From NCBI RefSeq assembly GCF_032854445.1, contig NC_088295.1:32018510-32082509 (forward strand): a stretch of DNA of 64,000 nucleotides. Reading direction: 5' to 3'. The translations under genes were made by a program, and so were the position numbers. The notes under the pieces are model-generated. The model had not been told where the DNA came from, searched no databases, and saw only the letters and a list, made by a program, of their open reading frames with translations. Below, one piece after another: positions 1-64,000 of this stretch (the stretch's first letter is position 1; each line of letters begins with the position of its first letter). The DNA is from Liolophura sinensis. Taxonomy: Eukaryota.

Positions 1-765
1 ATAAACACAGCAAAAGCTGGAAAATAGTTTATGCACATCCCTTTTACGATAATGGTTTTACCGGTGTTAATTGAATATTGATTTTATATATATATATTTT
101 GTTTTTGCAATCATTACATGTACATTATGTGTCACTAACAAGCACCACCCAGCCCTGCCAAACCTACCCTATTCAACTACATCTAGAGGAAGCTCAACAC
201 AAACCCTTATCCTACATGTACAAAACAACGACAGCTCACCTAAACAGGCTTGCTGCCAGGAGGCTTGATCTACGTGTAGACATTATCCTAGCTGACCACC
301 ACTGATTGTCACATTTATCATCGCATGTTTCACCCGCGACTAAAGTTGTCTGGAATCCCCATCACACAGCTCCACACAGCTCACTTGTCCACACATTTCA
401 CAGAGAGCTCTTGCATCCAGCTATTTAGGACGCTATATTTCAATTACAGTATTTTTACCTCAAATTCTGACCTTGACCAAGACACTGATTTTGCCTGACT
501 TTAAGAATTGTTTTCCGTATTAAGGCTTGTTTTTGATAAGCAGATATCTGGCTAAATTCTGAAGCAAATATTTTTTTATTTTACTTTTATTTTTTCATGA
601 GAATTCTTAGAGTAAAAACTCTACCTTTCTGTTCAGGACAAGTGACACAGGCCACTTCACCACATAGTCAAAGGAAAAGGACTCCAAGCCTGAGAGATGT
701 AAATCTGTCGGGTCAATTCTGTAATCTGAAAGACAGCAAGAGAAACACATCAATTTATATCCATT

Positions 766-1005
766 ACATTTATTTATTTACTTGATTGGTGTTTGGTGTT
801 TTACACCATACTCAAGAACATTACACTTATACGACAATGGCCAGCATTATGGTGTGAGGAAACCCAAGACCATCCCCAAGTTGCTGGTGGATCTTCCTAC
901 ATACAGCCGGCTGGACTTGATTTCACATTGACCACATCGGTGAGAGGCTCCTAGGTCATTACGCTGCACTAGTGCGCTAACAAACTGAGCCACGGAGACC
1001 CTCCC
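766..1005 (-). mobile_element. tRNA-derived SINE copy. Family consensus in its own orientation: GGGGCCTCCGTGGCTCAGTCGGTTAGCGCGCTAGCGCAGCGTAATGACCCAGGAGCCTCTCACCAATGCGGTCGCTGTGAGTTCAAGTCCAGCTCATGCTGGCTTCCTCTCCGGCCGTAAGTGGGAAGGTCT..CAGCAACCTGCGGATGGTCGTGGGTTTCCCCCGGGCTCTGCCCGGTTTCCTCCCACCATAATGCTGGCCGCCGTCGTATAAGTGAAATATTCTTGAGTACGGCGTAAAACACCAATCAAATAAATAAA
   Basis: near full-length copy, reverse orientation. Confidence 0.85.
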
Positions 1006-1618
1006 ATTTACTTGGCATTGGACTTAATAGTAAGTAGAGTAATAAATTTCAAAATTTTTATGTCAATAAAACAAACAGGAAGCATAAATAAAGTAATGTA
1101 TGAAGAATTTAAGGCCAAACAGTGACCTAAACGTCTTTATTCATGTGGTTGGAAGTCACAGTTTAGAGAACATATATGATGTTACATTCCAATCTTATGT
1201 CACACAAATATTATAACATCATGATTCACTAAAATACCACAGTAAGCTTTTCTGATCTGTCGAGAACGAGTAATCGGCCAATCATGAGCAGTACTTTTGG
1301 TCAACAGGGTGTCCTACACACTGGTTACAAATGTTTGATCTTTCTGTGGTGTCATGACATCACAACTGCTTTCACCAGGAATGAAATGGCAAGTAATGTT
1401 GTTGCTAGAAGAGGTGGTGTGACATCAGATGTATTTGACACATCCATTTATAGTCAACTTCATCATAACCACCAATAAAGTCGCACAGACATTCCTGACT
1501 GATTATTCTGGATCTTAAATGTCTAACAATTCTGAACTTAATATTACGGCAGCTAGGAACAAAATCATGTAAAATTGATCATAGTATTCCATGACACTGG
1601 CTTATAACTCAACATTAC

Positions 1619-4600
1619 CTTTCTCTAGTTTGGTTTCAATTGTAAGAATCTTGAACATCTGAGTTATTAGGTCATAAGGCAGCAAGTCAACCCTGTAAAG
1701 AAATGAAACAAAAAACTTTATTGCATGAATTTACACGTCATCTTTCTGTGAGTGCAAATATGTGAAGAAATATATTTCCACGAAATTAACATATTTCTGA
1801 TGAGGCTTTTAATATGAAACTAATATCAATCTGACCAATTGACAACCTCTATTAGGTTATCTGATGGATTTTGTTGTTCACATTACAATATTTTAAGGCC
1901 AATATACACAATGACCTGGACATACAGATTAACTGCCACAAGGCATTGAGCTTATTGCTAATTTAATCAGTGTCTGCCAACACTGGGATGGCCAGTGCCT
2001 GAGGAAGGCTTGCACCAGGAAGTGTCTCAGCTGAGAATTTACTTGAGGTCGTCTTTAAAGGGATCCACATTGGCTGTGCTTGTGCGTAGGGCCAGCTCTA
2101 GCAAGCTCTCAAGTCTGGTGGGTAAGATATGTAAACTTTGTCAAGGAAGAATCTGGCTAGTTTTAATCATCAGGTCATTTGACTGTAAGAAAACTGGGCA
2201 CAGCAGTATGTGACAAGGGTGAGGCACTATAATACATGATATCCTTCACCTGTCCCTGGAGGGTAACTGGAAATGGAATTGGCTGCAAGTGGGTCCCTCG
2301 CCACATTTAGTGCCTTGATTGCTCATATGACGTGTTGTTTTTATAATTAGCTCAACCTGCGAAAAGGAAATTGCTTTCACTGAATGTACAGCCCCCCTTA
2401 CAGCTTCACTACCTGTAGAATAAAACAGCAGAACCAAGATAGGATTGTCCTGAAATAGCTTTAGCACAGTCCCCTAATTGAATACATGCATACAAAGATA
2501 CTCTGTATTGAACACTGTGGCCAGTGAATTCAGGGACAATTTTTTCCTGTGAGGATACAAAGATTAGACAATTTAATATACGGCAACAAATCTCATCAAA
2601 CATTCTAAATTCACGCATCTATACCTATATCACACAAAAGATTCCCAAATTTCCCAAGGACTATTCTAGGCTATGATAGAATTATACTCCTCAGAGACAA
2701 GAATGTTATCCAACTGCAAATAGACTTAAAAAAAAAAAAAACTCAAATCCTCTATCCTGACAGAAAGAATGTTTTTAGAATTAGAAATGAATTACTAATG
2801 GTATTCATTTATAATAGGAAGAGTTTTTGCCTCATTCAAGAAAAACAAAACAATTGGGATCAATTCGAACCAAGACAAAGCTCTGACTCCCCAAACATCT
2901 CATCACTGCTATGGAATCCCTGGTAATTCACACAAACTCCAGTCTAGAAAAACTGTTTTTTCTGAAGAAAGATTTCTTCCTTTCCGGCACACCATACTGC
3001 AGCATCCTAGGACAGCCATGCAAATGCACTGCATCTGATCAAATTCCTAAGCTGACTGCATCTTTTTCAATCCATGCAACAATTCTCCTTAGGGTAGGGG
3101 GAGTATTTCATCTGACTGAATGGCTTACCACTTTCATGTTATCTTAAGATTCTGAGCACTGCACTACTAGTCAAGATTATTGGTTCACTTGCAAGACAGA
3201 ACGAGTCCCCATATTTTCTCGTATTAAACAACAGATTTTCTCATAGCCTGCATCAATGCTAAGGTTTTTTCACACAGTAATCCTAGGCATTCTGGCTAAC
3301 CCAATTTTCTCCAAGAACATCTTAGAGTAACACTGTGGCTAAAGACAGCTCATGACTTTCTTATACAGAAACCACTAACTCAATCAATCAAATTTATTAA
3401 TTTATTTGATTATTGATTTATTTATTTATTTGATTGGTGTTTTACGCGGTACTCAAGAATATTTCACTTATACGACGGCGGCCATCATTATGGTGGGTGG
3501 AAACCGGGCAGAGCCCAGGGGAAACCTATTTGATTATTGTATTACTCTGTACCGAAGAATATTTCACTTATACGACGGCGGCCAGCATTATGCTGGGTGG
3601 AAAATGGGCAAAGCCCAGGGGAAACCTATTTGATTATTGTATTACTCCGTACTGAAGAATATTTCACTTATACCACGACCATGGAGGCCCCTCAAACTGT
3701 TTGTTGCTTTCCCACTTCAACAAAATTTCTCAAAGAGTAAGCCCTGCCATGCTCAGTACATGTAGTACAATACAAAGATTTCTTTGTATTTGAAAACTTT
3801 CTAGGTGTGATTTGATTTGGGATTGATTTATTTATGTATTTGATTGATGTTTTACGCCGTACTCAAGAATATTTCACTTCTACGACGGCAACCAGCATTA
3901 TGGTGGGTGGAAACCAAACAGAGCCGGGGGAAACCCACAACCATCCACAGGCTGCTGACAGACCTTCCCTTGTATGTGATTCGTGATTGAACCACGTCAT
4001 GTATCTACCAATTATAACGCTATAAGTGAAATATTCTTGAGTACGGCATAAAACACCATAAAAAAAAAAAAAAAAAAAAAAAACCAATTATAACGCAGCC
4101 AGAAAATAGGCATTTTGACAAACAGCTCTAGGGCTTAACAATATATGCAAAGGATATCATCAATGTTTTGTTTCATTTCCTCCTCTGTCATGTCCATAAA
4201 CTGAACAATGAAGTCTCCCTTGTCCAGCAGGAAATAGTGTTTGATAGATCTGGAATAAGAAGAATATAACTGAAAAATCCCACAGCCACTGATCACTCAG
4301 ATATTTCATTTGATCACAATATCTGATTGGTGTTTTATGCTGTACTCAAATATATTTCACTTATATGTAGGCGACCAGCATTATAGTTAAAGAAAACCGG
4401 GCAGAGTTTGTGGGAAACACATGACCATCTGCAGGTTACTGGAAGACCTTCCCACGTACACCCAGAGAGGAAGCCAGCATGTCCCTCACATAGGACATAC
4501 AGATTTCCTTCTGGAAAGGAAACTGGTACACCTGTACTTGACCCCTGGACTAGCCCATAAAGGCAGATACATGCAGGTATGTTACTATCACATGAATCAT

Positions 4601-7600
4601 ACTGCAAATCACCTACCTGGACAATTTTCTCTGCACATATATTTACATGTATTAACTTGAGCCAGGATTATAGCTGTACTCAAGAATACTACTCTGTATT
4701 CAAACATGGTGTTTCTTATCATCTTACATCTAAAAGAGCTATTTAACCTTAACATAAGATTGGTCCTTATTTCTGATATTATTCTTATGTAAATATGTAT
4801 TCCAAAACTGAGACCGTGTTCGACACAAAAATTCAACCACATAAAAAAAAAAAAAAGGTATCAAAGCCAAGACTAATTCTGTACTGAACTTCACTACATG
4901 TATCACCAGGAAAAGAAGCCATCAAAAGTCTTCCTCACAAAAATCTGACCCATTTCACACAGCTGAACCCTTAAATATATGCAGCATATCGTTAAAATTT
5001 TCAATATCTCATTGCATGTGAGGGCAGTACAATTTCAGCCAAGTTCCAGCATCCAACTTCAAATATTTCCTTTTGTAAAGAACTTTTAAGTTTCAGACTT
5101 AAGCCCAAAATGGCTTTACGAAACAGATCCCTGTCCTGCCAATCCCTGCCAGAATAATCAAATTGGGAAGACACATGTCGGAAGAGAAACAATTTCTGTC
5201 TCACAAAGACAGATGTTCTCATCACCTAGTGTGGCACTGACGGATACCTACCCTATCACAAGTACTCCAGGCCCCAGGGTCACGAAGGGATCTTAGGTTT
5301 AAGTCAGAATGTCAATCATTAAAATTGGTATCTTCCTTTTCATTATTTTAGCCGAAATTTGAAGTACAATAACTTACCTACACTCTACCTTGTCAAGCAA
5401 CATTTTGATCCTGTTTCATAAGAAATAACAAGTGCACTGAAGTTTTAACTAAAGTTTAAGATCGCTTCATGATCCTGGAGCCTGCCCTACACCTATTCAG
5501 CACGTGTTAATAATACCTACATTTGCATACCTGTAACTGTACACGTGCATCTGGGCCTCATTACTTCAAGGGTGCTTGAACACTCACCTTTTGTACCTCA
5601 TAATTAGGAAGTCTCTGATCTACATCCTGCTCCTACATGTACTTCAACCTTAACCTAATAACGTGTAATTTGTTACCCTTATTAGTGTCACTACATTGTC
5701 TCAACCTGCAGAGGGTAATGAAGAAGATTACCATACTCTTTCCATACTTCCAAGATGTACAGCTTGTCTGAAGTTCATTGATCACGCAACTAGAGATCTA
5801 TCAATCATTATTTTTCTCTCATGTTCTTATGTCAGTGAACACAGGTGCCTGTTTTTTGACCCAGCATGTCCTTGAGTGTCTATCCATGTCAGGGATCAGA
5901 CATGACATAAGATGTAAAGAGAGCAGACTGTGAAATGTCAGACACATAAAACAGCTACATCTATCAGTAACAGAAAACAGAGTCTCCCTGAGGAAGTCAA
6001 CCATCAGACGAAGCCAAGTTGGGAGGGCACCTTGATAAGGAAATACAATCTTTGTCTGTTCTGTGAACAAGGGTCAGAAATCAAACACTAATGGCTCTAA
6101 AGGAATACTAACTCCTAATTAAATATACCATCAGACAGATGGCAAGCTATGCGGACTGTCCTGGAAACGAATACAGAAATGTTTGGATAATGCCTTTAAT
6201 ACCAGTACCACACATTTATAGGTGTACAAGTGCCACTGGGCCCAGTTTCACAAACCTCTCTTAACGTTACGCGCTCACAACTACCATGACAATGTACTGC
6301 CTACAGTTCCGGTCGCTGTGGTAGTTAAGTTAACATAACATTAAGGGTGCTTCGTGAAATAAAACAATAAAAAATAAAATAACAACACTGATCACAGAAT
6401 CAGGTACCTGACATGTTGACTGCCTAGACATGGCAGAAGGAATACTGCTCTTCTACTGGTTGATATTCTAGAGCTTAACATTAGTACTGGTGGCTCGAGC
6501 TTTCAAGCTAAGAATACTGGATCTTTCAGCTTATATTTGTACGTTATATTATTATTATCTTATATTAAAACATTCGCTCTAATGGAAATAGACGCAGGAC
6601 AATAGACTGCATCATATGCCTCTAATTTGCGACTGAACTGCTCGTCAACAGTGAGATTTATTTATCTGACTGGTGTTTTACACCATACTCAAGAATATTT
6701 CATTCATACGGGCAGGGCCCTGGGGAAGCCCATGACATCTGCAGGTTGTGGGCAGACCTTCCCACATATGGCTGGAGAGGATGTCAGCATGAGCTGGACT
6801 TGAACTCACGGTGACCACCACTGGTGAGAGGCTCCTGGGTTATCGCGCCGCTCTGGAGTGGTTAACCCCTGAGGAACCCTCAATAGTGATACACAATTGT
6901 ATCACTGTATGACTGTAACACACAGCAATGCCGATATATGTAAACTCAATTGTGTGACCAATGTACCTAGCTTTGACCAGAATGAGACATCACTGGTTGA
7001 GCTGTTTTTGGTAGCCATCCTGTGCAAGCAATTATATGGTTTTGGTGGTAGGAACCTTGAACTGAAGGTCAATAATATGACAAATGCAAAAGAAACTTCT
7101 TATACCATGCTATATAAAGAGTGAAATCAGTGCTTCAATAACAGAAAAAATATGTCAATTTAATTGGATAACACTTGTTTTCCCACCAACAAGCTTAGCA
7201 TAGCCCAAAACAATGAAAAGTTGCATATTTAACGTGTCTATATTTCGACAAAATTTTATGTCATATGAAAATGACAAATTGAATTTTGTCGGAAAACCCA
7301 ACTGTCAATTTTGTCGAATTCCTAAACGTCAAATAAGCAACTTCTTAGATTTTTCAGAGTATCCATAATTTTGCACTATGTTAAGTGGATAAGTTCCGCA
7401 TCTGATCAATAAAATGCAGAACTACTGAATTCAAATTTTAAATCATTGAGCATATGATTTTTTTTTTTTTTTTTTTTGGATTGGTGTTTTACGCCATACT
7501 CAAGAATATTTCACTAATACGACGGCAGCCCAGCATTATGGTGGGTGGAAACCGGGCAGAGCCCGGGGGAAACCCACGACCATCCGCAGGTTGCTGAAAG

Positions 7601-10600
7601 ACCTTCCCACTTACGGCCGGAGAGGAAGCCAGCATGAGCTGGACTTGAGCTCACAGCGACCGCATTGGTGAGAGGCTCCTGGGTCATTACGCTGCGCTAG
7701 CGCACTAACCGACTGAGCCACGGAGGCCCCTTGAGCATATGAAGTGACTTTTCAAGAGAAATTCATATATTAGGGGGGAAAAGATTGCATTAAAACGTTA
7801 GGGTAGCTTTCTCAACGAATAAAGCAAAATTAACACTATTTAAGGATGATGCAAACTCCCAGACAAACTGTTTCACTCTGACACAAGGAAATTTACCGAG
7901 CTGGTTATATTAGCCACTCACAAAGGCCAAGTTCATTGAAGACTTTATACAGCCTCCATCCCTGAAAAGGTTAGCCAGAGGCCACAATAATCAATACTGC
8001 AGACCTGGTTAAGACACTAATCAGGGTAAATTCACAGCTCGGCACATGTCATTCATTGTGACTGTCACTAATTATTGCCATCAGGAACGATTCCTCGTGA
8101 TTATGGACTGAGAAAGGAGAGTCTTGGAAATGAATACTTCAGGAATTGCCCTGCCTTAATAAGCTCAACAACCCGACAACATCTAAGAGGGTACATATGG
8201 AGGAACTTCGACTGAGGGAATTTATATCTTTTGTAAGGAGTGAGGTGAAATGTCAAGAGTGCTAGGAGATCTGACCTGCTCACAGATGAACCCAAAGATG
8301 GATCTCCAAGGCAACAACATTATTTATATTTAGGCAATATGCAATAAATCAAATTAAGATTAAACTGCATTCATTTCTTCTGCTGAAAGAGTGAAATTTT
8401 TCTAACTACGGCTTGAAAGGCAAAACCAAAGAATCATAACACGAGTACATAGTAAATAAAAAAATTTCAAAAGCACATACTTTATCCTGGCAATAAGTTG
8501 CTTTTCCTCCATTAACAGCTGAAGCAGTAGCTTGCTTGCATAGTTAAACGCCTTCTCTATCTGGTCAAAGTATTTTCTGTCTTTCAAAGTGTACTCAATC
8601 TCAACTGCGCTTGGGAATTTCACATCACGACCTGACAAACAGACAGCAAAAGCACAAAAACACTTCAATTAAATTCTCTGACAAACTTCATAGGTTAAAT
8701 AAATCAGGCACATTATCACTTCAAAATACATAATGAACGGAGTGGTACAACTGCTTAGTAAAGCAAGGGAGAGAACTTTACAATAATACTTCAAACAATT
8801 TAAAAACTTTGTGGGAGCGAGTAAGTACCATTTAATCCGTTATATTGTCTTACTTGTAATAATAAGAAAGTGTTTTGGCACATTTAGAATGAAGGTCTTC
8901 AGAGGATTAAAAATCGGACTGTGATTTAACCCAGAGGATACATATTACTGGACTTATCATTTACTCAATGCTAAGCAAACATTTAAGAAGATTGCATCTC
9001 CAAAGAAAGTCACAGCCCTAGACCAAATGTATATATTCAGCCTTTAAAAATCTCACAGCCAGTCTAAAAAGCAGAACTTTTGATATTTGTGATGTTGTAC
9101 AATTGAGATATTGGAGTTCAAATTATGCAAAATCAAGCAGATTGGACACTGTTATGTTTTATCCAATAAGTTGTCACGGTGGGCTACAAGTGAGACATAT
9201 TTCCGGTTGCCATAACATGGCGCATCACGTGGCCTCATAAGAATTCCTTATTAGAAGTTGATTTTTACATTTACCAAGCACATCGGAAAACAATGTGTGT
9301 GTTAGGGTCTGGTTTTACCCCACTTCCCTCAATATGTCAGGTTAAAAAAAAAAAAAAAAAATTGCATTAAAACTGAACTGAATTCCTGATCATGCGTGTA
9401 CATACCACAGAGTCGTACCACATTCAAATATTTGCCAGTGTTTAGTATTTTATCAGCAACTTGTTCCAAAAATACTGGTATCCTTTCCCTGCAGATTGTG
9501 TAATGCTGCTCCCAGTACGTGAGGTTGCATTAAGGAAGATATACATTATTTGAGGGGGAAATGTTAAGTACATGAATGATCAACACCAACAGATACACAG
9601 TTGTAGTCTCTGAAGTTATCATAAAGATGTTCAAGAATAAAGTTTTAATCTATTAATGCTCTTCAATTCCGAAGAAAACAATGAACCACAATAAATCCTG
9701 CTGGTGTTATTGGCTGACGATTAAAATGTATATGCTGAATAGAAAAGGATATGCATCGTTGTATTCCTCCTGAAGTTTCTCTTTCTGTATGGTCTCATTT
9801 TCTTCCACCAAAAACTTAAATAAAGCATAAAGAATTACAGAACATGTCACTAATTCTGATTTCTCTAAACCTGCCAACTTTTCTCTTACATTAAAAACTT
9901 ACACTTCCAAAAGACTCAATGTAAACATGACAACTGTGGTATCGAATGAAAGATGACTGAGTAGTATTTTTTTTTTTTTTTTGATTGGTGTTTTACGCCG
10001 TACTCAAGAATATTTTCACTTATACGACGGCGGTCAGCATTATGGTGGGTGGAACCCACGACCATTCGCAGGTTGCTGAAAGACCTTCTCACGTACGGCC
10101 AGAGAGGAAGCCAGCATCAGCTGGACTTGAACTCACAGCGACCGCATTGGTGAGAGACTCCTGGGTCATTACGCTGCGCTAGTGCTTTAACCGACTGAGC
10201 CACGGAGGCCCCCGACCGAGTAGTGAAGGTCTCATGCAACCTAATATTAAAATCCTTGTCACAACCTACCTCAGAGTACGGATCTGAAACTATTCCTTTG
10301 TAGATCCATTTTTCCAGAATTTCAAAGTATGGAACACAGGCCTGGAATAAAATTAAAATAATATACAGCGAAAAGTGCACATCAGGCCGAGTGAGTCTAA
10401 TCATTCCTTCCAATGATGAAAACATACAAATATAAATACTTACAGCCTGAGTGAGGTACAGACAAAGATCTTGGCCTTTCCCATCACTGAAATGAAAGTT
10501 TTGAAGAGGTATATTAACAGAACTTCAGATAATCACATCTAATCAGACCCTCAGCAAACACTGATGTATCACCCCAGCAAACACTGATGTATCACCCCAG

Positions 10601-13600
10601 CAAACACTGATGTATCAAGCCCAGCAAAACCCTCATGTATCCCCCCAGCAAACACTGATGTATCAAGCCCAGCAAAACCCTCATGTATCACCCCAGCAAA
10701 CACTGATGTATCACCCCAGCAAACACTGATGTATCAAGCCCAGCAAAACCCTCATGTATCGCCCCAGCAAACACTGATGTATCAAGCCCAGCAAAACCCT
10801 CATGTATCCCCCCAGCAAACACTGATGTATCAAGCCCAGCAAAACCCTCATGTATCACCCCAGCAAACACTGATGTATCACCCCAGCAAACACTGATGTA
10901 TCAAGCCCAGCAAAACCCTCATGTATCGCCCCAGCAAACACTGATGTATCACCCCAGCAAACACTGATGTATCAAGCCCAGCAAAACCCTCAAGTATCAC
11001 CCCAGCAAACACTGGTGTATCAACCCAGCAAAGCCAGATGTATCACCCCAGCAAACACTGATGTATCACCCCAGCAAACACTGATAATCATCCTAACAAA
11101 CCCTAATGTATCACCCCAGCAAACCCTGATGTATCACCCCAGCAAACACTGATGTATCACCCCAGCAAACTGATCAGGGCCTCACTGGTCAAGGGTCTGA
11201 GGGCTTCAGCAAACACTGATGTATCACCCTAGCAAACCCTAATGCATCACCCCAGCAAACTCTGATGTATCACCCCAGCAAACAGCAAACTCACCAGGGC
11301 CTCACAGGTCAAGGGCCTGAGGGCTTCAGCAAACACTGATGTATCACCCCAGTAAACACTGATGTATCACCCCAGCAAACTCATCAGAGCCGCACTGGTC
11401 AAGGGCCTGAAGGCTTCAGCAAACGCTGATGTATCACCCCAGCAAACCCTGATGTATCTCCCCAGCAACCACTGATGTATCACCCCAGCAAACCCTGATG
11501 TATCACCCCAGCAACCACTGGTGTATCAACCCAGCAGACAGTAATGTATCAACCCAGCAAACACTAATGTATCACCCCAGCAAACTCATCAGGGCCTCAC
11601 TGGTAAAGGGCCTGAGGGCTTCAGCAAACACTGATGTATCACCCAGCAAACCCTGATGTATCACCCCAGCTAACACTGATGTATCATTCTTTCAAACTCA
11701 TCAGGACCTCACTGGTCAAGGGCCTGAGGGCTTCAGTAAACACTGATGTATCACCCCAGCAAACCCTGATGTATCACCCCAGCAAACACTGATGTATCAC
11801 CCCAGCAAACAGTGATGTATCAAGCCCAGCAAAACCCTCATGTATCACCCCAGCAAACTTATCAGGGCCTCATTAGTCAAGGGCCTGGGGGGTTCAGCAA
11901 ACAACACAATGAATGACTAAGTCAGTGACAACAATCCACAATCACCATTACATTCAGATGTAAACAATTTTCAACTGCTAAAACCTTGGGAACTTATAAA
12001 ACCAAGTTACAAATCATGCATACACTCACCCAATCAAACTTGATGTTTTCTCATGAAGAAGACTTAAAATTGCACCTCCAATACACTCTCCCTACAAGAA
12101 TGCAAATAAAAATAATAAAATACGAAGCCCAAATAATATCTTTAATATTTATTTAATAAGATTTACATAGCCTCAAGTAATTACAAAATGAAAGAAAAAA
12201 AGGGTTTTTTATTTATTATTTATTTGATTTTTACGCCGTACTCAATGATATTTCATTTATACGATGGTGGCCAGCATTATGGAGGGAAAAAACCGTGGAG
12301 ACCCTGGGGGAACACCATGACCATACACAGGTTGCTGGCAGATCTTCCCACGTACAAAACAAAAAAATAAAAACAGCATTTATTAAGTTGTTACCATAAT
12401 TTTTCAACCTTTTTGCATTGCAACTGGCCAATCTAAATATGTAGTTTTGTCTCCAAAATCAAGTTGAAAATGTGCATAAATGGCACTGAAAGTTGCTGTT
12501 TCATAGGCAAAAAGGCTGAGGAATTAGTGTATTAATAGCGAACACATTTCACAGGTGAGTTCGTCACAGAACCTTACCCTGTTGACTGAGTTAGCCACAG
12601 AGGCCAGAAGACCTAAGGTGTGGAAGGTGGGCTGAAGGTAAAACCATAACTTCTGCAGGACAAATTCTCCTGACAAGAACAAACCGGCATCATCACAGTA
12701 AATACAGGTTCAAATACACTCTTCATCCCTATGACATTCCTACCTTTTCGCGTTTCAGAGGACAGGTACATCATATGACTACATAATACACATGCGCCAA
12801 GTTACACCACATTACTGAGTACTGCCTCTGATACGGCCGATTCTACAAAGCCATTTCTCAACTTAATTCAAAATTGAGACAGAATTTTAGAGTGCCAAGT
12901 TTAACTTTCAGTTTAGATATCTAAGCACTATGACGAGAGTTTTCACCCAAGTCAGTAATGGCTTTGTAGAATTAGTCTGTGGACTAATTCCTAAATCAAT
13001 ACATTCACTACTTAGTTTATTTGTACACTACAAGAACACTTCTGCAGGTTGCTAGTATCATCACAGTTGACACAATTCTATGTTAATACTTCTACTACTT
13101 GTCAGAATGTTGTGATCACAATCCATCAGACTAAGAACATAAAGACCAATTATGCCCTCACTGACCTTCCTCAGTTGGCGCTCCAGCTGAGCCACTAGAA
13201 TAGTGTAGTCCTACAAACAGGGAAAACAATATACGTGTACAGCTACAAATGTCTAAAGTGCAAGGCAGTTAATATACAACTAAAGGACAATCCAGCATGG
13301 TAACAGAACAAACCCAAAATTATTGAAAGAATATGTATAGAACATATGTAAGAACACACATAGATTAAATGTAAATATTCATTGCACCTGAGCTTTCAGA
13401 ATCCTGGGAGTTCAAAGGTAGTACTAATGCACTACGTGTACAGTGTAAAGACTGAACAATAACGCAATATTAATTAGGCCAATAATTAGGTACCACGATC
13501 GAAGTGAGGGTCGCAAAAAAATCCCCAGTCAAACATAGCTGTGTCCTTTGTTTTGGTGTTGATAAACAGATCAGCAGAAACAAAACAGATGAAGAAGCTT

Positions 13601-16600
13601 ACCCGTATAATGGTTCTCATGGCAGCACTTAGAGCATGGCTGACCAACCCATACTCAAACGCAAGACTTCTCTGAAACAAACAAATCATCTACTCAACTC
13701 TGATTTACATGTACTGACAAAACAAACATTCAAAACCCTTATCAGGATGGTTATTAATCTAAAAGAACAGCTTCAAAAATCCAACCCTGTAATTGAGACA
13801 CATCAATGACTAAATAAATGAATTTTCCAACATGAAAATGTCCTGTTGTGCAGACATTCTGACTTTCAAGAGTGCTAGGGACACCATACCTTTGTGCAAT
13901 AAGTTTGAAACAACCTATTTCAACACAAAAATGCTGGAAATATAGATGGTAAGTTACTGCCAGGAGCTATTCATTTAATGATTTCATATATTTACCTTCA
14001 ATAAATCTGACTACAACAGAGTAGTCTGAGCACAGTGGTAAAATTCGGTTCACAAACTCTTTAAGAGATGGATCTGCAAAATAGTATTAAAATATTAGCT
14101 TATAATAACTAGGATGGTAACCAGCACATTGAGCTTTACATCATCATAGCAGATACGTGGTCACATTAAAAGATCACAGCTTTTTTTTTGTCCAGCCCCT
14201 CAATTTCTTACATATTGCACTCAAAAGGCAATTTACCATATTACACGTACTCAATTATAATGCTAACACACATCCAGGTTCTAGATATTGTGGAATTATT
14301 GTAACACTTTAGTTTAATAAAACTTGGCTCTGATTAAAAGATGATAATCAGCAAGATAAAGTTATAAATATAGTTCACATAGTTGACTGAAATTTCGAGA
14401 CTTACAGTGGCACTAGAAAGAGACTTCCGTGCATGATTAAAGTAGACAAAAAAAAAAAAAAAAAAAACGCATGAAAAGCACCAAAACCAAATTCGTTGTT
14501 GCCAGTGTGGTTTCTTATAGTGGATAGCATATATTTGATGCAATAAATTGGATCTCAGCTTATTTTAAGCGTTAATCTGATGCATTGTAGAGCAGGGAGC
14601 TGAGAATGGCTGCCTGTGTCACAATGCGTACATATTGGGAAGGAAACTACAGTAACATGCCAAGATGATCTGGTAAGAAAAATGCCTGGGGGACAGTCAT
14701 TCCTTGAAGTAAAATATTGTGACTTTGCAATATTTTTCCTTAGCAAAGTCAAATTTATTGCGAAATATCTTCCCAATATCTGAATGAAAGAGTCTGTTAT
14801 CAATCAGTGGGTCCAGCTATGTGCGGTAAATACCCTGAAGTAGGTACAGCCAGGAAGGCCAAATGAGGGTGTGCAGGACCGCTAAAACACAACACTTGTG
14901 TCCATAAATAGCCTTGACTGAGCGCCAAATTAAAACAAACATCGGCCCCTTAAACAAGGAACCCAAATGATACTGTATGGTTGGGGGATTTTTTCTTTCT
15001 ATTGTCACATTGTTTAAAACGGATGGTACGGGAGAACTCGTAGGTTTTGTGACATTATTCTAGATAACTACAACATGGCAAAATGGCGTCACCAAATGAG
15101 TGGCTAGGTAATGATGATTTGTTTGCTATTTATTTTGATGATAAGCGATAAATATTTTAAACCTTTCTAGAATGTACTTTATTAATTGATTCAACTTCAG
15201 TGGCTGACTTTACATTCACTTTAAACATGATCTGAAAATGACAGGGAAAGCACTTAGGGATTTCAGATGAATTTATCTGAGAGCTGCTTTTATGTTTCTC
15301 CGCACTGTAACGCATAACCTACAAAAAAATCTCAAGATGCTCAAAATTAACTCATGAAAAAAATGCAAGCCAACAAAGACAATTTTCTTTCAAATACTTC
15401 CTATGTCTACGTAACTCCAAAGCACGAAACACAAAAGAAGATACCTACCCAAAGATTGGTCAATTACAAACTCTTTGGGGGAGTACTTGTCTTTAAGAGG
15501 TCTGGCTAAAATATATTTCCCCTCAATGCCCTGGTAAATATAACGTGAAAATAGCATATAAGTACAATCTTATTCTTGCATGTGCTCATGTATCCTATTG
15601 CACAGGTATCTCATTCTCTCTTTGGCTCCATTCAAGGTCGCCTATAATAGTGTACTATGACTGGTCAGTGTGGTAACACAAAAGTTGATAAGCAACCAAT
15701 ATGTGGCTCATAAATAGGCCATTCTAATGCTTTATTTCTTTACATTGATTGGAATACTAAAAACTGTTTCAGAATTATGAATAAAGAAATAGGGTAGATA
15801 AAACAGGGCAGGAATTGGGGTCAGCCCCACTGTCAGTCACATGAAAAACCACCTAATGTAACTTCAAGGCCCAATGTCCTACTGTTTATTTATTTATTTA
15901 TTTGACTGGTATTTTATGCCGGACTCAAGAATATTCAACTTATACGATGGCGGCCAGCATTATGGTGGATGGAAACTGGGCAGAGAGCCCAGGGAAAACC
16001 CACCGCAAGAATGTCCTATTGGATTTCACATTAAATTTTAATAACTCTAACACAGGCAATGCCCATTTTCTACATACAACTTCATGCAACTCCTGTTACT
16101 TGAATGGATTAAATGGCTGTGGGGAAATGTCCCTTACCTGCATACAATGGAGGACGTCCTCCAGTATTGCCAGTTCCTGCTGAGGAGCAGGTAAGGTGCC
16201 CAGAGCTACCACATTCTGCACAAAATAGGGGTGTTCGGAAGATATACAATGTATTATCACACACATCAAGCCACTTCATACCAAATGTAACAGAGCATGT
16301 CACAGATTATGAAAGCTGGGTTAACCCACATAATATTACTACAAACCACCGTTATGACTCAATAGTTTCAAAACATGCAGATATTGACATTATTATGGAA
16401 TAACTCAACTAAAAAATATGCTTATGGGAATCCAGTTATGTGCATGTATAAAGCTATCTCTCAGCTGTTAAAATGCTCCTCAATCAAACCACTGTTTTTC
16501 TTCAATGTAACATGTTCAATATGTGCATTACCACATTAACAAGTGACACAAAAAATTGAAAATCCCTAACCAATAAGAATTTTTTATAAAATTATACATT

Positions 16601-19600
16601 CTACAAAAGGAAGTATTGGAAAACATAGATGTACTTTGCACCATACATGTGAAATGAAAGACACGATAATATCTGGTTCTAAAGCTGTGTTTGAACACTG
16701 AGGCTTGTCACAAATGGGATCATACACACACTTACTTCATCAGCAATGGGGTCAGTGTTGACAATGAAGTCTAAGGTCAGAGCAGGTCTGTCAAACAACC
16801 ACTCAGGCTGGACAGGAACGTTCACTACAACACAAGACCAGGATCATATTAAAAGATAAGAAGGTTTCTTTTTCTGGACTTTTCACATGCTGTACTCTTA
16901 CAAGCATGAGTATACATATTACTGGTTTATAAAAATCACACACATTCAGTTCTAGATATCGTGGAATTATTAGAATACTGTAGTTTTCAAGAAAAGACAA
17001 CCAAAAATACAATCAGTTATTTAGGAAGAGGGGTGGATGCTATTTGTTTCTGACATGCTTGACATCGCTATAAATCAACTTTTGATAAGGCACTCTTATG
17101 AGGCAAAGAGGGTTTGGGTGATACAAGTGGAAACAGACGTATCCCCAAGTTACGGAAACAACTCTCCCCTGATTGGATAAAACCAATAACATGTCAGTGC
17201 TTTCAACCGTCTCGATGTATGCATTTGGGGTTATTTTGTAAGTCTGAGATATATACACTTGGTCTATTTATTTATTTATTTGATTAGTGCTTTATGCCGT
17301 ACATTTGGTCTAGTGTCTTTTCCATTAATAAATATGAAATCTAAGGTTAGGGTAGGTACGTCAAACAATCACTCAGCCTGGACTGTGATGTTCACTACAA
17401 CACAACATCAAGATGCTAAGTGGACAACATGCCCTTGGCCAGTTCAGATATGCCAGAATACAACTACATGCATATACAGATGCATTCACCCAGTGCTATT
17501 TGTTAATTTGACAGTTTAATGAAATTGGCAATGTCTACTTCATATGAAAAGCAATTTGTCAAAATGCCACAATTGTATCAAACATCTGACCAGTCGACAC
17601 AACAAATGCACAGTGCATACACAGCTTAAAGGGGTTAGCATGTGCATCATGTTCAAGAGTTTATCTATCCGCTTTCCTTGATTAAAATATCCAAGAATTA
17701 TGCATAATTTAATATGATAAGCATCATTAATAAAAATAAAAGGTGTTTATCTGAATATCTTTGACAAATCATGCTGCAGAGATGTGTTATTAAATATTCT
17801 GCCTGTCACTAGTTCATTTGTGAAAATGGGTACAAGCCAATGGGGGTACAAGCCGTACCATTCCTTTTCAACTGTTTTTCTCGTAATCCTTTCCGTAACA
17901 GCTCAGACGATGTTATTGCATCAGTAGATGTTGCCTCTCTTAACAGCATATCTTTGATCTGTAAATTAATAAACAATTTAATATTGTCATAGTTATCTGA
18001 AGTTAAAAACAAAACACATAAGGCATAACAATCCAATGGAGCTGAAGTTTTTATGTGCAAGTCATAATAATTTATTTATCAATTTATTTCATTGGTGTTA
18101 TACAATAGAATATTACACTTATACAACGGCGGCCAGCATTATGGTGGGGAAAAAACTGGGCAGAGGCCACGATCATCTGCTGATTGGTGGCAGACCTTCC
18201 CACAAGAGGAAACCAGTATGAGTGAGACGAACTCAGGGCAAATTAAATGGTGAAAGGCTCCTAAATCATCGCGCCACGCTGGCGAGCTAACCACCATAGA
18301 GGCCCCATAAGCCATGATATCCTATGAGATTAGGAGGTGACGGCAGACAGAGCATTACATAAGACTGCTGGAAGGCTAGGGGTTACTTTCAAATTCACAA
18401 CAACTTCAGTGACATTCATATACCTCTGTTAGCTCTTGTTGGGTCATCTTTGTTCCAGGGGCAGGTAACTGTGATATGACTTTACTGTGGGATGTGAGAG
18501 TAAGACCAGCATTGTCTGCACGGTCTTTGGCATTTTTTCCCAGGAATTGCTTTGTCTGAAAATTTCACAAAAAGTCATCTGTAATAAACCCACCCAAATG
18601 CCTAATACAACACAATAACAATCTAGTTTACATACCGAAAAATACATTAAAATACAATGCTTTCCTTTTACACACTCACTTTGCACACAGGAAAGGCTGT
18701 GATTATTCAGCATTCTTTACCTTAACATCTAAAAACACCTCAATATATTGACAAAGTTAAAGAGCTGAACACTTTACAACTACATGTAGATACCTTTTTT
18801 TCCTCAGATAACTTGGAGAGCAAGAACACCAGAGAGTCCAAGTCCCGAACACTGTCATAACATACAAGGCCAGATATTTATAAATGCACATGCAAGTGCA
18901 TGCAATTGAATCTGGGTAGGTTTACCAATAACACATATTATTATTTATACATCAGTGAAATCCCAGTATTTCCTTCACTGATAAAAATGGTATCTTCACT
19001 AGTTAGATATCACTTTTGTTATTACATTTTGCTATTACACTGCTGGAGACCTTGATCCGTGACCCACGGCCGTGCACTTCCGCGCAATACATAGTTCGGC
19101 AAAAAATAAAAAATAAGGGATAGACATTCTCCATGTGCTTAATTTACCTAAATACCTATATTGCATTAGCATTAAACACCTTTGTAGAATGTATAATTAC
19201 TTACAGACAATTTTTAAAACTGTAAAAAGGTTTTGTGAGCACGGACGTGAACGAAATTGCGGCACGTATGAACAGAATCAGAAATACGAAGAAGATGGCA
19301 CAATGCTTATTTTTTTCAAAGATGCAACAGATGTAAATGCCTTTATATTCGTGGGCATAAACTTTCGCGGATTTGGTAAAAAGACACATTTGCGGGAATC
19401 AACTTTTGCAGATCTTAACAGAATTTTTGGACAACTGATCAAACTTCAATACAGAAACATCAAGTAATAAAACAACTCAAGCATTCAAGTAACAATGTTA
19501 TCATTTAAACTTGTTTGTAACTGTAAGATGTGACGAAACTTCTATACATTGAAGACTGTTACTCTTTATAAGACGAAGCCCTTACCTGCTGTGTGAGCAA

Positions 19601-21645
19601 ATATTCGTGCCACTCACTGCGGGAAACGACCAAGGATTAAATGTGAAATAAATAAATCCCACTGTTTAATTCCCATGCATCAGCAGTGTGAGTGAAACTT
19701 TGAGTGAACAGTAACAGATTTGAGCAAATTTCTCAGAAGTGCGGAATCCCCCCAAGCGATATCTCAGGCGCGTCCGAAAGATGATCTGACTGAAAGGCAC
19801 GTACAGTCGATAAAAAAACAGCCTCTCTCGTCGTATGTATATCGTATCACGTACACACTCCAAGTACAAATTATCGATTTGTATGTCTGTAACTGCGGCA
19901 ATAAATCAACAAAAATAACGTTGCACTTTGGCGATACTTAAGACGTAGCTAAGCCTCCTTAAAAGAGATTAACTGACGATCAATTAAGCTGAATTTGTAA
20001 AAGCCAAAATACATTCTAATTAGGTATTTCTAATTAACGTGTTTGAAAAGTATTAGAACTGTAGTGCTTGTTAACGAATTTATAACTGTAACGCATGCTA
20101 CATTTATAAATTACTTACATGGGTTTTATATTCGATGGCACTTATTTTCACGGAAATGTGTTCGCCGCGAAATCCACGAACATTAGTACCACACAAATAA
20201 AAAGGCATTTACAGTAAATTGATACGCATTTATATACATGTAGAGAAAATGTCAGGATATAAATAATAAACAGAATATTGCACAGTGAAGATTAAATACC
20301 ACAAATATTGTTCTCGTGAAAGGTAGAAATGATGGGTTATCATTTCCACCTCACACTCAAACAATATTTATGGTATTTAACCTTCAGTGTGCAATATCCT
20401 CTATATAAATAGATAATGTCTCTGAGTTTTTAACAATGTTATCAATATTAACCTTATTTCCTGTGTATTTGCTCTGTGCTGAAGTAAGAGAATCAGATAG
20501 CATTAATAAAAACAGAGACAAACAGCAAACCACTAACTGTTTGATTGCTTGGGGTTTAACTTTACTTCAAATTTTACTTTATAATTATAATCTCACTTCA
20601 GTGTCTCACTGAGTCAAGCCAGTCTAAATGATGGCATGTCATCACACCCAGTTACAATATACTGACATTAGACGAACCACTACATATCTGGCCTATCCTC
20701 TTAGTCTGTTCGAAGCACAAAAGTATGACCAGAAGACTGCCGTCTTAAACGTCTAAGTCGTATGACTTGGCCTGGGATTGACACCGAGGCCCCTTACAAA
20801 AGAATGAAGTCACATATTTACTATTTCTAAACACAGAATGTGTAAAAAAAAAAAAAAAATACACAACTCTCTTACTTTTTAGCTTTAAGTTCATCATATT
20901 TGGACAAGAACTCAATGGGTGTGCCACTGCACTGTGCTATCTTCCTCTTTGCATGGTGGGCTGATACCTGAGAAACAAATGTGTGTTTTAATAACAGCTG
21001 ATGTAGTTGAACCATCTCTATCTTTTAATCTTAAGAGTTTTCACCCTGATATGTAAACTGATATGCGCTAGTTTACAAACTTTATTCAAATTCACATTGG
21101 TACATAACATTTCATACTCTCCTTAAAACTAGGCCTGAAGTGAATCAAATAAAGCTAAGGACACATAACACAAAAAAAAAAAAACCCCCAAAAAACATAA
21201 CGGTTACCTTAACATGCTGTCCAGCTTGTGTTAAACTAGAACTATCCAAACCTAGCTTCATTTAATTTATTTATTTGATTAGTGTTTTAAGCCTTAGTCA
21301 AGAATATTTCACTTATACAACAGCAGCCGGCATTATGGTGGGAGGAAACCCGGGGGAAACCCACGACCATCTGCAGGTTGAAAGCTTCATTTGAGAGATG
21401 TTTCATCTTAACCTGTGTTGTAATATAAGGAGTTGTATTCTTCAAGAGCATCTCAGTGTACACTTCAGCGCCTACTTCATCTGTGGACTTTACTCTGAAA
21501 TAACACAACCAGGGCAATGCATGAATATGAAGAGTTAAAATATAAGATCCGGCTACATCAACTACTATAACCAACAATAAAATTGTAAATTTGTCCCATG
21601 TACAGACCTTGTACCAGATTGTCTGCTTTGACACAAATTTGTCAT
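1619..21645 (-). CDS. TUBGCP2: gamma-tubulin complex component 2 (GCP2) ortholog. Multi-exon, minus strand, C-terminal ~1/3 of the protein lies beyond the window start. Exons 5'->3' (approx +/-2 nt): 21608..21645 (tentative ATG exon), 21413..21494, 20876..20967, 18794..18851, 18424..18555, 17858..17958, 16736..16824, 16138..16215, 15449..15530, 13996..14073, 13603..13671, 13166..13210, 12578..12652, 12030..12091, 10444..10486, 10270..10341, 9753..9814, 9406..9518, 8481..8631, 4158..4249, 2043..2130, 1619..1692
   Basis: Translated exons are collinear with human GCP2 as I recall it. Examples: VSAHHAKRKIAQCSGTPIEFLSKYDELKAKK vs VSAHSAKVKIAEFSRTPEDFLKKYDELKSKN; VRDLDSLVFLLSKLSEEKK vs TRNLDPLVYLLSKLTEDKE; NVVALGTLPAPQQELAILEDVLHCMQ+GIEGKYILARPL vs GTLPLASQESAVVEDLLYVLVGVDGRYVSAQPL; PSLKEFVNRILPLCSDYSVVVRFIE; RSLAFEYGLVSHALSAAMRTIIR vs SSFEYGQVNHALAAAMRTLVRE; ACVPYFEILEKWIYKGIVSDPYSE+FLVEENE vs [69 protein letters not shown] vs [73 protein letters not shown]...SIKHYFLLDKGDFIVQFMD vs [34 protein letters not shown]...SIKRYFLMDQGDFFVHFMD; ILPTRLESLLELALRTSTANVDPFKDDLK+VDLLPYDLITQMFKILTIETKLEK vs TPPRLEALLELALRMSTANTDPFKDDLKIDLMPHDLITQLLRVLAIETKQEK. 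Splice phases close across every junction except 13996..14073 -> 13603..13671. Acceptors and donors are canonical, apart from two AT-AC introns. Confidence 0.85.
3400..3700 (-). repeat. tandem array (about 2.5 copies, about 112 bp period) of the 3' module of the SINE
   Basis: Three consecutive copies of ...TATTTGATTATTGTATTACTC(C/T)GTAC(C/T)GAAGAATATTTCACTTATACGACGGCGGCCAGCATTATG(G/C)TGGGTGGAAA..GGGCA.AGCCCAGGGGAAACC at 3421, 3533 and 3645. Confidence 0.8.
3822..3978 (-). mobile_element. SINE copy (3' two-thirds)
   Basis: matches family consensus. Confidence 0.8.
4020..4081 (+). mobile_element. 5'-truncated SINE tail fragment with poly(A), flanked by target-site duplication CCAATTATAACGC (4010 and 4083)
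   Basis: TATAAGTGAAATATTCTTGAGTACGGCATAAAACACCAT(A)n, with a 13-bp direct repeat on both sides. Confidence 0.75.
4321..4490 (-). mobile_element. SINE copy (partial, diverged)
   Basis: matches family consensus. Confidence 0.75.
6655..6885 (-). mobile_element. SINE copy with internal deletion
   Basis: matches family consensus. Confidence 0.8.
7457..7731 (-). mobile_element. full-length SINE copy with poly(A) tail (seen as T22 on the plus strand)
   Basis: about 97% match to consensus over about 255 bp. Confidence 0.9.
9519..9752 (-). other. second U12-type (AT-AC) intron of TUBGCP2, between exons 9753..9814 and 9406..9518
   Basis: The intron begins ATATCCTTTTCT. Branch-site-like TTCCTTAAT lies 11 nt upstream of a terminal AC. 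Splicing gives ...EEYND|A|[12 protein letters not shown]..., matching human ...[18 protein letters not shown]... exactly in length. No GT donor exists downstream of YND, and no AG acceptor exists upstream of YWEQ. Confidence 0.7.
9965..10212 (-). mobile_element. SINE copy with poly(A) tail and internal deletion
   Basis: matches family consensus. Confidence 0.85.
10548..11898. repeat. compound minisatellite, about 1.35 kb: 23-24 bp unit CACCCCAGCAAACACTGATGTAT(C) interleaved with about 60 bp units (CAGCAAACTCATCAGGGCCTCACTGGTCAAGGGCCTGAGGGCTTCAGCAAACACTGATGTATCACCC)
   Basis: Direct visual tandem repetition. Lies inside the TUBGCP2 intron between exons 12030..12091 and 10444..10486. Produces spurious repeat-ORFs on both strands. 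Confidence 0.9.
12205..12358 (-). mobile_element. SINE copy (3' half)
   Basis: matches family consensus. Confidence 0.75.
15888..16012 (-). mobile_element. SINE copy (3' half)
   Basis: matches family consensus. Confidence 0.75.
18066..18308 (-). mobile_element. SINE copy (older, diverged, near full-length)
   Basis: matches family consensus at about 75%. Confidence 0.7.
21262..21383 (-). mobile_element. SINE copy (3' half), in TUBGCP2 intron 1
   Basis: matches family consensus. Confidence 0.75.
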
Positions 21646-22439
21646 GATGATACCTGAAATCTCATATAAATATTATTACTTCTATACCTAAACATCTTTG
21701 AAATAAATTGCACACTCTTCAAAACTGTTAAATATGAAAGATTTGCCAATACAAACCCTAGTAAATTCATCAGTTCGCTGACATGATGGTGGATCTTAAA
21801 CTCTCCCATTGTGAAACTTTAATCTGCAAAAAAAGAAACCAAAAACATGTAAAATATACATTATAAAGATTATAACCCTATATCTCTGAAAGAATTGAAT
21901 GATTGTTATTTTAGTTCAACACCATACTCAATAATTTTCAACTTATATGATTGTGGCCAGTTTTCCGATGTGTCCGTGATAAACAATCAATTAGTTGTGG
22001 GCAGCTAGCACTCAACTTCACAAACGATAACCATACTAATATTATGCAGGGAAGTTGTTAATAATTGGGCGCTGTCATGGCAGAATTTTTTTTTTTTTCC
22101 AATCAGTTGTCAGCAAAGAAAATTCAAGCAAAAAGATAAATGCCCATAGATTTCCCTGTTTTACTCCTGATGAAAATTCGACAGAAGGAAGTAATTGAAC
22201 AACCCTGTGAACTTTAACATGAGCAACTTAAGCTCATCAGCATCATTTGGTTTCTGAATGAAAGTCTGTCGAAAATTGAGCATCACACAATCCATCACCC
22301 TATACTCACATGTTGTGAGTGTGGTGACAGTTAATTCAGACTGAAAATAGGTTTGTTATATATATGGTCACATCAAATACTTGGCTTCATTGTGATGATA
22401 ATTTAGAAAGACCTCTAAACCAGGTTCAACTCGTGCCCT

Positions 22440-22620
22440 GTCAGTCATGCAGACATACTGAGCATCATACTCAGTTCAGTTTTCTTTTCGCGCGCGTTTC
22501 CGTCCATGTATTCACTTGCGATGGGTCACGTGACGGTCAGAGACAGCCAATATTACACTTATTTTCGGCGCGTCTGCGGGCTTTTTAGCAGCGCTAACCC
22601 AGTAAGGGAGTTGTATTTTA
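22440..22620. promoter_or_regulatory. CpG-rich putative bidirectional promoter between divergent TUBGCP2 (-) and TMEM138 (+)
   Basis: Local CpG cluster (ttcgcgcgcgtttccg, tcggcgcgtctgcgggc) in an otherwise CpG-poor region. Palindromic E-box/USF-type site GTCACGTGAC at about 22519. CCAAT box (gacagccaatat) at about 22546. A GTAAGG donor at about 22601 could end a TMEM138 5' UTR exon. The region sits between the two gene 5' ends. Confidence 0.4.
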
Positions 22621-23768
22621 ATCACTCTATTTTTCAAGGTTGTCGAATCATCAAAGAAATTATTTTGTTTTAACCATGCAAAGAACATATTACATAGGGT
22701 ATCATGAGATCTCGCGTGGCCCTGGACTTTGACAACATGTAAACACTTGCCCTGTTAGGAAAGCGTTCGACTGTCAATTTCTTGGCTGGAGTCGTTTTAT
22801 TGGGTGAAATGGGTTGACTAAAATTGACTGTAAGTATATCACTTATCTTCTCCATGCAAGGAAATTACATCATGGCATTGTTTGTGTTGTCATAGCAATT
22901 TTTTTTCCTGCGAGCTGACACAGAGCATCGTGAGCTGGTGATTGCAACAACAACGACATGATTTTCTGAACCTGCTCACTTCATCCCAGTCCAACAACAA
23001 ATAAGTTACCTCATGATCAATTATCTGTAGTGTATGGCTGATATTGTATCACTGTTCTCTTTCAATGGCTGTTGGTGGTTTCTAGCGCTTTATTTATCCC
23101 TGATAATGAGCTGTTTTAATTTTCACAAATGGGGTATCGGCACATTTCCCTCCCCCAACAGGTGGAGCGGACGAGGAGTAAGCATTTGTGGCAAAACCCT
23201 TTTGTTTCATCTTTGACGTACACATTCTGTTCACTGTAACATTGTACTGTTGATACTGTGGAGTCAGAGTTCTGTCTGAAAGTACAGACCTCCACAAATG
23301 CTGGGGCTCAGGGGTGTGCTGGGTTGTATCCTTGGACCACCACAAATATGAGCGCAATGATTCCGGCGGCCTTACCATTAATCTTTAGAAGCCTGCCACT
23401 CAGGAAATTATCATTGCGTGTTAAAATAAACCTGTCCTATATTTTAGCATCAGGGTTTAGATTTCACCACAGAGTCTGAACAACACTGCTGTTGTATGGT
23501 ACTTAGGGTATAGATTAGCTGGTGAAACTGATTTTGCAATTCGTAAATCAAATAAAAATAAGTGAAAGGTTGAGGCTATGGCCATTTCTTCCTGACATTT
23601 ACTGTAGCTTTAGTGAAGCGGATTATCTGATTTCTTTACTTGCATTTGCTTTTGTAGGGTTTTTATGTGGATTACTGTCTGTAGATGAAGCGAAAGGTGG
23701 AATTTGTGGAGCCAGTTTAAATGAGAATGTTACAAACTGTAGACTCCACAAAGTGATCAGTCAACAGA

Positions 23769-25570
23769 ATGTTGCTCAGCCGCTACATGCCAGTTTTGTA
23801 CATGCAGTACTTCCTACTACTTGTGGACTTGTTCATGAATTCATTTGTGGAGCTGTTGAGATTTGAAAATGTCATCCTTCTGGTTTTGTTTGTGTGAGTA
23901 TGTTTATCTTTCTGTCATACATTCCATGAATTCTGCTGCAAATATTATGTATTGCAACCAAGACAGCATACGTTTTGGTGGGAATTATGCAGTGTGGCAG
24001 CCCAAGAAGTTACATTAGTTAACATGCCTTTATTAACAACTTTTACCCTATTAATCATAAGGGTCACATGGGTGGATTTGTGTTGAATGGTGCTAGACAA
24101 AGGTAGTGCCTCATGTTCGGTGAAATATTCATCAAAGTAGTTGTCTGTTCCCTGAAGAAGTTGGAATGTTATATTCCTACCTTAATCGACAAGACAACAA
24201 ATAGTTTCATTGTTATTCCAGAGGGTTGACTCATGATTACATTTTCATGTATAAACTCCCCATAGAAAGATTTTTTGAATGATCATATTCAGATGTTTAA
24301 GATTGTCATGATTTTTAGTGAAATAAAATATTGTTTAACTTCACACCATTTTATTACTAGTGGTCAGCTTGATGTCTGACTGTTTTCAGAGATTTTTGAA
24401 TGGTTAACAGTGATCATTTCCACATCCAGATGTTTTCTATCAATCCTGTGTTATAAAAGGTGTTCTATATACATGTACATGTAATGTCAAATTCTACTTT
24501 CTCTTTCAGCATTCAGGATGTATGTATAATATTTGCAGTCATAGTGGTTTTCCTTCTCTTCTTCAACACCTACATCTTCCAAGCTGGGCTTGTTGGCATT
24601 CTCATCAACAAGTTTAAGACAACAATTAGTGTGGTCTTTGTTTACTTCGCACTCTGCCTAGCTCTTCACATCTGGGGTACAGTAAGTACTGCTTCTCATT
24701 CTTTTAGTTCTAGTTCTGGTTTCCATATTTTCATGCTGAATATTGAAAATGTTATCACATTTTGACGTATAACTTTATCTAAGGCTTAGAAAGAAAACAG
24801 AACAGCAAAATAGAAAAAATGTTTTTACTGGTCAAAGGATGGAAATTTGTATTGACTTTTGTGTTACCTCCTCTTTGTGGTCTCATAAATAATTGGCTAT
24901 ATACCCTTCTCAGTACTACAAAGGAACAAATATTATGTTACAAACATTTTTTTACTGAAAAAATTGTTGTTTTTAAGATCTTTCTGCTATAGTACATGTA
25001 CATATAATGTTTGTGTGAAGCTTGTAAATTCAAACTTTAGGACAACTTAATTTCTGAAAGGTAACTTTTTATTATCAATTTTGAATTGCAGACACAAAGG
25101 TGGGAAAACCCTAACATGTTTATGTGGGATAACCCAGGATACAGAGCATTGTTCATCATACAGAGGACAGGTAATGTCACCTGTATTACAGTAAGACCTC
25201 CTGTATTTTTTTTATTTGTTATAATTGCCTGATCTTTATTGACAAGAGTATCAGCTTGATTGAATGAAAAAAAGAAGCAATGGAAAGTAAACAGTGTAAT
25301 TTCGAATTCAAGTGGCAAATAGTAATTCACATTTACTATTGCTCTGTTTATTAACATGAGGGATATAGAGATATTTCTGTAGATATAATACAGTTACAGT
25401 GCACTACCACTACTTGTGTTATCTAACATTGATTATGGTATACCTCTTTTCTCTTTCCAGCATCAGTGTTCTACTACTATTTTTACAAAAGAACAGCATT
25501 AAAATTAGGGGACCCCAGATATTACCAAGACTCCAGCTGGATCAGAAGGGAGTTTGAGAAGAGAAGATAA
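23769..25570 (+). CDS. TMEM138: TMEM138 ortholog (4 TM ciliary transmembrane protein), 161 aa. CDS join(23769..23893, 24510..24681, 25091..25169, 25461..25570)
   Basis: Predicted protein [162 protein letters not shown]. It matches human TMEM138 as I recall it (...QFLLLSYDLFVNSFSELL...FFNT.VFQAGLVNLLFHKFKGTI...VYFALSISLHVW...[28 protein letters not shown]...) and is within 1 aa of the human length. All donors are GTGAGT or GTAAGT-like, acceptors are (Y)nCAG, and phases close. The first in-frame ATG follows an in-frame TGA. Confidence 0.88.
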
Positions 25571-25786
25571 TCAACCAAGCAGCTATCTTGCTGCACAATC
25601 TAATTTTTGATCTGATCTTACATGTAAGAAACTGTTGGAGATCTGTTGACTAGATGGAATTGTGACTTAAATTCTGTTCAACATTTAGTCTTTCAAACAG
25701 CTCCCTTATATTTATCTGTGTTAGAATTGAACAGAAGATAAGTACATACATGTGCGCACATCGTTATATACTAGATCTGTGGCCTA

Positions 25787-26030
25787 CTTGGCCGAGTGGT
25801 TAGTGCGCCAGTTGGGTGTGATGATGCAGGAACCTCTCACACATGCGGTTACTGTGAGTTCGAGTTCAGCTCATGCCAACTTTCCGTCTGATCGTATGTG
25901 GGAAGGCCTGCCAGGAACCAGCGGATAGTCGTGGGTTTCCCAGTTTCCTCTCACCATAATGCTGGCTGTCGTCATATAAGTGAAATATTGTTGAGTACAA
26001 CGTAAAGCACTAATCAAATAAAGAATTTTG
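25787..26030 (+). mobile_element. SINE copy, forward orientation
   Basis: tRNA-like head TGGCCGAGTGGTTAGTGCGCC..., tail ...ATCAAATAAAGAAT. Confidence 0.8.
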
Positions 26031-26184
26031 TTGTATGTTTATTTTAGGTATTTGATTAAATTGTCAAAACTCAGATAGGACTCAAATGAAATTTTTAAAC
26101 TTAACATAGTGATTTCCTCACTCTTAACCAGTTCACTTTTTGTTTACATTTTATTGTTTATTTTATGACCGTGGTATTAAGGGC

Positions 26185-26395
26185 TCAGAAGGGCCTTCCT
26201 CGAGCCTCTCACCAATGGTGTCATTGTAAGATCAAGTCCAGCTCATGCTAGATTCCTCAGCACCTGTACATGGAAAGTTTTGTGGATGGTCGTGGGTTCC
26301 CCCTGGTTTCTTCCCACCGTAATGCTGGACACCGCCGTATAAGTAAAATATTTTTGAGTGTGGCGTAAAACAGCAATGAAATAGATGAACACATA
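26185..26395 (+). mobile_element. SINE copy, forward, 5' truncated
   Basis: matches family consensus. Confidence 0.75.
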
Positions 26396-27415
26396 TTAAA
26401 GTTCTCAGTAACCTAGGTCCAGCTTTGAAACAAAATACAAAGTTATGAATACCATAGTGATGCTATAGATACAGTAGTGATTTCTGCAGTACATTATAAT
26501 ACGTGCACTATCTATAAAACTGGAGCTAGAAGTGTGGATGTGCGTTTAGTTGACATTTTAATTGCAGGAGGTTGAAGTTTTTTTTTAAACCACAAATTAC
26601 TACTAAGTGCATTGTTGTATGTTAGTCAGTGTTTTGCTTATCTAAAGTAATACATTCTTTCTGTATAGATTTTGGTACAAGATTGGACTTTCCTGCTGTT
26701 GTTAAAAAATATGTCATCCATGTATCACACAATATGTCTTATCCGTCCAAGTATTTCTCCCTTACATGCCAAACAAAAGGAAATTATACTTAAATGAGAA
26801 TTGTCTTTTTAGTATACTATAGAATAAGATCCAGTTTCTGTGAACAAAGTTTTAATACATCACTTTTAAAGGCAGTACTTTGCCACTAAGGTCTCATTTG
26901 GTGCCAACACATGTACTTAGCTTAAACTGCAAGTTCATGCCCATCAGAGTGCCATGATGCCATTTGCTTTTAAACTGGTGCCACTCTAGATGAATTTATT
27001 TTCATTATTGTCACAGCTTCTGGAAATTATTTCAGAAAAAGAAAATAAAATCTGCAGCTTACATTTCAAGTATTTCTGCCTTTTTTTGTGATTTCATGTC
27101 ACTTCACTCCTTATGTTATGAATACATGTGTGGGGCAGTTTACCTCACCGACACACTAGTCTCAATTCAAATTTAGCAGCATTTAGTTTCATAAGCAGGG
27201 TTTTCACTACTGTGGAAGGTGTTGAACTGCACCTGATCAACTTATGAAAGGGAGCAGTTAAAACATTTCAGTCCTTGCTAAAGGAACCACCAGCAAATTT
27301 TCACATTCGGATCTGAGTTGTTGGGGTGTTTGATCTCTGGAAGGTTATATAAATTGATGCACAGGATAAAGGAATAAGGCAAGAACTGACCAGCCCAGTG
27401 TCAAGAGAGGTGGAA

Positions 27416-27420
<5 letters not shown>

Positions 27421-27479
<59 letters not shown>

Positions 27480-27480
27480 G
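27421..27480. repeat. (AT)n microsatellite
   Basis: tatatatata... about 60 bp. Confidence 0.95.
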
Positions 27481-27552
27481 TTACAGAGACTGGCGTGCTA
27501 CAAGGAGGCACCATATGAACATTACTGAAATTATGTTGAAAGTGACAGTATA

Positions 27553-27773
27553 ATTATTTATTTGATTGGTGTTTTAAGCCATACCCAAGAATATTTTACT
27601 TATATGATGGCAGCCAGTGTTATGGTGCGAGGAAACCAAGCTGAGCCCAGGGGAAACTGGGAAACTCACAACCATATCAACGGGTTGCTGACTTGAGCCA
27701 TCAGTAGTCACATTGGTTTGAGGCTCCTGTGTCACTGCGCTGCTTTAGCACGCTTAGTATGAAGCCCCAAAAG
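27553..27773 (-). mobile_element. SINE copy
   Basis: matches family consensus. Confidence 0.8.
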
Positions 27774-29524
27774 TGATGGTCAATCTGAAGGGAAAGAAAC
27801 CTTCAAGTGTTGTTCAGCCAAATCTGTTCGCACATATTGCACTTAAGAAGAATATAAGTAGTGCATGGCCCAGAGATAAGTCAAAACACACAATCCTGTT
27901 AATAAAGAATTACCAAGAAATAAACTTTATGTATATATGTAGGGTGCCAATTATTATTTTTTGTTGATTCCTTTTCATAACCATAAAAGAGCGCTCGTCC
28001 GCGTCAAGGGAGACAACTTGGGGAATTCGGGAGGGCTTTCTTCCCTTGTCATGGAGCTCTCCAGTTGATTTGATTTGACTGAACGAAGAATTTTCTGTGA
28101 AAGATGGTTCAGTATTCGACAACTTGTTTGTGTTGATATGTGAGTAAATGAGACAGTGTGAAGAAAATAATTTGTGATCCTTCAAAAGGATGCATGGTTA
28201 AACTGAAGGTCCATCATATGAAAGAGCAGCAATGATACCTTAGTAATGTATGTGGTCATCGAATTATACTCACACAGATGCCAATTTTCGCGATATAAAA
28301 ATTTTGAGGTGTATTCAGATAATTTACTTGTTTAAGTAAATACACCATGCGTAATGTCCTTTCATGCTTTTTTATCACAGAGACTCATCTACACAGTGAT
28401 CGCACAGTGATTTGTGTAACTAGCGCACTCTGTCTCCTATGTAGACCGAGTACACTGACTGTTGGTTGAGAAATATTCGGATACGCCATATTCATGGCTG
28501 TAGTTGTGTGCAGAAAATGTGCACTCTGTACATGACTTTCTTTTTTGACACAATAGATCAACCACAATATCAAAATAACCCTCATGATTTAATAGAACAA
28601 ACAGAAAATATCAAGAATTTACACTGCCATTCCAAATTCAGTGAGCTAAATGATATCTCTCTATATATAATATTCTGACATTTACATTTTCGGTCGTCTG
28701 CTGATCAGATGAATGTCAGAAACGTAAAATATGGCGGTAGTACGTTTAACGTTGGTGCAGAGTGCCGTACTCTAAATCTTCAACCTTTTTAGCTGCCTCT
28801 GCATCCAATATTGTACAACTATGAAGTGTCAAGAAACAGTTTGCACAGTTTTATGAAGCATGCATCTTAAATGACACAAACAATTCATTTTATAGATCAT
28901 TTTTTCATAATGATTGTATGCATCAATTCCACTGAAAAAGTGCTTTGGTGGGTGAAATGGTTGAAGATTTACAGTATTTAAAATCTGTTTAATTCTGCCT
29001 TGTTTGGTAAGACAGTGGCATATGGGCTGGGACATGGAGAACTTTTCAACTGCCCAAAGTAAGACACAAAATAAGCCTTTTAAATTTTCTATAGTACCCT
29101 GCCCACATTTTGGGGAATTTCTGAAATTGAAAGTATCAAATCAATCATTCAAATTTTATTGTTTGCATCAATTACATGGTAATTCACACATGTACAGAAT
29201 AAGTAGAAAGAGATCTGCACATTTTTGTCCATGTCCTAGTGTATAATTTGACCAGTCTTAACTGGATTATATTAGTCCCTGGTCTTTATTACAGTTCATT
29301 ATATTCAGGTTTTATTCAATTGCTGTTTGATAAGGATTATCTTTTTGTTGTGCTATGTTTAGTACAAACAAAGATGTGGCCAAACACGAGTTTGAGGAAC
29401 AGAAATTTCAGTTAGCAACAGAAATGTACACTAAATGGCCTGAAATTTTGCCCACAAAAGTGCATTTTTCATTATTCTAATTAACAGATCATGTATTGGA
29501 TCGGATTGAGGGCTGATAATAACC

Positions 29525-32500
29525 ATGACCGATCCTCTTCCCACAATAAACATTGATCAGCTCACTAGCTCTGTGACCAGTGTCCTGGCCTCAGCTCCAC
29601 AATCAGACTATGTGGCTACTACCACAGGCACTGGCACTTGTGCCTCACAACCGTCCTCAACTGCAGTTACCTCCCCTTCATTGGTCATGACTCATTCAAT
29701 GACCTCTCCAATCACAAGTGAGTTCTGACCATTTGTATAATTTTTAACAGTTTCATCTTGGATACATTTTAACCAGTGTGAATATTATGAGTTATGTTAG
29801 GCAGCAGAAATCAAAAAGTATTTGATTTAAATGAATAACAAAAAGCAATAAACGACTGTATATGCTAATGATTGTTTAAAAATATTTCTGATCATGTCAG
29901 TACTTGACATAGTCAGGCAGATAAATAGGTGGGTGACCAGAAAAAGATCAGCACTTTATATGTAGAAATGTATTTTTCTTTTCATGTCACGCCACCAGCT
30001 GTTCCTCTGTCAAGTGTCCCTGGCATGCCATTGTCAAGCCTCCCCACCCCCCAGTCTATGATGCCAGTCATGGTGCTGGCCTACGTAGGTGGAAGACCGA
30101 CACTGCTGTCCCTAACGGATCAGCTGACAAGTAGCAAATTCCCCACAGGTAAACGTCTGCCTATCAGCATTAATTTGTTCTAATTTGGGAGGGGGGGGGG
30201 GATGCAGGGAGCGCTCACTTTCCATGAATTTAAGAATTCATCACAACATCTAGCCTATTTTCAGACTTCATGTTACAAAATTGAAAGATACTGAGTTTTG
30301 TTTGAAAGCATTAATTTTTGGCCAGCCTTCGCGCTATTTCCTGAACAGCCAACCATAAAATCAGACCTGACTCCCTGAATCTTGATGAGGATTCTAAGCT
30401 AGATCAGTCAACATCAGGGGCTCATTCCGCAAAGCCATTTTTGACTAAAGTCAAAATTTTAAATACCATCTTAAAGCCTATTGTTCGGTTTTAGAAATTA
30501 AAATTTTGTCCACTTCATCAATGTTATTGTTAGACAAATATGTCCAAGTTTCAACTTACGGTATCAAAAGCGACGCATTGTGAAGAGGTTTTAATTTTGG
30601 CTCTAGGTTAGAAATGACTTTGGAATCAAAGACAAAAGGCATTGATGATATTATTGGGTCAATGTTGGGTCAATGAATTCTGAAGTTAAAGTTCATGGAT
30701 AAAGCTGTTCATTCATTTTCCCAGCAACCTCCAATGGTCCTCAACTGCAGCAGACTGTACACAGTATTAGTCACGTGGACAGCAGCAGTATGATACCTGT
30801 GTCAGGTAAGCTCCATCCCATAGTATTTTGGCTGCTTTACTCATTTATGTGAACTTTAAGTTTATTGCCTCTCCACTGCAGGAGGAAACATGTGTATATG
30901 TAAAATACTATTTGTTAACTGTAGGTCTGCATTATATCATAAGTACTCATCTGATCTTTACTAAATATTTCATAAGATTCTGTAGGTGAGACATAAGGAT
31001 AAATAAGATATTATCTTTTTGTAATGTTATGCCTGTTTTCCTGTGTTCGTTTGTCTCGTGATTGTTCACTTGTCTTTCTTGAATGATGTCTTCAGATTGT
31101 TCAACCAATCATATGCACACTCAGGTAATCCTATTTGGATGTCACGTTGATGGGTTGCCACAGTTTGATTGGATGACAATCTAGCTTCATCTGCCTTCCT
31201 AGAAGCTTACAATAGTCATTAGTTGGATGAATATTCTTGAGTACGGCATAAAACACCATTCAAATAAATAAATAAATAATAATACATTAGTTGGATGAGG
31301 GATGGGTCATGCAAAAAGAGCCTTGCTGGTTCACATATTAGGGACCACTTACTGTCTGGTAGAATATTCATCAGTGTAAACACACGTTGTTGAAATTAAA
31401 AATTTAGTAAGATTCTAATTTGGTGAAGATCACTGTGTATTTTTATGGCTCCAGATCAGAATATTGGTATGAGCTAATTTTGATTGAAGTTTTACCTTAT
31501 GTGTCAACATGTTTACGTAAGTCGAGACCGGGCATGAAAACATTATCACATTGGCTGAATAACATGGGAGTTAATATGAAACATTGCTTCACTGCCTTAT
31601 AAGTCCAGAACCATGGTTGACATTCACAATTTATGCGTGCCGTGCTGAATGTTCTATTGTCAAACATACTATAGTTTTCAAGTATAAAGAGTAAGTTGTC
31701 AGTATATTGTCCAGTGTTGTTCATTACCCTATACATTCCAGTGTTATCTTTCACCACATCGTCTGCTTGCCGCTGCCTCATGCGAGTGAATTGCCAAGAT
31801 ATAGGAGTGAATTGCGTGGTCTCAGATAGAATCTACATGCGTCAGAATTTACAATTTTTATTGTTTAGTTGACTGCTTTGCCCTTGTTGCAGGTTCCATG
31901 TCCCAGACTTGCCGGCCGTCAGTTCTCCCACAGATACAGCCTTTGCCTTCACAAGCAGAACCGGTACAAGTGACAAATAAATCTGAACAGAGTATCCCTG
32001 GTCATATCTTGATCCAACCCAAGCCTACAGTAGCCACATCCTGTGCTCCAATACCCCAGTCTACCCAGCCTGTTCAGTCTATCCCCACCTCCACTGGCCC
32101 CCCTCTGCCCAGAGCCCTTACCCCCATGACCAGTCAGACCCACAGGATGACCCCTATTGACCTCCAGGCCCTTCTTAATCAGTGTGTCCAGAGTCCAGTT
32201 CTGACTCATCAGCCATGTTCTAGTCAAACTCCCAGCAACAATCTCTTACAGCTGGCAGCAGGGGGGATAACTGCTGAGCATCCAGTGTCTCAGGGAGAAA
32301 TACCATGTATGCCTCCAGCCCAGGGGTTAACTTCCCTTCCTGATCCAGTCCCCATCCCACCCCTATCTCAGCAGAGTGTACTGCATAACCAGGTACACAC
32401 CAACACATCAGCTATGATGCCGTCAGGGACCGTAGCTGGTTCAGGGGCAGAGAACTCTGACACACCTGTCATGATGGAGAGCCAGTCCATGGGTCCTCCG

Positions 32501-35500
32501 CCTCCAGGAACACTAACGGTTGGTGATCATGACAACACAACAGAGCAGACAGGCCTTACCAATGTCCAGCAGTTGATGACCAGTCTGGATGGCCTCAGTC
32601 CAGTAGCTAATAGTGTCTGCTCATTAACCGGAGAGTACCATAACAGTAAGAATGTGTTACTTCTCCAATGAGTTTTCTTCCCCCAGTTTCATTGCTCTCA
32701 TGGCCATGTATCAGATCAAAACCAATCAGTGCAAATCCAGTCAAATGTTTGCTGTTGTTTTAGAATAGCCTAAATAATTAAAGTTCATAAAATGTCAGCC
32801 TTGTCTATTACCATACAAAAGCAGTGATAAGGTTTCTAAAATTTTAAAGCTGATCACATTATAAATTTTCAAACATAAAAATCATTTTAAAACTTTAAAT
32901 AGTACAGGTTCGATTAGAATTATTTTGGGAAAGCCATTAATTTTAGTTATTTTTAATGAAAAAAAATTTGATTTGATGACGAATATGGATTTTTTGCCAA
33001 AACTCTCTTGTATTCCTACAGCCTTTTTTAAATAATGGACTTTTAAGAAAGTACTAGCTTATCCAGGCATGTTGTCATGTACTTCTTGAGGTGCGATGAT
33101 TACTCAAGCAACTTACATGAAACATCCTCCATTCCTAAACCTGAACAGCCAACATGATGTTTCTCCAAAAAATATATGACTTAATATTAAAGGCAGACTA
33201 TTAAAGTGGTTTGAAGTTTAAAGTGAAATGACTTTCACATATATTTTGCCCCCCCAAAAATAAAGTACATGTAGTGGTTTGTGTTAATAAGTGTTCAATA
33301 GTTTCAGTGCTGGACCTGTTGATGAAAGTCCATGGTGGTGACCTCGAAAAGACCAGTCAGGAAGGGATGGGCAAAAGCACTCCATTTTCATCAGGGCCCA
33401 CCCCTGGGGAACCTGCCACACCCAGTGACACGGCTTCTATCACACAGTTCTGTATGTATATACATACATACACAAATCAGCTGGCTTGCCAAATTCTTAA
33501 CATTTACATGTACAACTTGCTAAAAATTCAGGCTGCTGGAAAAGTGGTCTGCACTGAGGATATCTGCTGTTTAGTTGCACCTACATAAGTTTCCAGAAAG
33601 TTATTATTTACATGCTGATGTTCCAGTAAATTCATTGATTTGTGAAATTTCTGTAGCAGGTGTACTCAATAGGGTTTATTTGCTGTCTTGTTATACTCTG
33701 ACCATACATCTATGATGTAGGAGAACAATGTGACTGAGTATTGTTGCCCCATTTTTCAGTCTGTGTTGAGTGCTGCAGTAGTAGTGAGTCTCCATGTAAG
33801 GTACATGAGTGTAAATATACACGGGTCTATGACAAACCCATCAGCACCAAGGCCAGGATGACACTGCCAGATGTCCTCTACTTGTCGCAGAGCTCTGTCA
33901 GCTCCAACTTACCAGGTTAGCATATACTAATCTTCACCCAGCTCTTTTTGAACACAAGTCAGATACATACATGTGTATACATATACTAATTATCTCCTAG
34001 CCCCAATATGCCAGGTACCTATGCATATACTAATTATCTCCTAGCCCCAATATGACAGGAACCTGTATGCATATACTAATTATCGTCTAGCTCCAATAAG
34101 CCAGGTACCTATATGCATGTACCAATTATCTGTCAGCTCCAATATGCTAGGTACCTACATGCATTTTACTAGTTATCTTTCAGCTCCAATATACCAGGTA
34201 CCTATATGCATGTACTAATTATCTGTCAGCTCCAGTATGCCAGGTACCTATATGCATTTGCTAATTATCTGTCAGCTCCAATATGCCAGGTACTTATATG
34301 CATTTACTAATTATCTGTCAGCTCCAATATGCCAGGTTCCTATATTCATTTACCAATTATCTGTCAGCTCCAATATGCCAGATACCTATATGCATTTACT
34401 AATTATCTGCTAGCTCCAATATGCCAGGTACCTATATGCATGTATTAATTATCTGTCGGCTTCAGTATGCCAGGTACCTATATGCATTTACCAATTATCT
34501 GTCAGCTCCAATATGCCAGATACCTATATGCATGTACTAATTATCTAACAGCTCCAATATGCCTGGTACCGAAATGCATATGCTAATTATCTCCCAATTC
34601 TAATATGCCATGTATAATTGTTATTTCGAGTTTTAGTATACTGTGTGTAATATTTATGTGTGTTAGCCCAGAGGTTAAATTTGTAAGTTGTTAATTATCT
34701 CTCTTTAATACATGTAGCTCAAATGATATGAAACTACAAGTACACTCAGATCTACATGTGGATTAATTTTGTCAGTTCTGACTGCTGTGCTGATTATCTG
34801 TTGTCTCTACCACAGTATTTAGCATGTAGCAATAATATAGGTCCTGCATGTACATGTAGTTACAGCATCTCCTGTAGTTTCAGCCTAGCCAGCTTCATAC
34901 AAGGCCTCGCCAACATATGGCTGAGATATTGCCGATATGACGATAAGCCATAATCATTCATTCATTCATACAAGGCAGTAGTTTTGTACTAGGCCCTTTT
35001 TGACTGCAGCTGATTTGGTCACTGTAACTGAACATTCACTTTTTTTTTTAAAAAGTAGCCTTATCGGGTGGCTACGCTGTGTTGATGTCAATTAAAAGTT
35101 GACAGCTTCGTTATAGAAATTGAATTGCTCTTACAGAAAGATATTTTAGGAAAACAAATATTTATTGTATATTACCATAGCATATAACTTGCAAACAGAC
35201 AGATGTTAAAAGCGACATGGATTTATACGTCACAGCATTATCTTTTATTAGAGGGCTTGATTTTGTGATGAAGGATGTTTGATGTAATGTTGTAGGAGTG
35301 TGGACAAAGTCATTTATGTCAAGTCATACTGTGTTTGGACCAGTCATTGGAGAGCCAAAATCTGCCCATGAATGTGACAAGGAGAAAAAACCTAACTTCT
35401 TCACGTGGAAGGTACAGTGTACATGTGTGAATTATTTCACATATGGTGATTGTACCCTAGCCTTTCACCAAGGAGGCTGGAAGTTCAAATCCAGTTCCTG

Positions 35501-37543
35501 CTGGTTTAGCTGCAGCTTTGTGACAGGAAATTTGTCATGTGCCTGGCTAGGGGTTCCATTTGGACCCTGTCTGATTTCATCCACCTTAAAACCTGACTGC
35601 TGTAATTAACATAAACAAAAATTGAATACACCGTTTTGATTTAAAACAAATGAATAAAATAAAATACTTGGTAATACTTTTTAGTTTGTAGTAAATACAT
35701 GATGAAAATTTATCTTTAGGAAAAGCAGCAGTTCTTTTCTTTGGAATATTATGCATAACATGTTATTTTGTTCTGTACTTTCTTTTGATCCCTGTATTTT
35801 TAAACAACAGATTTTTTACGATGGTAAAGCAGAGGGTATCTGTGTATCGGATGAAAATCATTCAAACTGGATGAGGTTTGTGAAGCCTGCTCGGGCCTCA
35901 GAGGAGCAAAATGTGGTGGTATATCAGCAGGGGAGAGAAATCTTCTTCAGCACATGTAGAGATCTGATGCCAAACCAAGAACTGCTTCTCTGGTATTCCA
36001 AAGATTATGCCAAAGCCCTGGGTAAATAGTATTGCAGAAATATTTGTCACATCATTTACAAGACTTTTCATATGATTAGAAGAAAATTAACTTTACTTGC
36101 ATTGTTATTGGATGAGGAAACCAATGATATTTACATTTTTTATAAAAACATTGCATCCTTCATTCAATATCAAAACCTTTTTCCATAATTCTGTATAAGG
36201 GAAATATTGAATATGGCATGAAACTCCAATTAAATAAATAAATAAGCTCATTATCAGATCTTTTAAAGAATGAAAGAGAAACCATATGCATTTTGTAATG
36301 CAGCAGGCATAGTTACAGTTAGTTCACAAAATTTGTAAAATAATTAAAATGAAAATTATTGCAGAAAACTGTAGCAAGGCCAGTCCATAATTGCCTATAT
36401 ATACATGCCACTTTGGTCTATCAACTAGGTATGCCATCAATGCCTGGAACCATGGCTACGTGTAATGTTTGCTCCAAGTCCTTTCCAAACACCAAGTGCC
36501 TGGGTCAACATGTGAAGTACTCACACCCGGACATGTCAACACGAAAGTATAAGTGTGAATACTGTGGACGTGGGTTCAATTCCTCCTCCAAGCTGAAGAG
36601 CCACGTTTTGAGTCACCTGGGAGTCAAGCCTTACATGTGTGCACAGTGTGGGAAGAAGTTTACAGAGAAGCCTAATTTAACCAGACACATGTTCATTCAC
36701 ACAGGTATGACACAGCCCTCAAGGCAGATCTAGGGTTATTAATGAATTTGGTCCGATGAATTTAATATGAATCATGGGCTGCAAATGTATGTGCGTAAAT
36801 TTTTTCCGTTTTCAAAATGTACAAAACATGGACCAATTACTTGCAATACTGAACACGTTGGAGGAACAGTCATATAGGGCCTGTCATTGTGAGAAATTAT
36901 CTTTTGTAACATTTAGTTTCATGAAATTGATTAAATTATCAATCCCAGTTAATAACTAAACATACAGAACAGTACACAGTTCATACATGTTGTTATGTGT
37001 AGATGTGTTGTACTGGTAATGCATCATAGTGTTTGTATTTTGCATCCAGGAGAGCGTAAATTTGCCTGTGAGGTCTGTGGACGAGGTTTCAGGCAGAAGG
37101 CCCACCTACAGTCGCATATCCTGGTCCACACAGGAGAGAGAACCATACGCTGTCGATACTGCGAAAAGCTATTTGCTCGCACCTCTGACCTCAAGCAGCA
37201 CGAGTACCAGCACACCAAGGAGAAAGTTTTCACATGTCCACATTGTAACAAGGTCTTCTACAAACTACAGAACTTCAAAAAACACTCCAAAATTCACTCG
37301 GGACAAAAGGACTACCCGTGTCACCAATGTGAAAAGTGTTTCTTTACACGATACCATATGAAACGCCACCTACAGACTTGTAAAGGAACTAAGGGTCATT
37401 ATACCTTAGGCCCAGAGGATCCTGAAATTGTGGCCCTGAACATGGACCATTGCGCAGCATCTTGTGAGGAGGTACCCACTCCTCCTGACCCTCCTAGCCA
37501 TAACCAAAAACGGACTAAAGTTAAAGGAAAAGGGAAAAAATAG
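29525..37543 (+). CDS. PRDM-family transcription factor, about 857 aa, with a PR/SET domain and 7 C2H2 zinc fingers. CDS join(29525..29717, 29999..30148, 30725..30805, 31893..32645, 33308..33451, 33760..33915, 35296..35411, 35811..36021, 36429..36704, 37050..37543). Additional 5' exons are possible.
   Basis: PR domain is split over two exons: VWTKSFMSSHTVFGPVIGEPKSAHECDKEKKPNFFTWK | IFYDGKAEGICVSDENHSNWMRFVKPARASEEQNVVVYQQGREIFFSTCRDLMPNQELLLWYSKDYAKAL. It carries the PRDM hallmarks (FGP.(I/Y)GE, NWMR(F/Y)V, EQN(L/V), ELL(V/L)WY). The exon before it encodes a Cys-rich knuckle, CVECCSSSESPCKVHEC. Seven C2H2 fingers follow, with HTGE(R/K)-type linkers (CNVCSKSF..H, CEYCGRGF, CAQCGKKF, CEVCGRGF, CRYCEKLF, CPHCNKVF, CHQCEKCF), ending at the TAG at 37541-37543. 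Upstream exons encode low-complexity P/S/T/Q-rich sequence. Splice phases close over all 10 exons, and the total length is divisible by 3. Which PRDM paralog this is remains unresolved. The zinc-knuckle + PR + C-terminal finger layout suggests a PRDM4/10/15-like member, as a hypothesis only. Confidence 0.75.
30405..30650 (+). mobile_element. copy of a second, unclassified interspersed repeat family, about 230 bp
   Basis: Shares about 75% identity with 38850..39065 (...CATTGT(A/G)AAGAGGTTTTAATTTTG(A/G)C...AAATG(A/G)CT.TGGAATC...). Confidence 0.55.
33955..34615. repeat. minisatellite, about 11 copies of an about 60 bp unit (ATGCATGTACTAATTATCTGTCAGCTCCAATATGCCAGGTACCTAT...)
   Basis: Direct tandem repetition with point variants. 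Lies in the PRDM intron between exons 33760..33915 and 35296..35411. Confidence 0.9.
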
Positions 37544-38409
37544 GGTTCTATTTATTATGTGTAGGTAATTATTTTTGTTACAAAACTACATTTTAAGAAT
37601 TTCATCTTATTTACATCAAAATGGTTTTAAAGATTTGTGTTTGCCAAAGTTAGTATTTCCCTGTGGCTAGTCAGATTTATTTACCAATGCTGCATTGAAA
37701 TTGTACCAGTGTTAATCATGAAAAATTAAAATTCAGTATTTATTCCAAGTAATGACTTATTTAGGTTTTGTGTGAACTGAGAAGAACATTTGAAAAATGA
37801 AGTACGCCCTGTCTGAAAGATCTCCAGAAAAATACATCAGCTTGTTCTTTTACCTCTTTTTTCCCCCCAAGAATATTTTAACCACCTTTTGATGTCATAA
37901 ACAATCTTGCTGAGAAAGTGTAATTTAGAATTCAGTTTCAAACTTAGATTTAAAAATCTGGAAAAATAGGTGATAGTACATGAAGCTTCAATTAAGCTTC
38001 CTTAAATCCACTTCTCACTTATCTTTTATAGATGTATGAATGTATTTATTTAATTGATTAGTGTTTTACACTCGATGGTCTAGCTTATGGTTAGAGAATA
38101 CAAGAGAAGAAAAAGTCACTTTCTCCAGCTTCCTAGTACTTTGGGGCTCAACGTGTAAGATCAGATAAAGGTGTTTATTAACCAACTAACATATGATGGA
38201 AGGTTTAATTTTTTCCCTATGTTTCATTCAGGGTGGGATGTTTTCTAAACCTTCCATGATATGGATTTCCCTTATGGGAGTTATTGGTTATTTCAAACCT
38301 TACTGATTTTATTTTTTTTGGAAGTTGTCAACCAAATCAGTGCATTTCACTTTTGCTCATGTGCTTAATGTACTTAGCTTAATGTTTTTAGCATCAGTTA
38401 CATTGCTTT

Positions 38410-38645
38410 TTTCAACCTAGGAGTCTCTCACTAATGTGGTCGCTGTAAGTTCAAGTCCAGCTAGTGCTGGCTTCCTCTCCGGCTGTAAGTGGGAAGGTCT
38501 TCCAGCAACCTGCAGATGGTCATAGGTTTCCCCCCGGATCTGCCTGGTTTCCTCCCACCATAATCCTGGTCGCCATTGTATAAGTGAAATATTCTTGAGT
38601 ATGGCGTAAAACACCAATCAAATAAATAAATAAATCTTTCAACTT
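38410..38645 (+). mobile_element. SINE copy, forward
   Basis: matches family consensus. Confidence 0.85.
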
Positions 38646-38849
38646 TACAAACATCAAAATGACTGTCATGAATTAAACTATGTTCAACCAATTCAGCTGG
38701 GTTGTTTAAATGACGTGATATTGTTGTAATTCTCTTGCAATGGAAAAAAGCATCAGGAAAGGAATGTCTGAAATAGAGTTGTTAGCCATGATTGAGGGTT
38801 GCCCAATATTAACATAACAGTATTGCCAAGTGACAAAACTTGTTTCCCA

Positions 38850-39065
38850 TAGGCCTCGGGGCCGATCCCACAGAGTCATTTCTGACTTAAGCCAAAAATT
38901 GAAATATCATCACAAAGCTTATTTGTCAACTGTGGAAATAAAAAGTTTGTCTACCTGATCAGACAAAAGTTTCCAAATTCCTACATTCAGAACCAAAGAC
39001 TAAGCATTGTAAAGAGGTTTTAATTTTGACCTAAGTCCGAAATGGCTCTGTGGAATCGGCCCAGA
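38850..39065 (+). mobile_element. second copy of the same unclassified repeat family
   Basis: see 30405..30650. Confidence 0.55.
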
Positions 39066-42000
39066 TTCGCACTTCTACTTCCCCTTGGCATAAATAAACT
39101 GGAGGTCAAAGTGAAGCTTGCAGCGCTGTTACTACATTAAACTTGTTACTACAGTAAAATTCTTTTCACCCGTGACTAATCAGCACTATCAGTCAGTTCC
39201 ATCTGTCGTTCGCCCATATTTTGATTCATAACATAATATGTTATACGTTTAACATGAAGCTCTAAGAGATGAAAGGCAATATACGGGAATGTCACAGCTA
39301 TTGAAAATTTGCACTCGTTTTAGATGATAGCGTTAAGACTGATGGTGTAATTTCATTGGCCTGTAGGATAAGTTGTTAGTCATAGTTGGTCAGTACTAGT
39401 GACTATTCATTAAACTTTACTAAGCTTCTTTTTTTAGCTTTTGTGCCTTGTGGTTAACTAATTGGTCTTTGTTGTGCTTTTAATTGCCCTGGCTTTTACT
39501 TTTCGCTGGTAGTACGTTGGCCTGATGAGTAAGACGTCTAATTCATTCGGCTATTAGCATATTTGCTCATCACTCAAGCCTTGGAGCGTTACTGTTGACT
39601 GTAAGCTAGTGTTCGTTGTCCTAATTATCACCCCCTATCCTGCTGGCCAACTGTGAAATTAGAATGCGTATACGCGTCAGCTGATACTCCTTCGCTGGCC
39701 GAATCGTCGACTGAGTTCTCCCGACTAGTGACCAGTGAGACCTATTAGAATCTGGCTCCCACAAATTTGCCATGTACCTAAATTGTTGTGGCGGCTTTCC
39801 TAGGCTCAGCAAGCATCCTGTGCGCAAGATAGAGACAGTGTTACCCATAGCAAGTAAACCGGAGATGAAGTACAATGCAATACATTCAGTTATAAACAGG
39901 AATGCGCATATAACATCCAACCTGAACCCAAATCACACTTCAACTGAGTGGCTTTATACGTTTTAGAACCGAATTTTAAAAGAACACCCAAGCACACAAG
40001 ACAACCAATCATCATATAGTGCTAAATCCCTGGTCTTTTTCAGCAGCCTGTAGAAAAAAAAAGTATCCTTCAAATCTGTAATTTTTCAAATATTTCCAAC
40101 AGGTAAAAGGAAAACGTCATGACTGTTCATGATTTTATGTATTCTGTGTTAAATGGGCTTTCTTCGAATTCTGCCCAGTTTTCCCCGTTCGTCGAACTGT
40201 CGGCCGTCTAATAAGTGAAATAAACTTGAGAAATGTGTTAAAGGCCAACTGAATGAAGCAAATGTTTTTAGCGGAGAAATGTAGCAAACGCAAACTAAAT
40301 GAAGTGCCAAAAACAGTGTATGCTAAAGGTAAAGTCAATGGGCTTTTAACTTTTGTGATTGATGCCATTTTTTGTCATGGGGCAGACTTCCACTTACGGT
40401 GAAAGGCATTTGTCCCGCTGTGTCCTGGGTAAGGGTACCACTATCGAAGAGTAAAGATGAGAAACAACTTAATTCTCAGATCAAACACGAAAACGCTTGA
40501 ATAAGATCAATACATATATTTTCACATTTTTAATTGAGAAATAACATAACTGACAATAATATACAAAACAATACAAATAATTATAAATATATATAGCGTC
40601 CAAATCCGGATGGAATATTCTGGCTTCCAAAGGTGTGTCAGTCCACGTCCGTGATGCTGAGCTGTCGATGTATGTTTCATTCCTCGGAAATATACACAAA
40701 GTCGCTTGCAGGGTTAACTGGGATGATATGTACGTAATTTCACAAGAGACAATACAAGCTTCAAAATAACGTTTAAAAAATAGCATGTGATGAAACACAA
40801 GCTCGCAAAGGGCCCTGTACAGAAAATGGAGTACGAATGTCGAATGGCATGAAAGCCGAGATCTCCAAACCCAGCAAAATCCTTCACAGTGAATGACAGT
40901 AAATGTGACTGTTCTCAGGTAAACTTGAATGAATGGCTGCGAGCTTCACAACTCCGCCGCTCATCTTTATAGACTATCATAAAGAAAATCCCGGATGCTT
41001 TGATCGTAAACATGTTTACAACACCGATACATATTTCCAGAATGTGTACCCTATGTACAATTACACAAAACTCATGAACACCGAAGACTGGAGAACGCTT
41101 GACTGAATTACAATGTAGGCTATAACATACATAAATAAAAAATATATAAGACAACGTTTAAAGACGGGTTTCGTAACACCTGGTAGAATAAGAACTTTGG
41201 TCGGCTAACCGTTTCGGTGAAACCTGCCAAAAAATAAATCAAAATAATCGCAAATGTTTTAAACATTTTAGACCTTAATTGCCATATACTATAAACTTCG
41301 TAATATAGTATATTGCATAACCAGCAGATGATCCCTTTTTCTTCCCTAAGATGTAAAAAACATCTCGCGATTACTGTGTTATTGTCAGTATTGGTTTTCT
41401 TCCCCAGTGGAACGTCTCTTCTTCTGACAAAGCTCCTAAGTAAGTTGTAGTTAGTGCACAATTCACAGTCTTAAACTGCACTCTAGTTTCATGGAGTTAT
41501 CGAGGGCTCTTTGGGAAGCCTCGGAAAGACTCCCGGGCTCACGTGATCTTGACCTTCTTTGCCATAAATGGTCGTCAATCTCATTCCAAAGGATCTATGA
41601 CCACATGGAAAAACTCCCCTGCGAGGAGCTACAGCTGGAGGATAGGAGAACATCACAGGCGGAGCCTATGTTGACAAGACCCATATATCGTTATATAGCC
41701 CAAATCATTCCTTCATCTATACCAGGACTATATACAGCAAGAAGCTTCTGAAACTTCTGAAAAGTTTCATTATTTATGTGTACAAATCCAAATTTATATG
41801 TATATGTAAGTTAGTTATATTTAGTCATTTTCAGTTCCCATGTATCTAAATATGCCCCCCCCCCCCCACCCCAAATATATGTTTAAAACTGCCCAAATGA
41901 AACAATGCAAACGCCAAAAAGAAACTAGACGACGATGAAACAGGTCCGTCAAAATTCTCCTTTTATTTCTTTACTATCAATATTATTATCGGATACATGT

Positions 42001-42734
42001 AAACACTTTACATATCTATATCCCCCCCCCACACACACACACATATGCCAGCATTATGATAATCAACATCTATCATTGAATCTGCTGAAGTGTGGTCAGA
42101 AACCTAAACAAACAAAAAGATCACTGGTTACAAGCTATATTTCTTAAACATGTAAATTTAAAATCATAAATTTTAGGTACTTCACATTGCTTGAAGTATA
42201 ACAGTTTCCCGTGAACGGGCTCATGCCTTTTGAACTGTCATTTCTTAAGCTATGTTTGTACTCACAAGCTTGACTTGCGGTTCAAGGCTAATCATAGCAT
42301 TATACTTATGACGACATAATCAGTACCACCTGACTTAAGTCCGTCCAAATTGATGACATCACATGGCAAACCATCACACTATGAGAGCTGAAAATAGGCC
42401 CACCAACAACCAAGCAATATTATTATAGTTCATGCCCTTTTTTCTTAAATTTTCCAATCATATCAGGCCTAAATTAAAGCCATTCTAAAATAGGTTTTAA
42501 TGAAGCTTCATATTTATTATTGTAAACGTTACTGTTTAAGAGGAGTTGAATCAAGATTTTGACTCTTCATACATTGTAGCCTACTGGGTAAATATTGCAC
42601 GGCATTAAGGTATTTTGTTCAGAAACGGATCATCCTACTATATCCGTCAGCCAACAGGTTTCCAATAGGACAAAACAGAAGAAAATTAAGACTGTCAATA
42701 CCTGCTCTCCGATTCACATTTTTCACCGAGTCGT

Positions 42735-42830
42735 CAATTGTGGACAATGACGATGACGTCACAGTCAGTTTGCGTATTGTTCTCTATGGACGTCATTTCC
42801 TTCGATGACGTCACAGTAACGGATTGATTT
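42735..42830. promoter_or_regulatory. cluster of three cAMP-response-element-like sites (TGACGTCA and half-site)
   Basis: gacgaTGACGTCAcag (about 42742), ggACGTCAtttcc (about 42790), gaTGACGTCAcag (about 42816), all within 90 bp. No assignable gene is adjacent in this window. Confidence 0.3.
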
Positions 42831-43391
42831 TCATATATCTACAACAAATGTTTGACCAATGACATGCACCGGTTTAAAAGTGAGCTTCATCGTCATCGTG
42901 GAATAAATAAATACATTTTCCATTTTGCGACACTGAAATAACTTTAGTGAACGATCCCATCTGGCTTGGTAGCTCAGTTTATGGAGCGGTTGGGCTAGAC
43001 ACCTAAGTGTTTTCACTTGCATCGGTTTCGTGGTCGGGGTTATTCAATACAGAAGTGGACCAGATCAAACGTTCCGTTCGATGTTGTGTTTTATATATTG
43101 CAGTGGTTAGATATATAGTGAAGGGTTGCGTACTCAAGATACACAATTATGTAGGGTAACACCAACAGAAATCTAGTTTAAAAATGTTTCCTTGTTTACA
43201 TTCCTGCAGATAATGATCAAAGAACCTGGCAAGGTAAGGTGGGTAATCGGCCACAGTGCACGAAACTGATCACCTCAAGAAGCGAAACCGACTGAAGCTG
43301 TGAGTGACAGCTGTTGACACACTCATAAGGCTACTTGTTTTTTCGGTCCTGTTTTACTGTTCTTTCCCTGTTATATGGCAAGCATGCTACT

Positions 43392-43650
43392 TATTATTTA
43401 TTTGATTGGTGTTTTACGCCGTATTCAAGAATATTTCACTTATACCACGGCGGCCAGCATTATGGTGGGAGGTATCCAGGCAGAGCCCGGTGGAAACCCA
43501 CGACCATCCGCAGATGGCTAGCAGACCTTCCCACGTACGGCCAGAGAGGAAGCCAGTTTGAGCTGGACTTGAACTCACAGCGACCGCATTGGTGAGAGGC
43601 TTCTGGGTCAATACGATGCGCTAGCACGCTAACCAACTATGCGATTTATA
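43392..43650 (-). mobile_element. full-length SINE copy
   Basis: matches family consensus. Confidence 0.9.
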
Positions 43651-43916
43651 AAGCTCCAAACATACACTGAAGCAATGAATAAGGCATAAAATAGTAAAGT
43701 GGTAGCCTGCTCCAGTCAAGCTGATTTATATCATTTTTTTTTTTTTTTTGCATTAGACACTACAGAAAAATCTGTACTACTAAAAAAACTACAGTGGGGA
43801 TAATCACTGCACCATCATTGTAACTTTTCGAAAGATTCTTGAGCACGCAGTTCTGCACCAATCAATTAAATACATATATACTGTATATATGTCCAACTGT
43901 CCAGCCTTATGCTCCC

Positions 43917-44093
43917 GTTATTTATATTTATTTATTTATTTGATTGGTGTTTTACGCCGTACTCAAGAATATTTCACTTATACCACGGCGGCCAGCATTA
44001 TGGTGGGAGGAAACCGGGCACAGCCCGGGGGAAACCCACGACCATCCATAGGTTTGCTGCAGACCTTCCCACTTACGGCCGGAGACCGCTATT
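43917..44093 (-). mobile_element. SINE copy (3' two-thirds)
   Basis: matches family consensus. Confidence 0.85.
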
Positions 44094-45394
44094 TATAACC
44101 TGTTAATGTTAGCTAGAGGACCACATGTCCTCTCAACAAGGATTCACCTATGATTTGGCTACAGTTGCCAGATATTGCTATATACCATAGCTTAACAATT
44201 ATCCATTCTAATTCATGACAACACTTATTAAATGCAAAACAGCTTATATCTATATTCACACAAAAGGTATGTTGCCAAATAACATAGACTCGAACTCTTC
44301 CTCGCAGTGCAACCTGTTCTCCATAATGACTGCATTAGTTCACTGTACTACGAAGGATTCCTGACATACTAGAGCAAAAAGTTTTTAACTTGAAAAAATA
44401 TGACAACATTTATCACATTATAAAGTTTATGTTTAGCACAAGAAGACAAACGTTATCGAAAATGAAACTTTGACTGCATGTAGAAATACACACATGAAAG
44501 TTTCAGTAAAAATAGTATTCTGGTTCACGTTGATCTTCATACAGTAAATTAAAGAGTGCATTGTTTGAACGGAAAATTGATTTTTGTTTTATCAAGAGTG
44601 CATTTTTGGCTGCTTATTACTAAGTAACCTTCACTTTTAAGACCACATAACTTTTATGAATGATTTGATCAGGTTTTATGCGCCTGCTTTGGAAATTTAC
44701 AGAATTGTGCTGGGATTTTGAAATTTGCACTCTCTTATACCTTTCTAGAACATATTCTCCGTCTTACCGTACTAGGTCGCATGGTTGCACAGCAGATTTG
44801 TACAAATATATACTCGATTTCCCCTTTGTACGCTTGTGTATCTCTCCGTCATCATTATTTTAAAGTTTTGGAAAAGCTACATCATCTAATAAACCACTCC
44901 AAACCATGCATAACAATACTTTGATTTATTTTTTAGACTTTTGTTAAGAGAGGTAAAGGAACATATTATCTGACTCTGACTTTTTTCAACTCTGACCCTA
45001 AATGTTGGAATAACTACGTTTACCCATTAGAAAAAGATTACTGAAATAACGTTCTCAAAAATCCCTTCCTTCTGGTGAACATCAGGAAAAAAAGATGATG
45101 TGACGTCAGGTGAGTTTTAAAACGAGGAGAGCATCTAACATAACATAGATTTGGGGGTGGGGGACACATTTCATATGCTTATATTGCAGTTCGCCTTGAA
45201 CAAAGGTCAGATCCTGAAATCTAAGTCACAATTAGATAAGGCTTCTGAATACCAATGGAAATTCCTTCTTAATCTTTGTGTGTCCCAAATGAATCTCACC
45301 ACCTGTCCCCTTTTAAAATCCTGCACGAACAAATTTCAGACATTCGCAGTTTCTTCTCACCTATACATTGGAACAGCAAATCCCCGCGGTCAGG

Positions 45395-47030
45395 ATGTCG
45401 TGTTTGTCACACATTTTACTGGCAGTAACAGTTCTGGTGCTTACAGTAAATGCTGTAAGAGGTAGGCATACCTGCATGTTACATACACAATTATTAGCTA
45501 TAATCTACATATGAATCACATTTTATCAGCATCTATTAGTCTAGAGAGATTTGAAAAATTATCCAACTATTTTTTGGCGATATGTATATATTGAGACAAA
45601 TATGTTTACCCCTAGTTTAAATGTTGGCCATGTTGCCGAAATGTTTAGTAGTAAGTAACCTGATAATGGCATGAGTTGACAGTGCATGCTATTATCGTGA
45701 TCTTGGTCCAAAATATTGAGTCCAGGTCTCTTACAGCTGCTGATTGACCTGGCTACAGATTGGATAGATCATCACCTGAGGTATCGGAAAGCCATTGTCA
45801 TGTGCCGATAACTGTTTTAATTTGGAATTATAAGGTTAAACGTTTACATGTCAGATTTAACCCTTTGTAATCATGAGCCCTCAGTCCACCTATGAACTCA
45901 TGCCGGTTTCTAACAGGAGTTTTCCTTTCTAACAGTTGCAAAAGGCATTATGAAGTTATTCCACAGTTCAGAAGTTTAAAATGTTCAATGCTATAAGGAA
46001 TTTACTAACAATCAACTGACACTGGTGCATTAATTTATGGGGTTACCCCGAGAAATCATTGGGTTCCAATGCGCATCAGGCAGCTTGTGTACTTCCCTTA
46101 TGGGAATGGTCGGGTCATGATCGGGTCATAGTAATTCGGCCATAATCCAAGACAACCCTGTGTCCTTCTGATCTGGTCACTGCTTAACCCTAAGAAAGTT
46201 CGGGTGGCAGTTAAAGAACATCAACCCCTAGAAATAACTGGGTACTGAATTTCCCGGCTTATATACATGAGGCAAGCATTTCAAAGAGCTAACCTGAGTA
46301 ACTCTTCATTGATGATCATGTGACATCAGTTACATCTGACAGAAGCATACAACCTGTAGACCTACACAACCATCAACTGTTGAAATTGTTAATGAAGTGT
46401 TGTTTTTTGTGGTTTAGATGAGATCAACGTGTTGAGTGATTTCCTACATAGAAATCATTTATCATTATGATAGCTGGTGAACGGCCTAATACAAAATACA
46501 TCATAAGCTTCAGGTACAGGTTTGAATGATTGGTTCATGTAAAGTTCACTAAAGCTTTAGCGGGACTTTATCACCACAATATGAAAGTATAAACTAAACA
46601 TTAATGCCCTTATGTAGAAATCTTTTCCTAAAGAGACTGAAAATCTGTCCATTAGTAAAACAATGTATGTATCTATGTACGCTTGAGGTTTTACGTTGTA
46701 CTTTAGGTGTGTGTACATATATTGTGTCTTCTTGTGACACGACGAGTCCATGCCGCCATAGTGCTGCCACCACTGAAATATCATGCCGAAGACACCAAAC
46801 ATGATATTCTACTCACCCTGCCACGTTATAATGTTTCCTTGCCCGAACCTCTCAGTACTGAGCGCCAAGCCAGCCCTTAAACATTTCTTAAGCCTTTAGT
46901 ATGACCTGGGTTTGATCCCAGGTCTCCCCACGGTGAGGCGGACGCTCTAACTATTTGGCCATCCACGAGGTCTAGTGAGACAAGGAGATGTGGTGTTATT
47001 GATGCGATAGTGTTAGTTACGTACATTAGG

Positions 47031-47121
<91 letters not shown>

Positions 47122-49662
47122 CGTCTATAGTTCAGTGAGTTGTACAAAATAACTGCCCCACCTTCTCATCCATGTACGTGTAGATGGCTGCCCGGATTAC
47201 AATCTCCTGGGACCTTGGGGTTGTGCCTACATGCCTAAGTGCTTCGGAGACTCAATGTGTCCAGCAGGGCAGCAGTGTTGTCCCCATCCATGCGGAAATC
47301 AATGTGCTGCAATAGGTATATCATCATACTTTCTTTTACTTACTAAAATCAATGTCAAATCAATGATCGACTGAAGTTCCGGCTTTCATTATGAACACAT
47401 CTGAATTATATTCTTAAGCATTTTCAATTCAGGTTAAATTTTCCGAAGTCATATTCTGTCGTCAACATAATATTTATTTAGACGAGTTTATCATATACGT
47501 ACCATGCACGATAAGCATGGGAACCTGAAACCAAACAAAAACGGCATGTCAACTGAGAAAATCATACACCTCTGTGTTCCGAAGATTCCGTGATGTCCAT
47601 TCTTGTGCCTTTAATCTGCTTGATTTCAATTGGTCGGCTGAGTTATGAGGTTTGTCGTACACAGCTTGCAAAGGGCGGTGGAATACTCCGGAAACACTGG
47701 ATTCCACAATGCACCCACAAACTCCACCACCATATAGGTGAAAACTTCCACAGTAATGTATTAAACGCCAGTCAAAATAATAAGACCTGTAATACAAACG
47801 TCAAAGGGAAAAGCATTTTCTTATCCATTCCTGATAGTGCACTGCAAATCCCTAAACTGTGGTAAAGTTTGTCCCCATGGGTACGAGAGAGGAGCGGATG
47901 GATGTCAGACTTGCCATTGTCGTGACAGTGAGTTATCATATCTGTATACAATAACCTCTGGTGTTTGATATATAATCCTTTCTTTGAAAGTCACAAATTA
48001 AATTTTGAATACTCTAGAAACTAATCTAAGTTACCATAATATAATGTTTTCTGAGTGACGCTGGAACAGATGTGTGTTACATTCATGTAATATAATATTA
48101 TGTTTTCTAAGTGACGCTGAAAAAGTTGTATGTTACAGTAATGTAATATAATATTATGTTTTCTGAGTGATGCTGTAATAAATGTGTGTTACAGTAATGT
48201 AATATAATATTATGTTTTCTGAGTGACGCTGAAATAAATGTGTGTTACAGTAATGTAATATAATATTGTGTTTTCTGAGTGACGCTGAAATATAAGTGTG
48301 TTACAGTAATGTAATATAACATTATGTTTTCTGAGTGATGCTGGAATAAAATGTGTGTCACAGTAATGTAATATAATATTACGTTTTCTGAGTGACGCTA
48401 GAAAAGATGTGTGTTACAGTAATGTAACACAATATTACGTTTTCTGAGTGACGCTGGGATAGATGTGTGTTACATTAATGGAATATAATATTATGTTTTC
48501 TGAGTGACGCTGGAATAGATGTGTGTTACATTAATGTAATATAATATTATGTTTTCTGAGTGACGCTAGAATAGATTTGTATAATATAATGTTTTCTGAG
48601 TGACACTGGAATAGATGTGTGTTACATTAATGTAATATAATATTATGTTTTCTGAGTGACGCTGGAATAGATGTGTTACAGTAATATAATATAATGTTGT
48701 GATGAACACAATACACAGTACATTAACAAAAGTATTTCTGTTGGAATAAGTTTGTCAAATATAACATATCAGTTTTAGCATAGTCTATTCACCCAGAACA
48801 CATATTATCCTGTCCGTTTCATTTATGTATATTTGAGAGAATGACTAACCGCCTATTAATTACTCCTTCACCATTGTATTCTTCCCTGTTGACTGATCTA
48901 ATTATCTAATTATAATTGCTCTTTATTTTTTGTTTTTTTGTGTGTGTAGAGTCAAAGTGCACAACGGTATGTATAAATTGCTATATAAGTTTAGTAGAAA
49001 CAATTAATTAACTTGGATTTTGAGTCTTTACATTTGTCAGTCTACGATATAAGTACATTCCAGGTTCATAAAACAAGCTTGTGATTATTTTCCATATATA
49101 TATTGTTTCAAATACAACGATAGGTTTCCGAGACAGACCCTTTAATTGCGTGAACCACATTATAGCCCTTACCAATGTCTTGTCATGTCTAATGTTTAGC
49201 AACATATGTAAATAAGTCTTTTTCTTACATTCCACAACATCGGGAAATGCTGTGAGGCTCTCATTTTACAGAAAATTACAAATTTCTTGATGTGTTTCCA
49301 AACTTTATATCGATTGATTTCATAAAACAGGCCACCATGATAGAAGTGAAAAATCTTTAATATGGCTTTAGACAACTTTCAAATAATAATAAAATGCGAC
49401 ACAGATATGTGATCATTCCTTCAACTTAATTTCAGTTCCAGTGCTTACTGCAGAATACAAACCTCCTCGAAGGAAAGTAGAGCTTCTCGATGCATTTGGA
49501 TTTGAACCGATGAATAAAGCATATAAATTTGAGCAAGAATTTGCGCATTTTTCAATTTATACATTTGATGAAGATTTAACACCGATGATAAGCTGGAATA
49601 TTTCACTTTTGTTGCAATTGCTTGTTAAGTATACGTGGGTGAGGGAAGTCGACGAGGAATAA
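45395..49662 (+). CDS. secreted small cysteine-rich protein: signal peptide + WAP four-disulfide-core domain + antistasin-like 6-Cys domain + acidic C-terminal tail, about 168 aa. CDS join(45395..45461, 47184..47315, 47838..47927, 49437..49662)
   Basis: Exon 1 is MSCLSHILLAVTVLVLTVNAVR, a hydrophobic signal peptide, followed by a GTAGGC donor. Exon 2 is DGCPDYNLLGPWGCAYMPKCFGDSMCPAGQQCCPHPCGNQCAAI, with the 8-Cys WAP pattern including the CC and C-G..C signatures. Exon 3 is VHCKSLNCGKVCPHGYERGADGCQTCHCRD. Exon 4 is IPVLTAEYKPPRRKVELLDAFGFEPMNKAYKFEQEFAHFSIYTFDEDLTPMISWNISLLLQLLVKYTWVREVDEE then stop. Phases are 1/1/1 throughout and close. Acceptors are cgtgtag, ctgatag and tttcag; donors are GTAGGC, GTATAT and GTGAGT. 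Confidence 0.6.
46885..46980 (-). ncRNA. tRNA-like sequence (tRNA-Val-like anticodon region CCTCACC and intact T-arm CTGGGATCAAACCCAGG): tRNA pseudogene or head of a different SINE family
   Basis: Minus strand reads GGCCAAATAGTTAGAGCGTCCGCCTCACCGTGGGGAGACCTGGGATCAAACCCAGGTCA. The anticodon stem is not complementary, so it is unlikely to be functional. Confidence 0.3.
47037..47120. repeat. compound (CA)n(TA)n microsatellite
   Basis: acacacacacacacacacacacacatatatatat...; lies in intron 1 of the WAP gene. Confidence 0.95.
48035..48700. repeat. minisatellite, about 11 copies of an about 60 bp unit (GTAATATAATATTATGTTTTCTGAGTGACGCTGGAATAGATGTGTGTTACA...)
   Basis: Direct tandem repetition. Lies in the intron between WAP-gene exons 47838..47927 and 49437..49662. 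Confidence 0.9.
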
Positions 49663-51243
49663 GATTTAACCCATATGGTTATTTTTAAGAGACCGAAAGT
49701 GTATTATTCGTAACAGTTGCGGAGCCTTCAAGTAGAACTGATTAAACAATCAAACCATGTGCAAGATTTGATATTGTCTCTAATACGTCATTACTTGGCC
49801 ATCAGACTGATAACGTGGTAGGCCAGGAAGTGGAAGGTGTGGTGTGAGCTCAATGCATATGTGACCAAGCGGGACGTGATATCCTAAACATGGCATTTCA
49901 GTGATGCAGGTATGCTGACGCTGGGCCTTCTACAAGGAGACGCCATCATGATATGGGACACAAATAATTTTTGGTATACGTATATAAAAGCTGATGAGTC
50001 AGGACGCACGCTTATGTGTGTGTATATGGTATAACAATTTCTTTATTGCAAACTCAAGATCCATATATAAAAACATTCTACAAAACAGATGGAGATTAGC
50101 AGGATATTTATTTCAATAAAAAATAACCAACATAATATTATCGGAATGTTTGATTCAAACACTAGAAATTAAGTACAAACATATATTCACCATATCGCAT
50201 ATGCTGCTGTAAGTTTATGGTCGACATGGTGAAAAAAAAGTTCCATGATCTCCTCTTGACCGCCACAAGCAGAACGTAGTAAACAACATACGCAAAGCTC
50301 GGAGAGCTTTACCCATACGGATCAGACGCATGGATTTCTTTGTTATTTCCTTCGCCCCCTGACCATACTCTTCGTTGTATGTTACGAAGTTGTCTTCTCC
50401 CATGTTCGCGACAGGTTTAAGTGGATGACTGTTATCTGTTTCGCTCAGACCCTTACATTTGCGGATGTTAGATTTCGACTTGGGTTTCAACTTACCTTTA
50501 AGATACCTTTATCTTTTTTAACTTTGGTCTGAAATGGCACTAGATTTGAGCCTTTCCTAACTAGCACGTACAATTACAACATGTGTTCTGGTCAATCGTT
50601 CACAATAAAAAAATTTTGCCCTGGCACACAGTACAAGATTCTAGAGTGTCGACACGAAGAGTGTCCTCTCACAAGATAGCGCGCTGACGTTTTATCATAC
50701 GACACGTTTCGCTCGAAGCAAACAAACAAGTATACAGCTCTGAATGTTACTATAGCAACATACAACTTCACAACAATGATATAAGAAGAACTGAGATGGG
50801 AAAGATTTCTTTAATTTCTTTAGCATCCCCCCACAGTGTCCGTTAACTGCGGTGGTAAGGCGTTTTTCATGTGTTGAAAAAGGGAAGCTCTTGTCCCTTA
50901 AACAAAGGTGGAGATGACAAGCTCTATAGGTCGCCTTATAGTGGGATTGTGTCACTTATTCCAAATATTTGGTCTCAGTATTGTTAGCAAAATTTATCAT
51001 ACTATAACAATATACGGGACAGGCACGCCTAAGCAAAAATATTGTAGTCACTGTCGTTTTCGGCTTTTCGATTCGATCGAAGGAGTTCAGGCTTCAGATG
51101 TGTGCTTTATAATATTTCTAGTATTCCTTCTCATGTGGGAGTAATTACTATTTCTCATGTGTCAGTTTGCGTAAAACTCTTACGAACGAAATTGATTGGG
51201 AATTGGTTGGATATACTTTTCTGTTAAACGACGGACAGTTTTT

Positions 51244-51775
51244 CTAGACACGACAACGAACCTTCCCAAAAATCTCTTTTAGAAGTTTTCTGGTTGAGTC
51301 CCTGAAATCGGCATTCCGCAAAGTGTATATCAAAGTATTAAGTGCATGGGGCAAACGTGGACATACCGATGTGATTATGTACACAAGTCTGACATCCCAT
51401 CCTTTCATGACATTCGGAATAAGAAAAACAATGGCCAGGGGTAGCCAACCGATCACCATTGTCGCACAGATAACTAAAAACAGCCGAACAGACCTGGAAA
51501 GTTGCGCGGTTTTCTGATACTGTGACGACGACAGGTTTATTTCTCCACCCACTATGGTGCGGCGATTGTGCTCGTGTTTTCTGGCAATTCTTGAGATGTA
51601 AAAATACACGGTGATGACGCTGACGGCAACGGGCAACACGATGCCCATCACAACAAAGCTGTAAAAAGATATGGTGATTTCGTCTCTCCCGTTACAAAAG
51701 TTGATAAGGTCAGAGTGGCCTTTGCCTGTCGACAATCCATACAAAGGAGCAAAGCCTATTATCAAAGATCGCTAA
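51244..51775 (-). pseudogene. truncated GPCR pseudogene, 3' ~55% only (TM4 to C-terminus); near-identical duplicate of 60470..61040
   Basis: 173-aa ORF, MIIGFAPLYGLSTGKGHSDLINFCNGRD..., is about 95% identical to residues about 200-377 of the intact gene. Similarity extends into 3' flanking DNA (50540..51250 vs 60050..60470) and stops abruptly near 51775. The TM7 motif is mutated to HALNTLIYTLRN, losing NPxxY. Confidence 0.75.
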
Positions 51776-53080
51776 TAACATGAAACCAGGTTCCGACCTT
51801 AGGGTGCGTCGATATCTTTTCGCCCCTCCAGATTTGCCGTTGGTGAAAGCTAAGGCTAATGGTATGAAATGCTTTGGGCAGTGACAAACATCCGGATAGG
51901 GCCTGATGCAAAAGCTAATCATGATATCCACTATATGACACCACGATAATCTAGGCCTAGTGTATAAGCCTATAGTTTTCTAGGATAAGATATATACACG
52001 AAAAGACAGTGCCCTTTATATTCAGAGAAGCCACGACAATTTAAAAGATAGTCGTGCTTTACTATGTACGCTATCTTACGGCTAAGGCCTAGGGCTACTT
52101 GATATAGCTCTCTCAGAACTCAAACTTTTAATTTATCCAAACATTATTATAATATTTTATATCAAATTTCAAAGAGGTTTTTTGATATGGTTTATCTTCA
52201 GCCAAATTAGCCAACAAAGATTTCCAGCCATCGTAGATCTATACGCCTATAGGCCTGTCAATCAATAATTGTATGACGCCAAACTGCAGCTAAACTCACA
52301 TCTTTTATGTCTTTGCAGTTCAAACATGAAATTTAGTGACAGAAAATGTCATATATTTGCCGAAAGAAGTCCGCACTTTACATTCATATTACGTGTACGT
52401 ATGCCAAAGACCTATATGGAAGTCGCCTCAAAAGCCAGCTGAATATGTTACCAGAACTAGTTGGGCAAGTGCGAAAAGGCCCGGCTGTCTTGCACCGTCT
52501 TAAGATAGTAACAGCTATTGAAACCTTCAGTGTAAAGGTATCTCCCCATTGGTACCTGCTAAAACCGTTCTGTTCTCAGAGGTCGCCAAACTTCTAAAGA
52601 TGTTCAGAACAATCCCAATTTCAAGTGCTTCTTTAGAGAGATCATTTCCAAATCTACGCAGGTTGAAAACATACTTGCGTTCAACAATGGCTCATTCTTG
52701 ACTAAATGATCTAACACTGATTCATTGCCACAAAGATCTTGCTGACAAAATTGATTAATTGGGGAGTGTGAATGACCGAAAGAAATCTCTGTTTTTGTAC
52801 ATTTCTAAACTCCATTCAAGTTCTGATTCATTTTAGATTCAGTTTCATCTAATATTTTATTTGGCGTTTTGGTTTGCTGCTTGCTTGGTTTTTAATGCCT
52901 GATAGTATTGTAGCTGTATATAACGATGGCCAGCCAGTTACGGTGGAAGGAAACCTACACTACTTGGCAAGCTACACTAGCAGGCTTTTCCACGTAAAGT
53001 CAAGGCAGAAGTCGGCGTGAACCGAATTCGGGCCCGTTATCCCACAAGTGGGAGTCTACAGTGATACGTATTTATTTCTT

Positions 53081-53228
53081 TGATTTGTACTTTACGTCGA
53101 ACTCAGAATATTTTACTTATACGACAGTGGCCAGCATCATAGTGGGAGGAAACCGGGTAGACGCCCGGGAAATCCACGGCCATCCGCATGTTGCTGGTGA
53201 AACTTCCAACGTACGGCAGTGATCCGTA
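53081..53228 (-). mobile_element. SINE copy (partial)
   Basis: matches family consensus. Confidence 0.75.
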
Positions 53229-53321
53229 GGCGAGCGCCTAGACTACTTGACCAACAAAGGCATTGTCATTAATTGGAATTACACTTTAAGTTACCGTCAT
53301 AATATTTTCTTCTGGAACCAG

Positions 53322-53575
53322 GGGCCTCCGTGGCTCAGTCGGTTATCGCGCTAGCGCAGCGTAATGACCCAGAAGCATTTCACCAATGCAGTCGCTGTGA
53401 GTTCAAGTCCAGCTGACTTCCTCTTCGGTCGTAAGTGGGAAGATCTGCAGCAACCTGTGGATGGTCTTGGGATTCCCTCGGGCTCTGCCCGGTCTCCTCC
53501 CACCATAATGCCGTCAGCCGTGGTATAAGTGAAATATTCTTGAGTACGGCGTGAAACAACGATCAAATAAATCTC
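53322..53575 (+). mobile_element. full-length SINE copy, forward
   Basis: GGGGCCTCCGTGGCTCAGTCGGTTATCGCGCTAGCGCAGCGTAATGACCCAG... Confidence 0.9.
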
Positions 53576-53579
53576 CTGG

Positions 53580-53836
53580 GACGTGTAAGTATTGATTTTA
53601 TTTTGTTGATTTTATTTCATTGATTTTAATTATTTATTGATTTATTTATTTTATTTATTTGTTTATGTATTTATTTATTTATTGATTTATTTATTTGATT
53701 GGTGTTTTACGCCGTACTCAGGAATATTTCACTTATACCACGGCGGCCAGCATTATGGTGGGAGGAAACCGGGGAGAGCCCGGGGGAAACCCACGACCAT
53801 CCGCAGGCTGGTCAGAGACCTTCCCATTTACGGAGG
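53580..53836 (-). mobile_element. SINE copy (3' part) with expanded (TTTATTTA)n tail, tail-to-tail with the preceding copy
   Basis: matches family consensus. Confidence 0.8.
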
Positions 53837-54149
53837 AGGATTTCACTTTAATGCCACGTTTGTACCAAAAGTATGTGAATGAAGGATATAGAAACCTAAA
53901 GTAAGTCATTGTTTTTCAATTTTAATTATCCCACCTCAAATATTAATAAATGAGAAGCACTGGATGTACATTACTCCTTGAGAAAGTAGTAGTATTTGGG
54001 TCGCTTTCTTCAAGTCTATTTGATAAAGGTTTTGATTCAAGTCCCATATCATTGCCTAAGGGTCTAACTGATGTAAACATATATTCAGGATATAACTTGA
54101 AGTGAATCCACCCAACCAAATTGCTGTTAAAAATTTTTTTTATCTTGGT

Positions 54150-54420
54150 TTATCTATTTATTTATTGATGTATGTATTTGGTGTTTTACGCCGTCTCAAC
54201 AATATTTCACTTATACGACGATTGCCAGCATTATGGTGGGAGAAAAGCGGGAAGAGCTCAGGGGAAACCCACGATCATCCATCGTTGCTGGAACTTCCTA
54301 ATTACGGCCAGGGAGCAAGCCAGCATAAGCCGGACTTGAACTCACGGCGACTGCAATGGTGAAAGGCTCCTGGGTCATTACGCTGCGCTAGCGCGCTAAC
54401 CATCTGAGCCACGGAGCCCC
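54150..54420 (-). mobile_element. full-length SINE copy
   Basis: matches family consensus. Confidence 0.9.
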
Positions 54421-54734
54421 CAACAAATTTCACCTGAGTTCTGTAAAACTCAGGTGAAATTCATGTGCTGATTTTTTTTAAAGCTATGTGACATGTAAGA
54501 GATAAGCATGCATGATAAAATGCTTCTTCCTGTCTCCATTTGCCGGTATTAGGTTGAAGGATTCATTTCGATTTAGCATTTTGTGGGAGTTTCCCAGTAA
54601 GAAGATTCAAATTTATTTTCAACTGTTTCAGAATGCAAAAATAATAAAGTTTGAAACAAATGTAACACCAGCGAAATAAAACCAAATACAATGTCACAAT
54701 GCCCACAAGGTGTGTGAGTGATACTGCCGGGCTC

Positions 54735-54950
54735 ATACGCGCCAAGCACAAATCTAAAGAGCCAATGGGTTGCTGTGAGTTCAAGTGCAGCTCATGCTGG
54801 CTTGCTCTCCGGCCGTGCGTGGGAAGGCCGTGGGTTTCCACGTGCTCTGCTCGGTTTTCCTCCCACCATAATGCTGGCCACCGTGGTATAAGTGAAATAT
54901 TCTTGAGTACGGCGTAAAACATCAATCAAATAAATAAATCAAATCTAAAG
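54735..54950 (+). mobile_element. SINE copy, forward, 5' truncated
   Basis: matches family consensus. Confidence 0.8.
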
Positions 54951-55647
54951 AATCCGGATTTAGTTCTTGGTGAAGTCGCACCTAAGACAAAAAATAGGGA
55001 AGTTGCCGCTTCGTCGCTCACCATTATGGGAAAATAACAATGACTGCATGGTCACCGCGGTATAATGGACTGAGTGTCTTCCCCAATTCCTCACGCTGAG
55101 CCAGCACCTGACAAAAGAGAGGTGCAGTATATACAAATGACAGTACAAATCACAAATGACACTAGACATTTTCCGCTCTTGATTTTGAGGGTTTCATTTT
55201 AGTGGCTTAACATCGATCAGAATGCGTCTCCGGACATCTGGGTGCGAGGGGCTTCCGGGGCTAAGTCGGACCCGGGATCGTTTCCTAACAGTTGGCTGTG
55301 ATAGTTCATCCACTCTCCCCGCTCTCCCAACCCCAGGTCAAGACAGCTTCCGACGCCCATGTAATGTAGCATTAGAGCAGACAGGGTATAGTAAGCAGTA
55401 ATTTTCTGTTAATCAATGTGTCCTAAATTCAAACTTCCAAGCAATCCAAAACTCCATCTAAATGTATCAAATTTCCACAATTTTACCACCGTGTATCATA
55501 CACAGCACGCTCTGCTGTAAACGATATATATAGAGGAGACCGTCCATATACACAATTAAGCATTTAAGTGACTGAAAATATTAGAATACTTGTAATAACT
55601 TTATACTGCATGTAGGAAATTGCATGGAAAGCACGAAGTCCTGTAGC

Positions 55648-56688
55648 TTATGATCCGGAAGTACCACCAATGGACCAGTGCGCGGGATGGGAACCAGACT
55701 GTTCTTGAATGGTAGCTCGTTTTTCCTGAATACAACCACAGATCTTTCGATAAATCTGATGAAAAAGTTTCCTGGAACTGTTCCGGAACTCTCTGTTTCT
55801 TAAAGTAAATATCCAAGGGTTAACTGCATGAGGTACACCATACAGTGTATATGTCACTCTAAAAGCTGCAAGGATGTATTGGTCTGGAATTACATCGTAC
55901 ATTGCCAATAGGTGTGTAATTGCCAGAGGTACCCAAAAGATAACCATGGTGATGCAAATGGTTAAAAAAATTCGAACTGACTTGGAGAGTTTAGCAACTT
56001 TCTGATACTCTTGCATGTCTGATAATGACACAGACAGGGTACGATGAGTTACTTCATGTTTTCGGGCAATCCTTGAAATGAAGAGATAGGCAGAACAAAC
56101 CACTAGGACAACCGGTCCAAGTACGCACAGAAAGATTAAGTTAAAAAACAACATGCTCACTTGAGCACGGCCTTGGCAATACACCACTGTTCTGTGATGA
56201 TCTTTGCTTGTCACGCGGAAGACAGGAATAAAGCCAATCAACACGGCGACAGTCCAGATACATCCTATAGCCAGCAGAATCTTTCCCTTTGTCACAATCC
56301 ACTGGATATCTGAGAGGATATTTTAAAGCGATGAGACGGTCTAGTGTTGAAAACAGCACAGAAAAAGTAGACGCCATTGCTATCACGGTAGGGTAGCACA
56401 CAACCAATTCACAACCTGGAAGGTTATCATAAATCGCTGACCAAGTATGTCCTCCATAATACCGATCGTAAATAAAGCTGCTTGTATATCAGAAACCGCC
56501 ATGTTGATGGAGAATGCGTTCTGAGTATTCCTTACAGTCTTAAAGGAAGCAAAGGTCACAAGGACCAAAAGGTTGCCAAGTGTTGCTATTGCTCGAATTC
56601 CTATGGAAATGACTAAAAATGGATCTACACTGGAGGAGGTTACATTAAATGCATCGGAACTGTTAAACTCAGAATTGTTAAGATCCAT
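55648..56688 (-). pseudogene. full-length but frameshifted GPCR pseudogene, subtype II
   Basis: The coding region is spread over three overlapping frames. ORF 56383..56688 covers TM1-TM2 (MDLNNSEFNSSDAFNVTSS...ATLGNLLVLV...SINMAVSDIQ). ORF 56141..56407 covers TM3 (GCELVVCYPTVIAMASTFSVLFSTLDRLIALKYPLRYP). ORF 55648..56295 covers TM4 to the C-terminus (IVTKGKILLAIGCIWTVAVLIGFIPVF...IFWVPLAIT...HAVNPWIFTLRNREFRNSSRKLF). That implies at least two 1-nt frameshifts. One is a 7-nt-for-6-nt substitution just after LKYPLRYP. Confidence 0.7.
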
Positions 56689-58461
56689 TGAAGACTCTCG
56701 ACTTCTCTAACAAACCCACTGAGGTCTTGTATGCCTGAATCAGTGCGATCAAAATGTTTGTCCAAGCTCACCTGTTATGTTGGCATTTACGTGTTGTTAC
56801 GTATGAAATGCTTTTTCCAAACATTAAGAGTGTTTCAAAGCCAATTGCTATGTCAGCAGGTGGAGTACGTTAGCAACGATCGTCAAGGAAAAATCGAATA
56901 GATATAATTATCTATTCTGATGAAGCGGGACCCGGCTCAAGCCAATATTCTTATTCGTCATAAATTATCAGTGTAGGAAACGATCCACACTGAACACAAT
57001 GTACATGTATATACAGCAGGTTTTATGCCAGAGAGATTCAATCATAACACGCATTTTCTAAAAAGAGTCTTAATCACCATTGCATATAAAGCTTCTGACT
57101 TAGATTCTCCAAAGATATTCACCAACAATACGAAATAGCAGCTCTTCGTGTAGACATTCACCAGTCCGTAGAGGCTCCCTTGGGCCTCGATCGAGAATTC
57201 AAGGCAAGATCTGAGCTGTTGTGATGTTTGTCTCCAACTATTGGAAAAAATTGAAATAGAACTTTAAAATGAATCAAGGTTCTCAAATTTATAATAAGAA
57301 ATACTTTCATTTCTTTTTAAGAAAAGTTAAAATGCATCCAAATGTTGGAATTTTAAGATGGGCGCTATGGGCAGTATCCTGTACTGCCAATGTAAAGGAA
57401 GTATCGTCACATCAACTGTTTGTTCTCTACATTCATCTACAGGCCAAGTATTTTTGTGAACAGCTTAAGTAATCTTTTACACGTATGTTATAAGATGTAA
57501 TCCGACATTAAAAGCTGTGTGTACATCAAGAGTAGCTAGATATCGACTTTGTGCTTCATAACGCCCACCACAGGTTCAAGCATTCTCGTGTGAACAATAT
57601 AGGTAGTATAATTAAAGACGTATAGTATAAAGACGTACAAACCAGAGCAATGACGCCAGTGTGATAACTGGCATATGGTCTCATATAATCCTTGAAATAT
57701 AATCGCTTGCCAATTTACATCAGTCAGGGTTTTATTCTAACTGTTCAAATAGATGCATTAACAGTAACAAATTACACGTCCTCTATAGCACCATGACTTA
57801 TTCAGAATTGGTTACAGAATATGTAGTGGTATTCAGTGCAATTTATTATATATCACTTGTCTAGAATTACTCGAAATGCTGTGTCTCATCACATTTAGCA
57901 TACAATAACATTAAAGCAATACAAAGGGACCAGGTCTCGTGGATGCTTAATACACCAGTAGAATCCCTGTCGGTGCAGAAATACAACATAATTAAACACG
58001 TACTGCACAGAGAGCAGAGTCAATAGTTTGATAGCTGGAGAATGGTCCCACGCAATCGGTAAAAAACGGATTCTTGTCATTTTAGCTCAGTCAGGGTTTA
58101 ATGTCAACTCTATGAAAATGTATAAATAGTATTAAAATTATACGAGCTCTAGCACCAAGGTTTAAACAGAATTAGGTAAAAGTCAGTAGTGTTGATTGCA
58201 ATTTATTATACGTCACTCGTCTGGAATGGGCAGACTACTCCTATGCATAATTTAGGTGGAAATCCATTCTAATTGATCGACTTAAAACGCATGTATGAAA
58301 AGTCATGGAAAGAAACCGTCTGTGACTTATACTGGGAAAGTGCTACCAATGACTCACTACGCAGGACCAGAAAGAGCATGTTCTTGAACAGTAGCTCTCT
58401 TTCTCTGAATAATTATGTGTACCTTTCCATAAATCTGTTGAAAAAGTTTTATAGAAGGTTA

Positions 58462-58960
58462 TCAGAATTCTCTGTTTCTTAAAATGAATATCCAAATGTT
58501 ATTTGCGTGAGATATAGCATATAATGTATTCGTCAGTCTGAGAACGGTAAGGATGTGTCGGTGTAGAATGGCATAATACATTAATAAAAGGTATGCTATT
58601 GCCAGTGGTATCCAACAGATAGCAATGGTGACGCAGATGATTAAGAAGAGTCGAACCGACCGGGAAAGTTTTGCAACTTTCTGATACTCTTCCATGTTTG
58701 AGGTGGACATAGACAGTGTACGATGAGTTACTTTGTGTTTTCAAGCAATCCATGAAGTGTAGAGATATGCAAAACAAACTACTACAACTGGTCCAAGTAT
58801 ACCGATAACAGCAGCACGAATAGACAGCGTTATATGACAGTTGCATTGACAACAGACCATTGTCACAACAGGAATCAAACCAGTCAGCAGAGCGACAGTC
58901 CAGATGCATCCTATAGCAAGCAGAGTCTTACCCTTTGTCACAATCATTGGATAGCTGAGA
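58462..58960 (-). pseudogene. truncated, frameshifted GPCR pseudogene fragment, subtype II, TM4 to C-terminus
   Basis: ORF pieces MIVTKGKTLLAIGCIWTVALLTGLIPVV... and ...MSTSNMEEYQKVAKLSRSVRLFLIICVTIAICWIPLAIAYLL...ISHANNIWIFILRNREF are homologous to 55648..56300. NPxxY is degraded to NNIWIF. Homology to the N-terminal half ends near 58960. Confidence 0.7.
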
Positions 58961-59526
58961 GGATTTTTTAATTTCTGGCTAAACTCACCTTATTCATGGT
59001 GCAAATATGTTTATCTTTGAATTGTTTTGCCAGCAGGCTTAATACAGCTGTATTAAAGCGATATCGCTACACCATGAAGTGATATGATCTCCTCCTGATT
59101 CATTATTGTGAAATTATCAGTCTAGGGCATTTATCTACTGAACTGAAAAAATACAATCCATTTTATGCCGGAATTATGCACTAGCATTCAGTTCATGTGC
59201 CTGCTGGCATACGGACTATGTGGCAAGTCACTATGAAAACCCAATCTTCAAATGAGTCGTTCTCTTAGAACAATTTGTACTAAACAAATGTGTCCTCAGA
59301 TCCCAGTTTTGTCCAAAACACCCAGCCGTAAAGTGTCGCTCGATCCATTCGTGCCGCCTTACTACAGAAATGTCCAGAAATATATTTGAAGTGAAATAGC
59401 GTCATTGAATAAAATGTATACTGTACAAACCTGTACGTAAACTCAACACTTGAATCCACAAATTTCCTAATCTCCAGCCTAATCAAAACGATATTTATTC
59501 ATGCTTTGATTCATCTGTGCAGAACA

Positions 59527-59715
59527 GATCACACCAATGCGGTGGTTGGAGTTCGAGCCCAGCTTATGCTGGCTTACTGTACGGCTGTACGAGGGAAGGT
59601 CTTTTAGCAACCTGCGGATGGTTGTAAGTTTTTCCTGGACTCTGTCCGCTTTCCTCCCATCAATATGCTGGCATATATGTATGGCATAAAAATTAATCAA
59701 GTACACAAATAAATG
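59527..59715 (+). mobile_element. SINE copy, forward, diverged
   Basis: matches family consensus. Confidence 0.7.
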
Positions 59716-60469
59716 TTTGTGCCTTGTTTTGATGACTTCATATTTGCCCTATTGGTTCATAAAGCCATACTTAAGGAATTTCCAACTACACCCTGGATTT
59801 TATGGGTGGCGGAACCCAGAATGTCTGGGGGTAAACTACTTTGACAAATAAATACTTCCCCAACATGAAGTAAAACAACTACAGTAGCAAATATGTACTG
59901 CAGAGTTATATATACGTGGGATGAAACACCGTTGAATGTTATTTTCCGTTATGCATGCAACAATAAACTGTTAAAAATTATCACTTACTGGTCTAAAGAT
60001 TGGAGATAAAAGTTGTTCGGGAGAAATTTACCAGTCGCTAGATAATTTAATTGCTTTGATATTTCCTTTAATGCAATAGCACGTACAATCACAACATGTT
60101 TTCTGGTCAATCGTTCACACTGAAATAGTTTTGCCTCGGCACACAGTAAAACGTTTTACAACATTTTTCAACTGACTGTTAACATGAGCTGGAAACTCAT
60201 GTGTAACAATTAAGAAAGAAACACTTCCCTAGGTAAACAGTGATCCCAGAGTGTGGACACGAAGACTGTCCTCTCACTAGATAGCTTTTAGAAGTTTTAT
60301 CATACGCCATGTTACGCTCCCAGCAAGCAAACAGGTATAGAATTCTGAATTTTACTATGGCAACCCACAACTTCATAACAATGATGTAAGAAGAACTGGG
60401 ATGGAAAAAGGTATTCCTACTCATACTGGAGTAATTACTATTTCTCATGTGTCAGTTTGCGTAAAACTC

Positions 60470-61483
60470 TTACGATGAAATTGATTGGGAATTAGTTGGA
60501 TATACTTTTCTGTTAAACGACGGACAGTTTTTCTCAAGACAACAACGAACCTTCCCAAAAATCTCTTTTAGAAGTTTTCTGGTTGAGTCCCTGAAATCGG
60601 CATTCCGCAAAGTGTATATCCAAGGATTAAGTGCATGGGGCAAACGTGGACATACCGATGTGATTATGTACACAAGTCTGACATCCCATCCTTTCATGAC
60701 ATTCGGAATAAGAAAAACAATGGCCAGGGGCAGCCAACCGATCACCATTGTCGCACAGATAACTAAAAACAGCCGAACAGACCTGGAAAGTTGCGCGGTT
60801 TTCTGATACTGTGACGACGATAGGTTTATTTCTCCACCCACTGTGGTGCGGCGATTGTGCTCGTGTTTTCTGGCAATTCTTGAGATGTAAAAATACACGG
60901 AGCTGACGCTGACGGCAACGGGCAACACGATGCCCATCACAACAAAGCTGTAAAAAGATATGGTGATTTCGGCTCTCCCGTTACAAATGCTGATAACGTC
61001 AGAGTATCCTTTGCCTGTCGACAATCCATACAAAGGAGCAAAACCTATTATCAGCGATACTATCCAGATGAAAACAGCAGCTAATATAGCTTTCCTGTTT
61101 GTCACAAACTGAGGATACCTCAATGGGTATTTCACAGTGAACAATCGGTCAAGGCTGGAAAACAACACGGACAGCGTAGACGTTATTAAGAGTATGCTGG
61201 GATAACAAATGTATAAGTCACATCCCAGTATAGGTTTGCCTCGATTCACAAACTCCATGGGTTTGAAAGCTGAATGAACAAACCCGCCCGCCTGGATGTC
61301 TGAGAGGGCCATGTTGACAGAGAAGACGTTTTGCGGAGTTCTCAGGGTCTTCCACACTGCAAAGTTCACAAGAACTAGCAAGTTACCTAAGACGGTTAAA
61401 ACTTGTATAATGACGAAAACCGACATTGACGTAACATTGTTTGTGTCCGTTAAATTCCCGATATCCGAATCGTTAATGGTCAT
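60470..61483 (-). CDS. class A (rhodopsin-like) orphan GPCR, intronless, intact; 337 aa from Met61483. The upstream in-frame ATG at 61603 would give 377 aa.
   Basis: A single uninterrupted ORF. N-terminus has N-glyc sites (NDS, NLT, NVT). TM1 is VFVIIQVLTVLGNLLVLVNF (GN). TM2 is NVFSVNMALSDIQAGGF (LSD). The TM3 Cys is followed by SSLDRLFTVKYP (DRY-type DRL). TM4 has W (AAVFIWIVSL). TM5 has P (VVMGIVLPVAV). TM6 is ATMVIGWLPLAIVFL (WLP). TM7 is HALNPWIYTLRN (NPxxY). Cytoplasmic tail is FRDSTRKLLKEIFGKVRCC. There is no Asp at position 3.32, so it is not aminergic. Confidence 0.8.
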   Translation of the reverse strand: MTINDSDIGNLTDTNNVTSMSVFVIIQVLTVLGNLLVLVNFAVWKTLRTPQNVFSVNMALSDIQAGGFVHSAFKPMEFVNRGKPILGCDLYICYPSILLITSTLSVLFSSLDRLFTVKYPLRYPQFVTNRKAILAAVFIWIVSLIIGFAPLYGLSTGKGYSDVISICNGRAEITISFYSFVVMGIVLPVAVSVSSVYFYISRIARKHEHNRRTTVGGEINLSSSQYQKTAQLSRSVRLFLVICATMVIGWLPLAIVFLIPNVMKGWDVRLVYIITSVCPRLPHALNPWIYTLRNADFRDSTRKLLKEIFGKVRCCLEKNCPSFNRKVYPTNSQSISS

Positions 61484-62509
61484 AGTGCTCAAGAATTTGC
61501 CAAAAAGGAACGAATAACGGCTGCTAGATCTCAGCAGTTGTGATCCTTGTTTATCAGTCGTTACTTCTGAATGGCCATGCATATATATGTACAATATGTA
61601 CACCCAACTTCGTTTGACGTTTGAGTATACGTGATGAAAATCGCTGGCTTGATTCAGTAGATCTTCACATGAAATACTAAATCTTCGTGCAGAAATTCCG
61701 CAAGTCAGTTCTGGAAATTCTAGCTGTTGTTTCTAAAGATTTGCTAATCCTACCTTTACACTAACCATGAAAACTATAAAGAGCAGAACAAAATGAATAG
61801 CTTCCTAACAGTCTTGAGGTACGACATTGTGATATGTGAAACTCTGGTGCACGAAGGTCGTCAGTGGTAATACTACTATTTGTAAACTTCCACGGCAGCT
61901 AACCTGTGTTTGCTAAGCTTCTCTGCTCGTGTCAGGTACGTTTTCATATCAATAGGACTTACATGTCTAAATTGCTGAACGTATGGGATACAATATTTGT
62001 CCGTAACATCTCCTATATTGACAACACACTTTACAATTCAGCCGCTCAATGCTTAGAAATACACCTTTAATTTCAGAATGACATGGTTGCCACACGTGCA
62101 ACTGGAAAATCAGCATAACATGAAACAGCGGGTGATGGCCGGATAGTCCTTATCATCCCCTGCCATCCCCAAATGTCATTTAATGTAGGTGATTCATGCA
62201 TGAACGTTAGCTCAATGAGTGTAACTGTCAGCGCATATCCATTAGACAAAGTAAACGTGGTTTTCTGGTATAAGACTCAAGTGCCTTACAGAGCTGCTCC
62301 CTAATGCCACACTCCCGTTGAACTAATATTTTCTCATTGCAATATATGCCTGCAGCAGTGTACGGTACACAATATGTTTCCGTCATGTGTAGATTTTAAT
62401 GTGGTTAAAAAAACGTCTATGTGAATTTTTGCATCTTCTTGCAGTGATGAATATTATAAACTGTCTAAATTTAAAATTTATGGAATGAAAATGAAAATGA
62501 ATACCACCA

Positions 62510-62630
62510 GCCTGCGAACTGTCGTGGGTTTTCTCCCGGCTCTACCCGATTTTCTCATACCATGATGCTAGCTTCCCTCGTATATGGCGTAAAAGGCCAG
62601 TAAAATTAATAAATAAATAAACCATTACTG
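62510..62630 (+). mobile_element. SINE copy (3' half), forward
   Basis: matches family consensus. Confidence 0.7.
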
Positions 62631-62885
62631 AGTTGTGGAATGAGCCTGTGGGATGAGCCTGTAGAATTTTGTTCGAATCAGACTCTGCTTGTTTCGATCG
62701 CGGCTTTAAGTCAGTGGGTGTGCCAGGTACTTTTCTCCACCGGTTAGCCTAACTGTCGTCATATAGGCGAAAGTAGATGAGGAGAGAATTGGCAAACAGG
62801 TGATGTATCAAATAGGTCGAAAAATAATATTTTTTACAATTTTGAAACATATACTATACGAGTGTATATGTGTTTACAATAAACT

Positions 62886-62916
<31 letters not shown>

Positions 62917-62920
62917 GGGG

Positions 62921-63082
62921 TGCTCCGTGGCACAGTTGGTTAGCGCCCTAAAGCAGCGTAATGACCCATGAGCCTCTCACCAATGCGGTCGCTGCTGAGT
63001 CCAGACGTATGTGGGAAGGTCCTGCACCAACCTGCGGATGGTCGTGGGTTTCTCTGCCCGTTTTTTACCCACCATAATACAA
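62921..63082 (+). mobile_element. SINE copy (5' two-thirds), forward, preceded by (GT)n(G)n
   Basis: matches family consensus. Confidence 0.75.
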
Positions 63083-63582
63083 TAAACTGTCAATTTTGGT
63101 ACCGTTATAGATCCAAATGAAATTGCCCAAATATTCATATCGGTCAATTTGATGCAGTTTTGCACCCTTTCAAGTTCTGATTTAATTTAATTTATACTAA
63201 TGCCAAAACATGCATGCGTTACCAATGCATACACGTAAACGCCTACATATACAAAAAAGGACTTTTTCACACAGTATTAATAGATAAACCATTGCCACTG
63301 TAGCATTAAAACAGACAGTGTGTAGTAAACAGTAGTTTGTTGTTGATCAATGTTCAAAATTCAAATTTTCAAGAAGTCCAAACTTCCAACTAAATGTATC
63401 AGAACGCCACAAATTCACCACACTGTATCATACAAAACATGTTCTGCTGTAAACAATATAAGTAGAAGAGACCATCCATATACACAATTAAGCATTTAAG
63501 TGACTGAAAATACTAGAATATTTGATGTAATAACTTTATACTGCGTGTAAAAAATTGCATGGAAAGCATGAAGTCCTGTAGC

Positions 63583-64000
63583 TTATAATTGGGAAGTGCA
63601 GCCAATGGACCAGTGAGCAAAACCGGGACCAGACTGTTCTTGAACGGTAGCTTCCTGAATACAACCACAGACCCTTCGATAAATCTGAAGAAAAAGTTTC
63701 CTGGAAGTGTTCCGGAACTCTATGTTTCTTAAAATGAATATCCCAGGGTTAGTTGCGTGAAGTATGGCACACAGTGTATTTGTCACCCTGAAATTGCCAG
63801 AGATATCCAACAGATAACCATGGTGACGCAGATGATTAAAAATATTCGAATTCGATTTTGGAGAGTTTAGCAACTTTCTGATACTCTTTGCATGTCTGAG
63901 CATGAAATAGACAGGGTACGATGAGTTATTTCGTGTTTTCAGGCAATCCTTGAAATGGAGAGATATGCAAAGAAAACTACTAGGACAGTTGGTCCAAGTA
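63583..64000 (-). pseudogene. GPCR pseudogene, subtype II, with internal deletions; continues beyond window end
   Basis: C-terminal ORF ...TNTLCAILHATNPGIFILRNIEFRNTSRKLFLQIYRRVCGCIQE plus flanks align to 55330..56110. A segment equivalent to about 55860..55940 is missing, and upstream TM6 is out of frame. Confidence 0.65.

What the first reader, a model, noticed from the sequence alone, without database searches (positions are those of the whole stretch)
2043..9814. Two AT-AC (U12-type) introns in a single gamma-tubulin complex gene
TUBGCP2 here contains two minor-spliceosome introns with textbook signals. Both start /ATATCCTTT. Both have a TCCTTAAC-like branch site 10-11 nt from the 3' end, which is AC. 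The two introns are 9519..9752 (234 nt) and 2131..4157 (about 2 kb, full of SINEs). In both cases the AT-AC solution is the only one that keeps the frame and reproduces the conserved protein (ND|A|YWEQHY and NID|D|ILPTRLE). Two U12 introns in one gene is uncommon. It also shows that this genome keeps a working minor spliceosome, and that SINE insertion into a U12 intron is tolerated.
Basis: partly seen in the sequence, partly recalled or inferred. Interest (0 to 1): 0.6.

Follow-up and report, generated by a model that had tools for sequence, protein, structure and literature searches.

The report
Two minor-spliceosome introns in mollusc GCP2
The gamma-tubulin complex gene TUBGCP2 in this mollusc window contains two rare AT-AC introns of the kind removed by the minor (U12) spliceosome; related species keep them, vertebrates lack them, and this is a solid but ordinary new example of a well-known intron class.

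Summary
TUBGCP2 lies on the minus strand, starts at 21809 and runs off the left edge of the window. Intron A (9519..9752, 234 nt) and intron B (2131..4157, 2027 nt) both begin /ATATCCTTT. Each has a U12 branch site (TTCCTTAAT or TTCCTTGAC) 10-11 nt before a terminal AC. The splices give ND-A-YWEQHY and NID-D-ILPTRLE. The other eleven introns whose two boundaries I read are GT-AG.

Comparison with other species is the main support. The same two positions carry ATATCCTT...AC introns in the gastropod Batillaria and in several unnamed relatives. The bivalve Potamilus has A only. Intron interiors cannot be aligned, yet the signals persist. In other lineages these positions hold U12 GT-AG introns, U2-type GT/GC-AG introns, or no intron. 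Marmot and sea urchin lack both; a water lily lacks A and has no intron at B's position. The human minor-intron lists I searched name no TUBGCP gene.

Three caveats:
- In-frame GT/GC-AG alternatives exist, but all damage conserved residues.
- There is no RNA evidence.
- An upstream exon of this assembly has a 1-nt frameshift.

Verdict: real U12-type introns, a new member of a known kind, of modest interest.

The parts
1..21809 (-). TUBGCP2 (GCP2) gene. The start codon is at 21809..21807 and the gene runs off the left edge of the window. At least 22 exons lie in the window.
   Evidence: tblastn of Patella vulgata and Batillaria GCP2 proteins maps the exons from MGEFKIHHHVSELMNLLG at 21809 down to 2043. 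The match to solved GCP2 structures has E about 1e-158.
9753..9814 (-). Exon upstream of intron A (FLVEENETIQKEKLQEEYND plus GC)
   Evidence: Translation. An AG acceptor precedes it. tblastn with P0001 and Batillaria protein.
9519..9752 (-). Intron A: U12-type AT-AC, 234 nt, phase 2
   Evidence: Orthologous AT-AC introns are found in L001, L005, Batillaria, Potamilus, L017, L028, L041 and L043.
9744..9752 (-). 5' splice site of intron A: ATATCCTTT
9529..9537 (-). Branch site of intron A: TTCCTTAAT. The presumed branch A at 9530 is 11 nt before the terminal C at 9519.
9406..9518 (-). Exon downstream of intron A (YWEQHYTICRERIPVFLEQVADKILNTGKYLNVVRLCG). It ends at a GT donor (TGTG|GTATGT).
4158..4249 (-). 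Exon upstream of intron B (SIKHYFLLDKGDFIVQFMDMTEEEMKQNID plus G)
   Evidence: The window translation is 100% identical to Batillaria over 34 aligned residues that cover this exon and read on into the intron (RSIKHYF...NIDDIL).
2131..4157 (-). Intron B: U12-type AT-AC, 2027 nt, phase 1
   Evidence: Orthologous AT-AC introns are found in L001, L005, L006, Batillaria and L020.
4149..4157 (-). 5' splice site of intron B: ATATCCTTT
2140..2148 (-). Branch site of intron B: TTCCTTGAC. The presumed branch A at 2141 is 10 nt before the terminal C at 2131.
2043..2130 (-). Exon downstream of intron B (ILPTRLESLLELALRTSTANVDPFKDDL plus AA). It ends at a GT donor (CTCAA|GTAAAT).
3403..4105 (.). Cluster of interspersed-repeat (SINE-like) fragments inside intron B. 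There are three units 100 nt apart, one more direct copy, one inverted fragment and a poly(A) run.
13663..13664 (-). Extra T, relative to three orthologues, in the exon that starts at 13671. It causes a +1 frameshift in this assembly.
   Evidence: DNA alignment. No splice alternative restores the frame.

Best explanation
These are two genuine U12-type (minor-class) AT-AC introns in the TUBGCP2 orthologue of a mollusc.

Inferred mechanism, from the established U12 pathway rather than tested here:
- The U11/U12 di-snRNP recognises the rigid /ATATCCTTT 5' splice site (U11, later U6atac) together with the TTCCTTRAY branch site (U12).
- The 3' splice site is the first suitable dinucleotide (AC) about 10-12 nt downstream of the branch A. 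No polypyrimidine tract is needed.
- Splicing joins GC|G (Ala) and G|AT (Asp) and gives the conserved GCP2 sequence.

Both intron positions are old within a lophotrochozoan-type clade. They show the usual U12 dynamics: retention as AT-AC, switching to the GT-AG U12 subtype, conversion to U2-type GT/GC-AG, and outright loss.
For: Sequence signals shown directly:
- Both introns have a perfect 9/9 match to the 5' splice-site consensus, a consensus branch site 10-11 nt from the 3' end, and AT-AC termini. There is no pyrimidine tract between branch site and 3' end (TGCAACCTCAC and CAAAGTTTAC).
- The splice restores the conserved protein without a gap.
- The other eleven introns of the gene for which I read both boundaries are GT-AG, so the gene's default is canonical.

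Comparative evidence:
- All ten orthologous introns measured begin ATATCCTT. Each has CCTT[A/G/C]A[C/T] with 8-11 nt between the branch A and a terminal AC.
- Lengths range from 234 to 803 nt for A and from 297 to 2262 nt for B.
- Interiors cannot be aligned even between the closest pair, L001 and Batillaria, which are 95% identical in protein.
- Further AT-AC copies of A occur in L017, L028, L041 and L043.

Subtype switching and conversion at the same codon positions:
- Site A: GTATCCTTT...ACCTTAAT...TTAG in L020.
- Site B: GTATCCTTT...TTCCTTGAT...CCAG in L059; U2-type GT/GC-AG in L014, L023 and L053; GT-AG shifted by 2 nt in L007.

Annotation scars: gene predictors that cannot model AT-AC introns fail at exactly these sites in published mollusc genomes (Batillaria, Elysia, Patella caerulea, Potamilus).

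Background: molluscs are reported to be relatively rich in minor introns (PMC10639083).
Against: - No transcript evidence was available for this species, so splicing at these junctions is inferred.
- No minor-spliceosome snRNA gene lies in the window, so the machinery is not shown here.
- The assembly has a 1-nt insertion that frameshifts an upstream exon. If this is real, this particular copy may not encode a full protein.
- ATATCCTT on its own occurs at chance frequency in the window.
Confidence: 0.9

Rival explanations
1. The copy in this window is a pseudogene or non-functional allele. The U12 signals would then be inherited relics, not sites currently needed to make GCP2 protein.
For: An extra T at 13663/13664, relative to L001, L006 and Batillaria, shifts the frame to EKS-C-V-stop. 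No canonical splice alternative rescues it.
Against: - Every other exon I inspected is open and 70-100% identical to mollusc orthologues.
- All splice signals I inspected are intact.
- A single-base indel is a common assembly error.
- No second GCP2 copy was seen in the window.
Confidence: 0.08
2. The junctions are mis-modelled and the real introns are ordinary GT/GC-AG introns a few bases away. The ATATCCTT motifs would then be chance matches.
For: ATATCCTT occurs at the chance rate in the window. Nine in-frame, stop-free GT/GC-AG alternatives exist within +/-45 nt.
Against: - Every alternative removes or replaces residues that are conserved from molluscs to vertebrates (one search compared).
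- The AT-AC signals recur at the same codon positions in many independent genomes.
Confidence: 0.01
3. These are AT-AC introns removed by the major (U2-dependent) spliceosome.
For: A rare class of U2-dependent AT-AC introns exists (my own knowledge, not tested here).
Against: Those introns have U2-like 5' splice sites (/ATAAGT) and pyrimidine tracts. Here the 5' splice site is the U11/U6atac-binding ATATCCTTT, and a U12 branch site lies at the U12-typical distance.
Confidence: 0.01

Closest known systems
U12-type (minor-class) AT-AC introns, for example human SMYD2 ATATCCTTTA...TTTCCTTGAC...AGCAC as listed in PMC7367187
   Same: - The same 5' splice-site and branch-site consensus, short branch-to-3'-end distance and AT-AC termini.
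- Occurrence as isolated introns among U2-type neighbours.
- The same evolutionary behaviour: subtype switching, conversion to U2-type, and loss.
   Different: The host gene differs. No TUBGCP gene appears in the human minor-intron supplements I searched. Marmot and sea-urchin TUBGCP2 have uninterrupted exons at both positions.
Genes with several U12 introns (non-random clustering reported in 21 genomes, PMC7367187)
   Same: Two U12-type introns lie in one gene. In L020 the pair is GT-AG plus AT-AC, and in L059 it is an AC-ending intron plus GT-AG. The pairing therefore persists across subtypes.
   Different: Both introns are of the rarer AT-AC subtype, which makes up about 26% of human U12 introns. 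This gene family is not one of the classic multi-U12 families such as the voltage-gated ion channels (my own knowledge).
Minor-to-major intron conversion as surveyed by Larue and Roy 2023 (PMC10639083)
   Same: - L014, L023 and L053 carry U2-type GT/GC-AG introns at exactly site B.
- L018 has a decaying GTATCTTT...GTCTTAAC...GCAG intron at site A.
   Different: In L007 the U2-type intron is displaced by 2 nt at both ends (GAGGAG|GTAGGT...TATAG|ATC). It reuses the exonic AG that follows the U12 3' end in its nearest relative, L006. Whether such a shift is common was not checked.

Membership tests
U12-type intron | 5' splice site matching /[A/G]TATCCTT | tested here: met
   Both introns read ATATCCTTT. 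The ten orthologous introns measured, and four more, all begin ATATCCTT.
U12-type intron | Branch-site consensus TCCTTRAY close to the 3' end. The range of about 8-20 nt with an optimum near 11-13 is from my own knowledge of Dietrich and Padgett's work. | tested here: met
   TTCCTTAAT with 11 nt after the branch A, and TTCCTTGAC with 10 nt. Orthologues show 8-11 nt; the distances printed are one too small.
U12-type intron | No polypyrimidine tract between branch site and 3' splice site | tested here: met
   The intervening sequences are TGCAACCTCAC and CAAAGTTTAC.
U12-type intron | AT-AC (or GT-AG) termini consistent with the reading frame | tested here: met
   The AT-AC junctions restore ND-A-YWEQHY and NID-D-ILPTRLE.
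U12-type intron | Removal depends on the U11, U12, U4atac and U6atac snRNPs | not testable with these tools
   No RNA or functional data were available. The Rfam scan of the window found no snRNA gene, which says nothing about the rest of the genome.
U12-type intron | Formal score above threshold with a trained classifier (intronIC or U12 position-weight matrices) | not tested
   No position-weight matrices were available here. Only the match to the consensus and cross-species conservation were used.
TUBGCP2 / GCP2 orthologue | GCP N- and C-terminal domains, and a best match to GCP2 rather than GCP3-6 | tested here: met
   Solved GCP2 chains match at E 3e-158 to 8e-153, GCP3 at 2e-22 and GCP6 at 4e-13. 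Homologues carry PF17681 and PF04130 and are named GCP2 by their sources.
SINE (the repeats in intron B) | Short dispersed element with a pol III (tRNA-like) head and a simple-repeat or A-rich tail | tested here: inconclusive
   - 18 dispersed hits in the window.
- The element appears to be roughly 250-280 nt, by my reading of the 353-position consensus built from the copies plus their flanks. An (ATTT)n run lies at one end, and by eye there is a B-box-like GAGTTCAAGTCC on the reverse strand.
- ARAGORN and Rfam found no tRNA.

The most novel reading that the evidence does not exclude
Both U12 introns were gained as U12-type introns within spiralian (lophotrochozoan) evolution, rather than inherited from the metazoan ancestor.

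On this reading they were inserted at coding sequences that already resembled the U12 5' splice site. At site B, the codons G|AT ATC for Asp-Ile match ATATC, and the downstream exon still starts ATATC(T/A), like a short direct repeat flanking the intron. That would be a rare documented case of minor-intron gain in animals, and twice in one gene.

Evidence that does not exclude it:
- Marmot and sea urchin lack both introns. A water lily lacks A and has no intron at B's position. Arthropod-like exon fragments lack an intron at each position wherever they cover it.
- Every carrier found has a lophotrochozoan-type sequence.

Evidence that weakens it:
- An unnamed and more divergent lineage (L059, about 70% identical to spider, mollusc and Ciona proteins) also carries U12-type introns at both sites.
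- The sea-spider (Nymphon) model skips the exon after A.
Probability: 0.2. Interest if true: 0.6.

Novelty: new member of a known kind. Interest (0 to 1): 0.3.

Why it matters
- It adds a well-supported pair of minor-class introns in a core centrosome and microtubule-nucleation gene. Vertebrate catalogues do not list this gene as depending on the minor spliceosome, so in these animals GCP2 expression would depend on that machinery.
- It has a practical consequence. Published annotations for Batillaria, Elysia, Patella caerulea and Potamilus truncate, split or mis-splice this gene exactly at these introns. AT-AC-aware annotation would repair them.
- The two positions give a compact natural series for studying minor-intron evolution: AT-AC, U12 GT-AG, U2-type GT/GC-AG, a version shifted by 2 nt, and loss.
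- None of this changes what is known about how U12 introns work.

Tried and rejected
- Motif enrichment: ATATCCTT is not over-represented in the window. The copy at 53882-53889 sits beside a repeat with no coding context and was dismissed. The copy at 2239-2246 lies antisense inside intron B.
- Alternative GT/GC-AG models were enumerated and rejected.
- The Rfam scan of the window found no minor snRNA or any other RNA family. ARAGORN found no tRNA-like SINE head.
- Literature:
  - No paper in the library pairs TUBGCP2 with minor introns.
  - The supplements of the Olthof 2019 and CENATAC papers contain no TUBGCP gene.
  - One further paper had no supplements held.
- Contig look-ups for the chimpanzee TUBGCP2 and Nymphon proteins found nothing on record. 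A marmot contig stood in for mammals, and the chelicerate question was addressed only through exon fragments.
- The cluster look-up gave no organism names for the unnamed loci, so L001, L005-L008 and L014-L077 remain taxonomically unassigned. My recollection that some JGI contig series come from gutless annelids or corals could not be verified and is not used.
- Four metagenome loci that looked intron-less (L027, L037, L049, L052) are cDNA-like and were discarded as evidence of absence.
Full report
**What is in the window**

| | Intron A | Intron B |
|---|---|---|
| Coordinates | 9519..9752 (234 nt) | 2131..4157 (2027 nt) |
| 5' junction | AACGATGC\|ATATCCTTTTCT | AACATTGATG\|ATATCCTTTGCA |
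| 3' junction | TCTTCCTTAATGCAACCTCAC\|GTACTGGGAG | TTCTTCCTTGACAAAGTTTAC\|ATATCTTACC |
| Phase and codon | phase 2, GC\|G = Ala | phase 1, G\|AT = Asp |
| Spliced protein | ...EEYND-A-YWEQHYTICRERIP... | ...KQNID-D-ILPTRLESLLELALR... |
| Branch A to terminal C | 11 nt | 10 nt |

No pyrimidine tract lies between the branch site and the 3' end in either intron. The four flanking exons end on their other sides at ordinary AG acceptors and GT donors.

**The gene**

- A 377-residue draft assembled from the exons matches solved Xenopus and human GCP2 chains at E about 1e-158 to 1e-153. GCP3 matches only at 1e-22.
- The closest named proteins are mollusc GCP2 sequences: Batillaria 73%, Elysia 71%, Patella caerulea 75% and Potamilus 78% over the parts they cover.
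- Mapping Patella and Batillaria proteins onto the window places the start codon at 21809 on the minus strand. At least 22 exons lie in the window, and the C-terminal third of the gene lies beyond position 1.
- The other eleven introns for which I read both boundaries are GT-AG. A and B are the exceptions.

**Is it more than chance?**

The 8-mer ATATCCTT occurs four times in the window against 3.4 expected, so the motif alone proves nothing. What cannot be chance is the placement. Two of the four copies begin at the very nucleotide where protein homology stops. Each is matched by a U12 branch site plus AC at the nucleotide where homology resumes, in the right phase.

Within +/-45 nt there are six in-frame, stop-free GT/GC-AG pairs for A and three for B. 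All of them delete or replace residues conserved from molluscs to vertebrates.

**Comparative evidence**

Exon-sized ORFs called on genomic contigs of other species gave the first hints. Some read 'NIDDIL...' straight into an ATATCCTT intron. Others enter the next exon as '...T-YWEQHY', which is what an AC terminus in phase 2 produces. Fetching the contigs confirmed this.

Site A:

| State | Loci |
|---|---|
| AT-AC, both ends seen | window, Batillaria (L010, 356 nt), L001, L005, Potamilus (L009, 803 nt), L017, L028, L041, L043 |
| AC-ending 3' end with branch site, 5' end not seen | about 20 further metagenome loci, including L024-L026, L031-L036, L038-L040, L045-L046, L048, L050-L051 and L053-L054, and L059 |
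| U12-type GT-AG | L020 (GTATCCTTT...ACCTTAAT...TTAG) |
| Degenerate GT-AG | L018 (GTATCTTT...GTCTTAAC...GCAG) |
| Branch site plus AG, 5' end not seen | L016 (TTCCTTGAC...TATAG) |
| No intron | L006, L007, L008, L014/L019, L022, L023, marmot, sea urchin, water lily, arthropod-like and plant-like exon fragments |

Site B:

| State | Loci |
|---|---|
| AT-AC | window, Batillaria (297 nt), L001, L005, L006, L020 |
| U12-type GT-AG | L059/L060 (GTATCCTTT...TTCCTTGAT...CCAG) |
| U2-type GT-AG or GC-AG, same nucleotide | L014, L023, L053 |
| GC at the same 5' position, boundary less certain | L022 (3' AG seen); L034, L040 (3' end not in the locus) |
| U2-type GT-AG, both ends shifted by 2 nt | L007 |
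| No intron | Potamilus, marmot, sea urchin, fish-like and arthropod-like exon fragments |
| Different position | water lily, an ordinary intron eight codons downstream |

- All ten introns measured start ATATCCTT and carry CCTT[A/G/C]A[C/T] 8-11 nt before AC.
- Their interiors cannot be aligned even between L001 and Batillaria, which are 95% identical in protein.
- Four metagenome loci without introns turned out to be cDNA-like and were set aside.

**Distribution outside this clade**

The supplements of two human minor-intron studies contain no TUBGCP gene. So these are not the vertebrate-catalogued kind of U12 intron. Every carrier I found has a lophotrochozoan-type sequence.

A more divergent, unnamed lineage (L059) has U12-type introns at both sites. 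A sea-spider (Nymphon) gene model skips the exon after A. The introns are therefore older than molluscs. Whether they are ancestral to bilaterians or gained in spiralians is open. I put the gain reading at about 0.2.

**Annotation scars**

Public gene models fail at exactly these introns:
- Batillaria loses 19 residues after A, ends in a read-through of B ('DDILSKHM'), and has the gene split into two models.
- Elysia reads 'NDAYPF' into the ATATCCTTT of A.
- The Patella caerulea model ends at 'NDAY'.
- The Potamilus model starts at A.

This is indirect support for non-canonical junctions, and it is a practical point for annotators.

**How it most likely works**

This part is inferred from the established U12 pathway and was not tested here. 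U11/U12 binds the 5' splice site and the branch site cooperatively. U6atac replaces U11 at ATATCC. The AC about 10-12 nt after the branch A is used as the 3' splice site.

Shown here: the signals, the frame, the homology and the cross-species retention of the signals. Not shown: actual splicing in this species, and the presence of the minor snRNAs. None lies in the window.

Larue and Roy report that molluscs are relatively rich in minor introns (PMC10639083). A working minor spliceosome is therefore expected rather than newly revealed.

**How unusual are two in one gene?**

- Human lists give 722 minor introns in 699 genes (PMC7507305 abstract).
- AT-AC introns are about a quarter of human U12 introns, and clustering of U12 introns in the same genes is statistically significant in all 21 genomes examined (PMC7367187).
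- Two AT-AC introns in one gene is therefore uncommon but fits a known tendency.

**The repeats in intron B**

- A dispersed repeat gives 18 hits in the window against none expected.
- The element appears to be roughly 250-280 nt, by my reading of the 353-position consensus built from the copies plus their flanks. It has an (ATTT)n end and, by eye, a B-box-like motif.
- Intron B holds three units 100 nt apart, a fourth copy, an inverted fragment and a poly(A) run.
- 'SINE' is plausible but not proven: ARAGORN and Rfam found no tRNA.
- The orthologous intron is only 297 nt in Batillaria, so the extra length here is largely repeat-derived. This is unremarkable for any intron class.

**A caveat about this copy**

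The exon that starts at 13671 has an extra T at 13663/13664 compared with L001, L006 and Batillaria. This turns EKSAFEYG into EKS-C-V-stop, and no splice alternative repairs it. All other exons are intact and conserved. An assembly indel is the likeliest cause, but a defective allele or copy cannot be excluded.

**Verdict**

This is a new member of a well-known kind, with a neat evolutionary series and a practical annotation lesson. Interest is modest, at 0.3.

Noticed in passing
window 13663-13664 (minus-strand exon starting at 13671): A one-base insertion (extra T) relative to three orthologues frameshifts TUBGCP2 in this assembly. EKSAFEYG becomes EKS-C-V-stop, and no canonical splice alternative rescues it.
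   Followed up: partly
L010 (Batillaria attramentaria), L009 (Potamilus streckersoni); proteins P0121, P0124, P0166, P0216, P0213: Published gene models are truncated, split or mis-spliced exactly at the two AT-AC introns. The Batillaria gene is split into two models at intron B. Elysia reads 'NDAYPF' into intron A. The Nymphon model skips the exon after site A.
   Followed up: partly
L007 16740-18860 compared with L006 12000-12960: In L007, site B carries a U2-type GT-AG intron displaced by 2 nt at both ends (GAGGAG|GTAGGT...TTTTATAG|ATC). Its nearest relative, L006, has ATATCCTTG...ATCCTTAAT...GCAC|AG. The U2 acceptor reuses the exonic AG that follows the U12 3' end.
   Followed up: partly
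L020, L018, L016 (site A); L059, L060, L074, L075, L014, L023, L053 and others (site B): At the same two codon positions, unnamed metagenome contigs show the GT-AG subtype of U12 intron, decaying signals, and U2-type GT-AG or GC-AG introns. Together they form a full series of subtype switching and conversion.
   Followed up: partly
window 2126-2130 compared with 4153-4157; also L001, L010, L020, L059: The exon after intron B starts ATATC(T/A), the same 4-5 nt as the intron start (ATATCC). At site A the next exon starts NTA(C/T). This could be a relic direct repeat from intron insertion. It could equally be a coincidence of the Asp-Ile and Ala-Tyr codons with the U12 consensus.
   Followed up: no
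window 10547-11858: A 23-nt minisatellite (about 56 copies, with higher-order periods of 71-317 nt) lies inside a TUBGCP2 intron. It accounts for the local peak in GC content and the strong GC skew.
   Followed up: partly
window 17300-17395: A degenerate duplicate of the exon at 16739-16825 (VNITVQAE*LFDVPTLTLDF...) carries an in-frame stop. It looks like a decayed exon duplication inside an intron.
   Followed up: no
window, 18 sites including 3457, 7504, 15929, 21302, 43429, 53722: A dispersed repeat family with an (ATTT)n end and a B-box-like motif; the element appears to be roughly 250-280 nt. It is probably a tRNA-derived SINE, but no tRNA was detected by ARAGORN or Rfam.
   Followed up: partly
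window 51244-61603 (minus strand) and 36359-37543 (plus strand): There are at least three rhodopsin-family GPCR paralogues or fragments in tandem (Pfam 7tm_1) and a C2H2 zinc-finger gene. A 257-residue Pro/Ser/Thr/Gln-rich ORF at 31898-32671 has no Pfam match.
   Followed up: partly
P0001 (ENA contig of 2157 bp): This fragment starts with intron-like sequence before FLVEENE, then runs uninterrupted across four intron positions, including A and B. It could be a partly spliced transcript, a retrocopy, or a lineage that lost four adjacent introns.
   Followed up: no

Follow-up and report, generated by a model that had tools for sequence, protein, structure and literature searches.

The window, by which we mean the whole 64,000-nucleotide stretch of DNA analysed, carries five single-exon class A GPCR loci on its minus strand, at 51.2, 55.6, 58.5, 60.5 and 63.6 kb. 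They lie head to tail and belong to two subtypes (I and II) with ~45% amino acid identity, and only one of them, I-b, is intact, the remaining four being disabled copies. We consider it highly likely that these loci form the margin of a tandem array made up of single-exon class A GPCR genes, that the array is subject to birth-and-death evolution in its invertebrate genome, and that I-b works while the four others are relics. The five loci are as follows.

51187..51789, minus strand: I-a, 5'-truncated subtype I pseudogene (DNA and frameshift-aware alignment)
55648..56688, minus strand: II-a, full-length subtype II copy with two indels (translation, frameshift-aware alignment)
58402..58971, minus strand: II-b, 5'-truncated subtype II pseudogene (tblastn, frameshift-aware alignment)
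60470..61483, minus strand: I-b, intact single-exon class A GPCR gene of 337 amino acids (ORF, Pfam, motifs)
63583..64000, minus strand: II-c, 3' part (TM5 to stop) of a subtype II pseudogene (tblastn, frameshift-aware alignment)

Searching the window with the I-b protein (tblastn) recovered the loci at E values of 0, 1.6e-118, 4.6e-60, 1.6e-29 and 2.6e-15, far beyond chance, and neither this search nor one with a subtype II query detected a sixth locus at E < 0.1 in the 64 kb. Larger fragments of the copies other than I-b also match the Pfam 7tm_1 profile, with the C-terminal part of II-a scoring 48.9 bits. An earlier note on this DNA had described five minus-strand loci at these places as tandem, same-strand, intronless class A paralogues of two subtypes, one intact and four disabled, and the tblastn, Pfam and frameshift-aware alignment results bear this out. 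The motifs it quoted were found in the sequence, and its spacings of ~9.2 and ~7.9 kb were measured as 9226 nt (I to I) and 7935 nt (II to II). The duplicated flanks that it claimed also align, with 84% identity between 50562-50803 and 60077-60408 for the I pair (blastn), and 85.4% identity over 281 nt (K2P 0.165) for the II pair, whose flanks are:

55365..55647, minus strand: 3' flank of II-a, homologous to the II-c 3' flank
63299..63582, minus strand: 3' flank of II-c, homologous to the II-a flank (blastn, alignment)

The intact gene runs from an ATG at 61483, selected as the start codon by alignment with protein P0001, to a stop at 60470-60472. It matches Pfam PF00001 (7tm_1) over the full profile (1-260 of 260) with 102.8 bits against a cut-off of 30.5 (E = 2.8e-29), and the alignment covers TM1-TM7. 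Microswitches were identified as GN33-34 (1.50), LSD60-62 (2.50), GC(88)DL (C3.25) and DRL112-114 in TM1-TM3, and as FIW(140)IV (W4.50), VLP(188)V (P5.50), GWLP249-252 and NPWIY286-290 in TM4-TM7, with DRL instead of DRY and GWLP instead of CWxP as variants. C167 is the ECL2 cysteine, and the N-terminus contains three N-x-S/T sequons. Hydropathy peaks coincide with TM1 and TM3-TM6; DSSP assigned helices at 14-46, 50-73, 94-117, 130-155, 170-214, 224-258 and 268-291, and a helix 8 at 295-319, in an AF2 model whose 3D arrangement is unreliable (pLDDT 40.7).

Compared with its orthologue L001, I-b shows a dN/dS of 0.30 at a dS of 0.435 and is under purifying selection. Collinearity of L001 with I-b extends from 540 nt upstream through the gene into the 3' flank; its positions 1843-3366 align with 62066-60498 of the window at 77.7% identity over 1594 nt, approximately 540 nt of which lie 5' of the ATG.

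61484..62066, minus strand: region upstream of I-b conserved with L001, probably 5'UTR and promoter (L001 alignment)

I-b most likely encodes a working receptor with a glycosylated extracellular N-terminus and seven helices. Its sequence predicts a C3.25-ECL2 disulfide, D2.50 and a helix 8 with a Cys-Cys pair, and such a receptor would signal through heterotrimeric G proteins on ligand binding.

The remaining copies differ in how far they have decayed. Homology of I-a to I-b spans 50562-51789 and begins within TM4; the pseudogene is without the N-terminal 136-142 codons and is equivalent to I-b residues ~137/143 to 336. Two substitutions, P287T and W288L, alter its NPWIY motif, and further changes are C315R, an early TAG stop at 51246 and an indel of 1 nt near 51186. 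At the DNA level I-a and I-b are 94.9-96% identical over 669 nt; polarised derived changes number 14 in I-a versus 4 in I-b (p = 0.03), with those of I-a in a neutral ratio (10N:4S), and I-a evolves neutrally. II-b starts after the DRY position (~residue 117 of I-b) and has three stops (58743 and 58464/58461), together with a deletion in ECL2 and an altered NPxxY; its K2P to II-a and II-c is 0.27-0.32, which makes it the oldest among the three copies of subtype II. The window end cuts II-c, so this locus can be judged only from TM5 to the C-terminus, where it has a stop (TGA at 63941), no fewer than four frameshifts and a ~55-nt deletion between TM6 and TM7. The same CGA codon reads TGA in both II-b and II-c, and over TM5-TM6 the II alignment comes close to a star pattern (AC 26, BC 21, AB 15). 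Neither feature follows from a simple (b,(a,c)) tree unless parallel CpG mutation, past constraint or more conversion is invoked. The statement in the earlier note that decayed copies show an altered NPxxY and/or frameshifts or truncation needs qualifying: lesions occur in all four, but a changed NPxxY is confined to I-a (NTLIY) and II-b (NNIWIF), its equivalent is kept in II-a (NPWIF) and II-c (NPGIF), and II-a is not heavily decayed.

Duplication of a two-gene I+II unit, as proposed in the earlier note, is partly supported. The K2P of the II-a/II-c pair (0.165 in coding DNA and 0.165 in the flank) and that of the I-a/I-b distal 3' flank (0.177) are statistically of the same age (p = 0.68), and the two units agree in orientation and in having II upstream of I. 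On the other hand, window alignment found no homology in the II-to-I intergenic DNA of the two proposed units beyond dispersed SINE copies, so a unit duplication needs an extra deletion or replacement spanning exactly the interval between the homology blocks. The young tract shared by I-a and I-b also departs from the age of such a unit, and the older paralogue II-b is located between the two, which does not fit a simple tandem duplication. It is conceivable, if rather unlikely, that there was no two-gene unit and that an I fragment and a II gene were duplicated separately, with similar ages by chance. The short homology blocks (~1.2 kb for I, at least 1.3 kb for II), the unrelated sequence between them (3.6 kb in unit A, 2.2 kb in unit B) and the placement of II-b favour this reading, whereas the equal K2P values and the common order and orientation argue for a single event. 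Furthermore, the interval missing from unit A carries transposon material, as expected after deletion and insertion:

52549..52701, plus strand: relic of a hAT transposase C-terminal dimerisation domain (PF05699, E = 2.5e-5, 24.4 bits against a cut-off of 21.4)
53069..54942, both orientations: cluster of tRNA-derived SINEs between I-a and II-a (window self-alignment)

The hAT relic sits 760 nt beyond the truncation point of I-a, and the SINE cluster explains much of the extra length of the I-a to II-a interval.

The sole lesions of II-a are an indel near 56422 and an extra G at 56298, 124 nt apart, which shift the reading frame of 41 codons (TM3 and DRL) and expose four stops. We regard it as improbable, though deserving of consideration, that II-a is functional, its two frameshifts being mistakes of assembly or consensus calling or else marking the null allele of a segregating polymorphism, which would leave two live genes, one per subtype. 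The copy is full length, with 345 codons and zero nonsense substitutions, where at least one stop is expected after K/2 ~0.08 of purely neutral drift; it retains its N-terminal sequons, DRL (frame aside), the ECL2 Cys and NPWIF, the net length of the indels is divisible by three, and the II-a/II-c dN/dS is 0.53, i.e. below 1. However, both indels lie outside homopolymers of more than two bases (contexts ATGATAACCTTCC and CCAGTGGATTG), and at the second site II-a has one clean additional G compared with II-b. Nor has II-a evolved more slowly than the clearly dead II-c: derived changes are 16N:10S versus 15N:7S, the polarised N:S ratios do not differ, and the divergence of the two copies is equal in coding DNA and flank. 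Finally, a repaired II-a query found no protein matches, and no subtype II protein occurs among 15 billion predicted proteins.

The flanks of the subtype I pair, resolved below, point to a second process acting on these loci.

50562..51186, minus strand: 3' flank of I-a (alignments)
51121-51186, minus strand: its proximal part, within the young tract (alignment)
50804-51120, minus strand: ancestral segment kept in I-a and L001 and lost in I-b (three-way alignment)
50562-50803, minus strand: old distal flank of I-a, K2P 0.177 to I-b (alignment)
59965..60469, minus strand: 3' flank of I-b, of which 60077-60408 is common to I-a (three-way alignment, blastn)

The coding and proximal UTR tract of I-a and I-b has a K2P of 0.037-0.052 and is about four times younger than the distal flank (p = 1.4e-8 for the tract, p = 0.005 for synonymous sites, each versus distal flank), with differences at 8 of 137 synonymous sites, 6 of 119 proximal UTR positions and 38 of 242 in the distal flank. 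As the tract is far younger than its flank, the similarity of the two copies, on which the earlier note leaned, would reflect later gene conversion or ectopic exchange and not the original duplication. The identity break coincides with a 318-nt heterology, where the I-b flank has a ~318-nt deletion at 60410/60411 relative to I-a and L001, and a segment of ~90 nt kept in I-b and L001 is absent from I-a. Since the 318-nt segment is present in I-a and L001 and missing from I-b, I-a is no recent copy of present-day I-b. The I duplication itself postdates the L001 split, given 48 sites at which I-a and I-b agree and differ from L001, and a flank K to L001 of 0.35-0.42. A plain recent partial duplication of I-b, with no conversion and with the distal flank altered by local fast mutation or misalignment, would account for the 95-96% identity over 669 nt and its sharp 5' end, but is doubtful to the point that we give it little weight, because synonymous sites and proximal UTR match the rest of the tract in similarity and the distal flank does not, each copy keeps an L001 segment missing from the other, and the identity step falls at the heterology. 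Retrocopies are usually 5'-truncated, as I-a and II-b are, and intron loss is useless as a test since the parent genes are without introns, but LINE-mediated processed pseudogenes of intronless mRNAs are a very remote prospect and were rejected, as an A-run is absent at both 3' homology boundaries (50562 and ~58280), the I-a homology continues for ~680 nt beyond the stop and is there collinear with flanking genomic DNA that is conserved in L001, and both copies sit inside the parental array in the same orientation.

Under birth-and-death evolution with conversion, we infer the following order of events. An old split would have produced subtypes I and II, followed by separation of II-b from the ancestor of II-a and II-c (K ~0.3). 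After divergence from the L001 species, a II-then-I segment may have been duplicated (K ~0.17), giving II-c with I-b and II-a with I-a; the II-a to I-a interval, including the 5' third of I-a, would subsequently have been lost, with hAT and SINE material filling the gap. Non-allelic gene conversion or ectopic exchange then probably made at least 670 bp uniform between I-a and I-b (K ~0.04), the tract apparently halting at the 318-nt heterology in the 3' flank. I-a would thereafter have drifted neutrally, losing NPxxY and its C-terminus, and II-a would have gained its two indels most recently.

The family is lineage-restricted, in agreement with the earlier note. Among 1.84 billion representatives (1.84e9), P0001 is the only protein more than 34% identical to I-b and the only one at E <= 1e-30, and the next best match is 28% identical. 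Several of the best distant matches are echinoderm and hemichordate GPCRs. The closest solved structures are the alpha1B-adrenergic, muscarinic (M1/M4), A2A, TAAR and H2 receptors (E 2e-19 to 1e-15), and aminergic and adenosine receptors (alpha group, class A) are the best structure matches across TM1-TM7, at 25-30% identity, from which I-b differs in its short intracellular loop 3. Position 3.32 of I-b, counted from C3.25 to D3.49 R3.50 in GCDLYICYPSILLITSTLSVLFSSLDR, is Pro, so its ligand is expected to be no classical amine, and a biogenic-amine receptor was rejected on this replacement of the amine-binding Asp3.32. The nematode Srsx/Srx families (PF10320, PF10328) scored 44 and 29 bits, above their own cut-offs, and were also rejected, being overlapped by the stronger 7tm_1 match (102.8).

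The "chemoreceptor-like" role suggested in the earlier note is an analogy only, drawn from the single exon, tandem array, pseudogenes and lineage restriction, hallmarks that are not defining. Comparable features are found in AcCRa/b/c of Aplysia californica, candidate chemosensory rhodopsin-like GPCR families which are chiefly single-exon, encode 319-364 aa, and form same-orientation clusters with a spacing of ~9-13 kb, transposon remnants separating the genes, and pseudogenes with stops and frameshifts (Cummins et al. 2009, PMC2700072). The present cluster resembles them in its single-exon rhodopsin-like genes, same-strand spacing, transposon remnants and pseudogenes. AcCRs differ in that their expression in sensory tissue has been demonstrated (PMC2700072), and in their TM3/ICL2 signature F/WITAF(I/V)TFERCLCIA with an ERC motif (PMC2700072), which is absent from I-b (LSVLFSSLDRLFTVKYPLRYP). 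AcCR membership was rejected on this missing signature, with I-b reading SSLDRLFTVKYPLRYP and II-a STLDRLIALKYPLRYP, and no significant sequence relationship between AcCRs and I-b was found beyond class A.

Sea-urchin surreal-GPCRs (as reported in PMC5442662, citing Raible et al. 2006) and crown-of-thorns starfish ApORs (PMC5442662) form tandem arrays of rhodopsin-like receptors that are specific to their lineages and have expanded rapidly, and their best database matches are given there as aminergic-type receptors. The present cluster is likewise a lineage-specific rhodopsin-like tandem array with aminergic-type best matches; it is not the same subfamily, as identity is at most ~29%, and unlike those arrays it is tiny and mostly dead.

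Vertebrate OR/TAAR clusters combine intronless coding exons, tandem same-strand arrays, many pseudogenes, unequal crossing-over and local gene conversion. They are not orthologous to the present cluster, TAAR7f being a generic class A match (E 2.4e-16), but are alike in their intronless genes, tandem same-strand order and high pseudogene fraction, and probably in unequal crossing-over and local gene conversion. Such features belong to the birth-and-death model with gene conversion among tandem paralogues reportedly set out by Nei and Rooney in 2005 and by Niimura and Nei, and the cluster is a real but ordinary case of growth and decay in receptor families of this kind.

A tblastn search of the whole window with its single long GPCR open reading frame recovered five related loci and no others, each on the minus strand and lying from 51.2 kb to the end of the window; searches with subtype I and subtype II queries found no further GPCR relics elsewhere in the window. 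The intact I-b protein matched the Pfam 7tm_1 model end to end (102.8 bits, E=2.8e-29), larger fragments of the remaining copies also matched it, and the two subtypes share ~45% protein identity. The cluster of five minus-strand loci in two subtypes described in the earlier note was borne out by tblastn with both subtype queries and by Pfam; it is real and was accurately observed. Lesions in each copy were read from frameshift-aware protein-to-DNA alignment together with DNA alignments.

Receptor loci of the cluster
51187–51789, minus strand: I-a, subtype I, matching I-b only from TM4 onward (94.9% nucleotide identity)
55648–56688, minus strand: II-a, subtype II, full length, two indels its sole lesions
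58402–58971, minus strand: II-b, subtype II, beginning past the DRY position, with three stops, an ECL2 deletion and NNIWIF
60470–61483, minus strand: I-b, subtype I, open over 337 codons
63583 to beyond 64000, minus strand: II-c, subtype II, cut by the window end, visible from TM5 to the C-terminus

The intact copy carries the class A hallmarks GN, LSD, C3.25 with the ECL2 cysteine, DRL, W4.50, P5.50, GWLP and NPWIY, and three glycosylation sequons in its N-terminus. The start of P0001, its sole close homologue, falls opposite the ATG of I-b in the alignment. The frame is also open 5′ of this ATG (61484–61603, minus strand), where a second in-frame ATG at ~61582 would add 33 residues; the shorter form was adopted because the called start of the orthologue aligns with 61483. 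The N-terminal part of I-a is absent from the entire window, and in what is left P287T and W288L turn the motif into NTLIY, C315R is also present, and a TAG ends the frame 21 codons ahead of the normal stop. In II-a, one indel lies near 56422 and the second, an additional G at 56298, shows directly in the comparison with II-b; between them 41 codons are read out of frame, TM3 and DRL among them, and four stops appear. Lesions in the visible part of II-c comprise a TGA, four or more frameshifts and the loss of ~55 nt.

The only close database relative, P0001 (77% amino acid identity to I-b), is encoded on L001, a Logan contig of 4.7 kb whose source species is that of SRR26493809; the contig is collinear with I-b across the gene, ~540 nt upstream and the 3′ flank. 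For I-b and I-a, the earlier picture of an intact gene beside a copy released from function held up in comparisons with this contig. Between I-b and L001, dN is 0.131 and dS 0.435 (dN/dS 0.30), which indicates purifying selection on I-b, moderate as is usual in fast-evolving receptors. When L001 served as outgroup and six sites at the homology boundary were left out, 14 substitutions were polarised to I-a, 10 non-synonymous and 4 synonymous, which is a neutral ratio, and only 4 to I-b (p=0.03). I-a is therefore a true, neutrally drifting pseudogene, a status independent of any single base call. Pairwise dN/dS among the subtype II copies is 0.45–0.55, as expected where constraint was lost part-way, and polarised non-synonymous to synonymous counts showed no difference between II-a and II-c.

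The cluster had been attributed to tandem duplication of a two-gene unit, with II-a and I-a as unit A and II-c and I-b as unit B.

Nucleotide divergence between paired copies
II-a and II-c, coding: 60/412 differences, K2P 0.165
II-a and II-c, 3′ flank: 41/281 differences, K2P 0.165
I-a and I-b, distal 3′ flank (50562–50803 in I-a): 38/242 differences, K2P 0.177
I-a and I-b, coding: 19/521 differences, K2P 0.037
I-a and I-b, proximal 3′UTR: 6/119 differences, K2P 0.052

In favour of the unit, the age of the I-a/I-b distal flank is indistinguishable from that of II-a/II-c (p=0.68), and in both units II lies upstream of I in identical orientation, which is what co-duplication predicts. However, sensitive blastn (word size 7) of the intergenic DNA, 51790–55365 against 61078–63299, found only dispersed SINE matches, this stretch of unit A being occupied by a hAT relic and a SINE cluster of 1.9 kb, and the older II-b (K 0.27–0.32) is located between the two units; both observations speak against a simple duplication of the unit. 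On balance the unit model is partly supported. Its main rival, in which two small segments were duplicated independently at about the same time, seems possible but doubtful. A retrocopy origin was rejected, as the copies are without poly(A) tails and their flank is collinear with genomic DNA. I-a and I-b agree with each other and differ from L001 at 48 flank sites, and flank K to L001 is 0.35–0.42, hence their duplication is younger than the split from the L001 species.

The subtype I coding tract and proximal UTR are far younger than the distal flank that accompanies them (p=1.4e-8). The same gap relative to this flank appears when synonymous sites are taken by themselves (8/137; p=0.005), hence selection is no explanation. 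The step in identity coincides with a 318-nt segment (50804–51120) kept in I-a and L001 and lost from I-b, and ~90 nt kept in I-b and L001 are missing from I-a; given these reciprocal losses, I-a did not arise as a recent copy of I-b in its current form. These alignments are best explained by a duplication of greater age, after which non-allelic gene conversion or ectopic exchange between I-a and I-b would have covered 670 bp or more, with the tract probably ending at the 318-nt heterology. The initial interpretation thus needs two amendments, namely the later gene conversion and the unproven standing of the unit duplication.

Two patterns in subtype II stand apart. The same CGA (Arg) codon of SRIA-R-KHE is TGA in II-b (58743) and II-c (63941), and II-a keeps CGA (56065 region). 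Across TM5–TM6 the three copies are nearly equidistant and almost star-like (informative sites: II-a/II-c 26, II-b/II-c 21, II-a/II-b 15); the C-tail and flank clearly unite II-a and II-c as sister copies (82, 11 and 12, respectively). Parallel CpG mutation with past helix constraint would fit both the shared TGA and the TM5–TM6 pattern, as would a second conversion, between II-b and II-c. On L001, ~2.2 kb upstream of the subtype I orthologue, positions 1–270 (plus strand, frame 1) read PKHSLTHSYI*SV...YICVLMVIS*TPLVMSLVI...LINPDILSYKK, resembling subtype II KHEVTHRTLSV / ICITMVIFWVPLAI / VNPWIFTLRN in collinear order. The match to subtype II is not significant (tblastn E=0.49; alignment score reached by 21 of 100 shuffles), and the segment may be what remains of a dead II copy, placed as II-c is in the window.

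An abundant tRNA-derived SINE of ~250 bp, which begins GGGGCCTCCGTGGCTCAGTCGGTTA and ends ...GTATAAGTGAAATATTCTTGAGTACGGCG, is present in 30 or more copies across the 64 kb, in either orientation. It was not called by ARAGORN or Rfam, Rfam and tRNA scans of the window gave no matches, and no report of its sequence was found in the literature; presumably it resembles mollusc SINEs. The window DNA is eukaryotic and metazoan-type (GC ~38%), and a multi-exon PRDM-like gene (31898–37543, plus strand) was also observed, whose closest named relative is a partial Lottia gigantea SET and zinc-finger protein (42%) and to which the Logan fragment P0157 is 92% identical. The 23-bp minisatellite accounts for the GC of 0.47 and strong strand skews of its 2-kb bin.

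Other features of the window
10547–11858: 23-bp minisatellite ACCCCAGCAAACACTGATGTATC, ~56 copies, higher-order periods of 71–317 bp
31898–32671, plus strand: PRDM-like gene, P/Q/S/T-rich open reading frame
35751–36029, plus strand: PRDM-like gene, PR/SET exon
36359–36733 and 36995–37543, plus strand: PRDM-like gene, C2H2 zinc-finger exons
48036–48701: 56-bp AT-rich minisatellite, roughly 10–12 copies, 2 kb off the left edge of the GPCR cluster
52549–52701, plus strand: remnant of the C-terminal dimerisation domain from a hAT transposase (PF05699, E=2.5e-5), just past the I-a truncation point
53069–54942 and at least 25 other sites (e.g. 7472–7731, 43396–43638, 59532–59673, 62918–63078): SINE

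When 1.84 billion cluster representatives were scanned exhaustively by HMMER with I-b, 6643 class A relatives emerged at E≤0.001, P0001 being the only protein at E≤1e-30 and the next-best match 28% identical. Among 15 billion predicted proteins a single homologue exceeded 34% identity, and a close-homologue search gave only P0001 and a weak Limulus match. Where the best distant clusters have named members, these are uncharacterised or auto-named GPCRs from Owenia, Apostichopus, Acanthaster, Antedon and Ptychodera. Among solved structures the closest are the alpha1B-adrenergic, muscarinic, adenosine A2A, TAAR7f and histamine H2 receptors, which places the family in the alpha-group neighbourhood; position 3.32 is Pro, not the amine-binding Asp. 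The AlphaFold2 model (pLDDT 40.7, from a shallow alignment) is unusable in 3D and is quoted for its helix pattern alone. I-b is an orphan receptor with one known orthologue and no annotated relatives. Exact look-up found no record of it in the protein collection, outside which the proteins of the source genome lie. A frameshift-repaired II-a query gave zero protein matches, which together with the HMMER scan means that no subtype II protein is on record; live II genes could exist in the source genome, outside the searched collection.

The cluster adds an independent example of birth-and-death evolution in invertebrate class A GPCRs, with duplication, truncation, transposon infill, gene conversion and stepwise motif loss all traceable inside 13 kb. 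It opens no long-standing question, and I-b is a possible deorphanisation candidate if the organism has ecological or aquaculture interest. We think it quite unlikely that the two subtypes are the visible edge of an undescribed family that would act as the chemosensory GPCR repertoire peculiar to one poorly sampled invertebrate clade and would have other live members past 64 kb or at other sites in the genome. Srsx/Srx Pfam matches are weaker than, and overlap, the 7tm_1 match, and the label "chemoreceptor-like" is one of analogy, not a result.

The cluster belongs to a well-known kind of system, intronless GPCR tandem arrays rich in pseudogenes being the expected state of such families, and its genomic pattern is akin to that of vertebrate OR/TAAR clusters. 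It also resembles the Aplysia AcCR families, which are clustered single-exon genes at spacings of ~9–13 kb, the DNA between them holding retroelement remnants, and which include pseudogenes bearing stops and frameshifts (PMC2700072); however, the receptors here are not AcCRs, since they lack the AcCR ERC signature. The genomic pattern likewise matches the tandem arrays of echinoderm surreal-GPCRs and ApORs (PMC5442662).
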